From: Sphagnum compactum | Lineage: Eukaryota | DNA: 64,000 nucleotides | Reading direction: 5' to 3' | Assembly: GCA_965153455.1 (NCBI GenBank) | Contig: OZ234493.1 | Span: 2,976,001 to 3,040,000 of the forward strand | Shown: one piece after another, positions 1 through 64,000 of the stretch | How the letters are laid out: each line of letters begins with the position of its first letter | Numbering within the stretch: position 1 is the stretch's first letter | Made by a program: the position numbers and the translations under genes | Notes under the pieces: generated by a model | What the model was told of the DNA's origin: nothing | What the model saw: only the letters and a program-made list of their open reading frames with translations | Database searches by the model: none

Positions 1-525
1 AACTAATTTTTTTTGGGGGGGGGGGGGGTTCTAGTGTAAATTTGACTTAATTTGCTAATTTCTTGGAAAATTTCTCCAAATTCTCAATATCACAAAATTG
101 GGGGAAAAAAAAAAAAAAAACCCATGCCTACAAATCTTTTCATATTGGGCACTTGTTCTGTAATAACATTGAGCCTGGTGGTGCTGCATTTAACTAGTTA
201 TTCCTCAACCCGAAAAAGGAAACACAGGATGAAACTCAGTTTACCACCAAAATTGGTGGATCTTGTCATCTAGGCAAATCTTTTCGGTTGGGCACTTTGT
301 CCTCTAATATAACCGTTTGAGAGCCTGAGACCCCGCATTTAACTGGTTTGCACTTCTTTAGTATATCATGCCATTTAGTAGTCAACTTATCTAGTGAAAG
401 ATTGGCCCTTGTAGATCCTTTCACAATGCCAACATTTGCCAAAGCATTCATTTGGGATGAAAGTGAGGTGCTATTTGGGAACTCTTTGCTTTGATCCCCC
501 CTTTCTCCCCCCTCCAAGAACCTGG

Positions 526-2014
526 ACTAGGTAATAGCCCTTCCTAAGAACACCCTACCCTACTACCTATTGGGGAAGCTTGGTGTAGCAAATTGCAATA
601 ATGGGGTTATAAGTTATATAAATTTGTTGCCAAGGAAAAGGGATTTTGTTTTAGGAGTGTTTCATTAGTACAAACCCTAAAATGTTTTATAGGGTTTCTA
701 AATTTAATTCTTATTCAAATCAGTCACCTCTTTCTGAATAGAACATGAAGATGTGAAATGAATTTTGGAAACTAATTGTTATTTTCTAGAAAGACAATTA
801 ATGAATGATATTTTCTAATTAAATTTGCCACTATAAATTGTTTTTTTGGAGTTTATTTGTAGATTGTAATTTCTTTGATGACTCTCTATTTTCCATTTGA
901 AAAGTGTGTAATTATTAACCTTTTGGATAGGAAACCGAGATTGATTCCTCCCCCCCCATCCCCCCCTCTCTTCCCTTTCCAACACACACCCACACACATT
1001 TAAAATCTAGTTCATTAACTCTTGTTATTAATATGACTCTAATAAAGAAATTTTGGCCTCGAGATTTGAGAAATTCAGTAATGCTTAGGGGGCCTTTTTC
1101 CAATGCCATTTTAGTAATGAGTGTGTCTTTTTGGGTCAATTTTTGTGATTAGTAGCCAACGTGGCAATGATCCACAGAAAGATTTAGCCAAATTTGGCTA
1201 CCAGCTAAATATAAAAAGTTATATATAATTTTTTTCAAAACTAATCCAAATTTTGTTTGCTACCTACTTGAACCATGTATGGAAATCTGGCGAATTTTCT
1301 TAAAAAATTGGTTGAATATATGGCTATTGGAAATCTCAAAAAAAAAAGCACTTGAGTTTAGTACTATTTAAATTTTCAATATAGCTTTTTTGGGCTATAA
1401 CAAAAAGGTTGATGTTAATAATATCAGCAGGGTATATGGAATTTTGATGGATGGCTACTAATAAATAATAAACTTATTATAAATAAGCCCCCCATGTTGT
1501 TTGTGAGTAGGCTAGTGACTCTCCAAGTATTGAGCCCCCCACCAAACCATTGAGAAGGAGGCATCCCTTTGGGTGGGTGGGTGGGTGGGTGGGTAGGGAA
1601 GATCATTTTATTCATAACAAAAATCAAATATGATTCTCCATTCAAGAAGCAATTAAAGGCATGTGAGAAAGTTGCATTTCTTTCACACACTCACACACCT
1701 TTAGGCTTTCACTTCCCCCTCTCCCCTCCCCTCCCCCAACCCCTCATCACCCTCTTGTTTTGCATTAGTTTTGAGGTCAATCAACATGATATGAATCTGA
1801 CATATATATAATTCACTAGAATCCCTGACAACAACAAGCACTGGCTATGATGGAATGAAATATTCTATACCAGTGAGCAATGAGCATTAATGCAAAACTC
1901 AATGGGTAGTAGTAGATTGGAGTGTTGGGCTGGTTAAGGGTTTAGGGTTTAGGATCAATTTGATCTTGTTAATAGGTAGGGTGGGTTGTTCTTAGGAAAG
2001 GCTATTACCCTAGT
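526..2014. repeat. ~45-bp inverted repeat pair (526-571 / 1971-2014), possible termini of an old non-autonomous TIR element
   Basis: actaggtaatagcccttcctaagaacaccctaccctac...tacctatt is the near reverse complement of aataggtagggtgggttgttcttaggaaaggctattaccctagt. Confidence 0.5.
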
Positions 2015-2458
2015 GAATTGGGCAAGTTTCATGAAAGAATTGGTGGTTTTATAAGTAATTATTTGATTTTAACCAAAAATTTATTGAGAACCATGGTTAT
2101 ATTAGAATCAGTTCTTTGATTTGTTGGGAACCATGGTTAAGAACACTAGGGACCGCCTTCATAACCGTGGGGGCGTGCGTTGTGTGTTCCTGTTTGCTAA
2201 TCATCACCCAACCACGGTAATTGATTCATTAAGTGAATAGAAGAGATGTAGACCCTAGTGCCATTAACATTCCTTTGTAATAGTTGTAAGATAGACACGC
2301 TCTAATTTGTGCCTCTCTCTTCTCTAGTGTGATGGAGGGGAGGGAAGGGAAGTCGACCCGAGTGTGCTTATGATTGCTTCCCATACAAAAATAAATGGTG
2401 CTTTTGTTGGCTCTCAGCTTCCTCAAGTTTTCTTAGCTGCCTTGCAAAACTCGAGAAG

Positions 2459-2672
2459 GATGTCGCAATTTTCTCTTTTCAAGTTTAGCTTGTGATGATA
2501 ATAAAACAATGGAAACAAGGCACTATGATGATGTCCTAAATTTTCTCTTTTGAAGTTATCTTGTGATGATAATAAAACAATGGAAAATGGGGCACTATGA
2601 TGTCATAATTTTCCACTTTTGAAGTTCGGTTGTGATGATAATAAAACAATGGAAAGGGGGCACACTATGATT
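2459..2672. repeat. Tandem repeat, 3 x ~70 bp
   Basis: Three copies of aattttctctttt..ttgtgatgataataaaacaatggaaa..ggcactatgat. Confidence 0.85.
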
Positions 2673-3770
2673 GGGGCTCGTGTGCGTGCTCGCAACTAAC
2701 TAATGAGTGAGTTGCATCATGCATGCAGTAGTCAGTAAGTTAATGGATGGGGGGCGGGTGAAGGAAGGAAGGAAGGGTGGTGCATGGATGGATGGATGGA
2801 TGCGTCACTTTTGTGTGCTCTTGATTATGCTCATGTGTTGACAGACGATAATGTATTTATAATGAAAACTGAAGAGGATAGAATGAATGAATGAATGACT
2901 GGACCTTTTTTTTTTGGGTTTGAAAGATTGTACCTAACAGATTATTTTGTTGCATGCTTTCATCAATCGAATTTTTGGCCTTGCTTGCTTGCTTGTGTGT
3001 GTCCGACAAAGTTCATGTTTTGTTGCATAGCCTTTACCATGTTCCTTCTTCATGCAAAAGTGTTGGTGCCTGACCTCATACTTTACAACTCTCATGTCAT
3101 ACTTGAGTTTCATTTTGGAATGCTAAAAAGTCAGGAAAAGAAAGAAAGAAGAAGCTTTTGAATCTAGATGCACAAAGCTTTTAATTAAAAGGAATTTTTT
3201 GGGCATGTTGTTATAATTCCCCTTAAGGTGCCAAACTACCAACCCACCTCACCATTGCAAGAGAAAACTTTGCAAGCATAGGACCCCCAACCCTAAACCA
3301 CAATTTTTTTTTTGTAAATTAAAAAATTAAAAAAGAAAATCTGACCACTAACAATCGGGCAACCATAATAAAAAGCTTGAATCTGACCAAGTTACATCAG
3401 GCAAGATGTGAAATATTCAAATCCCCAAAGTACTGGGCTGAAAGGGGCAACAAGGAAACAATTTTACCACCCATTGGTAAAATTGAGAAAACCTTTAGAG
3501 CCGAAGAGTGAATTTATAAGGGTGAGCAACTTTTGTAGGTAGCCAAAAAAAAAAAAAAAAAAACAGTTTGGTGTACGAATTTTGCCACCCTTGGCGAATT
3601 GGCTTTTTCTCTTGCCCCAAAAAAGAATTTCACAAAAAATTCTTTCAGCCTTTTTCTAGGGGCTACCTACATTACATGCAAACAATAAAATATTCTACAC
3701 ACAATGAGTCAAGTTGGGTCCCATGTGAAAAGGGTTCACTTCACTTATGCTGGTGGTGGAAACCCAACTG

Positions 3771-4030
3771 ATTATTATTATTATTATTATTATCATCATT
3801 ATTATTATTATTATTATTAAAATTTTTTTTTTCACTTGTGGTCAGAAAGAGAGTTGGTAGCTAGGATTCTGAAGAACCAACTCTCAACAGCTGCATGATT
3901 TGTTTGCTTTGGGTGACTTCTTGTGCAAATAATAATAATTTGAATTTTTTTTCAGAACTAAGGGCTACGTATAGAGGGAGAATCATACAAACAATATAAC
4001 AAACAACCAACCAACCAACCAACCAACCAA
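3771..4030. repeat. Microsatellites (ATT)n ~3771-3820 and (CCAA)n ~4005-4030
   Basis: Read directly from the sequence. Confidence 0.9.
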
Positions 4031-5099
4031 TACAAACATACGGATGGTATCAAGTATGAACCAATTTTGTTTGTAAAAAACTACCACAATCCACTTAAGT
4101 ACCTACCTTTGAAATGATGTCCAAAATAGACAAAAAACAAGTCACACGAAATGTTGTTGTTGGGTGGGGTCCATTCTGTACATACATATGGTCAGTTAAA
4201 CCCTAAACCCTAACTATTAACCCTAACTATTGGGAGGCTCGTCTCACTTCTTTTATTGGCCTCGCCTTGGTCGGCAAGGATACTGTGTGTAGATTCATTA
4301 TAGAGTATAGTAGCTTAAGGGATTTTTTTAGGCCCCCTTGGTAATAATAATAGGTCTAAATACAATGATTTTTGAAAGATGATATATTTTGGCTTGTGTT
4401 GAAACTTGAGATTAGTTATTATAGAGTTACAATATCTTGAAGGATTTTGGGTTTCTTTTTAGACACAAACCCTAAACCCTAAACCATCAAAGGGTCCCTA
4501 AACCCTAAACCCGCCGGTTATATTCGAAGACCAGGCCTGAAACCCTGGGCACCTAGCTTATACTCTCAAGGATCCTGTTTTGATCAAACTCATTCTGCAA
4601 TCAAATTATTGGATGAACCCATTGATGATGAATTAATACATGGTTTCCATTAATTTTCATTCATTGTTTGAACCATTATTGGGCTGGTGGTACTCGAGCA
4701 TACCGTAAATTGAGGGCGCCTTGCCTTACACAGTGCAATTGCTTAGACATGCTGTGCAAGAGTTATTGACTATTGAACAACTTTTTTTTCCATTGAAATG
4801 TTAAGAAATTCAAAACTAAAAATTTTGAGAAAATTTTGGGGGTTGCTTTTGGTATTAATTGTTGAAAAGCCCCCTCAATGAGTAGGAGTAGGGTTGAAAA
4901 GCCTGCAACTTGAATTGAATTCAAATTTAATTGAAAAAAAATTAGTTTGAATTGAAAGCAAACCAAATCGTTCTTGTTGATTGTGTTCATTTTTGCCGTC
5001 CCATTTGTCACTACTCTCAGTCAGTCTGAACAAGTTTCAAGCATGAAGCTCCAAGGAGATAGACAAGAAGAACCAGGTTGAAACACAAATTGTTCAGTG

Positions 5100-8000
5100 A
5101 TCCACTGAGAAGGGGAGAGAAATAGCACATTTTGTGATTCTTGCAACCAGAAGTAAAATAAGAGCAGAAATTGCCATTAAGAATTCAGGTACAACTTTTA
5201 GTCCATCCAAGAGAAGATGTGACAAACTCTCAGCATTGTTTTTGGGAAAGGAAAATGAATAATATATTGAGTATTGAAAAACTGAGGATGTACCTGAGGG
5301 AGTACAAAAAATTTGGTGACAGTTGTGAATGAAGATAACTCCTCTAATCCCTTGCTCTGCAATATCAGGCAGTTGGTTATAGCAAGAAAAGCATCTACTT
5401 TCTGTGAATGAAGAAAACTCCTCGAATCCCTTTCTCTCTCATCTTCCATTTCCACTTCTTTACCTCAGTAGTGTTTCTTCAGTTTTCATGATTCATACCA
5501 TGAAAGAAGTTGCTTATAGTCAGTCTCTGATGATTACAGCTGACATCCCATCAGCTAACAAGAGTGCTGTTTGATTTCAAGGTTTTTCATCCCTTGAGAT
5601 CATCAGCATACATGCCTGAACAGACCACATATCCTATTTAGAGTGATAACAATCAAGACACAAACTAGCTACATATGCAAAGCTTGATACAGTTGCAGAG
5701 AAATCTCCACAACAACAATTAAAGGTAACATGACAATGCACTAGCTACATATGCAAAGTACAAATGCAAGCCAATTGCTCAAACCACCTGCATAAGAGAC
5801 GAAATTCCAGAGAACTCACATGAGCTCATTGAGGTGATTGATTTGGAGCCCTTTGCTGCAAGAAATTTACTGTTCACTCTATGAGATACCATATCTTATG
5901 CACTTTCACAAAGAGCAAGCTCGAGATCTCTATTACTTGTATATTTTTACAAAAATCCTCCAACCCACCATAATATAAAGAGGAAAAAAATAAGTTATCT
6001 TCTATTCTCTTGCCTGGGTTATGTTCTCCCATAATATGCAAAAAACTGTGAAATTCCTTCATTTTGACATAGTTTGGCTCAAAGCTGCACCATCCAGGAA
6101 AACCCTACAATGTGACTACACAAAAGGGACCATTGGAGCATGCTTTCACTCATACATATACATATACATATACATAAATCTATAGAATTGAACAGAAATC
6201 TCCACAAGAACGATTTCAAGGTAATGTGAAAATGAGTACAGTCACAACCTCATGAGAGTTGCTCACAAAGTGTCAAATCAGATCACCTTCATCACGAATA
6301 GCAGTTGAAAAGTTGCCATGACTACCCACTGACTTCATCAGCTCCCAGCACACCAGGATATGTTCCACGGGAAAGCATTCAACACCTTGTGGCCAGTTCA
6401 TTCCATTGCCAAAAACCTCTAAAGAGCTCACAAGACTCAATGCCACAAAGAAACCCATATACCCAAGTGAGTTCCACTTCAAAAGAGCTTCCCTTGGTTT
6501 CCTCAAGAATATAATCCTTGAGAGCTGCAGAAGAGGCCTCCGGAGATCTCTTCTGCAACATCTCATCTGCAGCTTGGTAAAGAAACACCTTCTTTGTAGG
6601 AGCAAACAAATCCTCCATATATAATGTTCATGTATCCTCTTGTGGGCCATGGAACTGCTGTCATTTGCAGGTCCAGCTATTGGCACATTCATGTGATTTC
6701 AGTTCCTCGAATTCTGAGCAAAGAACAGAATGATTTCTCTTCCTTTATGCAAGTCTTAAACCCTCAACCCTAAATGCCTAAACTCTTGAACATGTTAAGA
6801 AGAAAAAATTTCAGCCTGATGTACTGCCAAGGAATTTTACAGCGGAAGAATGACTGCAAGCATCCAACACTGGAGTTCCAAATTGCATTCATGTGCCACA
6901 ATCACAAATTGAGAAACAAAAGACCACTTGTGGGAGCACTGGAACAAGCAAGTTTTGCCCACATTTTTCAATATCCAAGTCTGTGATGCTCCTTAGAAGT
7001 TGGTCCTCATTCTTCCTCTTCATCTTCATCAGAGATCTCTGCACAGTCACAATATTCTTCATGATTGGATTGAAAACTGCCACCAAATTGCATGAAATGC
7101 TGTCAGATGTTTTGTCCTGAGCTGAACCAATATTCTCTAATTCCTTCCAAGGATCTGCAAGCTTCCACCACTGGGCTGTAATCTGCTAAAAAGATTGTCA
7201 TATTATCTTTGTTGTGCATGTACAACAGTCCCCTGGACATTCTGTCTCTGCATTTGATAAGTTGTACAACGAAGTTGGTACCATGGTATTATTGGCTTAT
7301 TATTGCAAAGTTCTGTTGCACAGGCTCATCAGAACTGGTAGAGTTGCATACCTGTGGAGAATGCGGCAGTACTTGAAAGCTGATGACCTAAAGATCAGCT
7401 TGCGAGGATTGCAAGCTTGTCAAGTGCAGGCAGCAGCACTGCAGAAAGAATCTGGATCTGCTGCTTCCGTAGTCCAACAACAGGTGAAGGAAATCGCTGG
7501 CTGGAAAAGCATGATTCTTCACCTTGTGCTTCGCAATCAACAGCTACAAGTCTTCATACAGAAACTTTCGCGAATACTCTGCTCAGCTTTGCCACAGACA
7601 AAAAGATCCGCCAGAAGAAGAAGAAGAAGAAGCTCTGCGCGGCTACAACACAACACACAACCTTGGTCATCTGGAGCACAGCAGCTTTGAGCCATTGCGG
7701 AAGCATCGTCAATGAAGACCTGTGGAGCTCACAAAATCTCGGGATACAAGCGAGCGCTAATCGGGCTTTTTGTATCTGCTGAAATCTCCACATTGGCAAC
7801 AGCAAAGATCTGGGGATTAGGAGCAGGAGCTGTGAAGAAGAAGAAGAAGAAGATCGTGGACCTGCTGCAGCTGTTGGCGGGTGGAGGAGGCAACGACGCA
7901 GATTGATCACTAAATCCGCTTCCTCTTCGTAATAAGCGTCGTCGATTGCTGTTTTCCTTCGGCAATGCTTTCATTGACAAGAAAGACTCCGTGAACATTG

Positions 8001-8450
8001 CTGCGAACGTCAAGATTTTCTCTTGGAGAAGGAAAAGTTCTGCTGTGGTACCAAGGAAGGATTCCAATAAAGCCAGTACAGAGATGAAGAAATACCAGAC
8101 ATGACTACAACAACGCATGTGATCAAGACGTGAGCTCTGACAGTGAGCGCCGAGTTGATGATTCTCAAGCTTTGTTCAAGCTTCTTGCGTGGACCTCCTT
8201 TTCTCCTTCGCCGGACTGTCACCAACGTTGTTTTCTTTTTCTTCTTCTTCCTTCAAGTTCCGTCTGTTCTTGGACCATAACGTACTTTGTTTGAGAGCTC
8301 CATTGCAGCAGGAAACAGCGCCAGCAATGACATGAGGAAAACCTGCGGAATCATACTACTGATCAGTATTAGAAAAAGAAATGGACGAATCCTTAGAGAA
8401 GGTGGTGAAGAAAGAGAGCATGCAGCAGTAAACTCCGGCGGCCGCAGCAG
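5100..8450 (-). pseudogene. Possible decayed protein-coding gene of unknown family, head-to-head with HEN1
   Basis: Coding-like composition, short acidic or helical-looking ORF pieces (6379-6618, 6889-7200) and plausible splice sites. Stops and frameshifts occur in every frame, no family is recognised, and the strand is uncertain. Confidence 0.25.
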
Positions 8451-8630
8451 CAAGCAAGCAAGGAAGGACTAGTGTGTACAACAACAATTGGACATCACAA
8501 TTCTCGTTCTAAGAACTTGGTGAAGCTTCTAAGACTTCCGGGGAAAAAGAAAGAAACAAGTCTAGATCTAAACAATCAAATCCTTCCTTCAAGATCTGCA
8601 GCAGCAATCTTTTCTACAATCTTGAATCGC

Positions 8631-8810
8631 ATTCCCAAAGCTTGTTTGCACACAAGAAAAATTCGCCACAAAGAAGAGAATTCCACACAAAGCTTGTTTG
8701 CACACGAGAAAAATTCGCCACAAAAAGAAGAGAATTCCACACAAAGCTTGTTTGCACACAAGAAAAAATTCGCCACGAAAAGAAGAGAATTCCACACAAA
8801 GCTTGTTTGC
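8631..8810. repeat. Tandem repeat, ~3.3 x 52-55 bp, ending 17 bp before the HEN1 ATG
   Basis: Units start at 8637, 8689, 8743 and 8798: aaagcttgtttgcacac(a/g)agaaaaattcgccac...aagaagagaattccacac. Confidence 0.9.
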
Positions 8811-8827
8811 TCAAGAACTTCTGGAAT

Positions 8828-11800
8828 ATGGCAACAGCAAAAGCAAAGCTGCATCAACTTCTCTGCATCGGGACAGACAAAGAGTATGTCTACGAGACAC
8901 GGCATGTAATGGGAGGAGGAGTAAGAGGAGGAGGAGGAGGAGGAGGAGAACCTGGGGAGTTGTTTCTGCAACCAGGAGTGAGAGTGGGAGCGGATGGATT
9001 GCTCCAAGTGCTGCCCCGGGAGCATACCACGCCCATGTTCGCATGCACCTTGCGCCTCCCTGATGGTACTTCTGTGGAATCCGGACGTTTCCGGCGCAAG
9101 AGAGAAGCAGAACAGGATGCTGCTCTTCGGGGCCTTCACAAGGTAGGCATTATCGCCCCCAACTTTGTTCTGCTCAAGAGCTTCAAGTCTTTTCTGTGCA
9201 CTTCGTTGGATTTTGTGTTGATTTTTGGCTTCCTTTCTTTCAAGGTTTTTTCCTCATCATCTTCTTGCTGCTGAAGTCCTCCATCTCCTCCTCCTCCTCC
9301 TCCTCAAGCTGTGCAGAAAAAATGGCACTCTCCAACAAGTACTGACTGGACTCATCTTTCTTCAGTCCTGACGATGTCCATTTGTGTGGGGAGTTTTTTT
9401 GTTTTTTTGGGTTCTGGGTGGGGGGTGAGGGTGCTACAGCTTGGTATTGCTTATGAACCAGGTCCCAGAGTCTTTACAAAACAGCAGAAATATGAGGAGC
9501 TCCTGAAGAAAATTTCATCAGCCTTCACTGATCAGGTACTAATTGCTTCTAAGGATTCAGATTTAAGAACTTTCCATGTATTTTAGTTACTTATGGAGTT
9601 TTTGAAAAGTTCAGTATTAACAGTTTTGATTGTTTGGAAGTTGGAAAATTGAAGAGAAAACTTTGATATGAGGGTCACCAGATGATGCAACAATAGATAT
9701 TGATTATAATGTTTTGTCTCATTAGACAATCTAACAAAGACATATTGACGAACAATATTTCGGTCTCAAGAAGCTCAGTTTTATAAAGGATTTTGAAGGG
9801 ATTCTTCTATGACCCATCATGTAGATTGTGTGCCATGCCATTCATTTGGTGTACAATTTTCAGTTGACCAGGCAGAAGAATAATTCCTTGAGTTTGAAAG
9901 TGATGGTGTATTCAAATCAGGTCTCTGAAATGAAAATGGAATATTAGATATAGCCAAGTTGTGTGCAAGAGCTCAATCTGATTTGAAAGGGATCATTTCC
10001 GATGCTTGAACTCAGCATAACAGTCTGTCAAGAACATTATTCAGAAGTGATTTTGAATAAATACTTCTCAGGATGAGAATGGCATAGTGCAACCCTAAAC
10101 CCTAAATTCATAGAACAGGATCTGCTGTCTGATGAATGTAGAGAGCAGTATTATGAGCTATGAATGTGACTCTGTTGTTCATGGGGCTCCAGATGGTGCT
10201 CTCATACATGCCACTTGTGGAGCATTTCAGAGCAGCAGTAAGACAGAAGGGTCCAAAGTATGGACAGATCCCTGCCACAGTGCTCACAGTACTTGACACC
10301 AAGATCAGATCACTGTGCAAATCCATCGACTGTGCTGCTGATAAGGACCTGCATTATGCCACATCCATGGTCTGCAAAGCTGCTACAGCATGTCCACTTC
10401 TCTGTGTCTCTGATGATGGGCTTTGGATCGGCAGAACAACTCCTTTCTCCGATGAGCTTGTGGCAGAGCTTCTGCTTGGCAAAGAGTCCTTAGAACTTGA
10501 CAACAATGTTCGAAGTAGACTGGACACCTTTAATCCTGCAGGGTTAAATGGTGGCTTAACTAACTCCGAGCATTTTCTACAACTGGAGAATTTTCCTCCA
10601 AGGACAACCACCCTATACCAGATTGAAACAGTGCACATTCCAGCCTGTATGGAGAAGGCTGTGGTATCCATTGTGTTGGATGTTGCAGGTGATGATTACT
10701 ATCAGGAGGTTCTAGCACATGAGCTGGGTGTGCCAGATGCTGGCCACATCCTGCCCTCAAGGTCCTCAACTCCCGTTTCCTCCCTCTTGCTGTTTCTCAA
10801 AAGTCACTATTGGCTGGAGCTTTCAGGTAATTTACCTGCTTCCCAAATCTTTTTCAGTGATTCGTTCTGATTCGTTGTTTGTGGGTGTCTTGCAGATCAA
10901 TTGCAAACAAGCTCCCGTCTGCCATTCGTATGTATTGCAAATTGAAAAAGGAGCTGCCCAGTACAGTCTTAATGAATCCTGGAATCGAATTAGTTGAGCT
11001 TGTGAGCTTGGACCCATCAGTGGACCTCACAACCCATATGAATGCTCTGCACAAGGATGCAACAATGGAAGCCTTGCGTCATCCTGAAGCACATCTTGAT
11101 GTCAAGAATGAGAGAGCTAGCTTCCTAATGGGCTATTCTGTCTATGGTGATGCCATTTTGGCCAACGTTGGATCAACTTGGCACTCTAAAGGCAAATGTG
11201 TCTACAGAGATGTCACCTTAAACAATTATCACAGGTCTGTTACATCTCTTGTCAATAGATTCTTGCGAAATTAGGAGGAAAACAGATCAAAGGCTGAAGG
11301 AAGTCTAATACAGAAATAGGCTTGAGTGAATATAGGATGATGCTAGGCAGAACTCCAGGAGGAGCTTACAAGCTGAGCAGGCAAGCAGTTGCTGTTGTAG
11401 ATCTCCCCTCCAAATATTCTTGTCGACTACAGTGGCGAGGCACCAACCCAAGGGCTCTCTTAGTCAATTTTTGCCAGCAACACAGGTTGCCCAGGCCTCA
11501 ATTTGCCTGCAGTTTTCCTCCTCCAAAGTGGCCAAGCAGGAGTGCTTTAAATAGTGCAGATCATCGGAGATCAAATGCTGTAATTGAAAGTGCTGCCTTA
11601 CAGGAAGATAACAGCATTGATTATGCTGATGAGGATTCAGAGAGTGATAGCGAGGCTCTGCAAGCTTCTCGACCACAAGGCAATGTGCAAGGACCCTTTC
11701 AATACACTGTGATGCTGCAGTGGTGTGAGGGAGATAAGGAGGCACCGGGTGACAAGATTGAGTTCATGTCAGAGGGCTTCTTCAGAACTAGATATGATGC

Positions 11801-14404
11801 GATACAAAGTGCTGCTCTAAAAGCTCTGCATCACTACAACACCTTGTACAAATCAGGCCAACACCTTGACACAATAGTCCATGTGGCCGACCATGACCGA
11901 TCTCATTTCTCTGATCTATCCTCTTCCACTTCTGGTGGTAAGTGCAAATGCAACAAGGAGGAGATGGCAGGTGAGGATGCAGGTTTGTTCAATGCGCCAG
12001 CAGATTTCTTCACTGCCAATGTAACACAACATTCGGGCCCAGCTTCAGAGAAAAGAGAACTTTTCCATGTAATTGCTGAGCAGGATACTGTTGGTGAGAA
12101 ACCACCTTGTGGATCAATGGTGACAGTGAGCTACCAGGTGACTGCGGTAGGAGATGTTGCAACACCTTTTGCTAATACAAACACTGAGCTGGAGAAAACA
12201 GACCTTGAGAGCATTGTGTTGGAGGTGCAGCATGAATTTGAGTTTGAGCTTGGTGCAGGGGCTGTCATTGCTCCCTTTGAGGAGTGTGTGAGCCATGCAC
12301 ATGTTGGCCAAACGTTGTGCTTTCGAGTGCCTGCCCTGCAGCCTGTTGGCTTGCTACTTGCATCTAATGAAAATTTCAAGTACCCAACACATAGTTAGGC
12401 TCTGAAACTAGCTCTAAGAATCACTTTGGACCTTTGAGTTTTGTACTATGATTGATGTTGCAGGAATCATGCATGAGAGGTCCTCAGCTGCATGACCATC
12501 TCTTATTAGCTTCACTGAACAATGTCTGCAGTCGTATGAACATTTGTAGTCCATGTTTGCTGTGATGCAGATGACAAGTTTGTGCTTGAATACATAGTGA
12601 AGTTAATCAAGTTTGTTCCAGCATTTGAGGAGAGGATGCAGGCATCACAATTTAGACCTTCTCTTTCAAAGCAGCGCATTAAGTATGCTCGCCTTGTGGT
12701 TGATGCCATTGATGCAAAATCTTTGGTAAATATCCAATCGCCATTGAATAGTGCGTCTTGTAGTGCTTCTTGGAATTTTCATTACTTAGTTTATTTAAAC
12801 ACATATGGGATCCCACAAAACTTCATTTTGTTATCTTGTAGGGTCTAGGGTTTAAACCCATCTAACCAAGACCATCCAAACAGAATCCTGGATCTGTTTG
12901 CTCAAACTGTGACACATCCAACAATGAATGGCAGGTGGACTTGGGATGCGGATCAGGAGCTTTGCTTAGCTCTCTTCTGGAGGAACCTAACAGTCTGCAA
13001 CAGATTGTGGGTGTTGATTTGTCCCGGAAACACCTTGTTCGTGCTGCAAAGGTGAGAACAGAATTTGGAGTTCACAAATAAATTTCTTTGCAGTTGCTGT
13101 GAGAGTATTCATTGCCAAGGGATCAGATTCAATATGGTTTTTTTGAGTGAGGCAGTGCCAGACTCATTTTCAACAGGTTTTCTCAGGACCCATCTGATTC
13201 TGCAGCTACACAGAAGGTTGTTGCATTGTTGATATTTCACAAAATGCCACTCTGATAGGAAAATTTGTGAATAACTATTGTGGTACAAATTTACTTGTAA
13301 TGGTGGTGGAATCATGTGACTAACTATTGGTCTTCGCAAAAATCCAGATGCTGCACTGTACCCTCACAACACAGAAGCCTGGTCACAGTTGTCCATGGGC
13401 AGCACTGCAAAGGCTCTCTCTTTATGAGGGTTCTGTAACAGACATGGACCCGCGGCTGCATGCACCTGATGTGGCCACCTGCATTGAGGTATATCTATTT
13501 TGGGTCCATGCATATTAGTTTTTTTTTTTTTGCACTAATTTTCTCATTACTGCACAGGATGCTCCTGTATCTTTGAATATATATTGTAGTTTTTATTTTG
13601 TGAATTCCTACTATGGTGGACTTGTGGCAGGTGGTGGAGCATCTAGATCCAGAGGCAGTGGAGAAGCTAGCAGAGAGTGTGTTGGGCTGTCTAATGCCAC
13701 GGATATGGATGGTCATGACTCCCAACATTGAGTACAACCCAATTTTGAATGGCTTACAATGGGACCCTGCTACCAGCAGCCTTCTTCTGAAGGGTCCTTC
13801 TTCTTCAGGAGCTTCCGAAGGCCAAGTGGCCCCCCAACAACACAAGGAAAATGCAGCAAATCTACACAAGGTTCCACCAGATCCTTCAAAGTTCAGAAAT
13901 CGTGATCACAGATTTGAGTGGACACGAGCTGAGTTTCGACATTGGGCCTCCCAAATTGCTGCAAGGTTTGACTACCAAGTCAGGTTTGGGGGTGTTGGAG
14001 GTGGTGATGGGGGAAATGAGGCAGGTGTCAACGATGATAATACTGATCATGGGCCTGGATTTGCAACCCAGATTGCCATTTTTGCTCACAAAGCTGTGCT
14101 GTTTCCAATCCCCACAAACGAAGGTGAGCTCCCAGCTTTGTTGGCTTGCAATTTGAGTGGAGTCACACCTGAGTTCAGCTTGCCGATTGAAGAAGTGTGC
14201 ACTCCTTCTAGCAAAGGGAATCATCTGAACTATGAAGCTGGTCCAATAGTAGTAGCAGATCAGTTCCCTTATAAGGAAATATGGCGCTGGATTCCACCTC
14301 CTCCTCCTCCTCCTCATCCTAGTGAGGCAACAGCTTTTTGCAGCAAATTGGAAAATTTGAGGATTCACCAGGCTGACAAAGAAAATTATACGCCTCTTCC
14401 TTAA
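8828..14404 (+). CDS. HEN1: Small RNA 3'-terminal 2'-O-methyltransferase HEN1 (dsRBD1 - La-motif-containing domain - dsRBD2 - FKBP/PPIase-like - MTase), ~1187 aa
   Basis: Exons 8828-9142, 9440-9535, 10193-10761, 10896-11234, 11336-12393, 12571-12725, 12935-13051, 13348-13488 and 13631-14404. All introns are GT-AG with consistent phases, and the total of 3564 nt is in frame. Motifs: FRRKREAEQDAA (dsRBD), WRGTNPRALLVNFCQQHRL, FEFELGAGAVI (FKBP-like), FRPSLSKQR, VDLGCGSG (SAM binding), CIEVVEH (metal ligands), TPNIEYN, FRNRDHRFEWTRAEF. Confidence 0.95.
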
Positions 14405-16040
14405 AAGTTGTTGCAAACATGGAGTGCTAAGTCCTAGTCCTAGATCATGACCTTAATCCACAATTTATTTATTTATAGTTTGTTTTGTGTTCATCCCCCT
14501 TTCTATCAATTAGGGTAGAAGCATGGCAAAGTAAACCCTAAACCCTCAAACACCAGGCATAATGTAAAGGGGAGTGGAATTGAAGGCTTTTTAAAGTCTT
14601 GAAAAAGTGAGCAACCCAAAAACTCCAAGGCAACGCTATAAAGAAAGCTACCTTCTTTAAGCAAGGAACATCTTCCAAAAGGAGTGATCCAAAGCCTTGA
14701 GAACGAATATCCGAAGGCTAGAATTGCAATGTGAATGAGGCATCATTTCAAATATCAACCCAAACCAAAGTAAAGGCAAATTGAATGCCAAAATAACATT
14801 GCCCCCCACCTTGGGTTTTACCCTACATTAAATGGATTAAAAAATCAATAATGACAAACTAGATATAGATTAGTGTTAAATAATAGTTATATATGTGCTA
14901 GAAATGTGATATGTTAAATATGTTTTTACGAGCTCTATTTGGTGCATTTTCAAACTTGTCCTTTTACACCTTACATGTTTTTACACATAATCACACCAAG
15001 CAATTCTTTGTTTTGCAAACTAAAGTTTCATTTTTATTTTTTTTGGCATGTTTTGTTATTCCACACAAAATTCAAACCAAAACCTTTCAACAAACACTAA
15101 ACATACTAACCAATAGCATAGATTTTGCTTATGAACAACATATAATATATTTGCATAAATAAAAGCAAGGTCAAAGCAATCAAACCCTATGATAAAACCA
15201 AGTGGTTTTGTGCAGGGCTAAGAATTATTGACCATTTTTTGTGCCTAACGAAGCTCTTTAGAGAGTGTTAACATCTTATTTTGAATTTTAGATCTCTCTT
15301 TGGAATTTTCTCTTTACACATCTTGGAGTCATCAAGCTTGGTAGGTACAACATCCCCTACCCCAATATTTAAAAATAATATTTCCCCATTCGGAAATAAA
15401 AAATTAGACACGATTTCCACAAAAACTTCTCCACATTTTTTTTTCTTCAAGACATTCCCAAAATGTGACATTCCCCCAAAGATGTTTCTAATCCCAATTC
15501 CCAAACAGATTTTCCCAAACTGCAATAGGACTAAGGACACTAATCACCCCCAAATTGATTTTGAAAAATGACAAAACACATACGCAAACATTCTCAACAT
15601 CCCAACCCATAGACAAGCTACTGAGAAAACATGATTAGATTTCCAATAGATATGACTTGCCAATGCCCTACTCCTTTAAACATTCTTTAGTACCTTTCAT
15701 CATTTCCATCACTACCACACCCATCATTTCATTAAATAATTTGTCTAGAGACTCTCAAATTCTAGAGATGCAACCGAAGTCCTTCAAAAAACCTAACGAA
15801 TTCTTAACAAAAACATAAAGCGCTTGGGAGAAAAATCTTCTACTTGGAGCAAAATCACAGAAAGAACAAGAAAATAAAGAACGTTTAGCATTTCTTTCTT
15901 GAAAAAACCCAAAATTGTTGAGGATAAAAACTACATCCTTAAATCTTCTCTCCCCAACAAAATTTGCTTAACCAAATAATCTTTAACAACTACCACATCC
16001 ATCATTAAGAGAAAGCAAACACAATGACAAAGATGAATTG

Positions 16041-17657
16041 CTCACACCACACAACACCAAGAACGACAAGTACCACTTAGGATTGAGGATGGAGGTGTAG
16101 ATGTTAGCCTGAAGACCTGCTGAGATTTTGTCACTGTAATTTGAAGGAATTTACTCAGCAGCTTTTTTCCTTTGTGCTTGTGGGGTCTTCCAAAATTTTT
16201 ATTGCCTGCCAAAGTGGGCATTCTGTTTTCTGAAACAGGATGCATATTTTTCTGATTTTTTGGAAGAAAGAAAGCTTTTGAGCAGGTCTTTATGCTAAGT
16301 ATGGTACTCAGCCATGGGCTGTTGTTACCTGAATTGGGCCTGCAGTTGGCCCTGTCTCCCATGGGCCTTATTCGAGTTAAGCCCCTGGCATTGGGCTTTT
16401 TACCTTATACTTTTGCCATCATGTGCACATTGAGATTGGGTCTCGTTTTCACTAACAAGACTTTTTTGGTTGCCGTCTGTCTATGGTGTTTGAATACTTT
16501 GTGGAATCTCAAATTGCAACTTGCTGCAGGTTTGCTACTTTAATTTGACATTTGTTTCTGATCACAAGCCGCAGATGTGTGGGCTTTGCACCCTAATGTT
16601 CACCTTTTACGTTTAGGTTTAGCCTTTGATTTTGACATACTACCATCTAACGTTCCTGTCCCGTCTGGATACTTAGGCCCACTAGATGGGATCCAGGGTT
16701 CAAATTCTTGGGAACCAATTTGGACTCATTTGACGCAAATTGATTTGAAGCAAGTTGGACCCTAGCTTTCCACCTTCATTCTCCAAATCATGAGCTCTCC
16801 TTTGAGCTCCTTTTTTTTGGGTCCAAACCAATTGATTTTCCGTCCAAAATGGTGCCATGTAGGTTTAACTTCAATTGGCCAATTTTTGGTCTTGAACCCT
16901 CATCTAAAGGCCATGGGTCCAATTATTGACTCTCAGCCAATAGTATTGCTCTATTTCATTGGACCTTGGACATTAGACCCTCATGTAATGTGGCCCTTAT
17001 ACTACATACAGCCTCATGTAACTTGCAGCTTCATCTCAGGAATTTCCTTGCTTTATCCTCATACATACAACAGGAATTAGGCCTGCAGTTGGCCACACCT
17101 CACACCGGCTTTATTCCAGTAAAACCCCGCGGCATTGGGCTTTTCTACCTGACACTTTTGCCATCATGGGCACCTTGAGCTTGGGTCTTCTTTTCATTAA
17201 TAAAACTATTTTGGCTGAAGGTCATCTATGGTGTTGAATACTAGTCTATAACATTCCTATCCTTTTGGGATACTGATACTATAGCCTGCTTCAAGTATGA
17301 GCAGAAAATTTATGAAATTCCTGTGAACAAGCCTCAAGTTACAAGGGACTGTCAAATATCCAAAGAGGATAGGAACTTCAGAACAGTTAGCCAAAATTGA
17401 AAGGGAAACTTAACCGAAAGTATAAACCTAAGAAATTCCAGAGATCAAGCCACAAGTTTTGCAGGCGTTGCGGCAAAATGTTGACCTTTGACTTTAATAT
17501 ATTCACCTTTGACTTTGACACACTGATTTCAAATTCCTATCCTTTTTCGGATATGCAAGTATTGCTTAGTCTCAGGAACTTCTTAGTCTCAGGAACTTCC
17601 TAGGTTTGCGCCTTACATTGTAACGGGCATCTTGGAGTTTACTTTTCACCTTTGATT
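16041..17657 (+). repeat. ~1.6-kb dispersed repeat, copy 1 (non-coding, with internal direct subrepeats 16331-16500 / 17075-17240)
   Basis: Near-identical reverse complement at 43063-44987; the spurious ORFs are duplicated (16966-17178 vs 43533-43745; 16292-16543 vs 44132-44398). Confidence 0.9.
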
Positions 17658-20600
17658 AATGCAATGAGGCCGTAAGAGCGTATAGAACCAATTTACTGCC
17701 TTCAGTCAAAGACTACTGCAAATGCAAATGAAAAACACTGAAGTGAAAATTTCAAATGTCAAATAAGTGCTCGCATTGTCTGCAATCGGTATCAATGTTC
17801 CAATGTCATCATCCCCAACGTTGGCCGTTGGTATCCCGATTCATTATAACATCTCAAATAACATATGATTAGAATTTTTTTCACATTGATGTTCCCAACA
17901 TTCCCGTGTGCTGTTCTCAAACAAATCAGATCGGGACCTTCATGCAATGATGAAGTAGGGCTGATGCAGTGAAGTCATTGCTGGACTGGAAATGTTGCAG
18001 AATGGCTCTATGAGCAAAATCTATTCATATCAAACTCTGTGATGTAGGTTCTGTTGCATCTTGGGGCAGAACCAATATTGTTTGTGTCACTGACAAATTA
18101 GACTATGAGATGAATGAGTGCTCATGTGGTTTATATATGACATTCTAGTCCAAATGGTGAATCTGAACCCACAATTGATGCCAAACATCAGAAAACATGG
18201 CCCTGGGAGAAATTAATTTTACATAGGTAATTCGTCCTAATTCATCACTACTTCATCACTTGGGTGCTGGAGTCGCCCTGATGACAAACTAGGAGACAGA
18301 ATGTGGCTGCTAGGGGAAGTAGTTCATCACTGGTTCATCATCACTAGGGTGCTGGCCTCTCACCCATGACTTCAAGCATGTGGAATCCTTCATGCAACTT
18401 CCTTCTCTACTACACCAACAACTTCATAAGCCTTGTGTAATAATTCCAGTTGTGCCTCCATTGATGATCCTTCAAAAGCTCAAAATAAAACGATAGACGC
18501 TAAAAATATTATAGTGTCAGAAACTGTGTAAGGGTTTGGTTTGGAAGACCTTTAATAAAGCAAAGGGTCCTTATTGTAGGCAGTATAGAAGTACTGCTTC
18601 TCTCTTTTTTTTCCTTGTCTGCCCTTGGCCTGATCCATGTTTTTCTCAAGAAAGATGAATGGATGACACCCAGACCCAGACGTCTAATCTCTCAGACTTG
18701 CTCTTTATGGAGTGCCCTGTGGTTTTTCGAGTGCCGCAGAAGCTAATGCCATCAACTGCAGGTTTGACGCTATTGGCCTACTAACCACTCGCTCGCCACT
18801 ATATCCTGCTTAGGACATTCGGTCTAGCTTTGCGTTTCAAGCTCGTTATCCTAACCATATCCTCTGCTTTACTAGGGAACCCTAATGAGGGCAGGCCCAT
18901 TGATCCCCAGCTTCACAATCTGGTGCTGCCTATTATAGATATTGTATCATGGTATGCACCAATGTTGTCTAGTTATCCAATTTCTGGACAAAACTCCAGA
19001 TTTGAATAAAGAATATTTTCAAATTAAAAAAAAGAGATGGATATGTATCATTAAAATTTCAAATATTTTCATATATATACAGTTATGTATCAATTTTACT
19101 TTTTCCCCCTTCGCTAGTTATGAATAGATGATTATTGAATGCTAAAAATCATGGAGATGCATAGAAAATATGTATTGTCAATTTCTCACTTATCACTCAG
19201 AATGCTGACTAGGGCTTAAGGTTTTGAGTGTAAAAGCATATCTTCCAAACTTTAAAAAATCATAAATCCTAGAACTTCCTCCTAGATATGTATAAAAATT
19301 TTCGGTTTTGTATAGCTTTCATACAAAGATAGTGTTTTTCTTTTTCAAATTTTTGTTACCTGGTGAAAAAAATGGGAACAAATGCAACAAAGGTTTTTTT
19401 TTAAAAATTCACCATATTTTGAAAGAAATATTTTTAAAGAAGTCCCCAAATTTAGACAACGTGTTCTTGCAAGTCGTCAAAACTAAGCAGAATTCCCAAA
19501 AAATTTAATGTCCCTCCAAGGCAATCACCGTGTACTTCTAATTAATGTCGAGGATCCTAGCCACTGCACCTACTAAAGGAATTTGAAAAAAAACATTGTA
19601 CATAACTGAACATACTCCTAAATAATCCCAGAATAAAGATGTAGATTCGGTTAACTGAACTCTCTTCCATCCATGAATATGCATAATTCAAAATTAGTGG
19701 TTAGTCTGTATTTGGAGAATATGCATAATTATTTTTTTGAAATTGAATCAATTTAAGATATGCATTTATGCTTAATTGAGAATTGTATAACCAGACAACA
19801 CTGGTATGCACATTTTGAGCCCGCAACTATAGACTCTAATAGTTACAATAACTGTCTGCAATAAGGACCCTTTGCTTATTTCACATCTCCTAGTTCCCTC
19901 CTTGCTTGGATGTCCATAACACAAACTGGGTAAAGGTTTCTGGTTGCCCACTTGGATATCCATTACCTTTTGAGGGACATCCAGGTTTTAGAATCAGTTT
20001 CCCTTCGAGGGATATCCAGGTTCTATAATCAGTTCTGGTTTCAGCTTCAGTTCCACACATAGATGGAATCCAGAACCTCATTTTGGGTGCAGTTCTTCAA
20101 AAAATAAATAATTTCTGGTTCTAGTTCTGATTCCTGCTCTGAGAATCAGACTTGGTTCTGGTCCCGTTACTAGTAACCTAGAGTAAAAGAACTTAACTGT
20201 TCATTAGCACCTACATTAATTAATCTTTGCCAAAAACCTTGAGTCTGGTTCTAGTTCTGGTTTCACACATAAGTGCAACCAAGAATCCAATTTTCTAGAA
20301 GCTCGCTTTTGGAGTTTTGATAATAATTTGTTGGGTGTTGATCACCAGATTATAAGAACCTTCAACAATTGTATTGATATGAAAAACATTTCACTTGATA
20401 AGTATAGATTCAGGTGCAGTGAATGATGCCCTTCAGCAGCAGCTGCTTCTTCTGATCAATCGCCACAAGACTGACACAATTGACAAGTTTTTCAACCATT
20501 GTGTAGTAAAACTATGTAACAAATTATATTAATTGAAAAAAGTGTGATAATCATCCAGGGGTGCATTCACAATTCGAGTACACAAAAGGAATGTTCACCT

Positions 20601-23600
20601 TCAAAATCATATGGAACTTTAAATTTGATTCATTGTTATGAATAATACAACCTACAAGTTATATCATATTTATTGTTTCATTAGATAAAAGTGTAGATTA
20701 GGATCATTATGGTAAGAAATAATGATAATTTTGATGACTAAAGGTTGTCTAAATGTGCTTAAACATGACTTAGGGATTATATTCACTAGTGTAATTTTGT
20801 CAAAAAAGAATGACATAAAAAAAAAAAAAATTCAAAATTTTTAATATTTTAATCAAAAATAAAAATAGTGTGTGTTTACATGAAATTGAATTTCAATTGT
20901 ATTTTCAATTTGTTCAATTATTTTCTTTTGATCATTTTTTGCACTTATTGGTCAGAAGATTAAACATCTATATCCGCCTTTCATTGTTTAACATCTTAAA
21001 ACATTCATTTTTCAAAACATAAGAACGATTCAGAGGATAGGACCATGCTATAGTTCACATTGTGGTAGGTCAACTACAACTGCACCCCCATTGTCTTTTG
21101 ATGAAGTTATCTTTCAAAAGTTTAATAAATGTGGAAGAAATTAAGGGTGTTCATGACATCTTTTATGCTTTTTTTATGTTTCTCATTTGCTTTCAAAATA
21201 ATTTTCTTTTTTGTTTGATGGTTTTTTTTGTGTTGTTTTTATTTTTATTAGTTTTTAATCTTTTTTTTTTTTTCCTTTTGATTGATTGTTCTTTTGTTGT
21301 TGCAAGTTATTGACGTGTCTTGTGCATTCATCGTAATTGTTGAACATTTAGAACAAACGAAAAACATGAATCAAAACCCATTTCAATTTTTCATGATGAC
21401 AATGACAATGTCTAAATATCATAAAACAATCTTTGATAGTCACAAACATAGGTGGGCACCAATTCTAGGATTATTAATTGTAATATGTTAACCCTTTTAA
21501 TTTGAAATCAAGGTGTAATGTTTGTTACATAATATATGCAACAAGGACATTTCAACACATGAATTGATTTTGAAAGACATGATGAACGAATGAATGCATG
21601 GTAAGGTGGCTCACTTATGGAGTTGTATTCATATTTTTGCAAGGTACCTTTTGTTTAAATGGATGTGGTGATAAATGTATGTTTCAATTTGTTAATTGAT
21701 AATTGATTTTAAATTCATAACTTGATTATGAAACTAAAAGTATAATTTGTTTTCGAAAATGTTACCCCTATTGTTATTAATGGACTTTTGAAAGGACAAT
21801 GTATGGACCAGTTTTTGGATTGCAGTGTATTCATAGTAAATTTCAATTTAATTGATTTTTCGTGACTAAGTATAACTTGAAGAATGGAATGAATAACATA
21901 TTTATGGGACTATTTTCTTGAAAACCTTAGCAAATACTTTTTGGAATTTAGAATGGTTAAAATTTGACCTTATTTTCATAAGTCCTTATGTTACAATTTT
22001 ATTTTTTTTCAATTTTTCTTTTCTAAAAGTGTTTGATTATGAAATATCTAAAGGGGTGATTATTCATATGGACTATCTAAAACATTTTTCCAAGTATGAT
22101 TATTTTTGAAAAATTGCATCCATCAAAACAACTAACGTCATCATCATTTTATTTAAGTTTTAAAATAGAACATGAATGTTCACAACTGGATGAACATCAA
22201 TTTATAAATGATTATAATCATGAGTTATGAGAAATAAGTAACAATTTTTTTTAGCAAACTTTTTATGGATTCTTTTGGAGTGGAACATGTACCTAAAATG
22301 AGCCACCATACCATGTGTTCACCTAAACTAGATTGTATAGTTTAATTTGTTCATTATTTCCAAACTTGAGACATTCAATGGTGCATTTGGATTTTTCTAT
22401 TGGTCATTTTGATTTAATTTAGATAAGGATAATTTTGAATTGTATTATTTTCAATTCTACTATTTGGATTTATTTTGAGATTTCAAAATTTTAATAATTT
22501 TAAATTCAACTATTATAGAATTTCAAAACGACATCAAAGTCAAAATCAATTGATTTGAATTTTGTTGTTTTTTAAAATTTTGCAATTTTTGGTGTTCGTA
22601 AGATGTGATGACAACATCCATGCAATGAAAGCCTTAATTATTGTATAATATTGTATAATCCACATGGTTTGAGGATGATGAAAGCCCCTTCCCCATAGGT
22701 TCTTCATAGAGAAAAATGGGCTTGAATTTGAACATCATGTTTGCACACTTCTTTCAATTCATCTTATTGCATCCAAATACATTCCAACTCATATTGCAGT
22801 AATTATTTCATGTGTAGCAAACACTTCTCCAATTCTTGGTCATGAATGTGACAATTAGTGTTTGCCCTTGAATGGTCATGTGTTATGTATCCTTTACTAA
22901 GGTTTTTAGTTTGTCCAATTGCCTCTCCAAATTGAAAACAACTTATGAGTTGTTCCCCTTCCCAAGCCCTTATTTTAGATTTGGGATCCATTGACATGTT
23001 CCTTGTTTTAACCACATTCATGTAAGATGTTTGAATGTTCAACTCCTATCAAGCAAAAGCAAGAGATTATGATAAATTTTTTCATAAAGGTCAATGTTAT
23101 AATTAATTGCAACATATTTTCAATTAATAATCTTTTATATATTGATAGCCTTCAAAATTCATATAACATATGATATCAATGACATGGGCTAATTAGAAGT
23201 GGGGTCAAAACATGATATACAGAGCCAATCCAAGACAAGGATTTAATCATTAACAATCATTAATAATGGAATATTCTATAAAATATACATGTTTCAAATT
23301 GTGATTTCCAAATCAACTTTTACATTAATTAATTTTTATGACCCAAAAAGATGTTGCATTATACTATAATGAAAATGTGTACACAAAAGTTTTCCCATAA
23401 AAATTTCATTTTCAAATCATTTCAAATTTTTGAAAAAGTGTTTTTTGCAACAAAAAAACACTAATTACATTGTTTAAAAGTCCTTTTGGGTATTCCATAC
23501 TCATTATATTCATTTAAAAATATGCCAAATGTTCCCACAATACATAAAAAATATTGTCATATAAGTTTCATTTAAAAATTTCAGCATCAACTTAAGTAAC

Positions 23601-26600
23601 CACTTATCACAGGGGAAATTATATAATAGTTACATCCTGCAATGGGTCCTTATATCATGTTTGCATCCAATGCTACAACTTAACATGGAATTCCAAGTAG
23701 TGGGACATATTGATACATTAAATAAATGCACAATGTTTTCGAAAAAAATCCACCAATAACAATAACCCCATGAAATTCATGTTAAGAATTCAAAGTACAT
23801 TGCCATTAAAGAAAGATGAAAAGAAAAAAGGCAAAATATCAAATAAAATATTCAAGGATTTAAACAATAGTAGAAATACAATAATGCAAACCTACCAATG
23901 ATTGTTCCTTGAGGTCCAATTTTTTTTCTTCCAAAGGTTTTGGGTGTGTTTGACTAATGTTTTTCATGTTTTGTTTGAAGTCAATAATTTTTCCACATCC
24001 TTGATTTCCTCCCTTAATGTAGGCCTTGTGGAAGGATCAAAATCTTTAAACATCTAAGGGTCTACTTCCAATTTTGCGATCCCAAGATTCACAAAATCAA
24101 GTTTTCCTACCCTTTCGAACCTGTAATTACATTTCGATTTGTCTATTGGAAAAGCTTTGGCAATGAACACAATGAACCTAAACTTTTGATGCTATGATTT
24201 TTCTTAGGCACAACAACAATTGCCCAATTGACATTATGTTTTTTATATTCTACAACTTATCCTTCATTTTGTTTTGTTCAAAATGTGTATATGTAACCAT
24301 CAATTTTTCAAGTGAGACACCTAATTGGTAAGGAACCAAGCATAAATATTTTCTAAAAAATGAAATAACTATACTACTAACTGATGGTTTAAAGAAACAA
24401 AAAAAATACTTAAATTTCATTTTGTTGAAGAATAAGATGTGAAGGTTACTTTTTTTAAAAATCCACCCCAACATTAGTTGTTACTTGCATAAAGGTGCAA
24501 ATTAAATGCTTTCCTATTGGGTGAAAACACGGTTAGAGGAACCAAAGTTGCCAAGGTAAAAGTCTTTTTCCAAGACTACACATGACATGTCATTTTGTTG
24601 TTGGTTTGTAACTTAAAAATTTGTATTTTGAGTAGCCTTTTAACACTACATTTTAGAGATAAATGCATTTGGACTACAAATTGATTTTGTACTATGTATG
24701 TTATGCATTCATGCCTTCTATCACATAAACATGAACAACTTTTGTTAAAAGCACATTTTCAAAATTCATAATTTTCAGGGTCAAAAACATTTTTGAGCCA
24801 AATGTGTTCAAATTGGTTATTAAAAATAAAAATAAAAATTCAAGTTCTTTTGCCCCTCTAATCATCAATGTTGAAATTCTCTCCAATTTTAAGAAGGATC
24901 GGTGCACATTTGGTAGATGAAAAGGATGTTTTAAAAAAACAAGGATTGTCCACTTTCGAAGTTTGAGTGCTTTGAACATGCAAAACATTTTTGATTTGTG
25001 TCAAGTTTTGAGAATTTAAACTTTGCAATTAATGGAAAATATTTCCAAAAAAATATGACAATCCAAACTATTATGCTTCACTTGTGCTTTTTCAAACATA
25101 CAAAAGTGCAATTTTAAAGAGTGTCCAGTCACTTGTGTGGTTCCTTTGATTGTGTTTTTACCCTATTGTAAGCCAATTCATGCTTTTGTGCTTTTGAACA
25201 ATGATATGCATATACAAAACTTTAATGTTGCATCATTGGTTAGCATCCCAAGTTCTTTAACATTATGTAACATGTTTTAAAAATTTGTCTAAATAGTTAA
25301 GAAAATAATTTTAGAAATGCTATTAAAGTTAAATCCAAATGTGGCCAAAGTAGTTCAAGTTATATTTCAAAATTTTCCAATTTGTTCCAGAAAAAAGAGA
25401 AATATTGTGACAAAATATTCCCTTTTATATTTTTTTTGCATTTTTGATAAATTTTCACACAAAAAGAATCATTTATGAACACCTGTTCAAATGAATTCAT
25501 GAAATTTAAGCACAAATTGACTAGATTTCTAAAGCAATTTGGATATGCCAAATTTCATGGGGATTTGAAATTCAACACTTTTAGTGAAAGAGTAATAAAA
25601 TGACTTGCTTATGAATTTTGACAAATTTTATGTGAAATACGTGTATATTATAAATGTTTAAAGTTTGCAAACTATTATTATATTTTTCATCCAAAGCTTC
25701 TAACCTACTACTTAGGTAGTTGTGTTTCACTTCATGGTTGTTCCTTTGTGAAAACTGACCACAAAGGTCCCACATATCACATTCTTATAAAGATGATATA
25801 TATACATAAAGAATTGACCTACATACAATATACTTTGTTAAAAGGGTGGAAAAGTAGATAATGAAAGATTACCCATGTTAGAAGCAATGTTTTCCTTTTA
25901 AATTTAGTGATGTTCCTCAAATGGCAATCATCCATAAGTATATTTAACCAAATATATTAAAACTATAAAATATTTCTTAAAAAGAATTGAAAAGTCCCCA
26001 TTTACATGTTTAGAAAAGGCAAAACAAGGTGAAAACTTCATAAAGTCATAGAAACTCCAAGAAACTTGGATAGACAAAACTTAAAACAAAGGACCATAAA
26101 ACAAATACAAAATAGGGACAATTTTTTTTAAAAATACACTTACAATATGAACAATAGCACCAATTGCACACCTATTTAGGGACCATCTATAATAATATAC
26201 ATATGCATGTACGATAGTGATTTCTCTATATTAACATCCAAATTGACTTCATTTGCTCCTTATGTTAGTGGGTAAAAACTATTGTAAACATTAATTTATA
26301 CATTGAATTTATATGCAAATGAAGCAATGGGAAGACTCAACCATGTTATTGGCTGAAGCCTAACAACAAACAATAAGACAAGGTGAAAACACATTACATG
26401 AAAGACAAAGAAAATGATAGCAAGGGATAACATTTAGACCAAGAGTAAACTTATAAGATGTTCCCAAATTACAAGACTTTATATAGATCATCATTCGAAA
26501 TGTTCCAAATGCTGAAATTCAAAAAATAATTTCTTTATTAAACAACCCTTTAATCCTCTTTAACATAATCTTATAAAAGTTTTTATTTTATAAGACAAAT

Positions 26601-27433
26601 ATTGACTCTCTGAGGGACAAAAAAGTCTTTTTTAAAAACTTGTATTTCAATTTGATTATTGATAACTCCAAACTTCAAAATCATAAAGACTTTGGAATGA
26701 AATTGAGGCATACAAATCATGTCAATATTTGCTCAACTCAAGATATTTTTAGATGTATGCCATTGCCAAAGAGTCTTGGTTTTAGTGCATAAATCTTTTA
26801 AATTTTGAAAAATGAAGAAAGATGAAAAAATGAAAACAAGATGATCCATAAATCTACAAACAAGAGGGGATCTATGAAGCACAACGAAACAAGTCTTTTT
26901 CTTGAAATGACGGTGGAAAAAACCAAATTCATAGGAAGAGATGTATCATAAGTAATAACCATGGGGATAATATGAAAGTAGCAAAAATGGCAAATGTTTT
27001 CATAGAAACAAGGAATTTTTGACAAAATTTTCCTTTTCCAAATTATTTTCTGTAAAATGATAAAAATTCACCACAAAAAAAATCATTGCCACAAGGTAGA
27101 TTACATCAATGACCTTACCTACCATTGATAATTAGTAACTATATTGTAAAAATATTTAATTGTTCCAAAAAATGCATCCAATAGCATAAGTTGAAATATT
27201 TCAAAATTTTGATAAATGCATAAAAATATATGTATACATGGTTCCTTAAACATTTTCAATATATAGTGGTAATCAATCTTTTGAACTATTTTCCATGCTC
27301 AATACATCCAATATTCAATTCTTTGAAGAAATCCAATATGGTTAAATTGAAAATATATATATATATTCCCAACACACCCTTTTTCGAATTATTTAATACC
27401 AAACATTAGTAACAAATGTGGTAATGTGTGAAA

Positions 27434-28213
27434 AGGTGAAAGCACACTATGGGGGTCAACTTGGGCACTTTCACAACATGTATAACAAATATACACCTTC
27501 AAAATGTGTTTTGTTTAATTTTGGGTTTCATTTTGCTATTTGGGCTTTATATTTTGATTTTCACAAAGTTCATGTTATTTAATATTATATGAAAAAAAGA
27601 AATAAATTTAAAACATTAAGTTGAAAGAATAACTGGTATATTTACGTAACAAAACATAATAAAACCCTTTTTTTTGTTTTAGATTGCACTAGTTTTTGCT
27701 TGAATTAGGCAGTCAAAAACATTTGAACTAGAATTCTCATAAAAATAGTCCACCTCACAATTTTTTGTCATATTCCATTTAAAAATGATTGTCAAAATTT
27801 AGTTTATCACATTCTTATAGTCATTGCCTAAAAAAAACTCATTTGTGATATCATAGTTATCAAACCCTTCACATAACTCACAAACCTATTCCAATCATAT
27901 GGGATCACAATCAAAATAAAAACTAGAAATTTATAAATATTAAAAATCATTTCAAGTATTTATTAAATATATATATATATTTTTCAATACACTATGACAT
28001 ACATATTTTTTGCACAACTATATTCTAACATTACATCATATAAAATAAAAATATATAATTTCTTTGTGTTTTAGCTTATCGTAATCTGTAAAAACATTAT
28101 AATTTATTTTTTCATTCATATTGAAATGATTGACCTGCAAACATGGGTACCTTTAAAAAATAAAATAAAATACAACGTGACAACAAATTTGACCCCCTAT
28201 TGTGCTTCCACCT
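27434..28213. mobile_element. Putative MITE (~780 bp) with ~30-45-bp imperfect TIRs
   Basis: aggtgaaagcacactatgggggtcaa ... ttgaccccctattgtgcttccacct, with an AT-rich non-coding interior. Confidence 0.5.
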
Positions 28214-29815
28214 GAAACCAAAAACAACCATCCTAAAATGTAGCACATATGTCAATATGATTTACATACCTGTACATTGACACAAATGTTTAGCACAAAA
28301 TGCCAAATTAATTTAACCCAAAACAAAAGGTCTCTTTGTCTGCAAATTCAATTTAAAAAACTGAAAATTTAACAGTTTAATTTTAAAGTTGAATGGTTTA
28401 ACAAAATTATAAATTACTTGTATTTTAAATATCATCACTCACACATTACATTTAGGATTGAAAGGATTAACCCTCGCTTGTGTGACCCAAGGTGGGGGGC
28501 ATTTCAAGAATAAGGGGCCCAAGATAAGGCCATAGCCAAGTCCAGCCGAGGCACTGCATTTTGAGATGTCCACAAGGAATGTCCCTTCTCCATTGGAAAG
28601 CATGAGGTGAACATGATGGGGAACCTAAAGGTAAGTGGATCACAAGGGCGTAGAAGGGTGCGGGTTGTTACATTTATTCGTATCCTTATAGGAGTAAGAT
28701 CCCTAAGGAGTACGCGTAAGATCTTCCTCTTTGTTGGGAGCAGGGACATTCAAGTACATAAGGTGCTCTCCATATAGACTTGAAAATTTCTCCAAGTGTG
28801 TAAAGTATTAGTAGAATTGTAATGCATGTGGAGGGCACCTCAACCATTGCTAGTAGTTTAGATGCAACAGAGGAGGAGGCTGCACCTTGTGTGTAAGGTT
28901 TCTCCTCTCCTAAAAAAAAGTGGAGCCATTAAAATTTTGACCAATTTTTAAGCTGGATAAGGACCTTCAAGGCGAAATTCTGGGAATTGAAGTGGGGCAG
29001 CTCATTCCTCATGCATGCTGGGGCCAGATACCCAGAACAGGCCCTCTCTCTCTCAGTCGTTATCCTACTCTTTACTATACTAGGCAAGTGTTGTTCTATA
29101 ATAACATAAAAACCTCTCTTTTTTTTTCTCTTTGTATCTTCAGAGATGTCCTTAGGAAGTTATGTGGTAGGGGAGATCTCGCTATAATATATTTGTCGTT
29201 CCCATGTTCCCATGGAAAGATTTTTTGATGGGATGGATCAGGAGGAAAGGGACAGATCAAGAAAATTGAAAAGAAAACAAGAAGGAAAGAGTGGAGGAAA
29301 GAAAAAGAAGAGTATTTGACAGCCATCGAGGTTCCCATACCCGTGTGTTCTCCATAGGTCGCGAATGCCCCTGGGCTATCAAGCTTGTGCAACCCTCCCT
29401 CAGGAGAACCCACTCATATGGGAATCTCGCATACAAACAAACAAGCAAGTTTGTCCTAGTTCAGTGTAGACTGGCTTTCCTACATCTCTGGCAGTGGTAG
29501 CGACTTTTGCAACCAAAGTAGAAAATGAGGTACCAGCAGCGACTGTAGCACTTTCCTTGGCCCAAGTAGTCAAATCTATGGACAAGTGGAGAAGCACACA
29601 CGTCAGATTGAAGCTAGTAGATGGGACACTGGATTATCCCAAATTACATGCTCACGTGCGGAGGAAGGAGATAAGAAAGAGTTCGCTAGCACACCTTGAT
29701 TGAATCCATCAGAAGCCCGTTCATAAGATTGTAAGCTTTTGTAAAGAGCTAAGTAACCTCCAGGCGGTGGTGAACAAGGACAACTTAGGCGCAGGAGACT
29801 CCTCCAGGATAGGAA

Positions 29816-32800
29816 ATGGCGTGTAATCTGAGAGCTCGATCAGTGTTACTAGTGTTGGAAGTTGTGGTCATTTTGCAGGCTTGCCACTCCTGTATGGGAT
29901 TAAGGCAAGTCCTTTCCGCTGGACAGAGCCTTTCTCATGCGGGCTCATCAACATTGCACAATAGCTGGCCCGAGTCTACACGGTCCCCAGATGATCAGTC
30001 TGAGGTGTCCACCGAAGATTCATCTGCTGTCCTTAAGGTACATAACGAAGTGTGGCAGCTGGTTTTGTTAGGAGCTTTCAGAAATGGATATGAAACTGCT
30101 AGTCAATTGTCGAAAGTGATCTCTTGCAGATCGAGCCTTCATGTACTTTTGACTTTTGCAGGTCTTGAGAACACCATTGATACACAGAGACCATCCAGAT
30201 TCGCCATTGTCAAAGGCAGCTTACAACACTAGCTCGTATTCTGAAAGGTTAGCCGCGGCTGTGAAAAGGAGCTTAGCTTGTCGGGATTACGTCTCTCGTC
30301 GATTGATGAGCTCGACCTTCGAAGGAGGATTCGAAAGCCAGGTGATACCGGACGAAACGTATGTTCAGTACGGGTTGCTGACTGAGTACACGATGGCGCT
30401 GTCAATTGGCACACCTCCGCAGCGATTCTTTGTTTTAATTGATACCGGAAGCGACTTGTTATGGCTGAATTGCAAGCCTTGCAACCAATGCATCATTCAT
30501 CCTTTTGGGTCCCCATTTGATCCCAGCTTGTCCTCATCTTACAGAAACATATCGTGCACTGACAACTTTTGCAAGGTACGCGAAATGCATCTAACGAGAA
30601 ACTTTTGCCCCACATCATCCACCTGGTTTGATCTTGAGATTGGCTCAGCATATCTATCGAGGATTATTAGCTGCAAATTAGGAAAACGACCTCCTCAAGA
30701 GATCAAATTTTCCTTAAAATCGATCTCAATTTGACAACCATCCTCCAGATGGTAATTCATCATTTGTGTAACGTTACACGGATGCTAGTTTGATATTCAA
30801 CTTCATGTACTTGGCAAGGTTTTTTTTTTGAATCTCTGCACACCAGTGATCCTGATATGAAAACTTCTCAGTACTTAGTCTCCTAAAGCACCGCGAGAAA
30901 TTTCTTGGTGTATTTGAAGGCTACCTTAAAAAGGAAAGATTCACTCCTGTCCAGGGAACCATCTTACCTTCCTCAACGAGGAACCTTGCGTTTTAAAATG
31001 TTTCTGTACCAAATGTAAGCTTCCTTCCTATTGTGTTTTTCTAGTGGTGCTTTACGATTGGAAAGGCCCTAGGACAAGGCCGTAACCAGAATACGAGTAC
31101 CACCCTCAGCTGCTGCCTCTGACAGTACCCTTATTCTGGTAAAGCCCTCGTTGTCCAAGGGCCTTACCTACGACACAATATCAGGGCTACCCAAGGTGAC
31201 AGCCAAGGTCCTGGACTGTCACCTCTGGTGGTATCCTTGTTCCCGTAATGCCCTCATTCTGGGGACTTACCTACCGTGAGATGTTGGGGCCATCTGACTA
31301 GCTCTAATTATGCCCAATGATGTGAGCCCCTGAGCTAATAACAAACTCATCTATCATGTTCTCTTCATCAGGTTCTTATTGACCACCCCAACGTTGCTGG
31401 AGTTGGGAGTTGCGAAGACTCTAAATGTAAATACTCTATTGCATACGATCCGCCTATTACCACCCAAGGCAATGTGGCGTCCGAGACGCTCACAGTCACG
31501 AACATAGACGGATGGTCCACTTCCATTCGAAATGTTTTATTTGGTTGTGGGCATAACCAATCCAATTTCTTCTTTGGAGCAGACGGAATCCTGGGTCTTG
31601 GCAGAAGTCCAATCTCTCTACCTAGCCAGCTGCGGAACATCTATCCAGAGATTTTCTCCTACTGCTTGGTGCCCTTTAGCTATTCCACCACCAATACGAG
31701 CACCTTCTTCTTGGGAAGCCCACAAGGCTTCAAACTCCATCGCCACTTGGTCTACACACCCATCGTCAACCAAACGTTTTCTCCACATTATTACGTGGGC
31801 CTCAGAGGAATCAGCGTGAACGGTACCTTGTTAAATATCCCACCAGACACTTTCCACATCAACAAAACAACTCATGCGGGTGGCGTCTTGTGGGACTCTG
31901 GCGGCGCATTTACCTTCCTCAACACTGTTGCTTACACTGCTGTGTCCCAGGTTAGTGTCCTCATCCGCTCTTGCTCAAACAGATTTCAAGGATTGGGCTG
32001 GCTAACTTACTTACGAAATTAATCAGAAAAGTGGATGCTCACTGCTGAACACAGGTAGTAAGTAGCCTGTAGGTGTTTGGTTCTCTCCAATACATTGCTT
32101 CCAGTTCAAAGGAAAATTGCATCACCAAATCTTACTTACAAAGACACAAGAAAAAGTGCATTCATGTCCTTTGAGCAGAATTGGAATATGGATGGATTTT
32201 TTTCAAGAACCTGATGTGAACTGGACCAAAGGTTCCATTTTTCTGTGGACCTGGAACGGTCCTAATTCTTTTTAAAGAACTGGAGGTTCTTCAAAACAGT
32301 CAAGAACCACCCAACACTGGTTTATACATGATAGCTAACCACTTTGGTATTAACCTCCTCTGACACAGGAACACAAGGAAATGGTGTTTCACGTCTACAC
32401 CTCATCTATACTGCACAATGTGCTGGTGTGTCCTGGTTTTCTCTGGCCAGGGAAGCTCTACAATTGCATCCATTTTACAATGGACAATTGAGATCAAAAG
32501 TGCATAGGACTAAGTAAATAAAAGGACTGATTCCATGTAAAATGATTGCAGGAACTTCAGAGGCTGATAACTTTACCACAAGTCAACCACACTGTAGATA
32601 ACATATTTCCACTGTGCTTCAACCTGACAAAGGGTTCAATTCACGACTTTCCAACCATTAGATTCCACTTCATAGATGCAAGTGGTAATGGAACTGTACA
32701 CTTTGTGCTGGCTCCAGAGAATTACATATCTTTGTACTTGGAGCCCCCTACATATTGTCTCACTATATTACCCAGTGCTGAGAATGGACTGCTTGTGAAT

Positions 32801-32896
32801 ATCATTGGCAACCTTGCACAAGCAAACCATCAAATGGTTTTCGATCGAGTGAATCAGCAAATTGGGTGGGCATCTGCAGATTGTTCAAAGCTTTAA
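29816..32896 (+). CDS. Secreted A1-family aspartic protease, nepenthesin/CDR1-like (TAXi_N/TAXi_C fold), ~519 aa
   Basis: Exons 29816-30037, 30162-30575, 31372-31950 and 32552-32896, all phase-0 GT-AG. Signal peptide; LIHRD..DSP prosegment; EYTMALSIGTPPQ; catalytic DTGSDLLW and DSGG; FGCG; GILGLGRSPISLPSQL; FSYCL; IIGNLAQAN..VFD; C-terminal ADC. Confidence 0.93.
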
Positions 32897-34549
32897 ATTT
32901 CAAGTGGATGAGTTGATGTATATTTAGCTAGTTCTAAGTTACACCTTTCACAGATTGGTAAATGTATATGTAATATATATGTGTAAATCACAACTGCATA
33001 CTCTTATTTGTATTCACAACTGTATAATATATTTCATATAATATATGTAAATCATGGACACAACTGCATTAATGTGAAAAAACTGCCATGTTCTTCTGGA
33101 CAATATATTTCTTGCTTTTTTTTTCTTTTGTGCATTATCCCCTTCATTTCCTTGAACTCCTGAAATGTATTGAGATCCCAATTGCTGAAACCATGATGAA
33201 ATTCAAGACTAGCATGTAGCCCATAGCATTTCCATGATCTCCTATATGAACATATTTGGCAAAGTCTGTAACACCCAAAATTTAGGAGTATTTAGTAAAA
33301 CATTCTGGGCAAAAAGCACCAAGAGGTAACACAGGTTTTAGAAAATGGAATTTTCTGTAACAAATATTCCCTTTTTTCTAAAAACAATTTCACCTAAAAT
33401 TGCCAGAAAACTGTTTTGTTTTTTGGGAGGGTGTCGCCACATTTATGTCTACTGGCTACAGTTTTAGGAGTTCTTTGAAATAATGTCCTCAGTTAAGTCC
33501 AAATCTGCCTTCAGATGCTTCCCACCCTCACTCCATGGGGAAATTGAAAACAAAAGCATTGTATGATAATCTCCTGACACAATTTTCCATCTCCAACTTA
33601 AAGTGAGGATGAAAGTGCACCTTAGTGTACAAATATTAGACTTGAGGATGGATAGCAATGTTTTGCTTTTCCTTTTTGCAAAGTAGCCAGTGGGGCCACT
33701 TGTGAAGATCGTCAACTGGGTAAAAGCCATTTTAGGTAGGAGCTCTGGCTGGTCCTGCCAGTTTTTTAATCTCAATATGGCTACCCCTAAAGTTATTAAG
33801 GTGAATTTTTTTGCCCTGCCTCTATATTCACAGGTGCTAACATAAGGCTATCATTGAAAATTTCTTCAAGACTTCTCGCCATTCTGATATTGCACATGGG
33901 TTTTTCAAGTGAAGAGTCTAATTATTTTTTATGAACCTGGCATTTACTTGTCTCAAATTGTAGTGTTAATGGTGATAAATTGTTTTTTGTATGGATCCAA
34001 GTGAACCATCAAATAACAACACAAAAGATTGAATAAACAAGTGAACCATCAAATTTCACAAGTAAACTCAAGGACTTGCAAGGGAATTAAACCCTTAAAA
34101 TTGGCCATTCCAACACAAGTGAACTACAAAATCAAGCCAAGTTAACATATGTCATACATTTACAACTTCAAAAGACCCAACAAACAAAAACCATTGCAAT
34201 CAAACTCTAGAGAGTGGGAAAACCATGCTAGTAAAATGGAAACCAAGGTATATGGTTTGTAAAGCAATCATTGAATTCAATAGAAATAGAAACATAAGCC
34301 ATCAAGTTTTTACATTTGCAAAAACAGACACATGAAGTTCGCAAAGCACCCTAACCATCATGAAAATATCAATGATGTGCTCTTTTCCATTACACAATGC
34401 ATTTTGCACATGGGAAATTTTGCAAAATCTAAAACTATTTTGCAAACATGTGAACGACAAGTAAGAAATAAGTAGTGAACCTATTGCGAAACTTTGACTA
34501 CATAAAAGCCAAAGTAAGGAAATATTTTTTTGTCTTCCACACTACCTAC

Positions 34550-36650
34550 TATTTGCACCATGACTAATTCATCCACTTTCACATACTCAAAGAAGCTAGA
34601 AATTAATATCTAAGATGTTGTCACAAGGTACCACACTATGGTTAAAAGATAAGTGTCAAAATGTAATGCCATACATGTTTTTGTATTTGACTTCCTTGTA
34701 AGCTTTAATATGTTTTGTTGGCAATCCAAATCACTAACATTCAACAACTCAAAGGCTTTTCTTTCCTAGGCATCCACCCATTGGATTTTTGCATATTAAA
34801 ATGCAACTTTGATAACATCAAGGTGTTTGGCAAATGATGCATTAAAATCTAAATGCAACCAATACTAGGGATACATAATTCCAAGAACATCCATGACATC
34901 ATATGCTAGAAACAAAGTTTCCAATTCTCAAATCAAAGCTTATCTAGTCCTTGCCAAAACACACATAGTTCATGGATTTGCATGAACACAAAAACCTAAA
35001 AACTAGAAAAAAATACACAAAACAAGTTGAAAATTGGAAAAAAAATGGTTTGAAGCACATAAAGTTGCAAGCTTTTTTCTTCGAACTAATTTTTCACCAA
35101 AGATTCAACAACAACAAACACAACTTCAGTCACAAGTGATGGCAACATGGTCTCCAAATCTCAATGCAATGCCCAACCATGTTGGCCATTCAACTGAAAT
35201 GTCAAATGTTAAACTCCAGAATTCAAGTTAGGTATCCACCACATGTCAATGCATTCATGTTTGAATTCCATTGAAGATTTGAAGGTTTAAAAGTTGTCGA
35301 CAATGAACTTGAACTTTGGATTACAATACATATTGTAGATGTCACCTTGACATACCTTCATAACTACTAGTAAATTACACATAAAAATCCCTAAGTTCAT
35401 CGTGCAAATTGAATGAAAACATGCACAAACTCCAACAATGGAAAAATAAAACTAAGTTTAATAAAAAATTTAGGTCACAAAAGTGTTCATAATTCAATTT
35501 GGCTTGCTAGTTTATAGGGTTGTTCAACACCATCTTGATTAACAAACTTTTGCATTCTACCATCACTTGTTTAGCAAGGTTGAACATCAAGATCAATCTA
35601 ATTTTCACATTTCAAATAATCTTGTTCCCATTTTTTTTTTATGAACTCAATTGACTTTATGAACTCCAAGTGTTTTTTAAGTGAATGTGCAAAATATGAA
35701 TGCAAAAATTGTAACAAATTTTCAAGCCACATCACCAAAGGCAACCCAACAAGATTTACACTTCTATTAATGTGACGAGGCATACATAGAACCCCTATTC
35801 AATGAGGAGCACAATTGTCACCGATTTGCCTTCTGACATTAATTTTGATGCCTTGAAAAACATTGGCACCATCCACCCCAAAGAAAATGAGCTTCTTGGC
35901 AATTTGCTCTTGTGGCAAACCACCACCTGTCATCACAACCTCCATAATAACCTTTGTTAAATTATTAGACCTTGATCCTTCTAACATTTGGTCCAGAAAA
36001 ATGAAAATTGGGATTCTTACCCAATTATCCACCATATAACTACAGACATATAACCAAGATTGGTTGTCAAATGTAGATATTTAATCACAACTCAAACCAA
36101 CATAATGGGCAACCCCCATGTATAGTTATGGTTGCCCACATCACCTTTTAATGCATGAATTCTACCATTGTTTAATTTGAAGTACAATCTAATGTTCCTT
36201 GTTGTTTTTCAACGTACCAAAAATTCAAATAATGGGTTCAAGGATTCATACTCCAACATGGGATGCCCATGTCGTAGCAATTATAATACATTGGTCAATC
36301 AAACAATTATTCTTGTTTTCTCTCTAGCCACCCTAACTGTCAGTTGGGTAGTAACACTTTGTCAAGTGCAAGGAACAAACTTTTGACTTTTTTAGCATGC
36401 TTACACACTTTTGAATATTATTCCCCTTTCTTCACTTTAGACCTTATGTTCTTCTTAAGCTTCTTGTGCCTTATGTGTGTAAAAAAAGAATCCCTCTTAA
36501 AAACAAACAATTTTTCCTTCTATTCAACATGTTTAGTTACAAATTTACATTTGACAATGTGCAAGTTGCCATCTATCTCTAAACATAACTCAACCTATGG
36601 AAATTTTGCAACCCAAGATTGTTCAAGCTTTCTAATGAAGTCATAATTTT
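34550..36650 (-). mobile_element. Degenerate hAT-superfamily (ZNF862-like) transposase remnant
   Basis: KLIFFGVDGANVFQG followed by a C..H.-like motif and 'LQFLHSYFAHS' resemble the hAT core (G.DGA..M.G...HC.AH.L.L); many stops. Confidence 0.6.
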
Positions 36651-38699
36651 ATTTTTTGGTTGTTGGATTTGAATAGATGGGTAAACCTTCTTTAGGGGGG
36701 CAAGGTGATTCATTCAATGATGTAACAAGATTTTTATTATGTTTTAGATCTATATTTGTAAATGAAAGATAAGAACTATTTGGAAAAAATAATGGAAGGG
36801 AAAATGCAAGAAGACCATGAGATGAAAAAATTACATTTGGATCAAGAATCACAAGAAGCCCAACAATAGTAGGGAAATAAAAGTATTTGAATTTGTAACT
36901 TTGTGGGAGTTGTGGAGGCATTGTGAAAGAAGACTAACACTAAATGAGAATGGATATTAAAAAAAATTGGGAAAAAAACCCTTAAATTTTGTTAATGAAA
37001 TAATTGAGTTTATTGCAATAATTCAAATTTACAGTAAATGTAAATGGATAAAACAAAATCTAGAATAAAATTTTCAAATTTCACCAATCAAAGAATTGGG
37101 TTATTGTACCAACTTTGAAATTGCACTAGAAATGAGAATCGACAAAAGAAAATCTTAAAAAATACCTCAAGACTTACCAATGTCTGCCACATGCTTCACC
37201 TTTTATTATACTAGAACTCTAGAAACTCCTTCTCCCCTCCTAGTTTCATTATTTTTTATTAGCTCCATTTTTCTTTTGTCTATTTCTATTTGCTTTATTT
37301 TTTCTGTCGTAATACTACACATAGACACACAAACATAGTTTTTTTCCGAGGTTTGCCATCAATGGTGATGTCGTGATGAAATCCAAACGATCCTTCGCAC
37401 AAACAAACAACCTTTAAATTGTTTAAACAAGTCTTCTTCATTTCACTTGTCCTTTGCATTAGGTTTCAAAGGTTCACAAGGATCTAGAAGGTGAAAGAGG
37501 GTGGGCCATAGAGACTATATTGAAGTAGATCAAAAGAGGAAATGTGGGTGGTCACACATAGGTAGTATAAATGTAGGCGAGGAGATGGGGATGTTGAGAT
37601 TATATAGGAAGCAGGGGCAAGAACAAGATGGATTAAGTACAAGCTAGAACATGCGTGCAAGGTAACGGATGCAAAGATGGAGTCTAGTTTCTATAAATTA
37701 CTACCATTTTAAGGCCCGACGGTTTTAATGTTCAAAGTTGGTGGGCCTTGGATTGAGGAACAAGAACAAGATCATGCAAAAAAAAACAAAAAACTTGAAT
37801 TTGTAATAGTACCAATCATTCGAAGAAGTGGTGAAAGAATTGAATCTAAATTCCCCCATTACAAATCTTTAAGTCGTTTAATTATGCAATTTCCTCTATT
37901 GTGTTTTAGAGATTTTGCATGATTGTAACATGGTAGCCCTTATCAACCTCATTCAAATTAGGTAAATAGGTAGGTAGGTTAAGAACGTTTATAGTTTATA
38001 ATTTAAGGTTTAGGGTTTCATTAGATAATGTGTATATACATGGTAGACCTTGTAGTTTCACTGATATCAAAGTGCCGACAGGTATCATAACAGGATTTCG
38101 ATATCATGATGACTTGATAGACCATCATAAAAACATTTATACCCCTTCACTCGATGATTCACAACACATTTACTTTGCCTCATCCAATTTCTTTAGTTGC
38201 TCCTAATTTGTCTTCACATTTCACACCTTGTCTACCTCATCAACCATGGGCTATTCCTCAATCATCTATACCTATATTAAGGGCCTATCCATCCCATAAG
38301 TAGTGTCCACATGTTCCTTGTCCTAGTTTGGTAGCTTATACGTAACAACAATATGTTTAACATGTCACCAAACACCAAACACCAAAATCGCACAAAGGTG
38401 TACCACACATGATGAAAAAGGCTTAGTCCTTATTGTAGTTTGTTTTTACCCTATATTTTGATCCCCATAAAAAATAATGAATCAAACGTTGTCAAAATTT
38501 TTAAAAGGACTATATTTTAAACCATTACAATTCTAGATTGCATCATAATCATTCGTAAATGTGTCTTTACATGGTAAAAAAAAACTAGGTAAAAAAGACA
38601 AAAAAAGATGACATGTGATAAGATTTTGGTACACCTTAAAAAATTTGCACCCAATCATTAGCTTCTAAGGTGCTGATGCCCTCGGCTTTACTGTTTTCT

Positions 38700-41600
38700 C
38701 CTCCTTTTTTAACTTAGACACGGATTGCATCATTAAATATCATCAATGTGTTGCATTTTGGTTACAACACCCCCGTTCATACCATCATATTCCATATGTT
38801 TTCCATGTTGAAATTTAACGTGTATTGCATATCCCTTTAGCTTGGTTGGTTGTCAATCCATCCAACATAATAGCTTTGCATGCATTTTTGCTCTTCCATT
38901 TCTATTGTTTGTATTTTCCATTAGAGAAAAGGTGGTGAGAAAGGCCACTAAGAGACTTGTGCCCATTTGCGTCGATACATGGCAATAGACTTAAAATCAT
39001 TAGGAACATATGATTAAAACATAAGCATTGGCTTCTTAAAAAATTTCAAAAATGGCACCAGATCTTATTCCACTTCTATCAACACGATTGTGTTGCACAC
39101 AAACACTTGTTCATGTAAGGTAATGTGTTCAGATAGTGTGTGCATTAACCCCTAGCATTCATGCGGCCCCATCAACTAAGATCATTGTGGCCTTTCGCCA
39201 TTTTCATCCATTGGCTAAAGTTGACCTCCCCCCTTTTGTCAATGATTTCCATCTAGAGACGAATCTTGTTTTGGATAAAAAAACATTTTTTGCTTTGACA
39301 CATTCACCACATCCTTCGAATATGGCGTATGAGCTTTTGCGAGATTGCATTGTCCTTAATGACTTTGCTAATGGTTTTTTTTTTTTTTTTGGAAATATGT
39401 GAGCACATCATTCGTGGTCATGTTTTTCCATCAATATCACACTTGCTTGTTGCATTGCAACTATTGGCTTTGGAGAAACAAGCTAAAGGTGTTCGACCCA
39501 TCATGATTGGAGAGATGATTTATCAATTGGTTGCCCACACATTAACTATTCAATTCAAGGATACATTTACAAAGCATTTTAGTCCACATTAGGTTGGGGT
39601 GGCAACACCAAGTGGGTGCAAGATAGTGGTTCATGGGGTTAAAGCTATGTTATATCTACATTCGAAGTGGATGGTATTATAGGTGGATGTTTGAAACACA
39701 TTTAATTTAGTATCTCAAATAGTTGTTTTTTAAAAGTTGCAATCTTGCATGTACCAACATCTTGGATCAACTTTTCCCATTTGTTCGTCGATTTTACACA
39801 TGCATCACAAACTTAACATTTCACAACTTAAAAACAGAAATTGTGTAACATTAATCCATTCATAATTTGTATGTTTTACACATTAATATCATGCATTGAA
39901 ACACAACACACAAATTTATTGAAAGATGTGAAATCCGTGTGACATTTGTTCATTCATAGGTTCATATTTCATTCATCAACACATTTATCTATGTGTCAAA
40001 CATGTTTTCAATGCATGATATTTGTGTGTAAAATGTATGAACTTATGAATGAATGAACTTTTCACAATTTTCATTATTAATTTGTTGCATGTTAAATTTG
40101 TGATTTGCCCATTTCCACTATTTTTCGAAGGCTTTTAAACGCAAGGATTTCATAGTCATTTCGTCTTACTGCAACAACCCACCTTACTTGAGTTTTTCCC
40201 TCATCGGCGAATGATATACACATGGTTGGTCCTGCCTCGAATGTGGTACTTTTTTTTTGCGATCATAAAAGGAATTTACAACATTATGACTTTCATTGCA
40301 GTCAACGAAATGTGTAGCCTAGTTTTTACAGGGGTTAAACCAATCTATATCATTTCCTCTAGGTTTTTTTACACCTAAGTCCAATCTTTGTATTCTAATT
40401 GCTTAAGTGGGTTCTTTGCCATTTATGGAGTTAGGCTTCGTATTAGAAGTGTTCTAGGAGGACTTCAACATAATTATTAGCCTTTCTATGCTTATAGATT
40501 TTTAGGCAACTTTTGCAATGTTTTTGATTATTTATGCCCAACGACTGGGCTACCTACAACGTACCGTATTTCCATCACTAGGTATCTTGTAGCATTACAC
40601 TGAGTTTGATGTTCATACCATAACTATGTTGAAGAAACTATAAGGTTCAGGATCCTTTGGCACCATAGTGGGCCATTTGGCTCATCATCAAGTCACTTTT
40701 CCTACTTCTTCAAGGGGGTTAGGCCTTCCCTCAGTGGTCCAACATGTTGCCTTTATTTTTTTCAAATGTTGGGCTTTAATCACTCCTACACTAGTCTTTC
40801 ATTTCCAACAGGATGATCACCCTATTCTTCTTGATTCGGTGGCACATGTAAAAGCTAGTACTTATCCTTTTTTAGTAGCAATACAAGATACTTGTGTGAC
40901 ATTACGTAAGGTCGTCCAATCAGATGGCTTGCCTTTTGAAAGTTTAATGGTGCAATCTTATCCTCAAATGCAGTTTTTTTGTATGGATTAACCACACAAG
41001 CAAGAATTTATTTCGCTTTTAGCAAAAGCTCCTTCAAATGTTGTGCGAGCACATCTTCACTCCTATGCAATTCTAGCAATAGGGGCTTGTTTATTAACTT
41101 GTCCTAACACCCCTTCATTTTGTTGGTTTTCAACCCATTTCCTTACAACATTACATATTTGTTTTAGTATACCACATCTTATGGTTGCACATCTTTCACG
41201 ATGTTAATGTGATCATACCATCGATGATTTGGGTATCCATTTGTTACCTTGCCATGAACACATTATGACCCATGATATGCTTTGAGATATTGTTGCAGTT
41301 ATTGCGTCAAAAAACAAAGTTCACGTACAAAGAAAAGTTTCCCACCTTTTCCCCCACCATACACAGAGACGAATGGATATCATCATCACTAGAGACGATT
41401 TTTGAACCTTGACTAGCAAACGTTGTCATTGCTAATCCAATTCGTACAAATTTGGTGTAACATGTTTCGACGATGACAATGCATGCAACAACAATTACCG
41501 TTCAAGATAAGGCACGATCCTACATAAAGCGAACACCAATAGATGATTTCATTCCCCTTGCCATATAGACCTATGGTTGTCTCCATCCTCATTTTGATTC

Positions 41601-41790
41601 CTTTTTGACTTGTGTACATGCTAGTATAACTCACCATCAGCATACCTCCTTGGTACCTTTGATGTTTATATCTTACTATAGGCAACAAGTGTCAATAGCC
41701 TTCTAACATGCGCAAGCCATTGCAATTTTTCAATAAGTTGCCACATTTAATCACAATTCTTCATCTCTTCGACACATACCAGCTAGCTAA
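38700..41790 (+). mobile_element. Degenerate non-LTR retrotransposon, CRE-like (RT plus C-terminal zinc knuckle and restriction-like endonuclease)
   Basis: LLALEKQAKGVRPIMIGE; FSPH*VGVATPSG...VDV*NTFN; FPTSSRGLGL; C*CDHTIDDLGIHLLPC...HD; RMDII...ANV; FIPLAI*TYG. Confidence 0.7.
39804..40105. mobile_element. Fold-back MITE inserted in the LINE RT
   Basis: TIR atcacaaacttaacat / atgttaaatttgtgat, with long internal self-complementarity and flanking TGC duplication (39801-3 / 40106-8). Removing it restores the frame FYTCPFPL. Confidence 0.7.
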
Positions 41791-42289
41791 TTTGGGGCAA
41801 AGGATGCCCTTTCAACTATAGGTCTTCTACTTCATTACTGTTGTTTTGATTGTTTTGATTTTCCTTTCATGTGTTTACATGCCTTGTACGTTTTGTGGAT
41901 GGATTTCTATCCTTATTTTTATATATACATGGTTTTACCTAATTTTCAAACATGTAGCAAGCTCCAACATCCTTGTCAAATATTTTGCACATTGTTTTTT
42001 CACCAAGTCCACATTGCCAACTTGCCAAGTTGACTTCAATTTGCAAGTTGTGCAAATGCCTTTTAAACTATCCAAAACGAAACATTTTCAAAGACTACCC
42101 ATTGCCTAAAATTCATTCTTTGTTGCCAAACATTTGTTTTTTTTGTTTTTTTCTTCAAAGGGTTGGGGACTTCAATTAATCAACTATGCACATACATAGT
42201 GTATGTACATAAGCTACCTTCCCACATTCAAAGGTTATCACCATCTATGTCAAGGGAACCAATATTCAAAAGCTACCTAATTAAGGCCT

Positions 42290-42720
42290 CACACATTGCC
42301 TAGGTGGGTGGGTAGTTCAATGGGCAAGTAGGACAAGTGCCCTACTTGTAGACAAGTAGCCTAGGTGGGTAAGTATGTGAGAAGGTGGGAAGGCAAGCAA
42401 GCACATAGGTATCATAATGAGGTACATCATTTAGGAAAGTAGGTAACATAAGCAAGCATGTAGATAAGAAGGTAGGTATCCTAAGGAGCTCCATAGCTTA
42501 GAAGGGTGGGTAACATAGGCAAGAAAATAGATTAAAAAGTTGGTAGCTTAGGTAGGTATGTAGATAAATAGGTGGGTAGGTAGCTTAGGTAGACATGTAG
42601 GTAGGTGGGTAGACAACCTAAATATGTAGGTGAGTATGTAATTTATGTAGGTAGGTAGTTAGGTGAGTACACAAAGGACGTTGGTAAGCAGCTGGGTACA
42701 TAGATAACTGGGTAAGTAGT
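42290..42720. repeat. Degenerate (GGTA/GTAG)-rich low-complexity tract
   Basis: Repeated gtaggtaggt / gtgggtag / cttaggta units. Confidence 0.7.
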
Positions 42721-43062
42721 CAAAATATTCCTTATATTAGTACATGAATACTGTAAACCTTATCTGTATGCAGACATGATTTAAAAACTCTCATACAGAC
42801 CACATTCTATGGAGGCCCAACAGGCAACCCACACAAAGTTAAGGAAGTGGACTGTAAAGTATTCAACAAAAGATATGCATTTTAGATCAGTGAGTCCGAA
42901 TCAAAGGTGAAAAATGAATCCCAGGGTGTCTATTAGGTTGCAAAGTGGTGCGTATGAAGACAAAACACAGGAAATAAATTTTGAGACGCCACACACAAGA
43001 AGCTAAAAAAGAAAATTGTAAAATATCCAACAAAAAGGTGGGCATTTAGATCTGTAGGTCAA

Positions 43063-44987
43063 AATCAAAGGTGAAAAGTAAACTCCAAGATGCCCGTTAC
43101 AAATGTAAGGCGCAAACCTAGGAAGTTCCGGAGACTAAGCAATATGTGCATATCAGAAAAAGGATAGGAATTTGAAATCAGTGTGTCAAAGTCAAAGGTG
43201 AATATATTAAAGTCCAAGGTGAACATTTTGTCGCACAGCCTGCGAAACTTGTGGCTTGATCTCTGGAATTTCTTTCTTAGGTTTATCCTTTCAGTTAAGT
43301 TTCCCTTTCAATTTTGGCTAACTGTTCTGAAGTTCCTATCCTCTTTGGATATTTGACAGTCCCTTGTAACTTGAGGCTTGTTCACAGGAATTTCATAAAT
43401 TTTCTGCTCATACTTGAAGCAGGCTATAGTGTCAGTATCCCAAAAGGATAGGAATGTTATAGACTAGTAGTATTCAACACCATAGATGACCTTCAGCCAA
43501 AATAGTTTTATTAATGGAAAGAAGACCCAAGCTCAAGGTGCCCATGATGGCAAAAGTGTAAGGTAGAAAAGCCCAATGCCGCAGGGTTTTACTGGAATAA
43601 AGCCGGTGTGAGGTGTGGCCAACTGCAGGCCTAATTCCTGTTGTATGTATGAGGATAAACCAAGGAAATTCGTGAGATGAAGCTGCAAGTTACATGAGGC
43701 TGTATGTAGTATAAGGGCCGCATTACATGAGGGTCTGATGTCCAAGGTCCAATGAAATAGAGCAATACTATTGGCTGAGAGTCAATAATTGGGCCTGTGG
43801 CCTTTAGATGAGGGTTCAAGACCAAAAATTGGCCAATTGAAGCTAAACCTACATGGCACCATTTTTGGAGGGAAAATTAATTGGTTTGGACCCAAAAAAA
43901 GGAGCTCAAAGGAGAGCTCATGATTTGGAGAATGAAGGTGGAAACTAGGGTCCAACTTGCTTCAAATGAGTCCAAATTGGTTCCTAAGACTTTGAACCCT
44001 GGACCCCATCTAGTGGGCCTACGTTTCCAGATGGGACAAGAATGTTAGAGAGGTATGTCAAAATCAAAGGCTAAAACTAAACTTAAAATGTGAACATTAG
44101 GGTGCAAAGCCCACACATGTGCGGCTTGTGATCAGAAACAAATGTCAAATTCAAGTTGCAAACCTGCAGCGAGTTGCAATTTGAGATTCCACAAAGTATT
44201 CAAACACCATAGATGGACGGCAACCAAAAAAGTCTTGTTAGTGAAAAGGAGACGCAACCTCAAGGTGCACATGATGGCAAAAGTATAAGGAAAAAAGCCC
44301 AATGCCAGGGGCTTTACTCGAATAAGGCCCACGGGAGACAGGGCCAACTGCAGGCCCAATTCAGGTAACAGCCGATGGCTGAGTGCCATACTTAGCATAG
44401 AGACCCGCTCAAAAGTTTTCTTTCTTCCAAAAAATCAGAAAAATATGCATCATTTTTCAGAAAACAGAATGCCCACTATGGCAGGCATTAAAATTTTTGG
44501 AAGACCCCACAAGCAGCAGAGGAAAAAATCTGCTCAGTAAATTCCTTCAAATTACAGTGACAAAATCTCAGCAGATCTTCAGGCCGGAGCTAACATTTAT
44601 ACCTTTATCTTCAATCCTAAGAGGTACTTATCCATATGAATTGTCTGAGGAGCAAAAGAGGCCAGTGTTCTTAAGAAGAATGTAATCAGTTTGGGTGTCC
44701 TATTCTTGTACTTTTTTTGTGTTTGTTTCTTAGGTGGAACAGGAACTTCACTTTGACCTAATGGAGTGCTGCCAAGCGAGAACAGAAAGTGCCCTAATAG
44801 TCAGGTCACTATTGGTTCACTACACCATGAACAGGATGAACAAAGGAGATTAGGTAGGGAGTGTAATCTATTCTTCAAAATAGAAGTGTTTTGTTTGTTT
44901 TGGTTCTTTGTTTTGCAAGCTATGAATGTAGAATGGGAGTGCGAGCACTTGGTTTACAGTTAGTTCTTGGTGTTGTGTGGTGTGAGG
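43063..44987 (-). repeat. Dispersed repeat copy 2, inverted relative to 16041-17657, with ~330 extra bp (about 44632-44962)
   Basis: Reverse-complement match; the terminal gttcttggtgttgtgtggtgtgag matches 16041-16064. Confidence 0.9.
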
Positions 44988-45765
44988 ATTTCAAGGATTG
45001 GGCTGGCTAACTGAGGAAATTAATCAGACAAGTGGATGCTCATTGCTGAACACAGGTAGTAAGTAGCCTGTAAGGTGTTTGGTTCTCACCAATACATTGC
45101 TTCCACTTCCAAGGAAAATTGTTTATCATCAAATCTTACTTACAAAGAGACAAGAAGTAGGTAAGGCACCTGGTGGCTAATAGGTAGTGAGATATATGTG
45201 GCATGTTGATAGCATATAGTGCTGGGCGGTTGCCTGGTTTGGCCAGTTGCAACTTCTAGTTCTGGTTTTGGTTAGTAAAAACTAAACTGGAATCAGGGCT
45301 GATTTTGGATCCAGTCATGGAATCAGAACCAAAATCAAAATGAGAATTTTTGAAAAAAATAAAATTTGGGAAAAAAAATCTGGAACCAGGGGCTAACAGA
45401 AGCATAACCCACAGTTAACCATCAGTACCAGACCGAGTTACCCAGAATCAAACCAAAATTAGATCTGTTTTCTAGAACCAAAACCAGAATTGGAACATGG
45501 ATTGATTGGATATAACCAGAACCGGATGGGAACTGGACCCAAGGTTGCATGTTTCTGTGGACCTGGAACCATTCTAATTCTTTTTAAATGGTTCTTCATA
45601 AAAGTCAAGAACCACCCAACACTAGTTTATACATACAGTAGCTAACCACTATGTATCAACCCCTTATGAGAGGAAATGGTGAAATGGTGTTTCATGTCTA
45701 CACCTCATCTGTACTGCACAATGTGCTGGTGTGTGCTGGTTGTCTTTGGCCAGGGAAAACTTACA
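44988..45765 (+). pseudogene. Orphan copy of intron 3 of the aspartic protease gene (relic of a paralogue)
   Basis: 44988-45155 matches 31982-32152 and 45530-45760 matches 32218-32455; no adjacent exons remain. Confidence 0.8.
45218..45623. mobile_element. MITE-like element rich in GGTTCT/AGAACC motifs
   Basis: TIR agtgctgggcggtt / aaccacccaacact; related ends at ~32307 and ~19790. Confidence 0.5.
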
Positions 45766-45769
45766 TTAA

Positions 45770-46068
45770 CTAGTGTGAACCCGGTGCATAATGCACCCGT
45801 CGAGCTCCCCCCCGCCCGGTCCTTCCCATTGCCCACTCCGGTTTTTTACCCTGTCGATCCCCCCTCCCGTCTTTCGCATTTTTCACTCCGATTTTTTAAC
45901 CCGTTGATCCCCCCCCCCTCGTTCTCTTGTTATATATAATTAACTTCCCGCCCCGTGCTAGCCCCCCCCCGCCCCGTTACCAAGCCCTGTCACCCGCTGC
46001 TTCACCGGCCTCCCCCTCCCCCACCCCCCAAAACCTGCGTCACAAACATACTGAATTAATATATATGA
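45770..46068 (-). mobile_element. Non-autonomous mini-Helitron (~300 bp)
   Basis: On the minus strand: A|TCATATATATTAAT 5' end, GGTGCA-TTA-TGCACC hairpin (45783-45797) about 10 nt before CTAG|T 3' end, no TSD. Confidence 0.7.
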
Positions 46069-47961
46069 TATGTTGTTTTCTTTGAGATTAAGCTAGTTTT
46101 CAATAAAAGCTTTCCCTTAAATACCTAATTCAAGGATTTAATCCTCACTTGCTTAGCTGATTTAATGTTTATCCACCCTAATTTCTTCCAAAATTTCAAT
46201 GAACTAAAAACATAAGTGATTGATTAAATCTCCCCTTGAATGATAATTTCATAATTGTTCTTTGTGTGAATGAAAAGAGGGATCTTAGGTGTACTTATCA
46301 AGGTGGGATTGTGACCTAAACGGAATCCTAAACTTAAAAAAGGTTAAATTTTCTGTCCTAAACTGGCGGTTGGTGGTGCGATGTGACTGTTCATGAGCAC
46401 ACTCATCATGTGCTGCTCAAAATAGTGTGTTTGTTTGCTTTGTACAAAGGTTTCAGGTTGTGCATCCATGGAGGAAAGAGAATGTGGTTGCCTTGTTTCT
46501 CCTGATTTCAAGGATGAGCTTGCTAGTTCTATTGTTTTGGTTTTTGTTCTTCATGATGCCTTGTGGGATCAAGGTTCTGATTGGTGGACTAGATCGTCGA
46601 AGGATGATGAGCTGCTACTATTTGAAGGAGGTGGTTGGTTTTTGGAAGACAAAAGACAACCTAAGTATTTTATGGCTAAATTATGTTTGTAGCAGAGGAT
46701 AGAACTGTGATAGAACCGGTGTAAGTTGAACTGCATGGAGATGAATGCTCTATGTGCTAATGTTCTCCGCAATTTTGTTGCGTTGCAGATACAGAATTCT
46801 ACGTAGTAAGTTTGTTATAGGCTGGTGGTGAAAATGCTGTAGAATATTAGAGGATTTGTGAGTGACTTCCTTCATGGCGTTGTATCAAGTGAGATGAAAT
46901 TGGGGAGTTGGGATGAGTGGAAGGGAGTGCCTTGGTTGGCGCTCTGAGTTTGGGATCTGCAACCAGTCCACTGATTCGGGGTTTGGACAAAAATTATTGA
47001 ATGTTCGGTTCTTCAGGGATTGGGATGATGCTGGGATTCTTTCCTTGTGAAAACTTCGGGGATTCAATGAGTGAGAGTTTGAAGCAATGCCATAATGTAG
47101 TCGGTTGATGCTCAATGAGAATGATTCCAGAATGTTCAGATTAACCTAAGCCTTAAGGTTCAAAAGTAGATATTGTGTAGTTTAGTTTCAGGAATAGATT
47201 TGTGTGTCAGTAAGTATGGACCATGGTTCAAGTAACTGAAAGAAAGCGTTGTGATTCCAATTTACCCCCTCTTTTTTGGCCACAGGATCCTTCTGGAATG
47301 TATTTCCAGGAGGAATAACATTCATATGCCCTCCAGATTAGGAAATTTATTTAAGAGCTTCACGCTAACTAGAAGCCAATAGCAGTCGATAACAAGCCAG
47401 TTTGTCCTAGTGTAGACTTTTAGAGCCACTAAAATGAGCACTCACATCCAATTTAATTTAGTGGCTGGGATAATATTCCAATATCCACAATTACATGCAT
47501 AAATGCAGCTGAGAGATAAACAGCTGGTGCAAGTTTCACATATCAATTACCAGCACAACTGGATCAGGAGAGACCAATTTCCCCATAGAGCAAACAGTTT
47601 ATGCAAGTAGGGCCACCCCGCGGTAGGGAGCTGATGGGCGCTGCAACTTGTATGTCGTTTTCGTTAGGAATCCAGACTCGAGTAGATCTGAGTTCATACT
47701 TAGGGAGTTTTAAGCCACCCACACACATAACATTACAATTGAGTGCCTCATGAAAGTCCTGGCCAGCTTGAGGTTTATGAACCCAATTTGATTTGTACTA
47801 AAGTAGACTAGTCATGAATTTGTAGCAGGGACACTAGCAAAATTGCTCCAGGGTGAAAGGGTCAACTGAATTTGACATTGGTCACAGGAATTGAAAGCTT
47901 TTATGAAGCGCAGCTAAGTAATCAGGCAGCGGCAGTGGAGACTCCAGGCTAAGGATAGGAA

Positions 47962-48477
47962 ATGGGGTCTCTGAGAGCTGGAGCAGTTTTAGTAGCTATA
48001 TTGGATGTTGTGGTCATCTTGCAGGCTTGCCACTCCTGCATGGGATTAAGGCAAGTCCTTTCCACTGGACAGAGACATGCTCATGCGGGCTCATCAACAT
48101 TGCAAAATAGCTGGAAGTCTACACGATCCCAGATCAGTCTGAGACATCCACCGAAGATTTGCCAGCTGACATTAAGGTACATAACGAAGTAGTCGCTGGT
48201 TTTATTAGGAGCGTGCAGAAATGGATATGAATCTGGTTGTTAATTGTCGAATGTCTCATGCAGATCGAGCCTTCATGTCCTTTTGGCTTTTGCAGGTCTT
48301 GAGAACACCAATGATTCACAGAGACCATCCAGATTCGCCATTGCCGAAGGCTTACAACACTAGCTCGTATTCTGAAAGGGTAGAGGCAGTAGCGCAAAAG
48401 GAGTTTGGCTCGTGGGGATTACTTACACTCTCGTCAATTGATGAGCTCCAGTGCAGGAGGAATCAAAAGCCAGGTGA
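47962..48477 (+). pseudogene. 5' fragment of an aspartic protease paralogue (exon 1 frameshifted, exon 2 from 48296 truncated by Copia)
   Basis: VVVILQACHSCMGLRQVLS and VLRTPMIHRDHPDSP match the 29816 gene; homology stops at aagccaggtga|TGGACAAAG. Confidence 0.9.
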
Positions 48478-48896
48478 TGGACAAAGAAAAGGAATCACAC
48501 TACAAAGCTTAATCTTGCTAAAAACTATACTAAAATGGATTAGTGACTCAAAACTAGTTCCTATAGAGAGATGGATCAATGATTCTGAGATGATCTAATG
48601 GGAACTTGCGATGTGCTTATATGCACATGGAGGATCGCTCAAAGATAAGGCTAGTAACTGCTAGTAGGTGGAAATAGTTGCCATGCAACAAGGGTAATCC
48701 AGAATAAAGTGCACATGGGTGTTTAATTAATGCATTAATGAAAGTGTAACGAATTCAATTCGGTGCACATGCCACCATTTCTGATTTATTGTGATAGCGT
48801 GGAAATGAATGAGACTACTAAAATTAACTCGAACGCTAATTTGTCGCTACTGTTTAGTGCTCCCATTAAAGTAGCTTGACTACATGCTACCTACAC
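48478..48896 (-). mobile_element. Probable 3' LTR of the minus-strand Copia element
   Basis: Removing the Gypsy insertion joins this segment to the Copia RNase H end: AAAATGAGAG|TGTAGG...TATAA...TGTCCA (PPT-like tract, TG...CA). Confidence 0.55.
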
Positions 48897-49235
48897 TGTC
48901 ATGACCATATGTGTGTTAGCTATAACATATAGTGTGATATGGTAGCGAGTAGTGCCTACTTAGGCTTTCTAGGTTTAGGGTTAGAGGAGAGTGGTTGTTC
49001 TGGTAGGACCCACCCTCATGTTGTGAGTGGGGGTATAAAGTGTGTGAGAGGGCTCAAAGAACATAGTTCTTTGAGTTGAACCTAGAGCGTTGGGAGTAGT
49101 TGGAATTAGTGGAGCTTTGAGCTATGGTGTCCCGTTAGCATCAACTTAGATTCTCTGAGTGGAGTGGGCTTGGCTTGACTATATGTTTTTGCATCACGAG
49201 TTTTATGATAGTAGATCTTTCTCGTGACGTTTTCA
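48897..49235 (+). repeat. LTR segment A1 (333 bp + TTTTCA), with TATA box at 49034
   Basis: Matches 58955-59293 with roughly 22 mismatches by eye; TGTCATGA...TC(A/G)TGAC(A/G). Confidence 0.92.
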
Positions 49236-49251
49236 CTCAAAGAACTATGTT
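49235..49251 (+). promoter_or_regulatory. Primer-binding site complementary to the element's own LTR (49060-49076); putative self-priming PBS
   Basis: ACTCAAAGAACTATGTT is the exact reverse complement of AACATAGTTCTTTGAGT; there is no TGG tRNA-type PBS. Confidence 0.75.
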
Positions 49252-50231
49252 TTTTGGGAGTAGTTAAACCGTGGGGGTTTTGTGATCTCACTCTCTGGTT
49301 GTGTGGTCGAATTGGGAGTGGGTGGTGTCAAAAGGAGCGCCTTGGCGAGAGCTTTTCAACGCACCAAAGATTGTTGGATTTCGTTGAACGGATCAAAAGT
49401 TATGATCATTTGAAGTTGCTAGTTTAGGGTTTGACAGTTTTTGTTGACGGTTTACCAGCGACGTTAATTTCTCAGATAAGTGGAAATTTCCTTGAAGAAA
49501 GTTGCTGAAAATTGGTAGGAGTGTAGCTAGAGAGCCGATCTACAATCTAGCAAAGACAGATTGTGTTTTCATTGAGCGGTTTATGCGTTATGTTTGTTTT
49601 TGTGGTGATGGTTTTTTCTGGTTTGTGCACACCTAGTGCGGAAGCGTTGTCGGATTTTTAACTAAATAACTAGGGAAGATCATGTGCTGCAATTTTGTAA
49701 AGTTGTTGCTTGAGGGCTGAATTGCATTTGGGAATTGTTTGGGATTTTTTTGGTGGAGCCAATTGAGAGTATTGACCTTCGAAAGATCTCAAGTTTGTGT
49801 AGATTTATGCCCAGGTTTCTTTCAACGGTTTTTCGTAGGTCATATCTTGGCACACAAACCTTCTTTTCAGTTGAGTTTTGGAGGGAAGGAAAATCTAGTT
49901 GTCCTCTACATTCTGGTCGAAGTAAATTGGCATTTGGTGTAGGAACGGTGGAGATATGGTTGTTTGAATGTTCGCAACCCAATTTCGCAAGTTTTGGTTA
50001 TGGCGGATTAGGGATTTCGCCGGAAATTGAGCTTTTGGCTAGTGGGGAGCACATTTTTCGACTTGTTGTGGTGGGCCGGTTGGATGAGTTGAGCCGCTAC
50101 TCAACTAAGTGGTTGAGTTGAGTATTCATTTCTGGTAGCAAATCGAGCATAAGGTCGACGATATTTAGTGGTGATTCAATTTGGGTACTGGGTTTGGTGA
50201 TTGGGTCATCACGGAGTAGTTTGGTGGTCCT

Positions 50232-52630
50232 ATGGGGGACCATGGTGGAGATGGTGGAGTTAAATGTAGTGGGTTGAGGTATCGACTACCTTCCCCCACA
50301 TCATCGGTTGTTGAAGAGGATGAAGTTATCGTGAATAACAAGTCTTCCATATTACCGTCTAGTATTGCGGCCCCATTGATTTGGGATATGGACAGGGGTT
50401 CTGGGGCCATGAAGGGCCCCCAACGTTACTCAGGTGCAGTGGGCACCATCGAGTTGGAGGACTTCATTCAGGAGTTTGATTCTTGGTGTGATATGCAGAT
50501 GTTACATAACGCCAGATTGTTCTCACCCTTCTTGGCATGGAAGGGATTGTTTCAGCACTTGGAGGGTCCTCCGATGGATGATTATCATGAGTTTCGGAGA
50601 GATCATGCTACTGAGATTGAGGAGTGGAGGCAGCATTGGTCTCCATCCTATGTATCTATTACTCACGGTGGTGTTGTTAGTGGTGATACTACTACACCGT
50701 CTACTCCTAGTACGAGCACACAGGTTGTTCCCCCACCTCCGTTTAACCCTATCACGGAGTTCTTTTTGAGGCTGAAGAAGAACTACCAGGGGGTGAAGAC
50801 GGAGAAGTTGAAGAGTCTTCAGGAATTTGAGCGGAAGACTAGTGAGAGTCTTCACGAGGCATACACTCGTATGCGACGGTTGATTGTAGTTACCCAGGGG
50901 GTGACGGAGGCTCAAGCAGTCCAATTTTGGTATGGGATTCTGGACAAGGAGTTGCGACGGAGAGCACGCGATGTGACTCTCATGAGTGACGATTCTCCCA
51001 CATTGGCCCATGTGTTTGCTTTGTCTGAGAAGATAGAGCTTAACATGGTGGAGGAGAGGGTGGTGACATCTGGATTCAATAGGGATATAGTTACTACTTC
51101 TCGTGGACAACAGTCCACCTCACAACCTCATACTGGTGGAGGTGGGAGTCGTGGAGGTCAGGTACGACCTCAATCAGGTTCTGGAGGGACGAGTGCACAA
51201 AGACCGTTGCCTTCATTCGCTAGTCAACAGCAGGGACAATCTTGTTGGACATGTGGTGGTGCTCATATTTGGAGGGATTGTCCACAGGAGAGTGGTGGGC
51301 GGACTTTGGCTGATGGATTTTAATCTGCACAAGTTCAATGTGATAACTGTGGCCGGGTCGGCCACCCTCGTGAACATTGTTTTGACCTTTACCCATAATT
51401 GAGATTAGGTCGTGGTGGAGCGACTCAAAGAGGTCGTGGTGGTAGAGGTGGTAAAGGTGGTGGGGGTGGTAGAGGTACACCGACGGTTAGGGCACCTCTC
51501 GTGATCACTCCTCCCCCTACGACAGAGGCAGCTATGGCTGCTAGGATTAAGCAGTTGGAGCAAAGGTTTGCTACCATGGCAAGTTTCCAGCATCGATCAC
51601 ATTCAAGAAGTGAGGCTCCCACATCTTATGGGGGAGATGATCTCTTTTATATGGCTAGTGTAGCACAAATTGAGGCGTCCGTTGCAGTGACGAGAAGCGT
51701 CACTCGAGCCTCGGAGCCACGTGGGGCAACTATGGAGTTGGATCCACAGAGGGATGAAGCTGGTAGACAGGCCAGGCTTCCCCAATCATTCTTGTTGTCT
51801 GAAGTGGTTAGGACTCCTTCCATGGTTCCTACACCGCCTATTGAGCCAACAGTGGGGCCAACAGCATCGACATCACATGTAGTGGACACGGATGTATCAT
51901 CGAGTGCAGTCTCGCGGATGGTGACTTCAATGTTGGGATCCCCAACATTTTCGGCTAATGATTTGATGGCGTCAGGAGTTGACTTAACTCGTGTATTTCG
52001 ACTAGCAGCCATATTGTGTGAACGTGGGAGTGTTGTTGCTATAAGTGCCGAGGTGTGTGAGGGTGTTGATGTGGGGCAACTTGTGGCGGGGGATGTTGTT
52101 GTGGAGCAACTCGTGGTATCAGGTGTGGATAGTCCTTGGCAGGCGACGGCGGCTAAGATGGATGCATTACCAGCTCGACCGGCCATTGATCGTGAGAGGC
52201 TTACACCTGGTGTATGTATGTTGGATAATCGAAGTGGTATTTTCTGGTTGGTGAGTCCTACGGGCCAGGTGTATAGACCAGATCGGGTTTTGTTGGATTT
52301 TGGTGCCGAACCCTTGATGTTGGGGAAGGCAGCATGTATTGGTTTGGGTATTCGGAGGTCAGAGCTTGAGTCGTGCCCATTCCAAATTCAGACATCACTT
52401 GGTGGAGCTAGTGATAGGTCTAACTTCATGACACGTGAGAAATTGTCGGTGCAAATGAAACCTGATCATGTGACAGATAGTTCTAGGTTGGGAGTGACTG
52501 CTGTTATTACAACAGCTGAGTCGTATGATGTACTAGTTGGAGGTGTCGTGTTGTATCCAATGGGTTTTCAGATGGATTATTAGACAGAGACAACGACTTA
52601 TCGACCCGGTTGGCAGTCTGGGGATGGACG
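50232..52630 (+). pseudogene. Gag (two zinc knuckles, RGG-rich) plus retropepsin-like protease of the Gypsy element
   Basis: One frame broken by single stops. Motifs: QxxxESLxxxxxR-like gag motif, CWTCGGAHIWRDC, CDNCGRVGHPREHC (51339-51380), VLLDFGA...YDVLVG. Confidence 0.8.
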
Positions 52631-53019
52631 GATGAGCCAGGTGCGTGTGAGATTTATTTCTGGGGTTCGACCAGGAGGGTCTCCCCCAGAGGTGTTGGCA
52701 TCAGTTCCTGGTTTTAGTGGAGTGGTCACTTGGCCAGGTGACTTGTTGGAGGGCAACATTTCAACCATTGACACTTCGGTTTACGAGGATATAGAGGAGG
52801 TTTCTAGTTTTGTTGCAGTAGTGTCCTCCTCATTGGATGTTCCACTTTGGTGTTCGAATGGGGTGTTACGGCAGGATGTCGATCGTTTGGTATCACAAGC
52901 TTGGCGTGAGGCTTTTGTGCATGTGGAGGAGGAGGAGGTTCCACAACGGACTCCTATTTCTGGTCCTGTTGGGTTGTCTCCATTGGATACTACACCCATT
53001 GCGTGGGAATATCCTTCCG

Positions 53020-53975
53020 AGGGTATTTACGTGTTGGATCTATTTGGTGGGATCAGCACTGGTTTGGCAACAGTGCTTCAAGCAAGTATTCTAGTTCGGA
53101 AGTACCTTTACGTGGAGATAAATGAGACCGCGAGGAGGGTTTCATCGCGCCATCTTGCATTATGATGCAGTGATATCCTGAGTTGTTGCCAAGGTCGATT
53201 ATTCGAGGATATCAGCGGGCTTTGCCATCAAACATTGCATTGTTGGGGGCTCAAGACCTTGCGAGAGTTGGTCCTATTAATTTGGTGATTGCTAGATGGC
53301 CATGCTAGGGTCATACTCGGGCTGGTCGTGGTGAGGGATTACGTGACCCTCGATCTCGTATGTTTTGGGAGATGTTGCGCCATCTTCAGACACATCAGGC
53401 ACGTGTTCCCACGTACATTCTGGAGAATGTACCTTTGTTGGGTGATACTAGGTCTCATGTGATGGCAAGTGTACACCAAATCCGGTCTTGGATTGGACCA
53501 GCGGTTTTATTGGATGCAGCGAGGGTTGGTTCGCGTGCTCATCGTCCCCGATTGTCGTGGACGAACTTGTTGCCGAGGGAGGTGTTGAAACGGGCATATG
53601 AGACAATACCACAATCTTCTCACCTCATAGTGGATAGTATCTTAGATATCGGGCGACGTTCTCAGGTGGTGAAAGTTGTTGGTAGGTCACCCATGGCAGT
53701 GGTGAACCGAATGGGACAGCCTAGGATGGCGTTACCCACATTTGTTAGTTTTCCAGCATCACATGCCTGTAGAGAGGGTGGTCCCGGGCTTGTATGGGAT
53801 AGTTGTTTGCAGCAATTGGTGGAGCCCAACGCCGATGAAAGAGAGCGTGCAATGGGGTTTCCTACAGGAGTGACATTTGTCCCTTCTATTTCCGAGGCTT
53901 CACGTCGACAAGTGTTGGGTCAAGCTATGGACCTGAATTGTTTGACTTGGATTGTTAGCCTTGGTATGGCTGAGT
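53020..53975 (+). pseudogene. DNMT3-like DNA (cytosine-5) methyltransferase domain inside pol
   Basis: Motif I VLDLFGGISTG (53031), II YLYVEIN, IV LVIARWPC*G (Cys at 53303), VI ILENV, VIII AHRPRLSWTNL, IX ERERAMGFP, X RRQVLGQAMD; one frameshift (~53162) and two stops. Confidence 0.9.
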
Positions 53976-54299
53976 AGCGTCGGCTCTAAGCCACATTTGT
54001 AGTAGTTACACCTCTTGTGAGCTCGCTGTCCACTGTGACGGTAGAAGCATCGACTAGGGGCGAGGAGAGTTGTACTTTTCATCCTTGGAGTACATGGGAT
54101 GTGTTGGGAGAGCATGTGAAGGTTGTGGCCCATGCTGTTGGAAGAGTTTGTTGCTCCATTGGTGTTCCATTGGGTGACTTGGAGGAGCGTGTGGCTATTC
54201 CCAAGGTTTTTGCATAGCAACCTATGGCGTCGTCCTCTTCCTTTAATGTGTCTATCGAAGAGACTTGGGAGCCTTTGATGGGGCCCAAGCTAACAAGAG

Positions 54300-56726
54300 G
54301 AGAGAGGCGACGGTTGATGCAATTCCTAAGAGCTTACAGGAGTTGTTTTGCCTTTAGTATGAAAGAGTTGGGTGCTTTGATTGAACCTGGTATACGGATT
54401 GAGTTGGCTAGTGACACGCCAATCTTCCGTCGTCCTTATAGATATAGTGATATGGAGAGGGTCCTGATTCGGAGTCGGACGTTTTTCTATTGGAGGTTGG
54501 ATTAGTGGAATTGTTGCATGGTGAGTATGCATCAGCCACTGTCATGCCTACCAAAAAGGATGTACATGGCAACTACACGAATAGGCGGATGTGTGGAGAC
54601 TAACGTCTTATCAATCGGCAGACTAAGTCCGATAAGTATGCCATGCCTACACCTGAAGAAATCTTTAATGTTGTGGGACATGCGAAGGTTTTTAGTACAC
54701 TTGATCTTCGAGCAGGGTACCATCAATTGCCGATTTGAGAGGAGGACAAGGCCAAGACCGCATTTTGGGGCGTCAACTCTCACGGCAAGGATTGTTTGTA
54801 TCAGTGGAAGTTCTTACCCTTTGGGTTGAAAAACGCGCCTGCCGAGTTTCAACGTGTGATGGATAGGATCTTAGCAGGGTTGGATTTTTCCAGTGTTATA
54901 TCGATGATATTGTGTAGTGATACCGTGGAAGAGCACCAAATTCATCTACAAATTGTGTTTGAGCGGCTGAAGGCTCATGGTCTTCGTCTACATCCTGGGA
55001 AGTGTAAGTTCTTCCAAGAGAGTGTGGAGTATCTGGGTCATGTGATCTACCCAGGTGGTTTGGGAATGCAACAAGCCAAGGTGGAGGCTATTGCACATAT
55101 TCTGCATCCCACGGATGTGAGTAGGGTTCGTGTTTTCATGGGATTGACGAACTACTATCGCAGGTATGTCAAAGGCTTTAGTGCGATGGCAAAGCCTTTG
55201 AACATGTTGAAGTTGGATCAGGAGTGGCAGTGGGGTGATGAGCAGGAGCGAGCTTTTGTGGAGCTCAAGGCTAGGTTAGTTGCAGCTCCCATCTTGAGGA
55301 GGCCTATTAGGGGGCGTTCATTCCAGCTACACACTGATTGGAGTATGTTGGGACTTGGAGCAGTGTTGACACAGTGTGATGATGAAGGGAAGCAGTTTGT
55401 GGTGGGCCGGTTGGACGAATTGAGCCGCTACTCAGCTAGGTGGTTGAGTTGAGTATTCGTTTCTGGTAGCAAATCGGGCACGAGGTCGACGGTATTTAGT
55501 GGTGATTCAATTTGGGTACTGGGTTTGGTGATTGGGTCATCACGGAGTAGTTTGGTGGTCTTATGGGGGACCATGGTGGAGATGGTGGAATTACACGTAG
55601 TGGGTTGAGGTATCGACTACCTTCCCCCACATCATCGGTTGTTGAAGAGGATGAGGTTATTTGAGTGAAAATGTCATGAGAAAGATCTACTATCATAAAA
55701 CTCGTGATGCAAACACATACAGTCAAGCCAAGCCCACTCCACCCAGAGAATCTAGGCCGATGCTAACGGGACACCATAGCTCGAAGCTCCACTAACTCCT
55801 ATTCCCAACACTCTAGGCTCAACTCAAAGAACTATGTTCTTTGAGCCCTCTCTCACACTTTATAGCCCCACTCACAACATGAGGGTGGGTCTTACCAGAA
55901 GAGCCACTCTCCTCTAACCCTAAACCTAGAAACCCTAAGTAGGCACTACTCGCTACCATAGCACACTATATGTTATAGCTAACACACATATGGTCATGAC
56001 AGCTGTCGTGCGAATACATATCGTCATACAACATACATCGCTGACATACCATACTCACATACACACACAAACACATAACATGGACGAAAGCATACACAAA
56101 TACATGTGTACCACATGTGATGGCAAAGCCTTTGAACATGTTGTTGAAGTTGGATCAGGAATGGCAGTGGGGTGATGAGCAGGAGCGAACTCTTGTGGAG
56201 CTCAAGGCTAGGTTAGTTGCAGCTCCCATCTTGAGGAGGCCTATTAGGGGGCGTCCATTCAAGCTACACACTGATTGGAGTCTGTTGGGACTTGGAGCGG
56301 TGTTGACACAGTGTGATGATGAAGGGAAGGAGTTTGTGGTGGCCTATGCAAGTCGTTCGAACAATGTAGCGAAGTCACGTTATAGTTCTTACAAGGGAGA
56401 GTGTTTGGCAGCGGTGTGGGCTGTTGCACACTTCAGGTGTTACTTGTTTGGCACACAGTTTACCCTTGTCATTGATCACCAGCCGCTCAAGTGGTTGATG
56501 GAGTCCGATAAACTTACAGGAAAGCTTGCACGGTGGGCTCTCATCTTACAGGAGTATGACTTCCAGGTGGTGCATAAACCTGGAGTTACAAACCTTGATG
56601 CCGATGGGTTGAGTCGGAACCCATACACTAGCCAGGAAGATAATACTGGAGCTAGATGGCATGGCGAGGTTGATGAGGAGATGGTGCCAGGTTGGCATGC
56701 ATCGGCCTTTTTGTGCTTGTTGGGTG
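54300..56726 (+). pseudogene. Reverse transcriptase and RNase H of the Gypsy element, interrupted by an internal rearrangement (55397-56115)
   Basis: RRPYR, YAMP, FSTLDLRAGYHQ, LPFGLKNAPAEFQR, YIDD (54897), KCKF..YLGH, LHTDWS..GLGAVLTQ, AYASR, DHQPL, ADGLSR. Confidence 0.93.
55666..56115 (-). repeat. Inverted complete LTR (B-GC-A-TTTTCA), followed on its own strand by the first bases of the PBS
   Basis: Reverse complement of 58841-59293; begins exactly at TGTGG. Confidence 0.9.
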
Positions 56727-57134
56727 ATCTAATTAAGTTTGATCACATCACAATATGCAAACACCCTAATCAAAAGTTTGATATGTCATGACGAGCATCT
56801 AATCCAAATGCATTTAAGAAAGCTTTTGTCCAAAGTCCTACATATTCCAATGTGCATGACCAAAATCATGGTTCATCTTTTCCATCTTCTTTTTCTCTCT
56901 TTTGGAAACATGATCTTTTGATTTGATTGTTAGTAATGGAGCTTGCGGAGCTTTGGGCACCATTTGAGATTGTTAGCTTGAAATCTAAAACCTTTGTAAA
57001 AAAAGCTATAGGCAATGGATCTTGCAACAACAAGCTCTCTCACAACTACCACAAGTTGTTTTGAAGCAAAAACAATTATTTAAGACCTTGCATTTGTTGC
57101 AAAACAACACTGCAAACCCCTAAACCCAACCCCA
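56727..57134. other. AT-rich foreign insertion between RNase H and integrase
   Basis: Abrupt composition shift that breaks the pol frame; ends in aaacccctaaacccaacccc. Confidence 0.6.
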
Positions 57135-57425
57135 GGACTCTAGTATGGAGGGCCACGTGACATCTTACTCTAGTCAAAGGGTAGATGGCCAGTTTTCAGA
57201 TCCTGAGGTTGGGGATGGTAGCATCGGTCACCATGATGTTCATGATGATAAATAGTGTTGGAGTTTTTACAAACCAGTATGGTGTCAGGCATGGTGAGTG
57301 CTAAGGAGAGAGACCGTGTTCTCCAACGAGCTAAGAGGTATCGGTTGGAGGGGACACATATACTCCGAGTGTGGGAGGATGGTAGGGTACGGACTGTACC
57401 ACATCCAGACTAGAGAAGGCGTATT

Positions 57426-58685
57426 GTGCGGCATGCCCATGAGGAGTTGGGGCATTTTGGAGTAAAGCGGACATATAGCTTACTCCTAGGTCAGTATTGG
57501 TGGCGCGGTATGCACACCGATGTGCAACGATTAGTGTCACATTGCATGGTTTGTGATAGGGTGAGGGCATCGTTCAATGCCCCTACACCACAGTTACACC
57601 CCTTGCCTATTATGGGGTTGGGTTATCGCTGGAGTTTGGACTTTGCGAGACCATTACCATTGACGGTACGGCACAACAAATATGTGTTGGTGATGGTGGA
57701 GCACTTCTCCAAGTGGATTGAGTTGGTGCCATCCCCTGACAAATCCAGCAAGGGAGTAGCGTATGCATTCCTTGATAGGTTGCTTAGTCATTTTGGTGCA
57801 CCAGCTGAAGTGTTGACCGATCAAGGTACGAAGTTTCAGGGTGAGTTTCAGGTCTTGTGTGACAAGGCGTTGATTGATCACCGAACCACGTCTCGAGATC
57901 ATCCAGAGGCAGATGGTTTAGCTGAGCGTGTGGTACAAACGGTGAAAAGGGCATTACGCAAATATGGCTTGCAGAAAGGCCACCTAGGGGATTGGGATAT
58001 TCAATCACCATGGTTGGCCATGGGATATCGATTCAATCGTCAGGCATCCTTGGCTTCCTTCTCACCTTATTTTCTATTGTACGGCCGAGATCCAGACTTG
58101 CCAACAACGATTCGTCGTGAGTCTAGTGAGGTGGTGAACCTTGATGACCCGAAAATGTGGTTGAGGGTGTGTTCTCAACGTGCAGAGCTCTTTCGAAGAG
58201 TTATGCCAGCAGCGTTTGAAAACCTTGCCATTGCTCAACATAGGGATACATTGCGATATGCGATTATCCGGGGTGGAGGTTATGGACCATCGATCCGTGG
58301 GTTCCATGTGGGGGACTATGTCTATTTGCAGCAGACTGCACCAACGACATTGGATGTAACGGCAGGCCGCACTATCTTACGAGTGCGAGAGGTGTTAGCT
58401 TCTGGAGTTCTCATGTTGGAGGGTCACGATGGTGTTGTTTGGAAGGACCATGTGTGTAATTGTGCGCCATGTCACCTCCCAAATGTGGATGGTACAGTTG
58501 ACCCAAGTTTGGTAATGGTACGGGTCGGCTTGAGGTGTATGTTATGTGGGTCTAAAGGTGGAGCAGCCCATATGTTGGTGTGTGATAGATGTTCTAGGGG
58601 TTGGCACATGGCATGCATGACTCCACCTATGGATGTTGTTCCCGTTGGACGGTGGGTTTGTCGTCGTTGTACTTTGGAGGGGTAG
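57426..58685 (+). CDS. Gypsy DDE integrase (HHCC, core, SH3-like) with a C-terminal PHD finger (58536-58670); open fragment of a dead polyprotein
   Basis: HEELGHFG...CMVC; WSLDF, LTDQG, GLAER; FHVGDYVYL; CMLC...CDRC...WHMAC...WVCRRC (C4HC3). Confidence 0.9.
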   Translation: MRHAHEELGHFGVKRTYSLLLGQYWWRGMHTDVQRLVSHCMVCDRVRASFNAPTPQLHPLPIMGLGYRWSLDFARPLPLTVRHNKYVLVMVEHFSKWIELVPSPDKSSKGVAYAFLDRLLSHFGAPAEVLTDQGTKFQGEFQVLCDKALIDHRTTSRDHPEADGLAERVVQTVKRALRKYGLQKGHLGDWDIQSPWLAMGYRFNRQASLASFSPYFLLYGRDPDLPTTIRRESSEVVNLDDPKMWLRVCSQRAELFRRVMPAAFENLAIAQHRDTLRYAIIRGGGYGPSIRGFHVGDYVYLQQTAPTTLDVTAGRTILRVREVLASGVLMLEGHDGVVWKDHVCNCAPCHLPNVDGTVDPSLVMVRVGLRCMLCGSKGGAAHMLVCDRCSRGWHMACMTPPMDVVPVGRWVCRRCTLEG

Positions 58686-58840
58686 ATGACATGGTATGGA
58701 TTACAGATGGGCGACTAACGATGGGGCAACATAGCACCCGGCCTTTTGATTCGTGCACCCGCGAAGGTGTATAACATGTAGAAGATGTATAGGGCTACCT
58801 GGAAGTTAGAGGGACCTAACCACCAGCTAGGGGGGCAAGT

Positions 58841-59407
58841 TGTGGTACACATGTATTTGTGTATGCTCTCGTCCATGTTATGTGTTTATGTGTGTATGTG
58901 AGTATGGTATGTCAGCGATGTATGTTGTATGACGATATGTATTCGCACGACAGCTGTCATGACCATATGTGTGTTAGCTATAACATATAGTGTGCTATGG
59001 TAGCAAGTAGTGCCTACTTAGGGTTTCTAGGTTTAGGGTTAGAGGAGAGTGGCTCTTATGGTAGGACCCACCCTTATGTTGTGAATGGGGGTATAAAGTG
59101 TGAGAGAGGGCTCAAAGAACATAGTTCTTTGAGTTGAGCCTAGAGCGTTGGGAGTAATTAGAATTAGTGGAGCTTCGAGCTATGGTGTCCCGTTAGCATC
59201 GGCCTAGATTCTCTGGGTGGAGTGGGCTTGGCTTGACTTTATGTGTTTGCATCACGAGTTTTATGAAAGTAGATCTTTCTCATGACATTTTCAGTTGTGG
59301 TACACATGTATTTGTGTATGCTCTCGTCCATGTTATGTGTTTGTGTGTGTATGTGAGTATGGTATGTCAACGATGTATGTTGTATGACGATATGTATTCG
59401 CACGATA
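58841..59407 (+). repeat. 3' repeats: PPT, B1 (58841-58952), GC, A2 (58955-59293), GT, B2 (59296-59407)
   Basis: Polypurine tract AGGGGGGCAA-GT just before TGTGGTACAC; B is repeated after A. Confidence 0.9.
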
Positions 59408-59410
59408 ACA

Positions 59411-62400
59411 CTCTCATTTTGTCAAGGTACTCTTGAAGAATCAAGCCTAGGAGTTGTTACATGCACTTGAAGTGCTTTGGTGCAAGAACAGGCTTTGTTA
59501 GGGCATCAGTGTCCATGTCTAATGTGGAACAATTTTGAAAAGAGACTTCTTTTGCATTCATCATCTCCCTGACAAAGTGGTGTTGTATGTCCATATGTTT
59601 AGTTCGCTTGTGGTGAACAAGGTTTTTGATTAATGCTAGATTTCCTTGGTTGTCATTAAAGGTTATTGTAGCATCCTTTGTGGAAAACCCAACTCCTATA
59701 GCAACTTTCTAAGCCACATGGCTTCTTTAGTGGCAAATGAAGCTACCATGTATTATGTTTTCATCGATGAGAGGGCCACAATTGGTTGCTTCTTACTCAC
59801 CCAATTTACAACTCCCAGTACAAATGCAAACCAAGTTGTGGACTTCCTAAAGTCTAAATCTCCACCCCAATATGATTCTGAAAAACCCTTGAAGGTTATT
59901 CCCTCTTCATCTCCTCAATATTGTAACCACAAATCTTGCGTTCTTTGAAGGTATTGAAAGATTCTCTTGGCAGCTACCTAGTGTTTTCTAAAGGGGTCTA
60001 ACATGAATTGACTAATTATGCTCATTGATTTAGAAAAATATGGTTTAGTAGCAACCATTACATACATAAGGTTACCCACAAGTTCCTTGTATGGCATGTC
60101 CATCATCTCTTAGATTTCCTATAAGGTTTTTGGTGTAATATTTTTGCCCAGTTTACTAATGGTTTCTAAAAGCGTCACTATTACAAAAGTGGAGTGTAAT
60201 TCACTAGCCTAAATCACTATTGGACCTTAAAAATGAAATAAGCTCACTGCACTTTAGTGATTTCACCTTGGTTAAAGTTATTTCATATCACATTGTGTTT
60301 CATTATTGATTGACATTATTCACTATTATAATTTACTGTGATAAATAAATTTATTTTTATGTTATTGTTTTGAATACCTTGTGTTATTTTATGATATACC
60401 TTATATTATTTTAAGTTATTTTAGTTATTCTAACTTATACTCTAACTTATTATAAGTTATTATAGGCTATAATAAATTATTATACCTTAAACTATTATAC
60501 ATTATTATACTTTAAGGTATCCTAGTTAGTTTATTATAAAAATTTTACTTCAAATTATTTTAAATTAAATTATTCAACTAACCTTAGGCTATACCTTAAA
60601 TTATTTTATTTTAAATTAATATATGTTATTTCAAATTATAATTTATGTTATTATAAAGTATTTTATCCTAAGTATAACAATTTCAAATAATCTAAAATAT
60701 AATATAATGACCTAAGGTAAAATAACCAAAAATAACCACCAATATAATAACCATCAATAAAATATATAAGCACTAATAAAATAGTCACTAATAGCCACTA
60801 ATAGAATAACCAACAATAGCTGCAAAACCAATAGTCATAAATAGTTTATGTTAATATAGCCTAAAATAACCAATAATAGCATAAGGTGAAAAAACTTTCA
60901 ATAGCAAAAAACAACCAACAATAACTCTACATAGCCAAAAATAGCCTAAGATGAAATAGCTTAGAATAGCCAAAAATAACTTGGAATAACTGCAAATAAC
61001 CTAAAGTGAAATAGCCTATAATAGCAAAAAATAACATCAAAAGTAACTTACAATATTCAGATATAATCTAAGGTTTAATAGCTTAAAATAGTCCAAAATA
61101 ACATAAAATAACCAAAAATAACTAAAGGTGAAATAACTAAAAATAATTAAAAATAACTAATAATAACCATAAACAGTTGTGAGATAACTTAGAATAATGA
61201 AAAGTAACCCTAAAATAGTTGAAAGTAGCTTAACATAGGTAGTATTATTATATTAGCAAAAACATTTATCCATTTATTAAACATTTTGTTTTTCAAAAAA
61301 AAATTCATTGAAATGTTATTGAATAATGATTTTCACAAAAAAAAATTGTGCAAATGATTTTACATTTTTAAAAGGAAATAAATGTAATTATGTACATTAT
61401 TGAAAAAAAAATTAAATTAAACTTTAATCATTTCATTTGGACAAAATCTAAATAAGATATGAATTTTCAAAGTTTATGTTTTTGTAATGTTTAAAATGAA
61501 ATATTTGATAAATAGAACGCAGCATAACACATTATCACAATAATTGTGGTGCCTTGATTGTAGGGGTGTTTGCCTTCATCCTAGAGGTCAAAAGATCAAA
61601 CCTCACAAATGGTGTATTTATGGTCAATAATGATAAGTTGACCAAATATTTTCCTATGTAGTTCCCTAAAGTAGGTGCCTAGTTAAATTGATTACATGGC
61701 CTATGTACCTAGGCTAAATTTTAAACCTAGCATAGGTAATGACACATGTCAATAATTCATAGGATGAAAATCATAAAAATATCAATAATATTAAATATAA
61801 CACTAAGTATTAAATCATTTAAATTTAATTGATATCCATGCTACTTAGTTAATTAACTAGCAAGTAAAATGGTTTGATAAATTTGTATTTCACTAGGTGT
61901 TAGTGGACTAATTCACTGTCTTTGACAACTAGTCTTCATCCAATTGGGGGTTGACCAATTTCACCCTGGTAAAAATGTCCAAATTCGCTCAAAATCTAAT
62001 GAAACCTAAAATGAACTAAAATGCATTTTGTTGTAGAGTGTAGACATAGGTTTACAACTTTCCATGCCGAACCACTTAAAAATTTTGTTGATGTATTTTG
62101 GCTGACCAAGCTTAATGGTTCTACGCTACTAATCTCTCGTTACTTAGATCCCAAGAAAAAATGCAAGATCCCCTAAGTCTTTCATTTTAAACTCCTGTGA
62201 CAGAAATGTTTTCACTCTTTCAACTGTTGCGATCTCCTAGTTAAAAATCAATAAGTCATCTATGTATAATGCTAAGAATGATGACTCTTGGTTTTTCAAG
62301 TAATAAATACTAGGATTTGTTTGACATTTTTTGAATCCTAGATTGAAAAGGAAAAAATCCATTGTTTCACTCCTTTTGGTTTTTTCTAGAACAAAATCTT

Positions 62401-64000
62401 TTTGTGTGAAGTAATGCCTACTTCTTCATTGAAGACCAGATCAACTTGGAGGTCTCCTTGTTGACCAATTTGTACATTTTAAAGTTCTAGTCATAACCTA
62501 CAAGGATGTATCTTATGCTCTTTGAATCCAATTTCGTTTTGGTCTAACTGGGTCTATGAATGTAAGGGTCACAACCAAAAACTCATAAATAATTCACTAT
62601 AGGTTTTCTCCCATTCCAAAGTTTTTCAAATGTTATTCCTTGAATTGCTTTGTGGGGAGATCCAGCCTTTAAATATGTGGTCATTACAACTTTTGCCTAG
62701 TATATCGGTTCCAAATTGCATTGGTGAAACATGCAGTGTGTTATTTCAATAATTGTGTGATTTAGTCGTTTGGCCATTCCATTTTTTTGGGGTGTGTATG
62801 GTGTTGATTTAATGCTAAATTTTGTTCAATTTCAAAAATGCTTGGAATTCTTACGACAAGAATTCACCTTTGTTTTCACTTCTCAAGATCTTGATCTTTT
62901 TTCCAGTCTATCTTTCTATGAGCACCTTGAACTCTTGGAATTTTGAAAAGCATTCTCCCTTGCTCTCCAAAATGTAAATGAAATATTTATGAAAGTAATC
63001 ATCTATGAAAGATACAAAGTATCTTGTTCTGCCAAAAGATGGAGTTTTAGCTAGTGCCCAAACATTGGTGTGAATTAATTCCAACATTTTTTTTGCACGC
63101 AACCTTCCTTCTTTCAAGGAATGTTTCCCTGTGTTGCTTGCCTTAAACACACCTTTGACAAATATTGAGCTTTGCTCCCTTGTCAATGTTAATGCCTTCC
63201 ACGAGGTTACTTTCTGACAACATCTTCACATTTTCTACACCTAGATGCCCCAATCGCTCATGCCATAGCTAGATATTATTTGATTCCTTAGAAATAATTA
63301 AACCTTTGACTATCTCTGTTGACTTTGTCTCACATTGTAGTCAATATAAACCATTTTCTTTCAAACCAAGTCCAATTACTTTCTTTTGTTTGTTCATGGT
63401 GACACACCTTTTTCCTCCAAATTCAAAAACATGGCCCAATGAAGTTTGCTTTTGTTACAGAGAAAAGTTTTGTTGCCAATCTAGGGACGTGCAAGACATT
63501 AGAAAGGACAACGTCAACAATTTCATTTCCTCCCACTAACATGGATACCTTTATATCTCCTCTACCAATAGCTTTTTAAGCAAAATTATCGCCCATGTAG
63601 ATTTCGATGGGTGAAATTGATTCATAATTTTTGAACCAGATTCGTTCATGAAATAGATGTGCAAATGGATTAAAATCTATGTTCCACACTATGGATCCAC
63701 ATGAAACAGACAAAGAAAACACAAAGGCTTCCTAGTATCTTCATTTCCTACTTCAACTATATTATTTTGCTCTCCTCTCCTCTTGGAATCAGCTGTTTTC
63801 TTTTTACTTTCCCTTGCCCAATGCCCAACTTCCTTATAGTAGTTACAAATGTCTCTTGACTTGTTTCTACTAACTTAGGACTCTAACCCTTTTTGAGTTA
63901 ATACAAGTGCAGTTTTGGTCAACAACTTAGAGGACCTAGACTTCTCTTTTCTCATCAATTCCTCATTCAACAAGCTAGTTGCTATGACCTCCCAAGTAAA
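59411..64000 (-). mobile_element. Degenerate Ty1/Copia retrotransposon (gag zinc knuckle, pre-integrase, integrase, RT, RNase H), running off the window edge
   Basis: CNYYKEVGHWARE (~63830), LWHERLGHL (~63255), LELIHTNVW...YFVSFIDDY, HKRTKHMDIQHHFVRE...DALTKP. Confidence 0.9.
60175..62120. mobile_element. AT-rich non-autonomous insertion(s) in the Copia RT
   Basis: Interrupts the RT. Starts CACTATTACAAAA. Arrays of TTATTTT-type units flip to AAAATAA-type units near 60700. Confidence 0.5.

Follow-up and report, generated by a model that had tools for sequence, protein, structure and literature searches.

Inserted copies of a Gypsy-like element family represented in Sphagnum compactum begin and end at a palindrome inside the long terminal repeat

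Described elements with split or unusual ends

Terminal repeats arranged as A1-B1-A2-B2 are known from PAT, TOC1, Ngaro and VIPER which, in the available text, encode a tyrosine recombinase (PMC4157794). The family described here displays the same layout, but with a DDE integrase, a primer-binding site, a polypurine tract and 4-bp target site duplications (TSDs). The original prediction for this locus held that split direct repeats typify PAT/Ngaro/TOC1 and not Gypsy elements; the exclusion of Gypsy has one published exception, KnitGypsy-Dnmt3 of Klebsormidium nitens, whose repeats were described as 'the same as that of a DIRS retrotransposon', with no explanation in the available sections (de Mendoza et al. 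2018, PMC5890265). Likened by description, the two share the Gypsy domains, a polyprotein with a cytosine methyltransferase and an A-coding-B-A-B order; a palindrome, TSD, primer type or mechanism was not found in those sections (PMC5890265). No Klebsormidium name occurred among the relatives listed (120 of 341 and 120 of 167), most rows being nameless.

Whether joined long terminal repeat (LTR) ends or circles are true integration precursors is an old retroviral dispute. In the parts available, one study argues for such precursors (PMC1180852), while another calls circles a dead end (PMC5314604). The former reports that prototype foamy virus integrase cuts the palindrome at the 2-LTR junction with the loss of 2 nt (Delelis et al. 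2005, PMC1180852); in our family a palindrome whose 2-nt centre is lost would likewise yield both processed ends when cut once. In foamy virus, joining of the cDNA ends creates the palindrome, and both LTRs remain complete in the provirus (PMC1180852, available text). In contrast, the palindrome described here is part of the LTR's own sequence, and the actual end-to-end join lies elsewhere, at a variable site that stays within the element. To our knowledge, no well-studied LTR element cuts itself at an internal palindrome and rejoins what is left of its ends as its normal route, which this family seems to do.

Other lineages share single traits, according to the portions of their descriptions that were available. 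Tcn1 and the Tf1/Sushi chromoviruses are similar in predicted self-priming, a moss-type host and a primer-site overhang on the cDNA, which is retained in Tf1 (PMC11042837), but in place of the PHD finger and split ends of our family they possess a chromodomain and two full LTRs (PMC6317226, PMC2864245, PMC11042837). Gypsy-7a_cRei of Chlamydomonas reinhardtii, active in laboratory strains, has a left LTR that is short of the final 8 bp present in the right one (Craig et al., PMC9940879) and is also a Gypsy element with a PHD finger; compared by description, it is a lead only. Troyka (CG...CG termini, 3-bp TSD, paired LTRs, animals only; Kojima 2025, PMC12440569) is likewise an LTR lineage with unusual ends, and identity with it was ruled out, as neither those termini nor a 3-bp TSD occur here. 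No mechanism for a split-repeat Gypsy was found in the literature covered, which was without most subscription journals and Repbase Reports, nor were split repeats found in the available part of bioRxiv 10.64898/2026.05.21.726589.

Layout and coding content of the window element

The window, i.e., the whole 64,000-nucleotide stretch of Sphagnum compactum DNA that was analysed, contains the element at 48893..59411. As originally predicted, its order is A-internal-B-A-B flanked by ACAC, and all coordinates held when re-checked in the window:

48893-48896, no strand: left TSD ACAC, read from the letters (4-bp TSD in 8/12 of the family copies)
48897-49235, plus: A1, the terminal repeat on the left, comprising the 3' part of U3, R and U5 and opening with the TG half of the palindrome
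49065..49075, plus: predicted 11-nt self-primer (inferred RNA 5' end), complementary to conserved primer-site positions
49236..49246, plus: primer-binding site, self-priming type, immediately 3' of A1
50220..52583, plus: gag/protease-like region, broken, without a Pfam match in the window; a weak protease domain in the relative L105
52869..53971, plus: C5 cytosine methyltransferase domain, broken, upstream of the reverse transcriptase (Pfam and tblastn)
54260..55405, plus: reverse transcriptase and start of RNase H, broken (domain and relative matches)
55397..55660, plus: copy of 50066-50329, its joint with short microhomology
55660..56115, minus: inverted B-GC-A (55666-56115) and 6 primer-site bases (repeat comparison)
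56116..56743, plus: repeat of 55182-55405, then the remaining RNase H (repeat comparison, domain matches)
57252..58685, plus: integrase with zinc finger, rve core with D, D, E, and C-terminal PHD finger
58829..58840, plus: polypurine tract (AG6) and 5 bases starting the plus strand, CAAGT here and CGAGT in most copies
58841..58952, plus: B1, first 112 bp of the cDNA LTR (letters)
58953-58954: GC between B1 and A2 (letters)
58946..58961, no strand: att-like palindrome CACGACA-GC-TGTCATG, source of both element termini, conserved in distant relatives
58955..59293, plus: A2, ending TTTTCA (letters)
59288..59300, plus: A2/B2 join TTTTCA-GT-TGTGG (GT at 59294-59295), the commonest of several join forms
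59296..59407, plus: B2, right terminal repeat, ending CACGATA, the CA half of the palindrome with C>T here
59408..59411, no strand: right TSD ACAC, at the end of a minus-strand frame that we take, from its translation and motifs, to be Copia-like RNase H

A1 begins TGTCATGA at 48897 and holds a TATAAA at 49034; in this copy A1 and A2 differ at 22/339 sites, and B1 and B2 at 3/112. The reverse transcriptase-RNase H-integrase order of the window, together with the weak protease match upstream of these domains in L105, gives the Ty3/Gypsy domain order. The integrase region, with 34 residues between the second D and the E of the rve core, has Ty3 Gag-Pol as its best PDB match, and the triad D735, D795 and E830 is invariant across 24 relatives. 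Of the further Ty3/Gypsy features, a DDE integrase and TG...CA termini with a TSD in the 4-6 bp range are present, but not two complete identical LTRs at the copy ends, B being found in 0/24 left ends; the domain evidence points to a Ty3/Gypsy element. The methyltransferase lies in the polyprotein region here and in relatives; it is weak in the window (Pfam DNA_methylase E 0.00096, below cutoff), with tblastn matches to relatives at E 1e-36 to 1e-38. A Tcn1 chromovirus, our first guess, was ruled out: Pfam gave no chromodomain match after the integrase in the window, where a PHD finger is found instead. Within the explanation preferred below, which as a whole we consider probable, the window element would be a degraded member of a green-lineage Ty3/Gypsy clade.

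The primer site and the polypurine tract define the cDNA LTR as B-GC-A, and the integration ends are therefore offset by 114 bp from the ends of reverse transcription. At each of positions 1-11 of the primer site 20-24 of 24 copies agree on the base, and at position 12 only 11/24 do; with 11 conserved complementary bases, it is predicted to be a self-priming site and not a tRNA site. A self-priming site was also found in L105 and L107. The fold of the whole region is not unusual (z -1.15). The spacer between B and A measures 2 nt in 14/14 copies listed (GC 5, AC 4, AT 4, GT 1), and the forms other than GC would fit methyl-C decay. In 5/5 distant relatives with enough DNA (41-66% amino-acid identity), a GACA-GC-TG palindrome follows a G6-7 tract at a distance of 56-115 nt (shuffled rate 0.8-6.7% per locus).

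The inverted B-GC-A piece, with its 6 attached primer-site bases, forms part of a three-joint rearrangement peculiar to the window copy. Its order would exist in cDNA and be absent from a normal integrated copy, and it ends exactly at TGTGG, the conventional TG end, which suggests that this end may still react. The proposal that conventional ends are also used keeps this one internal joint in its favour; among the 104 family loci no clear conventional terminus was found, with one unclear case (L086).

Termini and duplications across the family

The termini and TSDs of other copies were tabulated in 104 metagenome loci from independent assemblies, where split ends and 4-bp TSDs recur; the search was anchored on the start of A, so copies of the form A-internal-B are invisible to it. 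Unrelated DNA adjoins 83/106 A-start matches, with 49 distinct left flanks lacking a strong base preference, while 20/20 distinct right flanks come directly after the last ACA of B. A perfect 4-bp TSD occurs in 8/12 short complete copies and is missing from 4/12, against 0/12 at 3, 5 or 6 bp and a background of 3/132 matching non-self flank pairings. A 5-bp TSD (ACACT), allowed by the window letters alone, was rejected on these family counts. The TG half of the CA-GC-TG palindrome thus forms the left terminus of inserted copies and the CA half their right terminus, the GC between them being lost, and insertion duplicates 4 bp of target, in agreement with what had been read from the single locus.

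Among the loose ends listed in sequencing runs, X1, X2 and X7 pile up at 58952 and 58955, and X15 at 58952, with at least a few off-position ends (58845, 58955 behind, 58957, 58959); X15 is an RNA run, which neither shows RNA ends nor proves transcription. The relative L106 has the order B-GC-A-B and ends at ACGACA. Neither window flank was matched in the 104 loci as an empty Copia site; the B-end pattern was found neither in viral contigs nor in prokaryote genomes (0 matches each), viral contigs scanned at protein level gave no relatives, and searches of five host bins returned already known contigs only. Extension of metagenome contigs did not reach the far ends, and none of the relatives recovered was full-length with both ends.

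Candidate mechanism, alternatives and significance

We favour, as probably correct, a reading of these sequences in which the left palindrome is the site of integrase cleavage, the two cDNA ends become joined either ahead of insertion or following it, and the integration signal has moved inside the LTR. The RNA would prime itself with its first 11 nt, and reverse transcription would give an ordinary B-GC-A LTR at both ends. The integrase would then bind the left palindrome as though it were two ends already paired, cutting each strand after CA to obtain both processed ends in one reaction; the A end and the short B piece thus released would be inserted. The true cDNA ends would be joined, probably by host end-joining: before insertion, as a circle with the left site already occupied, or after it, as repair of a break within the new copy. 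The left site may have the advantage of turning double-stranded well ahead of the right one.

The A2/B2 join, originally read as resembling an unprocessed 2-LTR circle junction, does look like joined cDNA ends. In 21 distinct loci, 11 joins are of the CA-GT-TG type, 2 are unclear and 8 are other. One retains 9 primer-site bases (L010), those of L024, L026, L027 and L070 retain tract-side GAGT/CGAGT, and those of L023, L033 and L047 are deletions; this variation and the retained bases resemble what end-joining would leave. The dominant form (11/21) has only 1 nt of microhomology and is more precise than plain end-joining suggests. In L105, 7 nt are common to the plus-strand start and the A end with its primer site, as would suit joining by microhomology. 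The L105 contig is circular, with an overlap of 127 nt that we read as assembler collapse through A and not as evidence of a DNA circle.

IS3-family transposases join their own ends, and the integrase might similarly make the A/B join, the conventional right CA end attacking the left end two bases outside its TG. The 11/21 exact joins, the TG/CA kept at both conventional ends and the window's inverted copy, joined exactly at CA, speak for this alternative, which we nevertheless hold to be unlikely: 8/21 joins are ragged, the A side of the L106 join is without the terminal CA, and the L105 sharing suits microhomology.

An unusual reverse transcription has been proposed for split-repeat tyrosine-recombinase elements. 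If RNA read through B2, such a process could copy A-B-A-B directly and the join would be inherited, as might be suspected from the dominance of one join form and from the layout shared with PAT/Ngaro (A1-B1-A2-B2; PMC4157794, available text). This appears slightly less plausible again, given the tract-adjacent and primer-site bases held in joins and the subfamily allele common to B1 and B2 in 9/9 informative loci, which indicates that B2 is re-copied from B1. Against the favoured reading, mean B1-B2 distance is only slightly lower within elements (0.067) than between them (0.079). A1 and A2 copies are intermixed on the tree, which rules out separate A1 and A2 lineages. Moreover, since the predicted RNA start falls downstream of the promoter part of A, the left end would still require a cut.

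As first proposed, a free symmetric 2-LTR circle was cut at either palindrome. The internal site was borne out, cutting the left site of such a circle yields the observed layout, and the join resembles a circle junction. A free circle would, however, have two equal palindromes and give the mirror form (A-B-A-internal-B) in about half of the copies, yet B precedes 0/24 distinct A+primer-site ends (P about 6e-8 at 50:50), which argues that the choice of cut site precedes a free circle or takes place without one, and makes the literal model improbable; the single locus in which primer-site bases follow B-A (L040/L050) is a right end folding back. Integration of a circle by a tyrosine recombinase, own or borrowed, as in PAT/Ngaro/TOC1, would account for split direct repeats but is very improbable, considering the 4-bp TSDs, flanks unlike the palindrome, the invariant D, D, E, and the lack of a tyrosine recombinase Pfam match in 16 element ORFs of the window and in the ORFs of L105, an intact relative, and L109. 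The original choice between a family mechanism and a rare accident falls to the former: despite the internal rearrangement of the window copy, an accident or assembly error is scarcely credible and is refuted at the family level by the same ends at 49 left and 20 right distinct flanks and in four runs, and the layout and ACAC duplication are, judging by these comparisons, genuine and the family norm.

Under the favoured reading, cleavage at the left palindrome would, somewhat better than evenly likely, be obligate in a widespread green-lineage Gypsy clade whose integrase never uses the cDNA ends, cuts an encoded LTR-LTR-type junction in the left LTR and relies on end-joining. Junction cleavage appears to have become fixed in this clade as the usual route, and the reaction can therefore be tested on a 16-bp site; an internal att site giving both ends in one cut may also interest builders of integration tools. 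Finders that require two matching LTRs, as in the available text of PMC6317226, will miss by reason of the split ends a large clade, spanning moss and algal hosts, that carries its own methyltransferase and PHD finger. If the proposed cycle is true, each insertion would pass through a circle or a programmed break, and the family would represent natural junction-first integration by a retroviral-type integrase, with the DIRS/Ngaro layout reached by a separate route.

Layout and coding content of the element

The predicted order A-internal-B-A-B with ACAC on both sides, A and B being the two parts of a split LTR, is borne out by the window coordinates:

48897-49235: A1, directly preceded by ACAC
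55666-56115: internal inverted copy (B-GC-A), lying between second copies of 50066-50329 and of 55182-55405
58841-58952: B1, followed by the GC spacer
58955-59293: A2, followed by GT
59296-59407: B2, followed by ACAC

In this copy, 22 of 339 sites differ between the two A segments and 3 of 112 between the two B segments. The host is probably a moss, since RNA runs containing this DNA carry moss or plant metagenome labels. Private changes number 14 in A1, 6 in A2 and 7 in the inverted copy, and among 43 copies one allele at A position 262 is common to A2 and the inverted copy only. The domain order by Pfam is cytosine methyltransferase (weak), reverse transcriptase (RT), RNase H, integrase zinc finger, rve core and PHD finger; the integrase aligns with those of Ty3 and foamy virus, and its catalytic D, D and E do not vary across 24 relatives. 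Among the matches listed, the named relatives are green algae (Haematococcus, Pleodorina, Volvox, Tetrabaena) at ~46-50% identity. The methyltransferase lies either before RT or between RNase H and integrase (P0011 and L105 versus P0039, P0043, P0061 and L109, all relatives), and some relatives have a weak G-patch or Tudor match besides. In the window element, ~415 bp of unrelated AT-rich DNA (~56728-57143) separates RNase H from integrase, with TCTA at either edge; the edges are also compatible with TC...CTAG Helitron-type ends.

The primer site directly adjoins the end of A1, and from its position and that of the polypurine tract the reverse-transcribed LTR is therefore B-GC-A. The first 11 primer-site bases are the same in 20-24 of 24 copies and, because their complement is found ~30 nt past the TATA box, the element probably self-primes like Tf1, whose cDNA is described in PMC11042837 as retaining a primer-site overhang.

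Elsewhere in the window, exons of a HEN1-like small-RNA methyltransferase gene were found at 8513-12398 (dsrm, Hen1_LCD, Hen1_Lam_C and dsRBD2 matches), and aspartyl protease (TAXi) exons at 30153-32022; DNA near the latter (29806-32454) is repeated rightward at 44987-45757 and 47952-48478 (82-90% identity), adjoining the insertion site. A 1.6-kb repeat has inverted copies at 16065-17657 and 43063-44632 (92% identical, with an internal 170-bp repeat), and an AT-rich array of ~10-bp units occupies 60300-61250, mid Copia-like region, its strand bias flipping near 60700.

Termini and target-site duplications across the family

Metagenome assemblies were queried with the exact 26-nt start of A, an anchor blind to A-internal-B copies, and 104 loci were recovered. 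From 106 A-start matches, 83 adjoin unrelated DNA (49 distinct flanks) and 23 come after B; B lies downstream of A in 32 copies, 30 of them with an intact end, and each of 20 distinct right flanks starts directly after the final ACA of B. Among 12 distinct short copies with both ends in view, the target-site duplication (TSD) is a perfect 4 bp in eight, a 3/4 match in one and a mismatch in three; duplications of 3, 5 or 6 bp fit none of the 12, and 3 of 132 non-self control pairings match. Among the rows listed for four sequencing runs, varied loose ends lie behind 58952 in 2, 18, 14 and 5 contigs, and before 58955 they occur in 3, 14 and 15 contigs of the three DNA runs, with a few single or triple rows off position; none of the 24 rows listed from the four runs has a loose end at 58841. 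Behind 59293 these contigs have bases of the primer site, and they also contain joints that link A's end back to B's start. Because flanks, TSDs and contigs agree, permuted ends are the rule in this family. The empty Copia site was not found, as neither flank of the window element matched in the 104 loci.

Three loci merit separate mention. L086, a short sequence and the only possible conventional left end, has no polypurine tract ahead of B-GC-A but unrelated DNA, its first two B bases being unmatched. The B2 of L026/L061 contains a nested, conventional LTR-like piece, an insert of 800 bp with TG...CA ends and a 5-bp duplication of GTACA. In L006/L025/L056, a solo A-B copy adjoins the inverted integrase region of a related Gypsy (66-72% identical).

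Two unlike junctions and the proposed route

The B/A spacer is 2 nt in 14 of 14 loci listed, reading GC or forms expected from putative methyl-C decay. The A/B junction is variable, with 11 of 21 distinct loci of CA-GT-TG type, 2 unclear and 8 different: L010 retains 9 primer-site bases; L024, L026, L027 and L070 retain up to 5 of the bases directly following the tract's G run, though in no case the run itself; and in L033 and L047 the B start is joined to sites within the 5' region via 3-4 nt microhomology, with TSDs still present. In all 9 loci that are informative for subfamily (L023 is not), B1 and B2 carry the same allele, one type in five loci and the second type in four; mean B1-B2 distance is 0.067 within elements, slightly below the 0.079 between elements, and A1 and A2 copies intermingle in the tree. 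Because A/B is variable with retained bases and B/A fixed, with B alleles shared and A1 and A2 mixed, A/B resembles a fresh joining of cDNA ends and B/A a site that was inherited.

Cutting each strand of CA-GC-TG after CA yields a pair of ends, both with 2-nt 5' overhangs, such as integrase ordinarily produces by processing. For foamy virus integrase, PMC1180852 reports such cleavage on the circle junction, with loss of 2 nt. From the observed termini, TSDs, join variety, asymmetry and conservation we infer enzymatic steps that together make a reasonably probable route: integrase would commit to the left palindrome and insert both the A end and the short piece of B, and the true cDNA ends would be joined before or after insertion. 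That integrase made the A/B join itself is unlikely, and its inheritance slightly more so, as the junction resembles newly joined cDNA ends.

The original prediction, a 2-LTR circle integrated through an internal CA/TG site, holds for the site, which is used family-wide, and is not supported for a free circle. Such a circle carries two equal palindromes, so a cut at the right one would yield A-B-A-internal-B; B stands in front of A in 0 of 24 distinct loci with the primer site after A (P ~6e-8 at 50:50), making a free symmetric circle improbable. Because this mirror form is absent from the 24 loci, we infer that the palindrome is chosen on linear or nascent cDNA. Ten distinct B-A loci show the A end: nine continue into B and one (L040/L050) folds back, its right end running through A2, the primer-site complement and inverted A 1-180 and giving way to unrelated DNA precisely at the inverted start of A; this suggests that a primer overhang acted as primer on the LTR and that cleavage of this end took place at an inverted palindrome. 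Split repeats are otherwise described, in PMC4157794, for recombinase elements; a recombinase is very improbable here, as Pfam matches no tyrosine recombinase among 16 ORFs of the element, nor in L105 or L109, both intact relatives. A rare accident is least credible, given the recurrence of permuted ends at 49 left and 20 right distinct flanks.

The inverted copy comprises B-GC-A followed by six bases of the primer site, as would be expected in cDNA and not in normal inserted copies; the inversion is absent from the protein of an intact relative. Two of its joints have microhomology and the third falls exactly at the conventional CA with strand-transfer polarity, so that this end may still react, as the original prediction allows; being a single event, it does not establish the use of conventional ends in chromosomal insertion. 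The copy may represent one-ended self-insertion or repair capture.

Distant relatives and known systems

Seven contigs (L105-L111) in bacterial or archaeal genome bins, probably eukaryotic contaminants, encode relatives at 41-66% identity. In the five with >800 nt past the ORF (the shorter L110 and L111 being left out), GACA-GC-TG occurs 56-115 nt downstream of a G6-7 tract in 5/5, compared with 0.8-6.7% per locus in shuffled sequences; since L105 and L106 are one family, these represent four families. Their LTRs have little in common with the window element beyond the palindrome. L106 reads B-GC-A-B, terminating at ACGACA before unrelated DNA, and L109 stops within the palindrome. The permuted-end feature is real and family-wide, and probably clade-wide.

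The same layout with Gypsy domains is stated for KnitGypsy-Dnmt3 in one figure legend of PMC5890265. Gypsy-7a_cRei, with a PHD finger like that of the window element and a left LTR 8 bp short (PMC9940879), is a lead to possible kin. Our literature search, with most subscription journals and Repbase Reports outside its coverage, returned no mechanism for split-repeat Gypsy elements. A known but so far unexplained layout in Gypsy now has a testable candidate mechanism.

Follow-up and report, generated by a model that had tools for sequence, protein, structure and literature searches.

To our knowledge, self-priming of reverse transcription has been proven only for Tf1 of fission yeast, and is inferred for its relatives. 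The self-primer core of Tf1 is 11 nt long, and self-priming in plants rests on sequence predictions. Elements of the Tf1/sushi type, such as Tf1 and Tf2 of Schizosaccharomyces pombe, lack a site for a tRNA 3′ end; the primer-binding site (PBS) that follows their 5′ repeat can pair instead with the nucleotides at which their own RNA is predicted to begin, in a fold that encloses R-U5. Self-priming of the Tf1/sushi elements is accepted in the main text of a survey of plant elements, which also predicts it from PBS sequence in Tcn1-clade chromoviruses of moss and club-moss and in the TAR lineage of Ty1/copia (Neumann 2019, PMC6317226). According to that text 95% of Tcn1 elements carry a chromodomain with an aromatic cage (PMC6317226); the words Sphagnum, Marchantia, methyltransferase and PHD do not occur in it.

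Split direct repeats are described in other elements. KnitGypsy-Dnmt3 of the charophyte Klebsormidium nitens has a Gypsy-type pol into which a Dnmt3-like domain is inserted, together with a DIRS-type repeat structure (de Mendoza 2018, PMC5890265); section 9 of that paper and the legend to its Figure 4 contain no analysis of PBS, primer or integration. The Ngaro/PAT-like elements of the DIRS order have the layout A1-[ORFs]-B1A2B2, in which the internal B1/A2 junction places both element ends side by side, and are described as encoding a tyrosine recombinase rather than an rve integrase (PMC8547959).

We have analyzed an element in a stretch of 64,000 nucleotides of Sphagnum compactum DNA, referred to here as the window. 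A sequence-only reading of this DNA had proposed that the PBS pairs with the element's own predicted 5′ end. We consider it probable that this site is the minus-strand PBS of a Ty3/Gypsy-type element that primes with its own RNA, in the manner of Tf1. As in the moss elements of the plant survey, the host is a bryophyte, the element is of Ty3/Gypsy type and self-priming is predicted from the sequence of the PBS. Judged by titles and abstracts, we found no description of this Sphagnum family in the literature searched.

A Gypsy-type element with split direct repeats

The element belongs to a high-copy family of Sphagnum retrotransposons of Ty3/Gypsy type, with the order gag-PR-DNMT3-like-RT-RH-integrase-PHD. 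Its features in the window are as follows.

48893-48896, no strand: left copy of the target duplication, ACAC; the same four bases are found at 59408-59411, right after the last S
48897-49235, plus strand: 5′ repeat L (A1; the earlier 'LTR'), beginning TGTCATGA and ending TCATGACA followed by TTTTCA
50220-51323, plus strand: gag-like ORF with a CCHC knuckle; 67 homologues
52584-53977, plus strand: DNMT3-like cytosine-5 DNA methyltransferase domain within pol, broken in the window copy (PF00145, E 9.6e-4)
54739-55452, plus strand: reverse transcriptase (C-terminal part) and start of RNase H (RVT_1, E 8.8e-18)
56045-56791, plus strand: RNase H (RT_RNaseH, E 2.6e-34)
57414-58685, plus strand: integrase, with H2C2 zinc domain, rve core and C-terminal PHD finger (E 6.2e-16, 5.2e-13 and 1.3e-9)
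58829-58839, plus strand: polypurine tract AGGGGGGCAAG, immediately 5′ of S
58841-58952, plus strand: first copy (B1) of the short repeat S; its identity to 59293-59405 is 98% over 113 nt
58949-58958, no strand: perfect palindrome GACAGCTGTC at the S/L junction, made up of right element end, GC and left element end
58955-59293, plus strand: 3′ L (A2), in which TATA, hairpin and primer sequence (59118-59134) are as in the 5′ L
59296-59407, plus strand: S, second copy (B2), forming the right element end (...CGATA here, ...GACA in relatives)
59408-59411, no strand: right copy of the target duplication, ACAC

The named sequences among the 67 gag homologues come from Sphagnum, Marchantia and Calypogeia, and several are annotated as retrotransposon gag or CCHC proteins. 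Matches to RVT_1, RT_RNaseH, Integrase_H2C2 and rve succeed one another along 50220-58685 in the pol order of the Ty3/Gypsy type, with the CCHC-containing gag upstream; the Pfam scan gave no match in the protease region. PF00145 is found above cut-off in the ORF of a related locus (L001, E 7.1e-9), and all 29 matches of another such ORF (L019) to solved structures are to DNMT3A, 3B or 3C, the best with an E value of 4e-8. The family thus has the Dnmt3-like C5 methyltransferase inside pol that characterizes Gypsy-Dnmt3 elements, a domain that distinguishes it from Tf1/sushi, as do its split direct repeats. The Tf1/sushi chromoviruses have a chromodomain at the integrase C-terminus, whereas the Pfam scan of 57414-58685 revealed none, and the PHD finger (E 1.3e-9) lies there instead, so that the domain content does not place the family in the Tf1/sushi group. 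No recombinase was matched among the seven ORFs scanned; the integrase is of the rve type.

Eighty related loci were collected from moss metagenome contigs. All relatives at the DNA level belong to one family, at 83-93% identity. No more distant relatives with DNA were found in the viral contigs searched with the gag, integrase-PHD and DNMT ORFs, and what tblastn of five element proteins against the 80 loci and the window returned was limited to this family and to Gypsy elements that are unrelated to it, with 30-38% identity. Sphagnum is a keystone genus of peatlands. The family is among its most abundant repeats and carries its own DNMT3-like enzyme and PHD reader, so how its replication is started and completed bears on the spread of such elements.

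Integrated copies have the form L-internal-S-L-S with 4-bp target duplications, as found in all five complete copies. The sequence-only reading had taken L to be a plain LTR, and this has to be revised. In terms of reverse transcription, S and L together (S+L, about 453 nt) make up the LTR, which is preceded by the polypurine tract and followed by the PBS, and the integrated copies are permuted with respect to it. They do not have two identical LTRs at their ends, S preceding the 5′ L in none of 34 copies. In the related loci all 34 of the examined 5′ L copies begin at the equivalent of 48897, beside unrelated flanks. Within the window the 5′ L is 94% identical to 58954-59253 over 300 nt. The polypurine tract is retained in 14 of 14 inspected loci, with one or two C/T or A/G changes. 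With L as A and S as B the layout is A1-[ORFs]-B1A2B2, identical to that of the Ngaro/PAT-like elements. These repeats are thus split as in Ngaro/DIRS, but the integrase is of the DDE (rve) class, the ends are of TG...CA type and the target is duplicated over 4 bp.

Pairing of the repeat boundary with the predicted RNA start

The region of interest contains the following elements.

49034-49039, plus strand: TATAAA box
49053-49075, plus strand: hairpin CTCAAAGAAC-ATA-GTTCTTTGAG, spanning the predicted RNA start (arms 49053-49062 and 49066-49075, 10 nt, 100%)
49065-49076, plus strand: predicted self-primer, the putative first ~12 nt of the RNA, complementary to the PBS core and 31 nt after TATA
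49235-49246, plus strand: PBS core ACTCAAAGAACT
49247, plus strand: hypervariable base directly after the PBS core
49247-49258, plus strand: extension of the complementarity, repeating the hairpin loop and 5′ arm in inverted form apart from two wobble changes

The 17 nt at 49235-49251, ACTCAAAGAACTATGTT, are the exact reverse complement of 49060-49076. Direct reading bears out this match, as first reported, and also the start of the target 26 nt after the first T of the TATAAA at 49034; the matched stretch covers the bases 26-42 nt past the TATA. The site had been placed at the LTR/leader boundary; it is there, but overlaps the repeat by 1 nt, 49235 being the last base of L. When the 17-nt sequence was searched through the 64-kb window with up to three mismatches, four sites were found, all exact and all within copies of the element's repeat (49060-76 and 59118-34 on the minus strand, 49235-51 and 55822-38 on the plus strand). 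The chance expectation is 0.50, and none of 100 shuffles reached four. In an inverted-repeat scan of 48880-50300 the longest arm pair was 49055-49076 with 49235-49256 (22 nt, 95%). By eye, 49053-49076 pairs with 49235-49258 in 24 base pairs that include two G:U pairs (49059:49252 and 49054:49257), in agreement with the earlier claim of some 7 nt of further pairing with wobbles. The hairpin is identical in the three repeat copies of the window, again as noted before; the third is inverted, at about 55666-56001. Across the alignment of the family described below the TATAAA box is retained, or replaced by TATAG with a 2-nt deletion.

There is no TGG in the 19 nt that follow the repeat end, consistent with the initial view that a TGG-type tRNA PBS is absent. 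The first TGG, at 49255-49257, is not followed by what we take, from the general features of tRNA, to be a sequence like the complement of a T arm. An Rfam scan of 48800-49600 with E values up to 10 gave no tRNA-like match, the only matches being chance-level ones to mir-218 and STnc380 far below their gathering scores. The window was found to contain no tRNA genes, and ARAGORN detected none in the 80 loci, a result that is no test of priming by a tRNA.

When the 5′ RNA was folded from starts at 49050, 49060 or 49065, the 5′ end was paired with the PBS in both the minimum-energy and centroid structures, with z scores of –4.1, –2.9 and –1.8, respectively. The stem formed between the 5′ end and the PBS is predicted to be the dominant fold of the 5′ RNA.

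We infer the start site, the cleavage and the priming itself from these features, and the proposed scheme is as follows. Transcription would begin about 30 nt after the TATAAA in L, likely between 49060 and 49065, with A49065 as the best guess. The RNA would fold back on itself, looping out some 160 nt of R-U5, and its first ~12 nt (AGUUCUUUGAGU) would form a duplex with ACUCAAAGAACU at 49235-49246. RNase H would cut after the duplex, and the freed 3′ end would be extended through U5-R. Later the plus strand would copy the RNA primer, and in this way the PBS would be rewritten from it. Such rewriting would keep the two sequences complementary, and the base lying past the capped 5′ end, 49247, would be prone to error. 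A primer of ~12 nt with a start near 49065, 31 nt after the TATA, would fit self-priming of the Tf1 kind, the core being about 12 nt in the Sphagnum family. Unlike that of Tf1, the Sphagnum primer would also make up one half of a hairpin, the 5′ arm of which immediately precedes the predicted start. A further difference from Tf1 is that in the Sphagnum family both the start site and the cutting of the RNA by RNase H are predictions from sequence.

Some RNA-derived data exist for the region, and were not used as evidence. In the metatranscriptome contigs of one run the depth, taken relative to DNA runs, is about three times as high in the bins from 49066 on as in the 49039-49065 bin, and two of the contigs end at 49099; neither the depth nor the ends of contigs can show RNA ends. 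Two of the eight listed pieces from the RNA run span the L/PBS boundary with at least 31 nt on each side, in a library that may contain DNA.

Family-wide retention and footprints

How well is the complementarity preserved in the family? Thirty-six of the 80 loci span 49025-49300 in one piece, giving 37 aligned rows with the window. The majority consensus retains both partners, so at the consensus level the complementarity is kept in relatives, over 36 further copies. The sole column lacking a majority base is 49247. In the four helices of the R:PBS duplex 79-95% of cells are paired. Of 33 independent copies, 18 have the PBS core without change (16 by the script count and two in aligner-shifted rows); among the rest, most differ at one or two places, usually by a transition, and a single copy is degenerate. 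If G:U pairs are allowed, 15 of the 37 rows have all 12 core positions paired with 49065-49076, and 24 have at least 11 of them paired. The copies are mostly decayed, and conservation of the core does not exceed that of the neighboring repeat sequence.

The pattern changes sharply between 49246 and 49247. Position 49247 is the top transversion column, with changes in 16 of 30 independent rows (A to C in 11, A to T in five), compared with six in the next column. Its bases in the 33 independent copies are A in 15, C in 12 and T in six, after correction of two shifted rows by eye (17, 10 and 6 in the script count). The 49064:49247 pair is mismatched in 15 of 31 scored rows, a frequency hard to reconcile either with a primer of 17 nt or with a PBS that is efficiently rewritten. 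An insertion subfamily carries ~69 nt exactly after 49246 (L040), with loose ends at 49246/49252 in two DNA runs, and this subfamily and one rearrangement both break at or beside 49246/49247. Further along, 49252-49258 differs from the exact complement of the hairpin 5′ arm by two fixed wobble differences in nearly all copies, and the length of the T run in 49247-49258 varies among copies. Since the two differences are family-wide, the extension is not regenerated from a primer, and a primer would not reach upstream of ~49060. The extension is probably a relic of fold-back and not part of the primer site, and the part that behaves as if constrained is the 12-nt core, 49235-49246 with 49065-49076. 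The initial proposal of self-priming is supported in part (by a match far beyond chance, its position at the boundary, its retention in the family consensus, the predicted dominant fold and the lack of a site of the tRNA-3′-end type), with a core of 12 nt rather than 17-24.

Covariation between PBS and R, to which the sequence-only reading had looked for confirmation, is present and weak. The pair 49063:49248 is A:U in 19 rows, G:C in seven, G:U in two and otherwise in three, and none of 500 shuffles reached the observed paired percentage or covariation score. We do not regard this as strong evidence. The structure is taken from one of the aligned sequences and the rows are close relatives. 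The change reflects about one event in a master lineage plus one dead copy (L018) in a FastTree tree without support values. Moreover, both positions are CpG in the G/C form, and two CpG decays have a 1-in-2 chance of a compensatory outcome.

A further footprint lies inside the element.

55656-56115, minus strand: inverted block comprising S, GC, L and the first 10 nt of the PBS

The block is contained in a rearrangement of 736 nt (55406-56141), on either side of which lies a duplication of 201 nt. The ends of the block, one precisely at the TG of S and the other inside the PBS core, are those that would be expected of plus-strand strong-stop DNA. Its copy of the PBS has a G to T change at the position that pairs with 49069, and the block has just one private transversion in 348 columns of L. 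The complementary C to A change at 49069 is found in the 5′ L of three independent insertions (L019/L064, L076 and L047/L048) and in none of eight other L copies (six three-prime copies in the loci and two in the window). Self-priming would predict such a pattern, in which a new copy takes its PBS from the 5′ R of its parent and its R start from the 3′ L of that parent; the copies with the C to A change still carry G in their own PBS. The argument is post hoc, in that two of the three possible changes at this position would match some known R variant. The prediction for Sphagnum comes with footprints internal to the family, namely the sharp boundary after 12 nt, the frequent changes at what would be the capped end of the primer and a fossil resembling strong-stop DNA.

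Other readings, and the permuted repeats

Could the primer be supplied in trans? An internal piece of a host tRNA, as used by copia and the plant half-tRNA elements, or another small RNA might end in ...AGUUCUUUGAG(U), with the R hairpin matching the PBS for another reason, such as masking it or mimicking the primer. Priming by half-tRNAs occurs in plants (PMC6317226), and a PBS core of 12 nt is short. Yet the primer would have ...GAG(U) rather than CCA at its 3′ end, so the sequence itself excludes a mature tRNA 3′ end, and the half-tRNA sites in the main text of the plant survey are all in Ty1/copia lineages (PMC6317226). The 12-24-nt match to the element's own predicted RNA start would be a second, unexplained coincidence, and the variant PBS of the inverted block complements an R variant of the family instead of a constant primer sequence. 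We therefore judge a primer in trans unlikely. A stem with a purely structural role, in packaging, dimerization, translation control or strand transfer, has the predicted dominance of the fold in its favor, as well as the near-palindromic relation of hairpin and PBS region, from which kissing or extended duplexes could form. Priming would then follow another route, possibly one tied to the DIRS/Ngaro-like layout, which is unlike that of a plain LTR element; the primer of DIRS-1 is stated as not known (PMC7192593). The site is, however, exactly where a minus-strand primer would be required, starting on the final base of L; the polypurine tract before S is a classical one and correspondingly placed, and the inverted block has the strong-stop ends set by that tract and the PBS. 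A structural stem would leave the hot spot at 49247 unexplained, and seems to us a rather improbable account of the site.

Finally, the match could be an inherited relic that has no function, left when a past fold-back or template switch at the hairpin placed an inverted copy beside the repeat end. Indeed, apart from two transitions, 49236-49258 repeats the entire hairpin in inverted form. The palindrome is also the place of several rearrangements in the family: one locus (L066) has a deletion between the two copies of CTCAAAGAAC, two others (L046/L059) have 3′ sequence attached to the PBS in inverted orientation, and the inverted block of the window is another case; the unexceptional conservation of the core points the same way. 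Such an origin is well suited to explain the extension at 49247-49258, though it does not fit the core. With its thousands of copies, a retrotransposon needs a primer site exactly there and no other candidate is present, while the sharp change at 49246/49247 argues that the first 12 nt are treated differently. We regard a relic as very unlikely for the site as a whole, and prefer self-priming.

The proposed replication scheme extends to integration. This would take place through the internal inverted-repeat ends TGTC...GACA, and as a result the genomic copies would be permuted to L-internal-S-L-S. Random opening of a two-LTR circle at either palindrome was considered as a source of the permuted copies, and rejected because the alternative product, with S directly upstream of the PBS-proximal L, was seen in 0 of 34 copies. 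We raise as a tentative and rather doubtful possibility a wider scheme, in which a bryophyte-wide and possibly streptophyte-wide Gypsy-DNMT3-PHD lineage would use a capped self-primer of ~12 nt. Its integrase would use the palindrome GACA-GC-TGTC inside S+L as paired ends, giving a defined circular permutation to L...S-L-S, and the presence of C at 49247, seen in roughly one copy in three, would have been left by reverse transcriptase as it read the cap. If true, such a scheme of replication and integration would be undescribed for elements with a DDE integrase, and would be the DDE counterpart of the split repeats of Ngaro/DIRS. The combination of permuted repeats with a DDE integrase links the LTR and DIRS/Ngaro orders, which are usually kept apart, and the layout may inform on the primer of the DIRS/Ngaro elements. 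The loci also include a unit form, L-internal-S, which may be a second primary product of integration but could equally result from S × S deletion or from collapse during assembly of short-read metagenome contigs. Seven loci end in S and then flanking sequence, and target duplications are present in all three of those that have both ends.

Complementarity between the repeat boundary and the predicted RNA start

Within the Ty3/Gypsy-type element at window 48893-59411, the 17 nucleotides at 49235-49251 are by direct reading of the window copy the exact reverse complement of 49060-49076. This had been claimed in the sequence-only reading and is borne out, with the qualification that 49235 is the final base of the 339-nt repeat (L), so that the putative primer-binding site (PBS) includes one nucleotide of L. 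The duplex runs on for 7 positions, 49053-49059 with 49252-49258, including two G:U pairs. Allowing up to three mismatches, the 17-mer has four sites in the 64-kb window, all exact and all within copies of the same repeat, i.e. the target in the 5′ L, in the 3′ L and in an inverted third copy, and the PBS itself; the chance expectation is 0.50 sites, and four were found in none of 100 shuffles. Three more of the original claims hold. The target starts 26 nt past the first base of the TATAAA at 49034; it is half of a hairpin (49053-49062 with 49066-49075, loop ATA) whose sequence is the same in all three L copies of the window; and the 19 nt following L contain no TGG, the mark of a tRNA-type PBS. 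L also has a second polypurine run (GAGAGAGGG, 49044-49052), immediately upstream of the hairpin.

When RNA beginning at 49050, 49060 or 49065 and ending at 49290 is folded, its 5′ end is paired to the PBS in the minimum-energy as well as the centroid structure, with z-scores of -4.1, -2.9 and -1.8, respectively. The hairpin had been thought able to compete with PBS pairing. It can do so only if transcription starts upstream of ~49053.

A profile of 14 gag proteins identified 80 loci in moss metagenome contigs, of which 36 span 49025-49300 in one piece. Together with the window copy these give an alignment of 37 rows (35 distinct), or 30 independent rows when loci with the same flanks are counted as one insertion. 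In the majority consensus both partners are still complementary, 49247 being the sole position without a majority base. The copies are decayed (468 transition versus 143 transversion cells), and individual copies are therefore often imperfect in pairing. Within the 12-bp core, 49065-49076 with 49235-49246, every position is paired (G:U allowed) in 15 of the 37 rows, and 11 or more positions are paired in 24; the hairpin is deleted in four. Of 33 independent copies, 18 match the core ACTCAAAGAACT exactly, two rows having been corrected by eye.

The character of the site changes after 49246. Among the 30 independent rows, 11 show A→C and 5 show A→T at position 49247, making it the column with most transversions (the next has 6). 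The 49064:49247 pair is mismatched in 15 of 31 scored rows, which argues that a 17-nt match like that of the window copy is dispensable. One subfamily carries an insert of ~69 nt exactly after 49246 (locus L040:4257-4340), and loose ends at 49246/49252 in the public DNA runs X2 and X7 match an insert of this type. The L040 insert consists of three related units of ~20 nt. In the extension 49252-49258 nearly all copies have the same two wobble changes relative to the exact complement of the hairpin 5′ arm. The PBS is rewritten from the primer each cycle in all primer-copying retroelements, and if this applies here these features together would place the primer 5′ end between 49060 and 49065. 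A predicted end at 49065 fits best; this is 31 nt past the TATA, at a pyrimidine-purine step, in keeping with the general rules for start distance and initiator. Speculatively, the C that about a third of copies have at 49247 might be a base added by reverse transcriptase opposite the cap. At locus L066 (1140-1180) R-U5 has been deleted exactly between two CTCAAAGAAC direct repeats, in the hairpin 5′ arm and in the PBS.

Covariation between the PBS and R, the predicted start region of the RNA, had been proposed as a check. The 49063:49248 pair is A:U in 19 rows, G:C in 7, G:U in 2 and otherwise in 3. In a midpoint-rooted FastTree tree of 29 rows, built from ~1.1 kb after masking of the paired sites, the older lineages appear to carry G:C, whereas A:U is confined to one younger clade and the isolated copy L018. 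In the G:C form both positions are CpG, and single, non-compensatory decays occur there in the dead copies L061, L074, L065 and L031; this leaves about one informative event, for which a compensatory outcome had a 1-in-2 chance. The covariation thus lends weak support to the predicted R:PBS pairing.

Split direct repeats

The label of LTR originally given to L is only partly apt. The repeat is real, yet it is not a plain LTR:

48897-49235 and 58955-59293, + strand: repeat L, 339 nt (repeat comparison)
58841-58952 and 59296-59407, + strand: repeat S, 112 nt, at the 3′ end beside L

The order along the element is L - internal - polypurine tract - S - GC - L - G - S, with termini TGTC...GACA. The S|L junction GACAGCTGTC (58949-58958) is a perfect 10-nt palindrome comprising right end, GC and left end. 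S is immediately preceded by a classical polypurine tract, AGGGGGGCAAG, and L is immediately followed by the PBS, an arrangement from which reverse transcription would be expected to yield an LTR of S+L; the L|S junction then resembles an LTR-LTR junction. The integrated order is instead L-internal-S-L-S. The window copy is flanked by the 4-bp duplication ACAC, and the same order with a 4-bp duplication is present in four further complete copies, all that were examinable:

L019/L064: CATA
L029: TCTC
L039: AATC
L032: AATG; left end damaged

In 34 of 34 copies examined the 5′ L adjoins unrelated DNA. Random opening of a two-LTR circle is ruled out as the source of the permutation, since S precedes the 5′ L in none of the 34.

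Seven loci, all short-read contigs, end in S followed by flank (L-internal-S; L007, L013, L035, L052, L060, L069 and L079), with 4-bp duplications in all three that have both ends (ATGT in L007, TGTT in L013, TACA in L035). This form could stem from deletion between S copies or from collapse during assembly, or it could be a second product of integration. In L007 (8700-8760, 14259-14380) L has also shrunk to TGTCA plus TTTTCA. In L046 (8724-8990) and L059 (6345-6610) an inverted 3′ internal end, polypurine tract and S replace L, joined to TTTTCA and the PBS, and the inverted S end supplies the TGTC-type left terminus. Repeat S is rich in TGTA/TATG motifs, which we take to be reminiscent of plant polyadenylation upstream elements; S might supply a terminator for transcripts reading through the 3′ L.

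The inverted block and the source of the primer

The RT/RNase H region of the window copy contains a 736-nt rearrangement (55406-56141) flanked by a 201-nt duplication (55205-55405 = 56142-56342). Its first part is a copy of 50066-50329, after which comes an inverted block (55656-56115, - strand) that runs from the first TG of S through GC and L into the PBS. The block breaks off 10 nt into the PBS, at 3-4 nt of microhomology. These ends are those expected of plus-strand strong-stop DNA, given a putative S+L LTR and a short primer, and the rearrangement looks like a template-switch product that captured such DNA.

The PBS copy of the block reads CTCAAATAAC, with a G→T change complementary to a C→A at 49069. 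Three independent insertions (L019/L064, L076 and L047/L048) have that variant in their 5′ L, and all eight other L copies that were read lack it (six 3′ copies in loci, two other window copies); the copies that have it keep G in their own PBS, and the R start of the block itself is canonical. Self-priming predicts just such a pattern, the PBS copy being templated by the 5′ R of the parent and the R start by its 3′ L. Over 348 L columns the block shows a single private transversion, making a random change at that PBS site a matter of ~1 in 1000, although the match is post hoc and two of the three possible changes there would fit some R variant.

Tf1-like self-priming is the explanation we favor, as rather likely. 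The element resembles Tf1 in every feature that sequence can show. A primer acting in trans, distinct from the element RNA, seems unlikely: a constant primer sequence does not predict a PBS variant in the block with a matching variant at 49069. We are more doubtful still that the complementarity forms a structural stem with no role in priming, and that it is a relic we consider the least probable.

Self-priming has been predicted for 12% of surveyed plant elements, which belong to the Tcn1 clade of chromoviruses (in moss and club-moss) and to the TAR lineage of copia (PMC6317226), so the mechanism as such is not new. The main text of that study (Neumann et al. 2019), whose supplementary tables give PBS type per element, contains no occurrence of Sphagnum, Marchantia, methyltransferase or PHD. 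What is new is that footprints internal to the family narrow the predicted primer to about 12 nt, together with the nature of the carrier: a Gypsy-DNMT3-PHD family that lacks a chromodomain and combines split direct repeats with a DDE integrase and target duplications.

Coding content and relatives of the element

Stop-to-stop open reading frames (ORFs) on the + strand, scanned against Pfam, comprise:

50220-51323, +: gag-like protein with CCHC knuckle (ORF)
51399-52583, +: putative protease region (ORF; no Pfam match)
52584-53977, +: C5-methyltransferase motifs in two pieces (ORFs; broken in the window copy)
54739-55452, +: reverse transcriptase (ORF, Pfam)
56045-56791, +: RNase H (ORF, Pfam)
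57414-58685, +: integrase with H2C2 and rve domains and C-terminal PHD finger (ORF, Pfam)

The second of these probably holds the protease. In related copies the methyltransferase piece is Pfam-significant (PF00145, E = 7.1e-9), and its 29 matches among solved structures are without exception DNMT3A/3B/3C (best E = 4e-8). The DNMT3-like domain lies inside pol, between the protease region and reverse transcriptase (L019:12377-13777, L001:12668-14014), and is open in some loci. The PHD finger (58530-58685, Pfam E = 1.3e-9) ends the integrase, a position occupied in chromoviruses by a chromodomain, which suggests that targeting relies on another kind of chromatin reader.

Klebsormidium, a charophyte, is known to have elements with a Dnmt3 domain inserted into a Gypsy pol, and de Mendoza et al. 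describe the repeats of those elements as DIRS-like in the legend to their Fig. 4 (PMC5890265). Ngaro/PAT elements share the A1-[ORFs]-B1A2B2 split repeat layout with the Sphagnum element, but are described as encoding a tyrosine recombinase (PMC8547959, PMC4157794), whereas the Sphagnum element has an rve integrase and target duplications. Among the papers listed by literature searches, judged by title and abstract, none was found to analyze this layout.

The gag protein has 67 database relatives, those named being from Sphagnum (S. fallax, S. tenellum, S. balticum and S. jensenii, up to ~90% identity) and the liverworts Marchantia polymorpha and Calypogeia fissa (40-73%). Scans of viral contigs with gag, integrase-PHD and DNMT sequences yielded no DNA from more distant relatives, and tblastn of five element proteins against the 80 loci and the window matched only this family or unrelated Gypsy elements at 30-38% identity. 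The public runs with the repeat include moss metagenomes, and the summed contig depth over it is in the thousands in two DNA runs, so the family is highly repeated. The flanking DNA (window 20001-28000 and 60001-64000) has a G+C content of 0.28-0.30, far below the 0.45-0.49 of the element.

What the first reader, a model, noticed from the sequence alone, without database searches (positions are those of the whole stretch)
50232..58685. Gypsy retrotransposon whose polyprotein contains its own DNMT3-like cytosine methyltransferase
Seen: between the protease and RT there is a complete C5-MTase with motifs I, II, IV, VI, VIII, IX and X in order. Gag, PR and the MTase N-half share one frame; after a 1-bp shift the MTase C-half runs in frame into RT. 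The domain is therefore integral to pol and not a passenger fragment. Established: the motifs parallel DNMT3 (VLSLFDGIATG, PC, FENV, AHRARYFWGNL, EMERVFGFP, RQRLLGRSW) rather than MET1/CMT or the permuted DRM. From memory, DNMT-bearing retrotransposons have been reported in dinoflagellates and the charophyte Klebsormidium; I do not recall a characterised land-plant family. Inference: the enzyme may methylate nascent cDNA or the insertion site, for self-silencing, host mimicry or protection.
Basis: partly seen in the sequence, partly recalled or inferred. Interest (0 to 1): 0.92.

Follow-up and report, generated by a model that had tools for sequence, protein, structure and literature searches.

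The report
Moss retrotransposon with own DNA methyltransferase
This is a dead copy of a jumping-gene family of mosses and liverworts that carries its own DNA-methylating enzyme, a kind of element described in print so far only for a freshwater alga and for dinoflagellates.

Summary
Between the protease and the RT lies a C5-cytosine methyltransferase with motifs I to X in unpermuted order. A family profile matches DNMT3A/B/C at E 2e-21, against DRM at 1e-9.

The window copy is a pseudogene. The full element is 48897-59407, with a 4-bp target duplication (ACAC). It has seven unexpected in-frame stops before the RT, a one-base frame break near 53162 and two internal insertions.

The domain is a family trait, not a capture:
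- 35 metagenome loci, 86-95% identical in DNA, hold the full MTase region.
- Named proteins come from Marchantia, Calypogeia, Riccia and four Sphagnum species.
- In every relative I mapped the order is gag, PR, MTase, RT.

Two intact relatives give MTase dN/dS of about 0.16.

- The MTase ends ORF1 (Gag-PR-MTase). A conserved in-frame TAG, in a TMV-like read-through context, separates it from ORF2 (RT-RH-INT-PHD).
- The integrase ends in a PHD finger.
- The terminal repeats are split (X...Y-X-Y), as the figure legend for KnitGypsy-Dnmt3 describes.

Verdict: a land-plant member of a known kind. What the enzyme does is untested.

The parts
48893..48896 (+). 5' target-site duplication ACAC
   Evidence: The same four bases stand at 59408-59411. 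Other copies carry 4-bp duplications too: AAGG, AATC, TACA, CACA.
48897..49235 (+). Repeat X1 (339 bp; starts TG, ends CA). This is the element's 5' end and no Y precedes it.
   Evidence: 317 of 339 bases match X2. In 0 of 12 unique copies with a complete 5' end does Y stand before X1.
49236..50231 (+). Non-coding leader
   Evidence: It is collinear in 12 other copies. Median pairwise distance is 0.10.
50232..51320 (+). Gag-like part of ORF1, with a CCHC knuckle at 51243-51260. It ends at an unexpected TAA at 51321.
   Evidence: It matches gag of Marchantia P0005 at 67%. The zf-CCHC Pfam hit is in relative L032. The window ORF itself has no Pfam hit.
51399..52580 (+). Protease region of ORF1 (active-site stretch LLDFGA at 52290-52307)
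   Evidence: It is collinear with relatives whose PR passes or nearly passes the Pfam Asp_protease models (P0021, L056). The window ORF itself has no Pfam hit.
52584..53162 (+). Linker and MTase N-part (motifs I and II), frame 0
   Evidence: Best PDB match is DNMT3A residues 16-54.
53163..53200 (+). Break zone, where a one-base length difference changes the frame
   Evidence: table 4.
53201..53974 (+). MTase C-part (motifs IV, VI, VIII, IX, X), frame 2. A TAG at 53306 follows directly after the catalytic PC.
   Evidence: PF00145 at 27.9 bits with X at the stop. This stretch was the query that found 52 relatives.
53975..54214 (+). Tail of ORF1 after the MTase (stops at 53975 and 53987 in this copy)
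   Evidence: The 'link' piece is collinear in relatives. Other copies read C where the window has T at 53975 (table 3).
54215..54217 (+). Family-conserved in-frame TAG between ORF1 and ORF2 (here TAG CAA CCT)
   Evidence: The context is TAG CAA CCC in 29 loci and TAA CAA CCC in 8. It is TAG-CAR-YYA in L032, L055, L056 and L057. Five Marchantia proteins end at this place.
54218..55405 (+). Reverse transcriptase (two frames, two stops)
   Evidence: RVT_1 at 65.2 bits; tblastn map.
55406..56115 (.). Rearranged insert: a copy of leader 50066-50329 followed by an inverted Y-X unit
   Evidence: 95% and 96% identity to the source stretches. Other copies lack it.
56116..56726 (+). Duplicate of the RT end (56116-56342 equals 55182-55405) followed by RNase H
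   Evidence: RT_RNaseH at 118 bits.
56727..57134 (.). 408-bp insertion private to this copy
   Evidence: Contigs of RNA and DNA runs join 56726 to 57135 (table 5). No other match in the window or in the loci.
57255..58685 (+). Integrase (zinc-binding H2C2 domain and DDE core) with a C-terminal PHD finger (58536-58670)
   Evidence: Integrase_H2C2 58.7, rve 49.6 and PHD 38.4 bits. PHD matches in the PDB.
58829..58838 (+). Polypurine tract AGGGGGGCAA
   Evidence: It stands directly before Y1 in all copies that I looked at.
58841..58952 (+). Repeat Y1 (112 bp; starts TG, ends CA)
   Evidence: 110 of 112 bases match Y2.
58955..59293 (+). Repeat X2. The Y1|X2 junction reads ACA-GC-TGT, an 8-bp palindrome.
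59296..59407 (+). Repeat Y2, the element's 3' end
59408..59411 (+). 3' target-site duplication ACAC

Best explanation
Window 48897-59407 is a decayed insertion of a multi-copy Ty3/Gypsy-type retrotransposon family of bryophytes.

Shown for intact relatives:
- ORF1 encodes Gag (CCHC), an aspartic protease and a DNMT3-like C5-cytosine methyltransferase.
- ORF2 follows in the same frame after one TAG. It encodes RT, RNase H and a DDE integrase that ends in a PHD finger.
- The element has TG...CA ends and makes a 4-bp target duplication.
- Its terminal repeats are split: X, internal part, polypurine tract, Y, X, Y.
- The methyltransferase is an inherited and selected part of the family.

Inferred:
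- The TAG is leaky. It sits in the tobamovirus-type context UAG-CAR-YYA, so Gag-PR-MTase would be made in excess and the RT-INT fusion only by read-through.
- The MTase would then travel with Gag and methylate the newly made cDNA, or DNA at the insertion site. I put this at about 0.4.
- The PHD finger would guide integration by reading histone H3 tails.
For: Anatomy and domains of the window copy.

Family trait:
- The MTase query found 52 proteins of 453-2000 aa.
- I mapped window pieces onto those 52 proteins. The order gag, PR, MTase, link, RT holds in all that span those parts.
- 35 metagenome loci carry the full MTase region at 86-95% DNA identity to a reference copy, and the whole element is collinear in them.
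- A profile search found 123 proteins of 249-1271 aa. The named ones come from Marchantia polymorpha, Calypogeia fissa, Riccia sorocarpa and Sphagnum troendelagicum, fallax, tenellum and jensenii.

DNMT3-like:
- Profile against PDB sequences: DNMT3A/B/C at 2e-21, DRM at 1e-9, HaeIII at 8e-8, HhaI at 5e-7, DNMT2 at 4e-4.
- The first 48 ranks of the Foldseek list are all DNMT3A/B/C chains (E 1e-10, TM-score to target about 0.70).
- The PC and ENV motifs are present in 32 of 32 type-A domains.

Selection:
- Intact pair L056 and L057: MTase dN 0.20, dS 1.24; ORF2 dN 0.07, dS 1.20.
- Decayed copies, dN/dS: MTase 0.51-0.54, gag 0.50, INT-PHD 0.59, RT 0.31.

ORF1/ORF2 stop. The read-through consensus is quoted from PMC3542737 (passage read).

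Repeats and target duplications.
Against: - No activity has been shown for any member.
- The nearest published element's MTase (KnitGypsy-Dnmt3) gave no methylation in yeast. The authors call this inconclusive (PMC5890265 section 10).
- Among the close copies only 2 of 36 MTase regions are free of stops and frameshifts, so the family looks extinct or nearly so in this genome.
- dN/dS among those copies is only about 0.5, and dS of the intact pair is near saturation.
- The window family's stop context (TAG CAA CCC) misses the last base of the read-through consensus.
- RNA-library contigs cover the element, but the tool warns that DNA may be present in such libraries, so transcription is not shown.
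- No host DNMT3 sequence was available, so the placement within the DNMT3 clade rests on profile and fold ranking and not on a tree.
- Motif conservation cannot tell a DNA enzyme from an RNA enzyme (DNMT2 has the same motifs).
Confidence: 0.85

Rival explanations
1. A one-off capture. A fragment of a host DNMT3 gene was picked up by this single element, or lies next to it by nested insertion.
For: This copy is broken in the MTase. The N-part alone has no Pfam hit.
Against: The same domain stands at the same place in 35 other DNA copies, in a second subfamily (L048, L050, L051), in intact distant elements (L032, L056, L057) and in proteins of at least seven named bryophyte species. There is no sign of introns, and ORF1 is continuous in P0005 and L056.
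Confidence: 0.01
2. The bryophyte family acquired its DNMT3-like domain independently of KnitGypsy-Dnmt3 of Klebsormidium. The likeness would then be convergent, a third acquisition by Gypsy elements.
For: No protein named Klebsormidium appeared in three searches (52 hits; the best 120 of 153 listed; the best 120 of 123 listed). The paper speaks of an acquisition 'in the K. nitens lineage'. The MTase occupies two different places in related elements: before RT, or between RNase H and INT. So the domain is mobile within polyproteins.
Against: The legend of Fig. 4c of PMC5890265 says KnitGypsy-Dnmt3 has DIRS-like repeats, A-coding-B-A-B. This unusual arrangement is exactly what is found here. 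The MTases of the two architectures are far closer to each other (E below 1e-76 for the best 150 representatives) than to DNMT3A (2e-21), which suggests one old origin in green-lineage elements.
Confidence: 0.2
3. The MTase does not methylate the element's DNA. It acts on RNA, or it is kept for a structural or binding role in the particle.
For: KnitGypsy-Dnmt3 showed no DNA methylation in yeast. DNMT2, which carries the same motifs, is a tRNA enzyme; it matches the family profile at 4e-4. The domain sits in the Gag-PR ORF, next to the nucleic-acid-binding CCHC protein.
Against: The best sequence and fold matches are DNA enzymes of the DNMT3 type, by 17 orders of magnitude over DNMT2. The catalytic PC and ENV motifs are kept in 32 of 32 type-A domains. 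In the same yeast test human DNMT3B was also inactive.
Confidence: 0.15
4. The MTase serves self-limitation. It marks new insertions with 5mC so that they are silenced at once, which spares the host and so the element. This differs from protecting or disguising the cDNA.
For: The authors of PMC5890265 raise this as one possibility (section 11). In this genome the copies are heavily decayed, mostly by transitions. In run X15, 645 of 735 places that differ are transitions. Of the 40 best supported differences, 29 have A or T in the window where other copies have G or C.
Against: Transition-rich decay is expected of any methylated plant transposon and says nothing about who wrote the mark. CpG observed/expected is alike in decayed and intact elements (0.54-0.61 against 0.28-0.70).
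Confidence: 0.2

Closest known systems
KnitGypsy-Dnmt3 of Klebsormidium nitens (de Mendoza et al. 2018, PMC5890265; passages and sections 10 and 11 read)
   Same: A Gypsy-type element with an unpermuted DNMT3-like domain inside its polyprotein. The domains are intronless and divergent from the host DNMT3. Ka/Ks is below 0.2 (here about 0.16 for an intact pair). The repeats are arranged as in DIRS elements, A-coding-B-A-B (here X...Y-X-Y).
   Different: The host is a land plant (moss; relatives in liverworts). I could not compare sequences or domain order, because no K. nitens protein came up and figures and supplements are not held. The paper's text does not mention a PHD finger (0 occurrences). 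The passages and sections I read mention no target duplications of this element and no stop between the MTase and RT; I ran no search for those terms.
SymbioDIRS-Dnmt3 of Symbiodinium (same paper)
   Same: A DNMT3-like domain in a retrotransposon polyprotein, with split repeats A-coding-B-A-B. Its MTase methylates CG de novo in yeast.
   Different: That element uses a tyrosine recombinase and belongs to DIRS. The element here has a DDE integrase (rve) and 4-bp target duplications.
Green-algal Gypsy elements with RT-RH-MTase-INT-PHD ('type B' in this report: L062, P0049; named hits in Monoraphidium, Haematococcus, Scenedesmus)
   Same: The MTase is related (33-39% identity to the window's; profile E below 1e-76). 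They share the integrase with a C-terminal PHD finger (window INT 49% identical to P0049).
   Different: There the MTase lies between RNase H and integrase in one long ORF. I found no paper that describes them. PHD fingers in Chlamydomonas transposons are mentioned in PMC8557442 (passage read).
Host DNMT3 (animal DNMT3A/B/C; plant and bryophyte DNMT3)
   Same: Catalytic domain with the same motif order, and the best profile and fold matches.
   Different: No PWWP or ADD domain in ORF1 (no Pfam hits). About 22% identity to DNMT3A in the fold alignment. The domain is encoded inside a transposon ORF.
EpiLTR elements of Cymbomonas and Euglena (bioRxiv 10.64898/2026.05.21.726589; passages read)
   Same: LTR retrotransposons of the green lineage that carry a cytosine MTase.
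   Different: Their MTase is reported as sister to DNMT4, sits at the 3' end of pol, and comes together with an adenine MTase and a chromodomain.

Membership tests
Ty3/Gypsy (Metaviridae) LTR retrotransposon | pol order PR, RT, RNase H, INT, with a DDE integrase | tested here: met
   Window: RVT_1, RT_RNaseH, Integrase_H2C2 and rve in that order. Intact relative L056 ORF2: the same, all above the Pfam cut-offs.
Ty3/Gypsy (Metaviridae) LTR retrotransposon | TG...CA termini and a short target-site duplication | tested here: met
   Ends TGTCATG... and ...CGACA. A 4-bp duplication is perfect in 5 of 6 copies with both ends, the window among them.
Ty3/Gypsy (Metaviridae) LTR retrotransposon | Two identical long terminal repeats, one at each end | tested here: not met
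   The 5' end carries X only (0 of 12 unique copies have Y before it). The 3' end is Y-X-Y in 5 copies and Y alone in 5. A second subfamily shows the same arrangement.
Ty3/Gypsy (Metaviridae) LTR retrotransposon | Primer-binding site complementary to a tRNA next to the 5' repeat | not tested
   The sequence after X1 (CTCAAAGAAC...) was read but not compared with tRNAs.
C5 cytosine methyltransferase (Pfam PF00145) | Motifs I, IV (PC), VI (ENV), VIII, IX and X in canonical order, and a score above the curated cut-off | tested here: met
   Window motifs in order. Window C-part with X at the stop: 27.9 bits against a cut-off of 22. Relatives: 24.7-51.1 bits.
DNMT3 family | Catalytic domain closest to DNMT3 among solved methyltransferases, and not permuted as in DRM | tested here: met
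   Profile: DNMT3A/B/C at 2e-21 against DRM at 1e-9. The first 48 ranks of the Foldseek list are DNMT3 chains. Motif I precedes motif IV.
DNMT3 family | N-terminal reader domains (PWWP, ADD) joined to the catalytic domain | tested here: not met
   No such Pfam hits in the window ORFs or in ORF1 of relatives. The only PHD-type finger is on the integrase, in ORF2.
DNMT3 family | Placement inside the DNMT3 clade in a tree with DNMT1, CMT, DRM, DNMT2, DNMT5 and bacterial enzymes | not tested
   No host or reference sequences could be brought into a tree. The tree holds only transposon domains.
KnitGypsy-Dnmt3-type elements | DNMT3-like domain inside the polyprotein of a Gypsy element | tested here: met
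KnitGypsy-Dnmt3-type elements | Repeats arranged as in DIRS elements (A-coding-B-A-B) | tested here: met
   X...Y-X-Y in the window, L052 and L060 (complete), in L010 and L047 (3' ends) and in L050/L051. The feature itself is taken from the figure legend; the figure is not held.
KnitGypsy-Dnmt3-type elements | Purifying selection on the MTase (Ka/Ks below 0.2) | tested here: met
   About 0.16 between intact L056 and L057, with dS near saturation. About 0.5 among decayed copies, like gag and INT.
KnitGypsy-Dnmt3-type elements | Sequence relatedness to the K. nitens copies (RT, INT and MTase trees) | not testable with these tools
   No K. nitens sequence surfaced. No eukaryote genome can be searched here.
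DIRS-like (tyrosine recombinase) retrotransposons | A tyrosine recombinase, and no target-site duplication | tested here: not met
   A DDE integrase is present (rve), and 4-bp duplications are seen.
Chromoviruses | Chromodomain at the integrase C-terminus | tested here: not met
   A PHD finger stands there instead (PF00628 at 38.4 bits in the window; 40.6 bits in L056).

The most novel reading that the evidence does not exclude
This is the land-plant branch of an old clade of PHD-integrase Gypsy elements, spread through the green lineage, that carry a DNMT3-like enzyme. On this reading they replicate through a circular or permuted intermediate: a DDE integrase opens a palindromic ACA-NN-TGT site inside the repeat unit, and this gives the X...Y-X-Y and X...Y insertions. 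They would deliver the methyltransferase in Gag-like amounts through a leaky UAG, so that the element writes 5mC on its own cDNA. None of this has been described for land plants, and Marchantia would make it testable.
Probability: 0.25. Interest if true: 0.8.

Novelty: new member of a known kind. Interest (0 to 1): 0.55.

Why it matters
Transposons are usually the targets of DNA methylation, so an element that brings its own de novo methyltransferase turns that picture round. The role of such enzymes has stayed open since 2018, partly because the known hosts (Symbiodinium, Klebsormidium) are hard to work with.

The same kind of element turns out to be multi-copy in Marchantia polymorpha. I counted 27 named protein clusters, and ORF1 looks complete in P0005. 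It also occurs in Sphagnum. Marchantia is a genetic model, so the question could be tested there. My own recollection, not from any call, is that methylomes, mutants of the host methyltransferases and transformation are available for it.

Three features give concrete handles on how the element is expressed, targeted and integrated: the conserved UAG between Gag-PR-MTase and RT-INT, the PHD finger on the integrase, and the split repeats combined with a DDE integrase.

The family is also a practical trap for annotation. UniProt and NCBI list several of these transposon ORFs as DNA (cytosine-5)-methyltransferases.

Tried and rejected
- Whole genome of the window: none is held, so copy number in the source genome was not measured.
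- ESM Atlas look-up of the Marchantia MTase part: best scores 0.85, generic PF00145 clusters, no use for taxonomy.
- The listing of cluster members on 10 representatives gave no organism names.
- The repeat finder on L056, L057, L063, L064 and L032 found no terminal repeats. These contigs probably end before the repeats, so whether the intact distant elements and type B also have split repeats stays open.
- CpG observed/expected does not separate decayed from intact elements.
- Sequencing runs: 20 of 24 listed runs hold part of the stretch, best share 0.40, none half of the words. I draw no habitat or strain conclusion from this.
- RNA-library contigs of three runs cover 30, 29 and 29 of 30 bins. 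The libraries may hold DNA and contigs carry no strand, so I do not count this as expression.
- The 408-bp private insertion has no terminal inverted repeat and no other copy; I did not pursue it further.
- The careful tree search did not finish within the time limit. The quick tree (SH-aLRT support only) is what I cite.
- My motif patterns were written for type A, so their low counts in type B mean nothing.
- Klebsormidium proteins were looked for in three searches and never appeared.
- Supplementary files of PMC5890265 and PMC12344493 are closed. Their DNMT trees may already contain bryophyte transposon sequences.

Full report
WHAT IS THERE

The region 50-60 kb stands out from its AT-rich surroundings (GC 0.45-0.50 against 0.25-0.43). 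It holds a string of stop-to-stop ORFs on the + strand. Pfam finds the following in them:
- RVT_1 (65.2 bits)
- RT_RNaseH (118 bits)
- Integrase_H2C2 (58.7 bits)
- rve (49.6 bits)
- a PHD finger (38.4 bits)
- a sub-threshold PF00145 hit (19.1 bits, cut-off 22) in ORF 53309-53977

A three-frame reading and a motif search place the methyltransferase motifs I, II, IV, VI, VIII, IX and X in canonical order between 53040 and 53932. Gag (CCHC at 51243-51260), the protease region and the MTase N-part are in frame 0. The MTase C-part and the RT start are in frame 2.

The change of frame is a one-base length difference near 53162. It shows as a 1-nt gap against an intact copy and as one extra base in a DNA-run contig (table 4). 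With the TAG at 53306 read as X, the C-part passes the Pfam cut-off (27.9 bits).

The copy, however, is a pseudogene:
- Six unexpected in-frame stops lie before 54215.
- ORF2 has more frame changes and stops.
- A 710-bp rearranged insert lies at 55406-56115. It consists of a leader piece and an inverted repeat unit, and a 224-bp duplication of the RT flanks it.
- A 408-bp private insertion lies at 56727-57134.

THE METHYLTRANSFERASE IS DNMT3-LIKE

Each half alone has DNMT3A as its best PDB match, but weakly (E 0.02 and 0.56). I built a profile from 11 family proteins (alignment A1). Against PDB sequences it scores as follows:

| Target | E-value | Bits |
|---|---|---|
| DNMT3A/B/C | 2e-21 | 79 |
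| DRM | 1e-9 | 41 |
| HaeIII | 8e-8 | |
| HhaI | 5e-7 | |
| DNMT2 | 4e-4 | |

No DNMT1 or CMT chain appears below E 0.01.

An AlphaFold model of P0002 has mean pLDDT 61.5, with the catalytic core at about 80-89. In Foldseek against the PDB, the first 48 ranks of the list are all DNMT3A/B/C chains (E 1e-10, TM-score to target about 0.70). The motif order is not permuted, unlike DRM. ORF1 of the window and of its relatives has no PWWP or ADD domain. I could not build a tree with host enzymes, so 'DNMT3-like' rests on these rankings.

IT IS A FAMILY TRAIT

The MTase C-part was searched among proteins of 453-2000 aa and found 52 relatives. The named ones are 19 Marchantia polymorpha clusters, Calypogeia fissa, Sphagnum troendelagicum and S. 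fallax.

I mapped the window's pieces onto these 52 proteins. The order gag, PR, MTase, link, RT holds wherever the parts are present.

A profile search among proteins of 249-1271 aa found 123. It added 8 more Marchantia clusters, Riccia sorocarpa, S. tenellum and S. jensenii. No protein named Klebsormidium, Physcomitrium, hornwort or vascular plant appeared. This is weak evidence of absence, because the search goes by shared words and transposon ORFs are often left unannotated.

A scan of metagenome contigs gave 74 loci. Of these, 35 carry the full MTase region at 86-95% DNA identity to a reference copy, and the whole element is collinear with the window in them. Five of the 35 are near-duplicates of others.

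In a quick maximum-likelihood tree of 41 domains, Marchantia, Calypogeia and Sphagnum plus the window family each form one clade (SH-aLRT 99-100). The S. troendelagicum protein P0335 nests within the window family. The window therefore most likely comes from Sphagnum or a close relative.

SELECTION AND DECAY

Only 2 of the 36 close MTase regions (L005, L011) are free of stops and frameshifts. The others carry 1-10 stops each.

Pairwise Nei-Gojobori dN/dS among the decayed copies:

| Region | dN/dS |
|---|---|
| RT | 0.31 |
| RNase H | 0.35 |
| gag | 0.50 |
| MTase | 0.51-0.54 |
| INT-PHD | 0.59 |
| PR region | 0.82 |

The MTase is thus constrained about as much as gag and the integrase, even though neutral decay since insertion inflates all the values.

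The two intact distant elements L056 and L057 give, for the MTase, dN 0.20 and dS 1.24 (ratio about 0.16). For ORF2 they give dN 0.07 and dS 1.20. dS is near saturation, so these ratios are rough. The PC and ENV motifs are present in 32 of 32 type-A domains.

Differences between the window and other copies are mostly transitions: 645 of 735 differing places in run X15. Of the 40 best supported differences, 29 have A or T in the window where the others have G or C. This fits deamination of methylated cytosines.

1. The MTase is the end of ORF1.
   - In L056, L057 and L032 a single TAG separates Gag-PR-MTase from RT-RH-INT-PHD, in the same frame.
   - Five Marchantia proteins (P0004, P0005, P0011, P0012, P0013) end at that place.
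   - The window family has TAG CAA CCC in 29 loci and TAA CAA CCC in 8. The window has TAG CAA CCT at 54215.
   - L032, L055, L056 and L057 (4 of 4) read TAG-CAR-YYA. That is the tobamovirus read-through consensus as given in PMC3542737 (passage read).
   - Read-through itself is my inference.

2. The integrase ends in a PHD finger, not a chromodomain.
   - Its best PDB matches are the PHD fingers of CHD4, PHF12, DPF3, KDM5B, PHF21A, AIRE and UHRF1.
   - From my own recollection, several of these read unmodified H3K4.

3. The terminal repeats are split.
   - The element reads TG-X(339 bp), leader, ORFs, polypurine tract, Y(112 bp), gc, X, gt, Y-CA.
   - None of 12 unique copies with a complete 5' end has Y before X1.
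   - Five copies end Y-X-Y and five end with Y alone.
   - Target duplications of 4 bp flank X1 and the last Y in 5 of 6 copies with both ends. They are ACAC in the window, then AAGG, AATC, TACA and CACA; the sixth copy has one mismatch.
   - The Y|X junction is an 8-bp palindrome: ACAGCTGT here, and ACAATTGT in a second subfamily (L050/L051) with the same arrangement.
   - Formally this is a canonical [Y X]-internal-[Y X] provirus, circularly permuted at the Y|X boundary.
   - I cannot tell how it arises. It could come from opening of one- and two-repeat circles at the palindrome, from a DIRS-like template jump, or, for the short form, from Y/Y recombination after insertion.

COMPARISON WITH WHAT IS KNOWN

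De Mendoza et al. 2018 (PMC5890265; passages, figure legends and sections 10-11 read) describe KnitGypsy-Dnmt3 in Klebsormidium nitens:
- a Gypsy element with an unpermuted DNMT3-like domain in its polyprotein;
- Ka/Ks below 0.2;
- by the legend of Fig. 4c, repeats arranged as in DIRS elements (A-coding-B-A-B);
- no detectable activity of its MTase in yeast, which the authors call inconclusive.

The element here matches every feature that I could test. Direct sequence comparison was not possible.

Later papers repeat the 2018 finding and name no bryophyte in the passages I read: PMC12344493 and bioRxiv 10.64898/2026.05.21.726589. The plant LTR-retrotransposon classification of Neumann et al. 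2019 (PMC6317226) holds none of the words PHD, methyltransferase, Marchantia or Sphagnum. The P. patens DNMT3 paper (PMC6453930) names Marchantia only in its reference list and retrotransposons once, in another context.

Seven full-text searches found no description of a land-plant family. Subscription journals and supplementary files are not covered.

WIDER CLADE

A related MTase (33-39% identical) sits between RNase H and integrase in long single-ORF elements that also end in a PHD finger (L062, P0049). A search with that domain found 153 proteins, among them Monoraphidium neglectum, Haematococcus lacustris and Scenedesmus sp..

The family profile, searched against 1.84 billion representatives, finds 570 clusters at E up to 1e-30. 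The best 150 all score below 1e-76, and many are parts of proteins of 1000-3400 aa. In the tree the two architectures separate cleanly (SH-aLRT 100). So the transposon MTases of the green lineage are much closer to one another than to DNMT3A, and the domain has changed its place within the polyprotein at least once.

VERDICT

The window holds a dead member of a bryophyte family that belongs to a known kind, Gypsy-DNMT3. That kind had not been described for land plants in the literature I could search, although dozens of unrecognised examples sit in public protein sets.

What the enzyme does is untested. The reading I favour is methylation of the element's own cDNA by an enzyme made with Gag. 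It rests only on the enzyme's position in ORF1, its likeness to DNMT3 and its conservation.

Noticed in passing
L062:3-5564, L063, P0049 (not in the window): A second architecture puts the related methyltransferase between RNase H and integrase: RT-RH-MTase-INT-PHD in one ORF. It is widespread: 153 proteins, with named hits in the green algae Monoraphidium, Haematococcus and Scenedesmus. I found no paper that describes it.
   Followed up: partly
window 55406-56115, with 55182-55405 duplicated at 56116-56342: An internal rearrangement. A copy of leader 50066-50329 is followed by an inverted Y-X repeat unit, set inside the RT and flanked by a 224-bp duplication. L039/L040 carry a different rearrangement with inverted X and PR pieces. 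This may be template switching during reverse transcription.
   Followed up: partly
window 56727-57134: A 408-bp AT-rich stretch (GC 0.36) present only in this copy. Contigs of other copies join 56726 to 57135. It has no terminal inverted repeat and no second copy in the window or the loci.
   Followed up: yes
window 59457-59708, minus strand: An ORF that, from my own recollection of such sequences and without any search, resembles the C-terminal RT/RNase H end of a Ty1/Copia polyprotein. It begins 46 bp after the element's 3' target duplication.
   Followed up: no
window 60688-61191; also L048:9599-10408, L050:7580-8080 and 17039-18188: AT-rich arrays of short periodic repeats (spacings of 10, 15, 25 and 55 bases) lie beside or inside these elements in the window and in metagenome loci of the same kind of genome.
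   Followed up: no
window 44000-44632 and 16065-16695; 47952-48478 and 29806-30346: Other dispersed repeats of the window (91% inverted and 83% direct), unrelated to the element. The window is rich in transposons.
   Followed up: no
L024, L019, L027, L021, L015 (3' ends): Five copies end with a single Y and lack the X-Y that follows it in other copies. L024 still has a perfect 4-bp target duplication. Either Y/Y recombination removed X-Y after insertion, or a shorter form integrates as such.
   Followed up: partly
P0004, P0015, P0042 and others: Public databases name several of these transposon ORFs 'DNA (cytosine-5-)-methyltransferase'. One such ORF is filed under a bacterial metagenome-assembled genome (P0031). 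This could inflate counts of host methyltransferase genes.
   Followed up: no

Follow-up and report, generated by a model that had tools for sequence, protein, structure and literature searches.

The integrase ORF of a Ty3/gypsy-type retrotransposon in the window, the 64,000-nucleotide stretch of Sphagnum DNA analysed here, ends in a C4HC3 PHD finger, which homologous sequences identify as a conserved trait of an old green-lineage Ty3/gypsy clade. The domain occupies the place that the chromodomain holds in chromoviruses, after the SH3-like C-terminal domain of the integrase. We consider it modestly probable, by analogy, that this PHD binds the unmodified H3 tail and tethers the integrase to H3K4-unmethylated chromatin, in a chromodomain-like role.

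The PHD finger and its conservation

The domain (C375-C419 of the ORF) follows the ligand pattern C-x2-C-x11-C-x2-C-x4-H-x2-C-x12-W-x-C-x2-C, with all eight zinc ligands intact and the Trp placed two residues ahead of the last Cys pair. A TAG stop lies four codons past the domain (T-L-E-G-stop), and the PHD closes the integrase ORF. A Pfam scan of the whole ORF matches PF00628 at residues 375-419 with 38.4 bits (E 1.3e-9) against a cut-off of 24 bits, and the last 68 residues alone reach 43.6 bits (E 2.9e-11), which places the match far beyond chance. The same scan locates Integrase_H2C2 at residues 1-52 (58.7 bits) and rve at residues 71-164 (49.6 bits). The AlphaFold2 model of residues 284-423 predicts an SH3-like barrel and then a PHD fold, with a mean pLDDT of 76.8 and values of 82-90 across the PHD; the modelled PHD, a prediction rather than an experimental structure, fits onto solved PHD fingers with deviations of 0.5-1.3 A across 45-51 residues. 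By its ligands, profile score and predicted fold the domain is a genuine PHD finger, with binding of two zinc ions predicted. The initial annotation had described a C4HC3 PHD with a W before the last Cys pair at the end of the integrase ORF and had named PF00628 as the check, and both pattern and profile agree with it. Its further phrase, that the PHD stands in place of a chromodomain, is accurate for position only; the chromodomain profile PF00385 finds no match in the window ORF or in the nine relatives scanned with Pfam.

Related copies comprised metagenome loci (L-numbered) and homologous proteins; a strict filter for stop-free C-terminal segments in the loci left only six, and the alignment behind the fold model was built from the proteins. 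The C-terminal 123 residues matched 226 homologues, 198 of which span the PHD. All eight ligands are kept in 184 of these 198 and Asp391, which follows Cys3, in 190, while position 414 is Trp in 174 and Phe in 23. Within the P-x-G-x-W stretch that precedes Cys7, P is retained in 192, G in 170 and W in 174 of the 198, and a precomputed PF00628 match exists for 119 of 120 longer homologues. The initial annotation had allowed for a PHD that is not conserved in other copies, an outcome that the ligand counts contradict.

The hosts of the homologues include liverworts, Sphagnum, Klebsormidium and chlorophyte algae, among them named volvocine algae and Haematococcus, and the best named matches to the integrase-PHD of the window come from Calypogeia, Marchantia and Sphagnum. 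Among 90 sampled members, none of them more than 60% identical to the window, pairwise identity averages 0.50 for the PHD, 0.56 for the rve core, 0.40 for the SH3-like domain and 0.48 overall. The PHD is present in both deep clades (54 and 112 sequences) of an integrase tree built without it, and the family comprises 789 clusters at 50% identity, with E values up to 1e-30. For a sister group of the PHD clade, the best 150 representatives were all PHD-clade members or truncated proteins; in an Atlas search that left PHD clusters aside, no score exceeded 0.87, and one rve+Chromo cluster at 0.83 serves as a lead only. In RNA libraries labelled moss or plant metagenome, contigs span 25-29 of the 30 bins, the PHD among them, a signal to which DNA carry-over may contribute.

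Selection was assessed on 18-21 close copies of about 90% DNA identity. Pairwise dN/dS is 0.84 in the PHD core, against 0.29 in the integrase core; changes common to at least two copies number 17 non-synonymous and 5 synonymous in the PHD (ratio 0.93), with a ratio of 0.34 in the integrase core. Frame-shifted controls for the shared-change ratio span 0.46-0.64, which marks the test as noisy. These dN/dS values give no sign of purifying selection on the PHD among the close copies, in an underpowered comparison of only 45 codons.

Architecture, layout and surroundings of the element

The element is 10.5 kb long (48897-59407), and its parts are listed in Table 1. Its pol order (RVT_1, RT_RNaseH, Integrase_H2C2, rve, by Pfam) is the same as in L022, a related locus with intact ORFs. 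Pfam gives no match in the gag ORF, the protease-position ORF or the first DNMT ORF of the window.

Table 1. Features of the retrotransposon, in positions of the window
Feature	Position	Strand	Basis or detail
5' target-site duplication ACAC, 4 bp	48893-48896	+	directly before TGTCATG; same four bases past the 3' end
Terminal repeat part A1	48897-49235	+	begins TG; TATAAA at 49034-49039
Candidate self-priming primer-binding site, 17 nt	49235-49251	+	exact reverse complement of 49060-49076 within A1
Gag-like ORF, 367 aa, C-terminal CCHC-like motif	50220-51323	+	position and colinearity with relatives
ORF in protease position	51399-52583	+	position; L022 equivalent has weak aspartyl-protease matches
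DNMT3-like C5 cytosine methyltransferase, broken	52584-53977	+	ORFs, Pfam, motif alignment
Reverse transcriptase, split over several frames	54218-55405	+	RVT_1 65.2 bits for 54739-55452
Private rearrangement	55397-56115	+	absent from all colinear relatives
End of reverse transcriptase and RNase H	56116-56726	+	RT_RNaseH 118 bits for 56045-56791
Private AT-rich non-coding insertion, ~409 bp	56727-57134	+	missing from relatives
Integrase ORF: H2C2 zinc domain, DDE core, SH3-like C-terminal domain, linker, PHD, stop	57414-58685	+	423 aa, stop-to-stop; Pfam and AlphaFold2 model
PHD finger (C375 to C419)	58536-58670	+	ligand pattern, Pfam, homologue alignment, model
Polypurine tract AGGGGGGCAAG	58829-58839	+	immediately 5' of B1
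Repeat part B1, ending ...GACA	58840-58952	+	follows the polypurine tract
Repeat part A2	58955-59293	+	93% identical to A1
Repeat part B2 and element 3' end	59295-59407	+	...CGATA here; ...CGACA in relatives
3' target-site duplication ACAC	59408-59411	+	matches 5' copy

The initial annotation had placed a histone reader and a DNA-methyl writer in one element, and a DNMT-like region is indeed present, broken in the window and intact in L022. PF00145 scores only 19.1 bits over the window region and 51.1 bits in L022, whose DNMT carries GWPCQG and ENV and whose PHD is likewise intact. In the window, a frame shift separates motif I from motif IV, and the PCQ motif reads ARWPC*, its Gln codon taken by a stop (53306-53308). 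We class the methyltransferase as DNMT3-like from the literature and from the likeness of its motifs. Given the stop in the PCQ motif, the frame-broken reverse transcriptase and the two private insertions, the window copy is, as read from its sequence, an old, dead insertion that is inactive now. The rearrangement among these insertions joins a direct copy of 50066-50329 to a complete inverted B+A (58841-59293) and is flanked by a 227-bp duplication (55182-55405 = 56116-56342); a nested copy and a template switch were considered as possible origins.

The element family ends in TG...CA, and 4-bp target duplications occur in all four copies with both ends (ACAC in the window, CATA in L023, TACA in L001 and ACTA in L017). 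The joint of B1 and A2 reads GACA-gc-TGTC, a palindrome of 10 nt, and the polypurine tract is kept as ctaggggggcgag ahead of B1 in more than 20 related copies. The 17-nt pairing between the end of A1 and its interior recurs identically in L025, with shorter exact stretches in L079 and L017/L018, and the segment at 49235-49251 is a putative self-priming primer-binding site. Integrated copies have the layout A-int-B-A-B at six distinct loci and A-int-B at about 12 distinct loci, and the BA-int-BA layout with two identical flanking LTRs was found in none of the integrated copies examined. The pol order, the DDE integrase and the TG...CA ends with short duplications fit an assignment to Ty3/gypsy, whereas the LTR layout does not. 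A DIRS-like retrotransposon was considered and rejected, as the element has a DDE integrase rather than a tyrosine recombinase and 4-bp duplications are present. This permuted A-int-B-A-B layout with 4-bp duplications may be less known than the PHD and DNMT content.

The initial annotation also held that the copy had landed inside another transposable element, which stands for one side only. A degenerate Ty1/copia element lies on the minus strand in the 3' flank (Pol_BBD PF22936 with 32.3 bits at 63426-63575, and a weak RVT_2 at 62240-62425), and the last pol ORF of that element stops at 59460, some 50 bp away from the insertion; the 5' flank yielded nothing recognisable. The window copy is in itself ordinary, a decayed transposon copy adjoining another transposon. 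Across 18 distinct flanks of related copies, GC ranges from 0.28 to 0.43, other transposon genes occur in 2 of 18 and a recognisable cellular gene in 0 of 18. In this survey, which has no genomic background for comparison, the AT-rich, gene-free flanks may reflect the host genome or survival bias.

Possible histone ligand and role of the PHD

The best PDB sequence matches of the PHD are CHD4 PHD1/2 (E 9.8e-14), PHF12, KMT2C/D, DPF2/3 and KDM5A/B PHD1, with further matches to PHF21A, KAT6A, ATXR5, BAZ2A, UHRF1 and AIRE; the H3K4me3 cage readers BPTF, ING and TAF3 are not among the 60 PDB matches listed. When the PHD of the model is compared by itself with solved structures, the best fold matches are DPF2/DPF3 (0.5-0.9 A, 42-44% identity), and others include MOZ, BAZ2A with unmodified H3K4 peptide, UHRF1 with unmodified H3 N-terminal tail, ATXR5 PHD with histone H3, and BHC80. 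These nearest solved PHDs, BAZ2B among them, we class as readers of the unmodified H3 tail, in part from their entry titles. Asp391 and the P-x-G-x-W positions are presumably the residues that contact the H3 tail in PHDs of this kind. Going only by such likeness to H3-tail readers in sequence and fold, the PHD is most likely an H3K4me0-type reader. Several H3K4me0 readers use acidic residues in the loop between Cys2 and Cys3. This loop is neutral or basic in the streptophyte clade, including the window (GSKGGAAHM), and has acidic residues in many chlorophyte members, so the ligand may differ between the clades.

In the favoured targeting role, the PHD would bind the unmodified N-terminal tail of histone H3, the bound domain would tether the integrase-cDNA complex to nucleosomes without H3K4 methylation, and new copies would go to silent or gene-poor chromatin, off active promoters. 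We infer the histone binding, the mark read and the targeting alike; the reading gains support from the resemblance of the PHD to H3-tail readers, from its place behind the SH3-like integrase domain, from its retention in both deep clades, from the integrase-type ends and duplications of the family, from the flanks of related copies and from the intergenic insertion excess reported for Gypsy-7a_cRei (PMC9940879). The near-neutral PHD change among close copies and the missing acidic loop residues in the clade of the window speak against it.

Possible, although clearly less probable, is that the PHD acts as an anchor to chromatin or protein in general, with no preference for a mark and no bias in landing sites; it might tether the integrase to nucleosomes and make integration more efficient, contact a host factor, provide a signal for nuclear retention or form a zinc module for multimerisation. 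Strong conservation confined to the zinc ligands and a handful of core positions, with loops that vary widely between clades, would suit such an anchor, as would the lack of detectable constraint on the PHD within the close subfamily. The SH3-like-plus-PHD model also resembles the Tudor-PHD cassettes of PHF1 and UHRF1, although most of this likeness lies in the SH3 fold that integrases share in general. Mark specificity is nevertheless suggested by the closest solved relatives, all of which bind the histone H3 tail, and by the retention of Asp391 and the P-x-G-x-W stretch, positions that touch the H3 tail in readers of this type. An insertion bias has moreover been reported for a PHD-bearing Chlamydomonas Gypsy (PMC9940879).

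The PHD could alternatively serve the element's own DNMT, reading H3K4me0 in the manner of an ADD domain and directing or activating the enzyme to methylate the new copy or the DNA around it, with targeting secondary; this appears unlikely. The two domains do travel together: a DNMT lies upstream of the integrase-PHD in 28 of the 32 related loci with enough upstream DNA to judge, both domains are intact in L022, and blastp finds a DNMT-like region in about 64 of 240 homologues. Motifs I, IV, VI, VIII, IX and X can be aligned among the homologues, and the motifs are visible by alignment rather than by a regex screen, which found all three DNMT motifs together in 0 of 38. Retrotransposon DNMTs that have been tested methylate CG de novo, as reported in PMC5890265 (de Mendoza et al. 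2018). The location of the DNMT, however, differs between clades, before the reverse transcriptase in streptophytes and between RNase H and integrase in chlorophytes, a difference that is possibly less known, whereas the PHD is always at the integrase C-terminus; the proposal of the initial annotation that the PHD steers the methyltransferase is weakened by this. About 1000 residues lie between the two domains in the window type, with PR-processed enzymes in between, and in L022 an in-frame stop parts the DNMT ORF from the RT-RH-IN-PHD ORF. Four chlorophyte-clade proteins have RT and IN-PHD with no detectable DNMT between them. Chlorophyte relatives otherwise carry a DNMT-like domain below the Pfam threshold and extend about 330 residues beyond the PHD, and in many chlorophyte members the catalytic PCQ is altered to ECQ or SCE.

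A broader proposal, which we regard as similarly doubtful, would make this Viridiplantae-wide Gypsy clade a reader-writer kit combined with integration of circular cDNA. The PHD would pick silent chromatin by reading H3K4-unmethylated nucleosomes, and the DNMT3-like enzyme would then methylate the new copy or its neighbourhood. The integrase would open circular, not linear, cDNA at the internal palindrome GACA-gc-TGTC, and such opening would account for the permuted layouts A-int-B-A-B and A-int-B together with their 4-bp duplications.

That the window PHD arose by chance or is the remnant of a decayed domain, functionless in the family, is highly improbable: the dead state of the window copy (DNMT stop, frame shifts, two private insertions) and the near-neutral PHD change among close copies would agree with it, but the Pfam score (E 1.3e-9) and intact ligands of the window copy itself speak against it, and ligand conservation and deep identity from chlorophytes to bryophytes, with the PHD present in intact L022, refute it at family level, leaving it true only of the inactive window copy.

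Relation to known systems

The initial annotation implied more novelty than the literature leaves, since PHDs in green-algal Gypsy polyproteins and Gypsy-DNMT3 elements have both been published. KnitGypsy-Dnmt3 of Klebsormidium nitens has a DNMT3-like domain in its Gypsy polyprotein (de Mendoza et al. 2018, PMC5890265), and the name 'Gypsy-DNMT3' is used for streptophyte elements in a preprint (10.64898/2026.05.21.726589). The family of the window element is probably related to KnitGypsy-Dnmt3, with the DNMT3-like domain inside a Gypsy-type polyprotein in both. The repeats of KnitGypsy-Dnmt3, described in the Fig. 4 legend of PMC5890265 as 'same as' those of a DIRS retrotransposon with Gypsy domains, match the A...B-A-B layout found here. 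Integrase-PHD proteins of K. nitens are 53-54% identical to that of the window, and one falls into its clade, without implying identity with the published KnitGypsy-Dnmt3 copies. The host differs, being Sphagnum here, whereas PMC5890265 places the acquisition in the K. nitens lineage; the term PHD has 0 occurrences in the main text of that paper.

In Chlamydomonas, Gypsy-7a_cRei has a PHD beside the integrase in its Gag-Pol, and its intergenic insertions are 2.6 times commoner than expected by chance (Craig et al. 2022, PMC9940879); the authors suggest PHD targeting that avoids harmful insertions. REM1 (Perez-Alegre et al. 2005, cited in PMC9940879) is another PHD-bearing Chlamydomonas Gypsy. 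As described in PMC9940879, Gypsy-7a_cRei has no annotated DNMT, whereas chlorophyte relatives of the window element carry a DNMT-like domain. According to the literature, a Chlamydomonas element active in the laboratory may belong to the PHD family. With a large family from chlorophytes to bryophytes, an intact L022 and this possibly active member, the targeting idea is directly testable.

The ADD domain of animal DNMT3A, DNMT3B and DNMT3L is a PHD-type H3K4me0 reader. Animal DNMT3 and the present family thus share a PHD-type reader and a DNMT3-type methyltransferase in one genetic unit, but the ADD lies next to the catalytic domain, whereas here a plain single PHD sits on the integrase, far from the DNMT and, in L022, in a separate ORF. 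Chromoviruses are Ty3/gypsy elements whose integrase carries a chromodomain at its C-terminus (Gao et al. 2008, cited in PMC6673714). In both groups a histone reader follows the SH3-like domain of the Gypsy integrase and is presumed to act in targeting; the reader is a chromodomain there and a PHD here, and the ligand is H3K9me there and likely the unmodified H3 tail here. If the PHD aims integration, it would be a second, independent retrotransposon case of a histone reader choosing landing sites and, unlike chromoviruses, one in which the absence of an active mark is read and a DNA methyltransferase is brought along. CopiaMBD of arthropods likewise captured a host epigenetic reader, for which a role in guiding integration has been proposed (de Mendoza et al. 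2019, PMC6673714), but it belongs to the Copia superfamily and uses an MBD domain whose ligand is methylated CpG.

Canonical PHD finger at the integrase C-terminus

A 10.5 kb Ty3/gypsy-type element (48897-59407) has the integrase-PHD ORF at its 3' end. This ORF runs from stop to stop over 423 residues (57414-58685) and ends in a forward-strand PHD finger (58536-58670) with the ligand pattern C-x2-C-x11-C-x2-C-x4-H-x2-C-x12-W-x-C-x2-C, followed by a TAG stop four codons past the last cysteine. Taken by themselves, the last 68 residues reach 43.6 bits for PHD in Pfam. In an AlphaFold2 model of residues 284-423, from a 39-row alignment (mean pLDDT 76.8), a five-stranded SH3-like barrel precedes a PHD fold, whose pLDDT is 82-90. 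The Pfam score above cut-off, ligand pattern and modelled fold confirm the initial annotation's canonical PHD closing the integrase ORF, its phrase "in place of a chromodomain" holding for position only. A chance motif is ruled out by the Pfam score and the modelled fold.

Features of the element and of its Ty1/copia neighbour (window positions unless ORF residues are given)
Feature	Position	Strand	Remark
A1	48897-49235		repeat part
gag-like ORF	50220-51323		first in element order
ORF in protease position	51399-52583		after gag-like ORF
DNMT-like region	52584-53977		between protease-position ORF and RT
RT	54218-55405		spread over several frames
RNase H	56116-56726		between RT and integrase-PHD
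Integrase_H2C2	ORF residues 1-52	+	Pfam 58.7 bits
rve	ORF residues 71-164	+	Pfam 49.6 bits
PHD PF00628	ORF residues 375-419	+	Pfam 38.4 bits, cut-off 24, E 1.3e-9
B1-A2-B2 stretch	58840-59407		repeat parts
degenerate Ty1/copia	59460-63874	-	CCHC knuckle, Pol_BBD, integrase-like and RVT_2-like ORF pieces

A word-indexed search returned 401 near-length homologues and 364 longer ones, with, as named sources, the liverworts Calypogeia fissa, Marchantia polymorpha and Riccia sorocarpa, Sphagnum fallax, Klebsormidium nitens, and the chlorophytes Haematococcus, Pleodorina, Volvox and Tetrabaena. The PHD is conserved beyond the window copy, as the annotation needed it to be: 119 of the 120 longer proteins listed carry a precomputed PF00628 match, and all eight ligands are present in 184 of the 198 homologues covering the PHD, these 198 being among 226 of 240 stored proteins matched by the window's last 123 residues. 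The commonest ligand loss is Cys to Tyr, as expected of decayed, methylated copies, and the Trp414 position holds W in 174 and F in 23 of the 198. Mean pairwise identity among 90 sampled members, each at most 60% identical to the window, is 0.50 for the PHD, 0.56 for the rve core, 0.40 for the SH3-like domain and 0.48 overall. Queried with the integrase minus PHD, a full HMMER scan returned 789 representative clusters (E up to 1e-30); among its best 150, the C4HC3 pattern occurs in 92 of 115 new proteins, and the remaining 23, cut off or degenerate, carry no other C-terminal domain. The PHD is a family trait.

Within the window's own subfamily, purifying selection on the PHD is not evident from dN/dS. 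The pairwise ratio is 0.84 in the PHD core, compared with 0.53 in the SH3-like domain and 0.29 in the integrase core, and changes common to at least two copies comprise 17 non-synonymous and 5 synonymous in the PHD (ratio 0.93; integrase core 0.34), with frame-shifted controls at 0.46-0.64. The test is weak because it covers only 45 codons and the copies decayed after insertion. Close-copy dN/dS does not support PHD constraint, and the argument for function comes from deep conservation and from the intact relative L022, a locus on a metagenome contig.

The best solved relatives by sequence are CHD4 PHD1/2 (E 9.8e-14), PHF12, KMT2C/D, DPF2/3 and KDM5A/B PHD1, with PHF21A (BHC80), KAT6A, ATXR5, WSTF, BAZ2A, UHRF1 and AIRE further along. 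None of the 60 sequence matches listed belongs to the classical H3K4me3 cage readers, such as BPTF, ING or TAF3. The modelled PHD superposes on DPF2/DPF3 at 0.5-0.9 A (42-44% identity), on BAZ2A/B, ATXR5 and BHC80 at about 1.1-1.3 A, and on the free UHRF1 PHD (3zvz) at 1.4 A, the unmodified-H3-tail entry of UHRF1 matching only at 9.5 A rmsd. Several fold-matched entries name the unmodified H3 tail as ligand in their titles. The whole model, SH3-like domain plus PHD, also matches the Tudor-PHD cassettes of PHF1 and UHRF1, since the SH3-like barrel of the integrase is similar to a Tudor domain. Positions presumably contacting the H3 tail are retained, namely Asp391 after Cys3 (190/198) and the P-x-G-x-W stretch before Cys7 (P 192/198, G 170/198, W 174/198). 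Members of the streptophyte clade have a neutral or basic loop between Cys2 and Cys3, and many chlorophyte members an acidic one, so the PHD ligands may differ between the two.

Pairing with a DNMT-like domain

The annotation's co-occurrence of PHD and methyltransferase in one element is borne out, and the reader-writer pairing is real and general in the family. Among the 32 loci whose contigs extend at least 3.3 kb upstream of the integrase, a few of which are one place seen in different samples, 28 have the order DNMT, RT, IN, PHD; the others are L002, L015, L077 and L078. In L022, whose integrase is 67% identical to the window's, a first ORF of 1369 aa carries gag, protease and DNMT (PF00145 51.1 bits, GWPCQG and ENV intact), and a second of 1047 aa carries RT, RNase H, integrase and a PHD located 13 residues ahead of the stop. 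Both ORFs (976-8226) share one frame with a single stop codon between them (5083-5085), which may be a read-through site or a single mutation, and the element is seemingly intact.

Blastp with the window's DNMT part matches about 64 stored proteins, and the alignment contains motifs I, IV, VI, VIII, IX and X and a common region between VIII and IX. The DNMT-like domain lies upstream of RT in the streptophyte type (protein P0131, L022) and between RNase H and integrase in chlorophyte-type proteins (P0147-P0240), where its Pfam score of 13-20 bits falls short of the cut-off of 22 and it therefore goes unannotated. Many chlorophyte-type domains have GWECQ or GWSCE replacing GWPCQ. Chlorophyte-type proteins continue for about 330 residues after the PHD. 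A midpoint-rooted FastTree of 166 integrases minus PHD contains a clade of 54 (support 0.90), including the window, Klebsormidium and Calypogeia, with four of four DNMT-before-RT architectures and no case of the alternative order, and a clade of 112 with every one of the 9 named chlorophyte proteins and of the 35 RT-DNMT-IN architectures, plus 25 DNMT-IN fragments. The PHD stays on the integrase in both clades while the DNMT position shifts, which argues that the PHD would serve integration first; a role in steering the methyltransferase is less likely.

Decay, repeat layout and surroundings of the copies

The window copy is dead, given the RT in several frames, a DNMT frame shift between motifs I and IV, and a motif IV reading ARWPC*, with a stop at 53306-53308 replacing the Gln of PCQ. 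Lesions were compared with colinear copies of 88-93% DNA identity on metagenome contigs (L023, L079, L001, L025 and others). A private 720-bp block inside RT (55397-56115), present in no colinear relative, consists of a direct copy of 50066-50329 (5' UTR/gag start) and an entire inverted B+A repeat, A and B being the parts of the terminal repeat, and is flanked by a 227-bp duplication of RT sequence. A private AT-rich non-coding insertion of about 409 bp (56727-57134) between RNase H and integrase, also missing from relatives, may be a small non-autonomous element. Differences from other copies over 57136-59405 (comparison runs X1, X15-X17) are mainly transitions, with G>A at 64, C>T at 44, A>G at 36 and T>C at 14 places in run X1. 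This excess and the Cys-to-Tyr ligand losses fit deamination of methylated cytosine as a decay route.

Copies end in 5'-TGTCATG...CGACA-3'. The layout A-int-B-A-B, int being the internal region, is found in the window, L010/L016, L012, L014, L023 and L079, and A-int-B in about 12 distinct loci; BA-int-BA was never found among the integrated copies compared. The B1/A2 joint is the palindrome GACA-gc-TGTC, the A2/B2 joint differs from copy to copy, and a conserved polypurine tract lies directly 5' of B1. The 17 nt after A1 (49235-49251) are the exact reverse complement of 49060-49076 in A1, 25-30 nt downstream of a TATAAA box (49034-49039), a self-complementarity resembling that of self-priming Tf1/sushi-type elements; the pairing recurs in L025, and three other copies have shorter exact stretches. 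Given this stretch and the polypurine tract, reverse transcription should yield an LTR of B+A. The permuted layout suggests circular cDNA, with 1-LTR and 2-LTR circles that would be opened at the palindrome and then inserted; loose contig ends pile up at 58952/58955 and 59293 in one DNA run. Recombination between B repeats could alternatively produce A-int-B. Insertion by a tyrosine recombinase is ruled out, since 4-bp target duplications in all four copies with both ends (window ACAC, L023 CATA, L001 TACA, L017 ACTA) indicate integrase chemistry.

About 50 bp separate the window copy from the last pol ORF of the neighbouring Ty1/copia element (Pol_BBD 32.3 bits, RVT_2 weak in Pfam), an element itself broken by a very AT-rich stretch (60688-61191, GC about 0.25) of loose 10-80 nt repeat units. 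GC of 18 distinct flanks of related copies is 0.28-0.43, against about 0.47-0.50 in the element. Among 44 flank ORFs of at least 80 aa, Pfam matches occur only in L010 (gag and protease of another retrotransposon) and L079 (PIF1 helicase), and none is to a cellular gene family. The 18 flanks, taken with no genomic background for comparison, fit gene-poor landing sites. Elsewhere in the window, an inverted repeat pair of 1.6 kb (16068-17657 / 43063-44629; 92% identical, 25 kb apart) and a direct pair of 0.5 kb (29806-30346 / 47952-48478; 84%) are probably further transposon copies.

Relation to described elements

The annotated feature is real and its reading sensible, with histone binding and targeting of integration putative. 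Two side results may be worth a separate look, namely the combination of a permuted LTR layout with target duplications, and the DNMT placement that differs by clade and comes with PCQ variants. The literature passages searched hold no text that puts a PHD at the C-terminal end of the integrase in Gypsy-DNMT3 elements; those of PMC6317226 (REXdb) mention neither PHD nor methyltransferase, and those of PMC5890265, which describes the Klebsormidium element KnitGypsy-Dnmt3 and in its Fig. 4 legend likens the repeat layout to a DIRS retrotransposon with Gypsy domains, never use the word PHD or discuss target duplications. A preprint (10.64898/2026.05.21.726589) lists "streptophytes (Gypsy-DNMT3)" and elements joining methyltransferases with chromodomains, and PMC8557442 gives the PHD as a common accessory domain of Chlamydomonas transposons. 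Both PHD and DNMT are already known in related elements.
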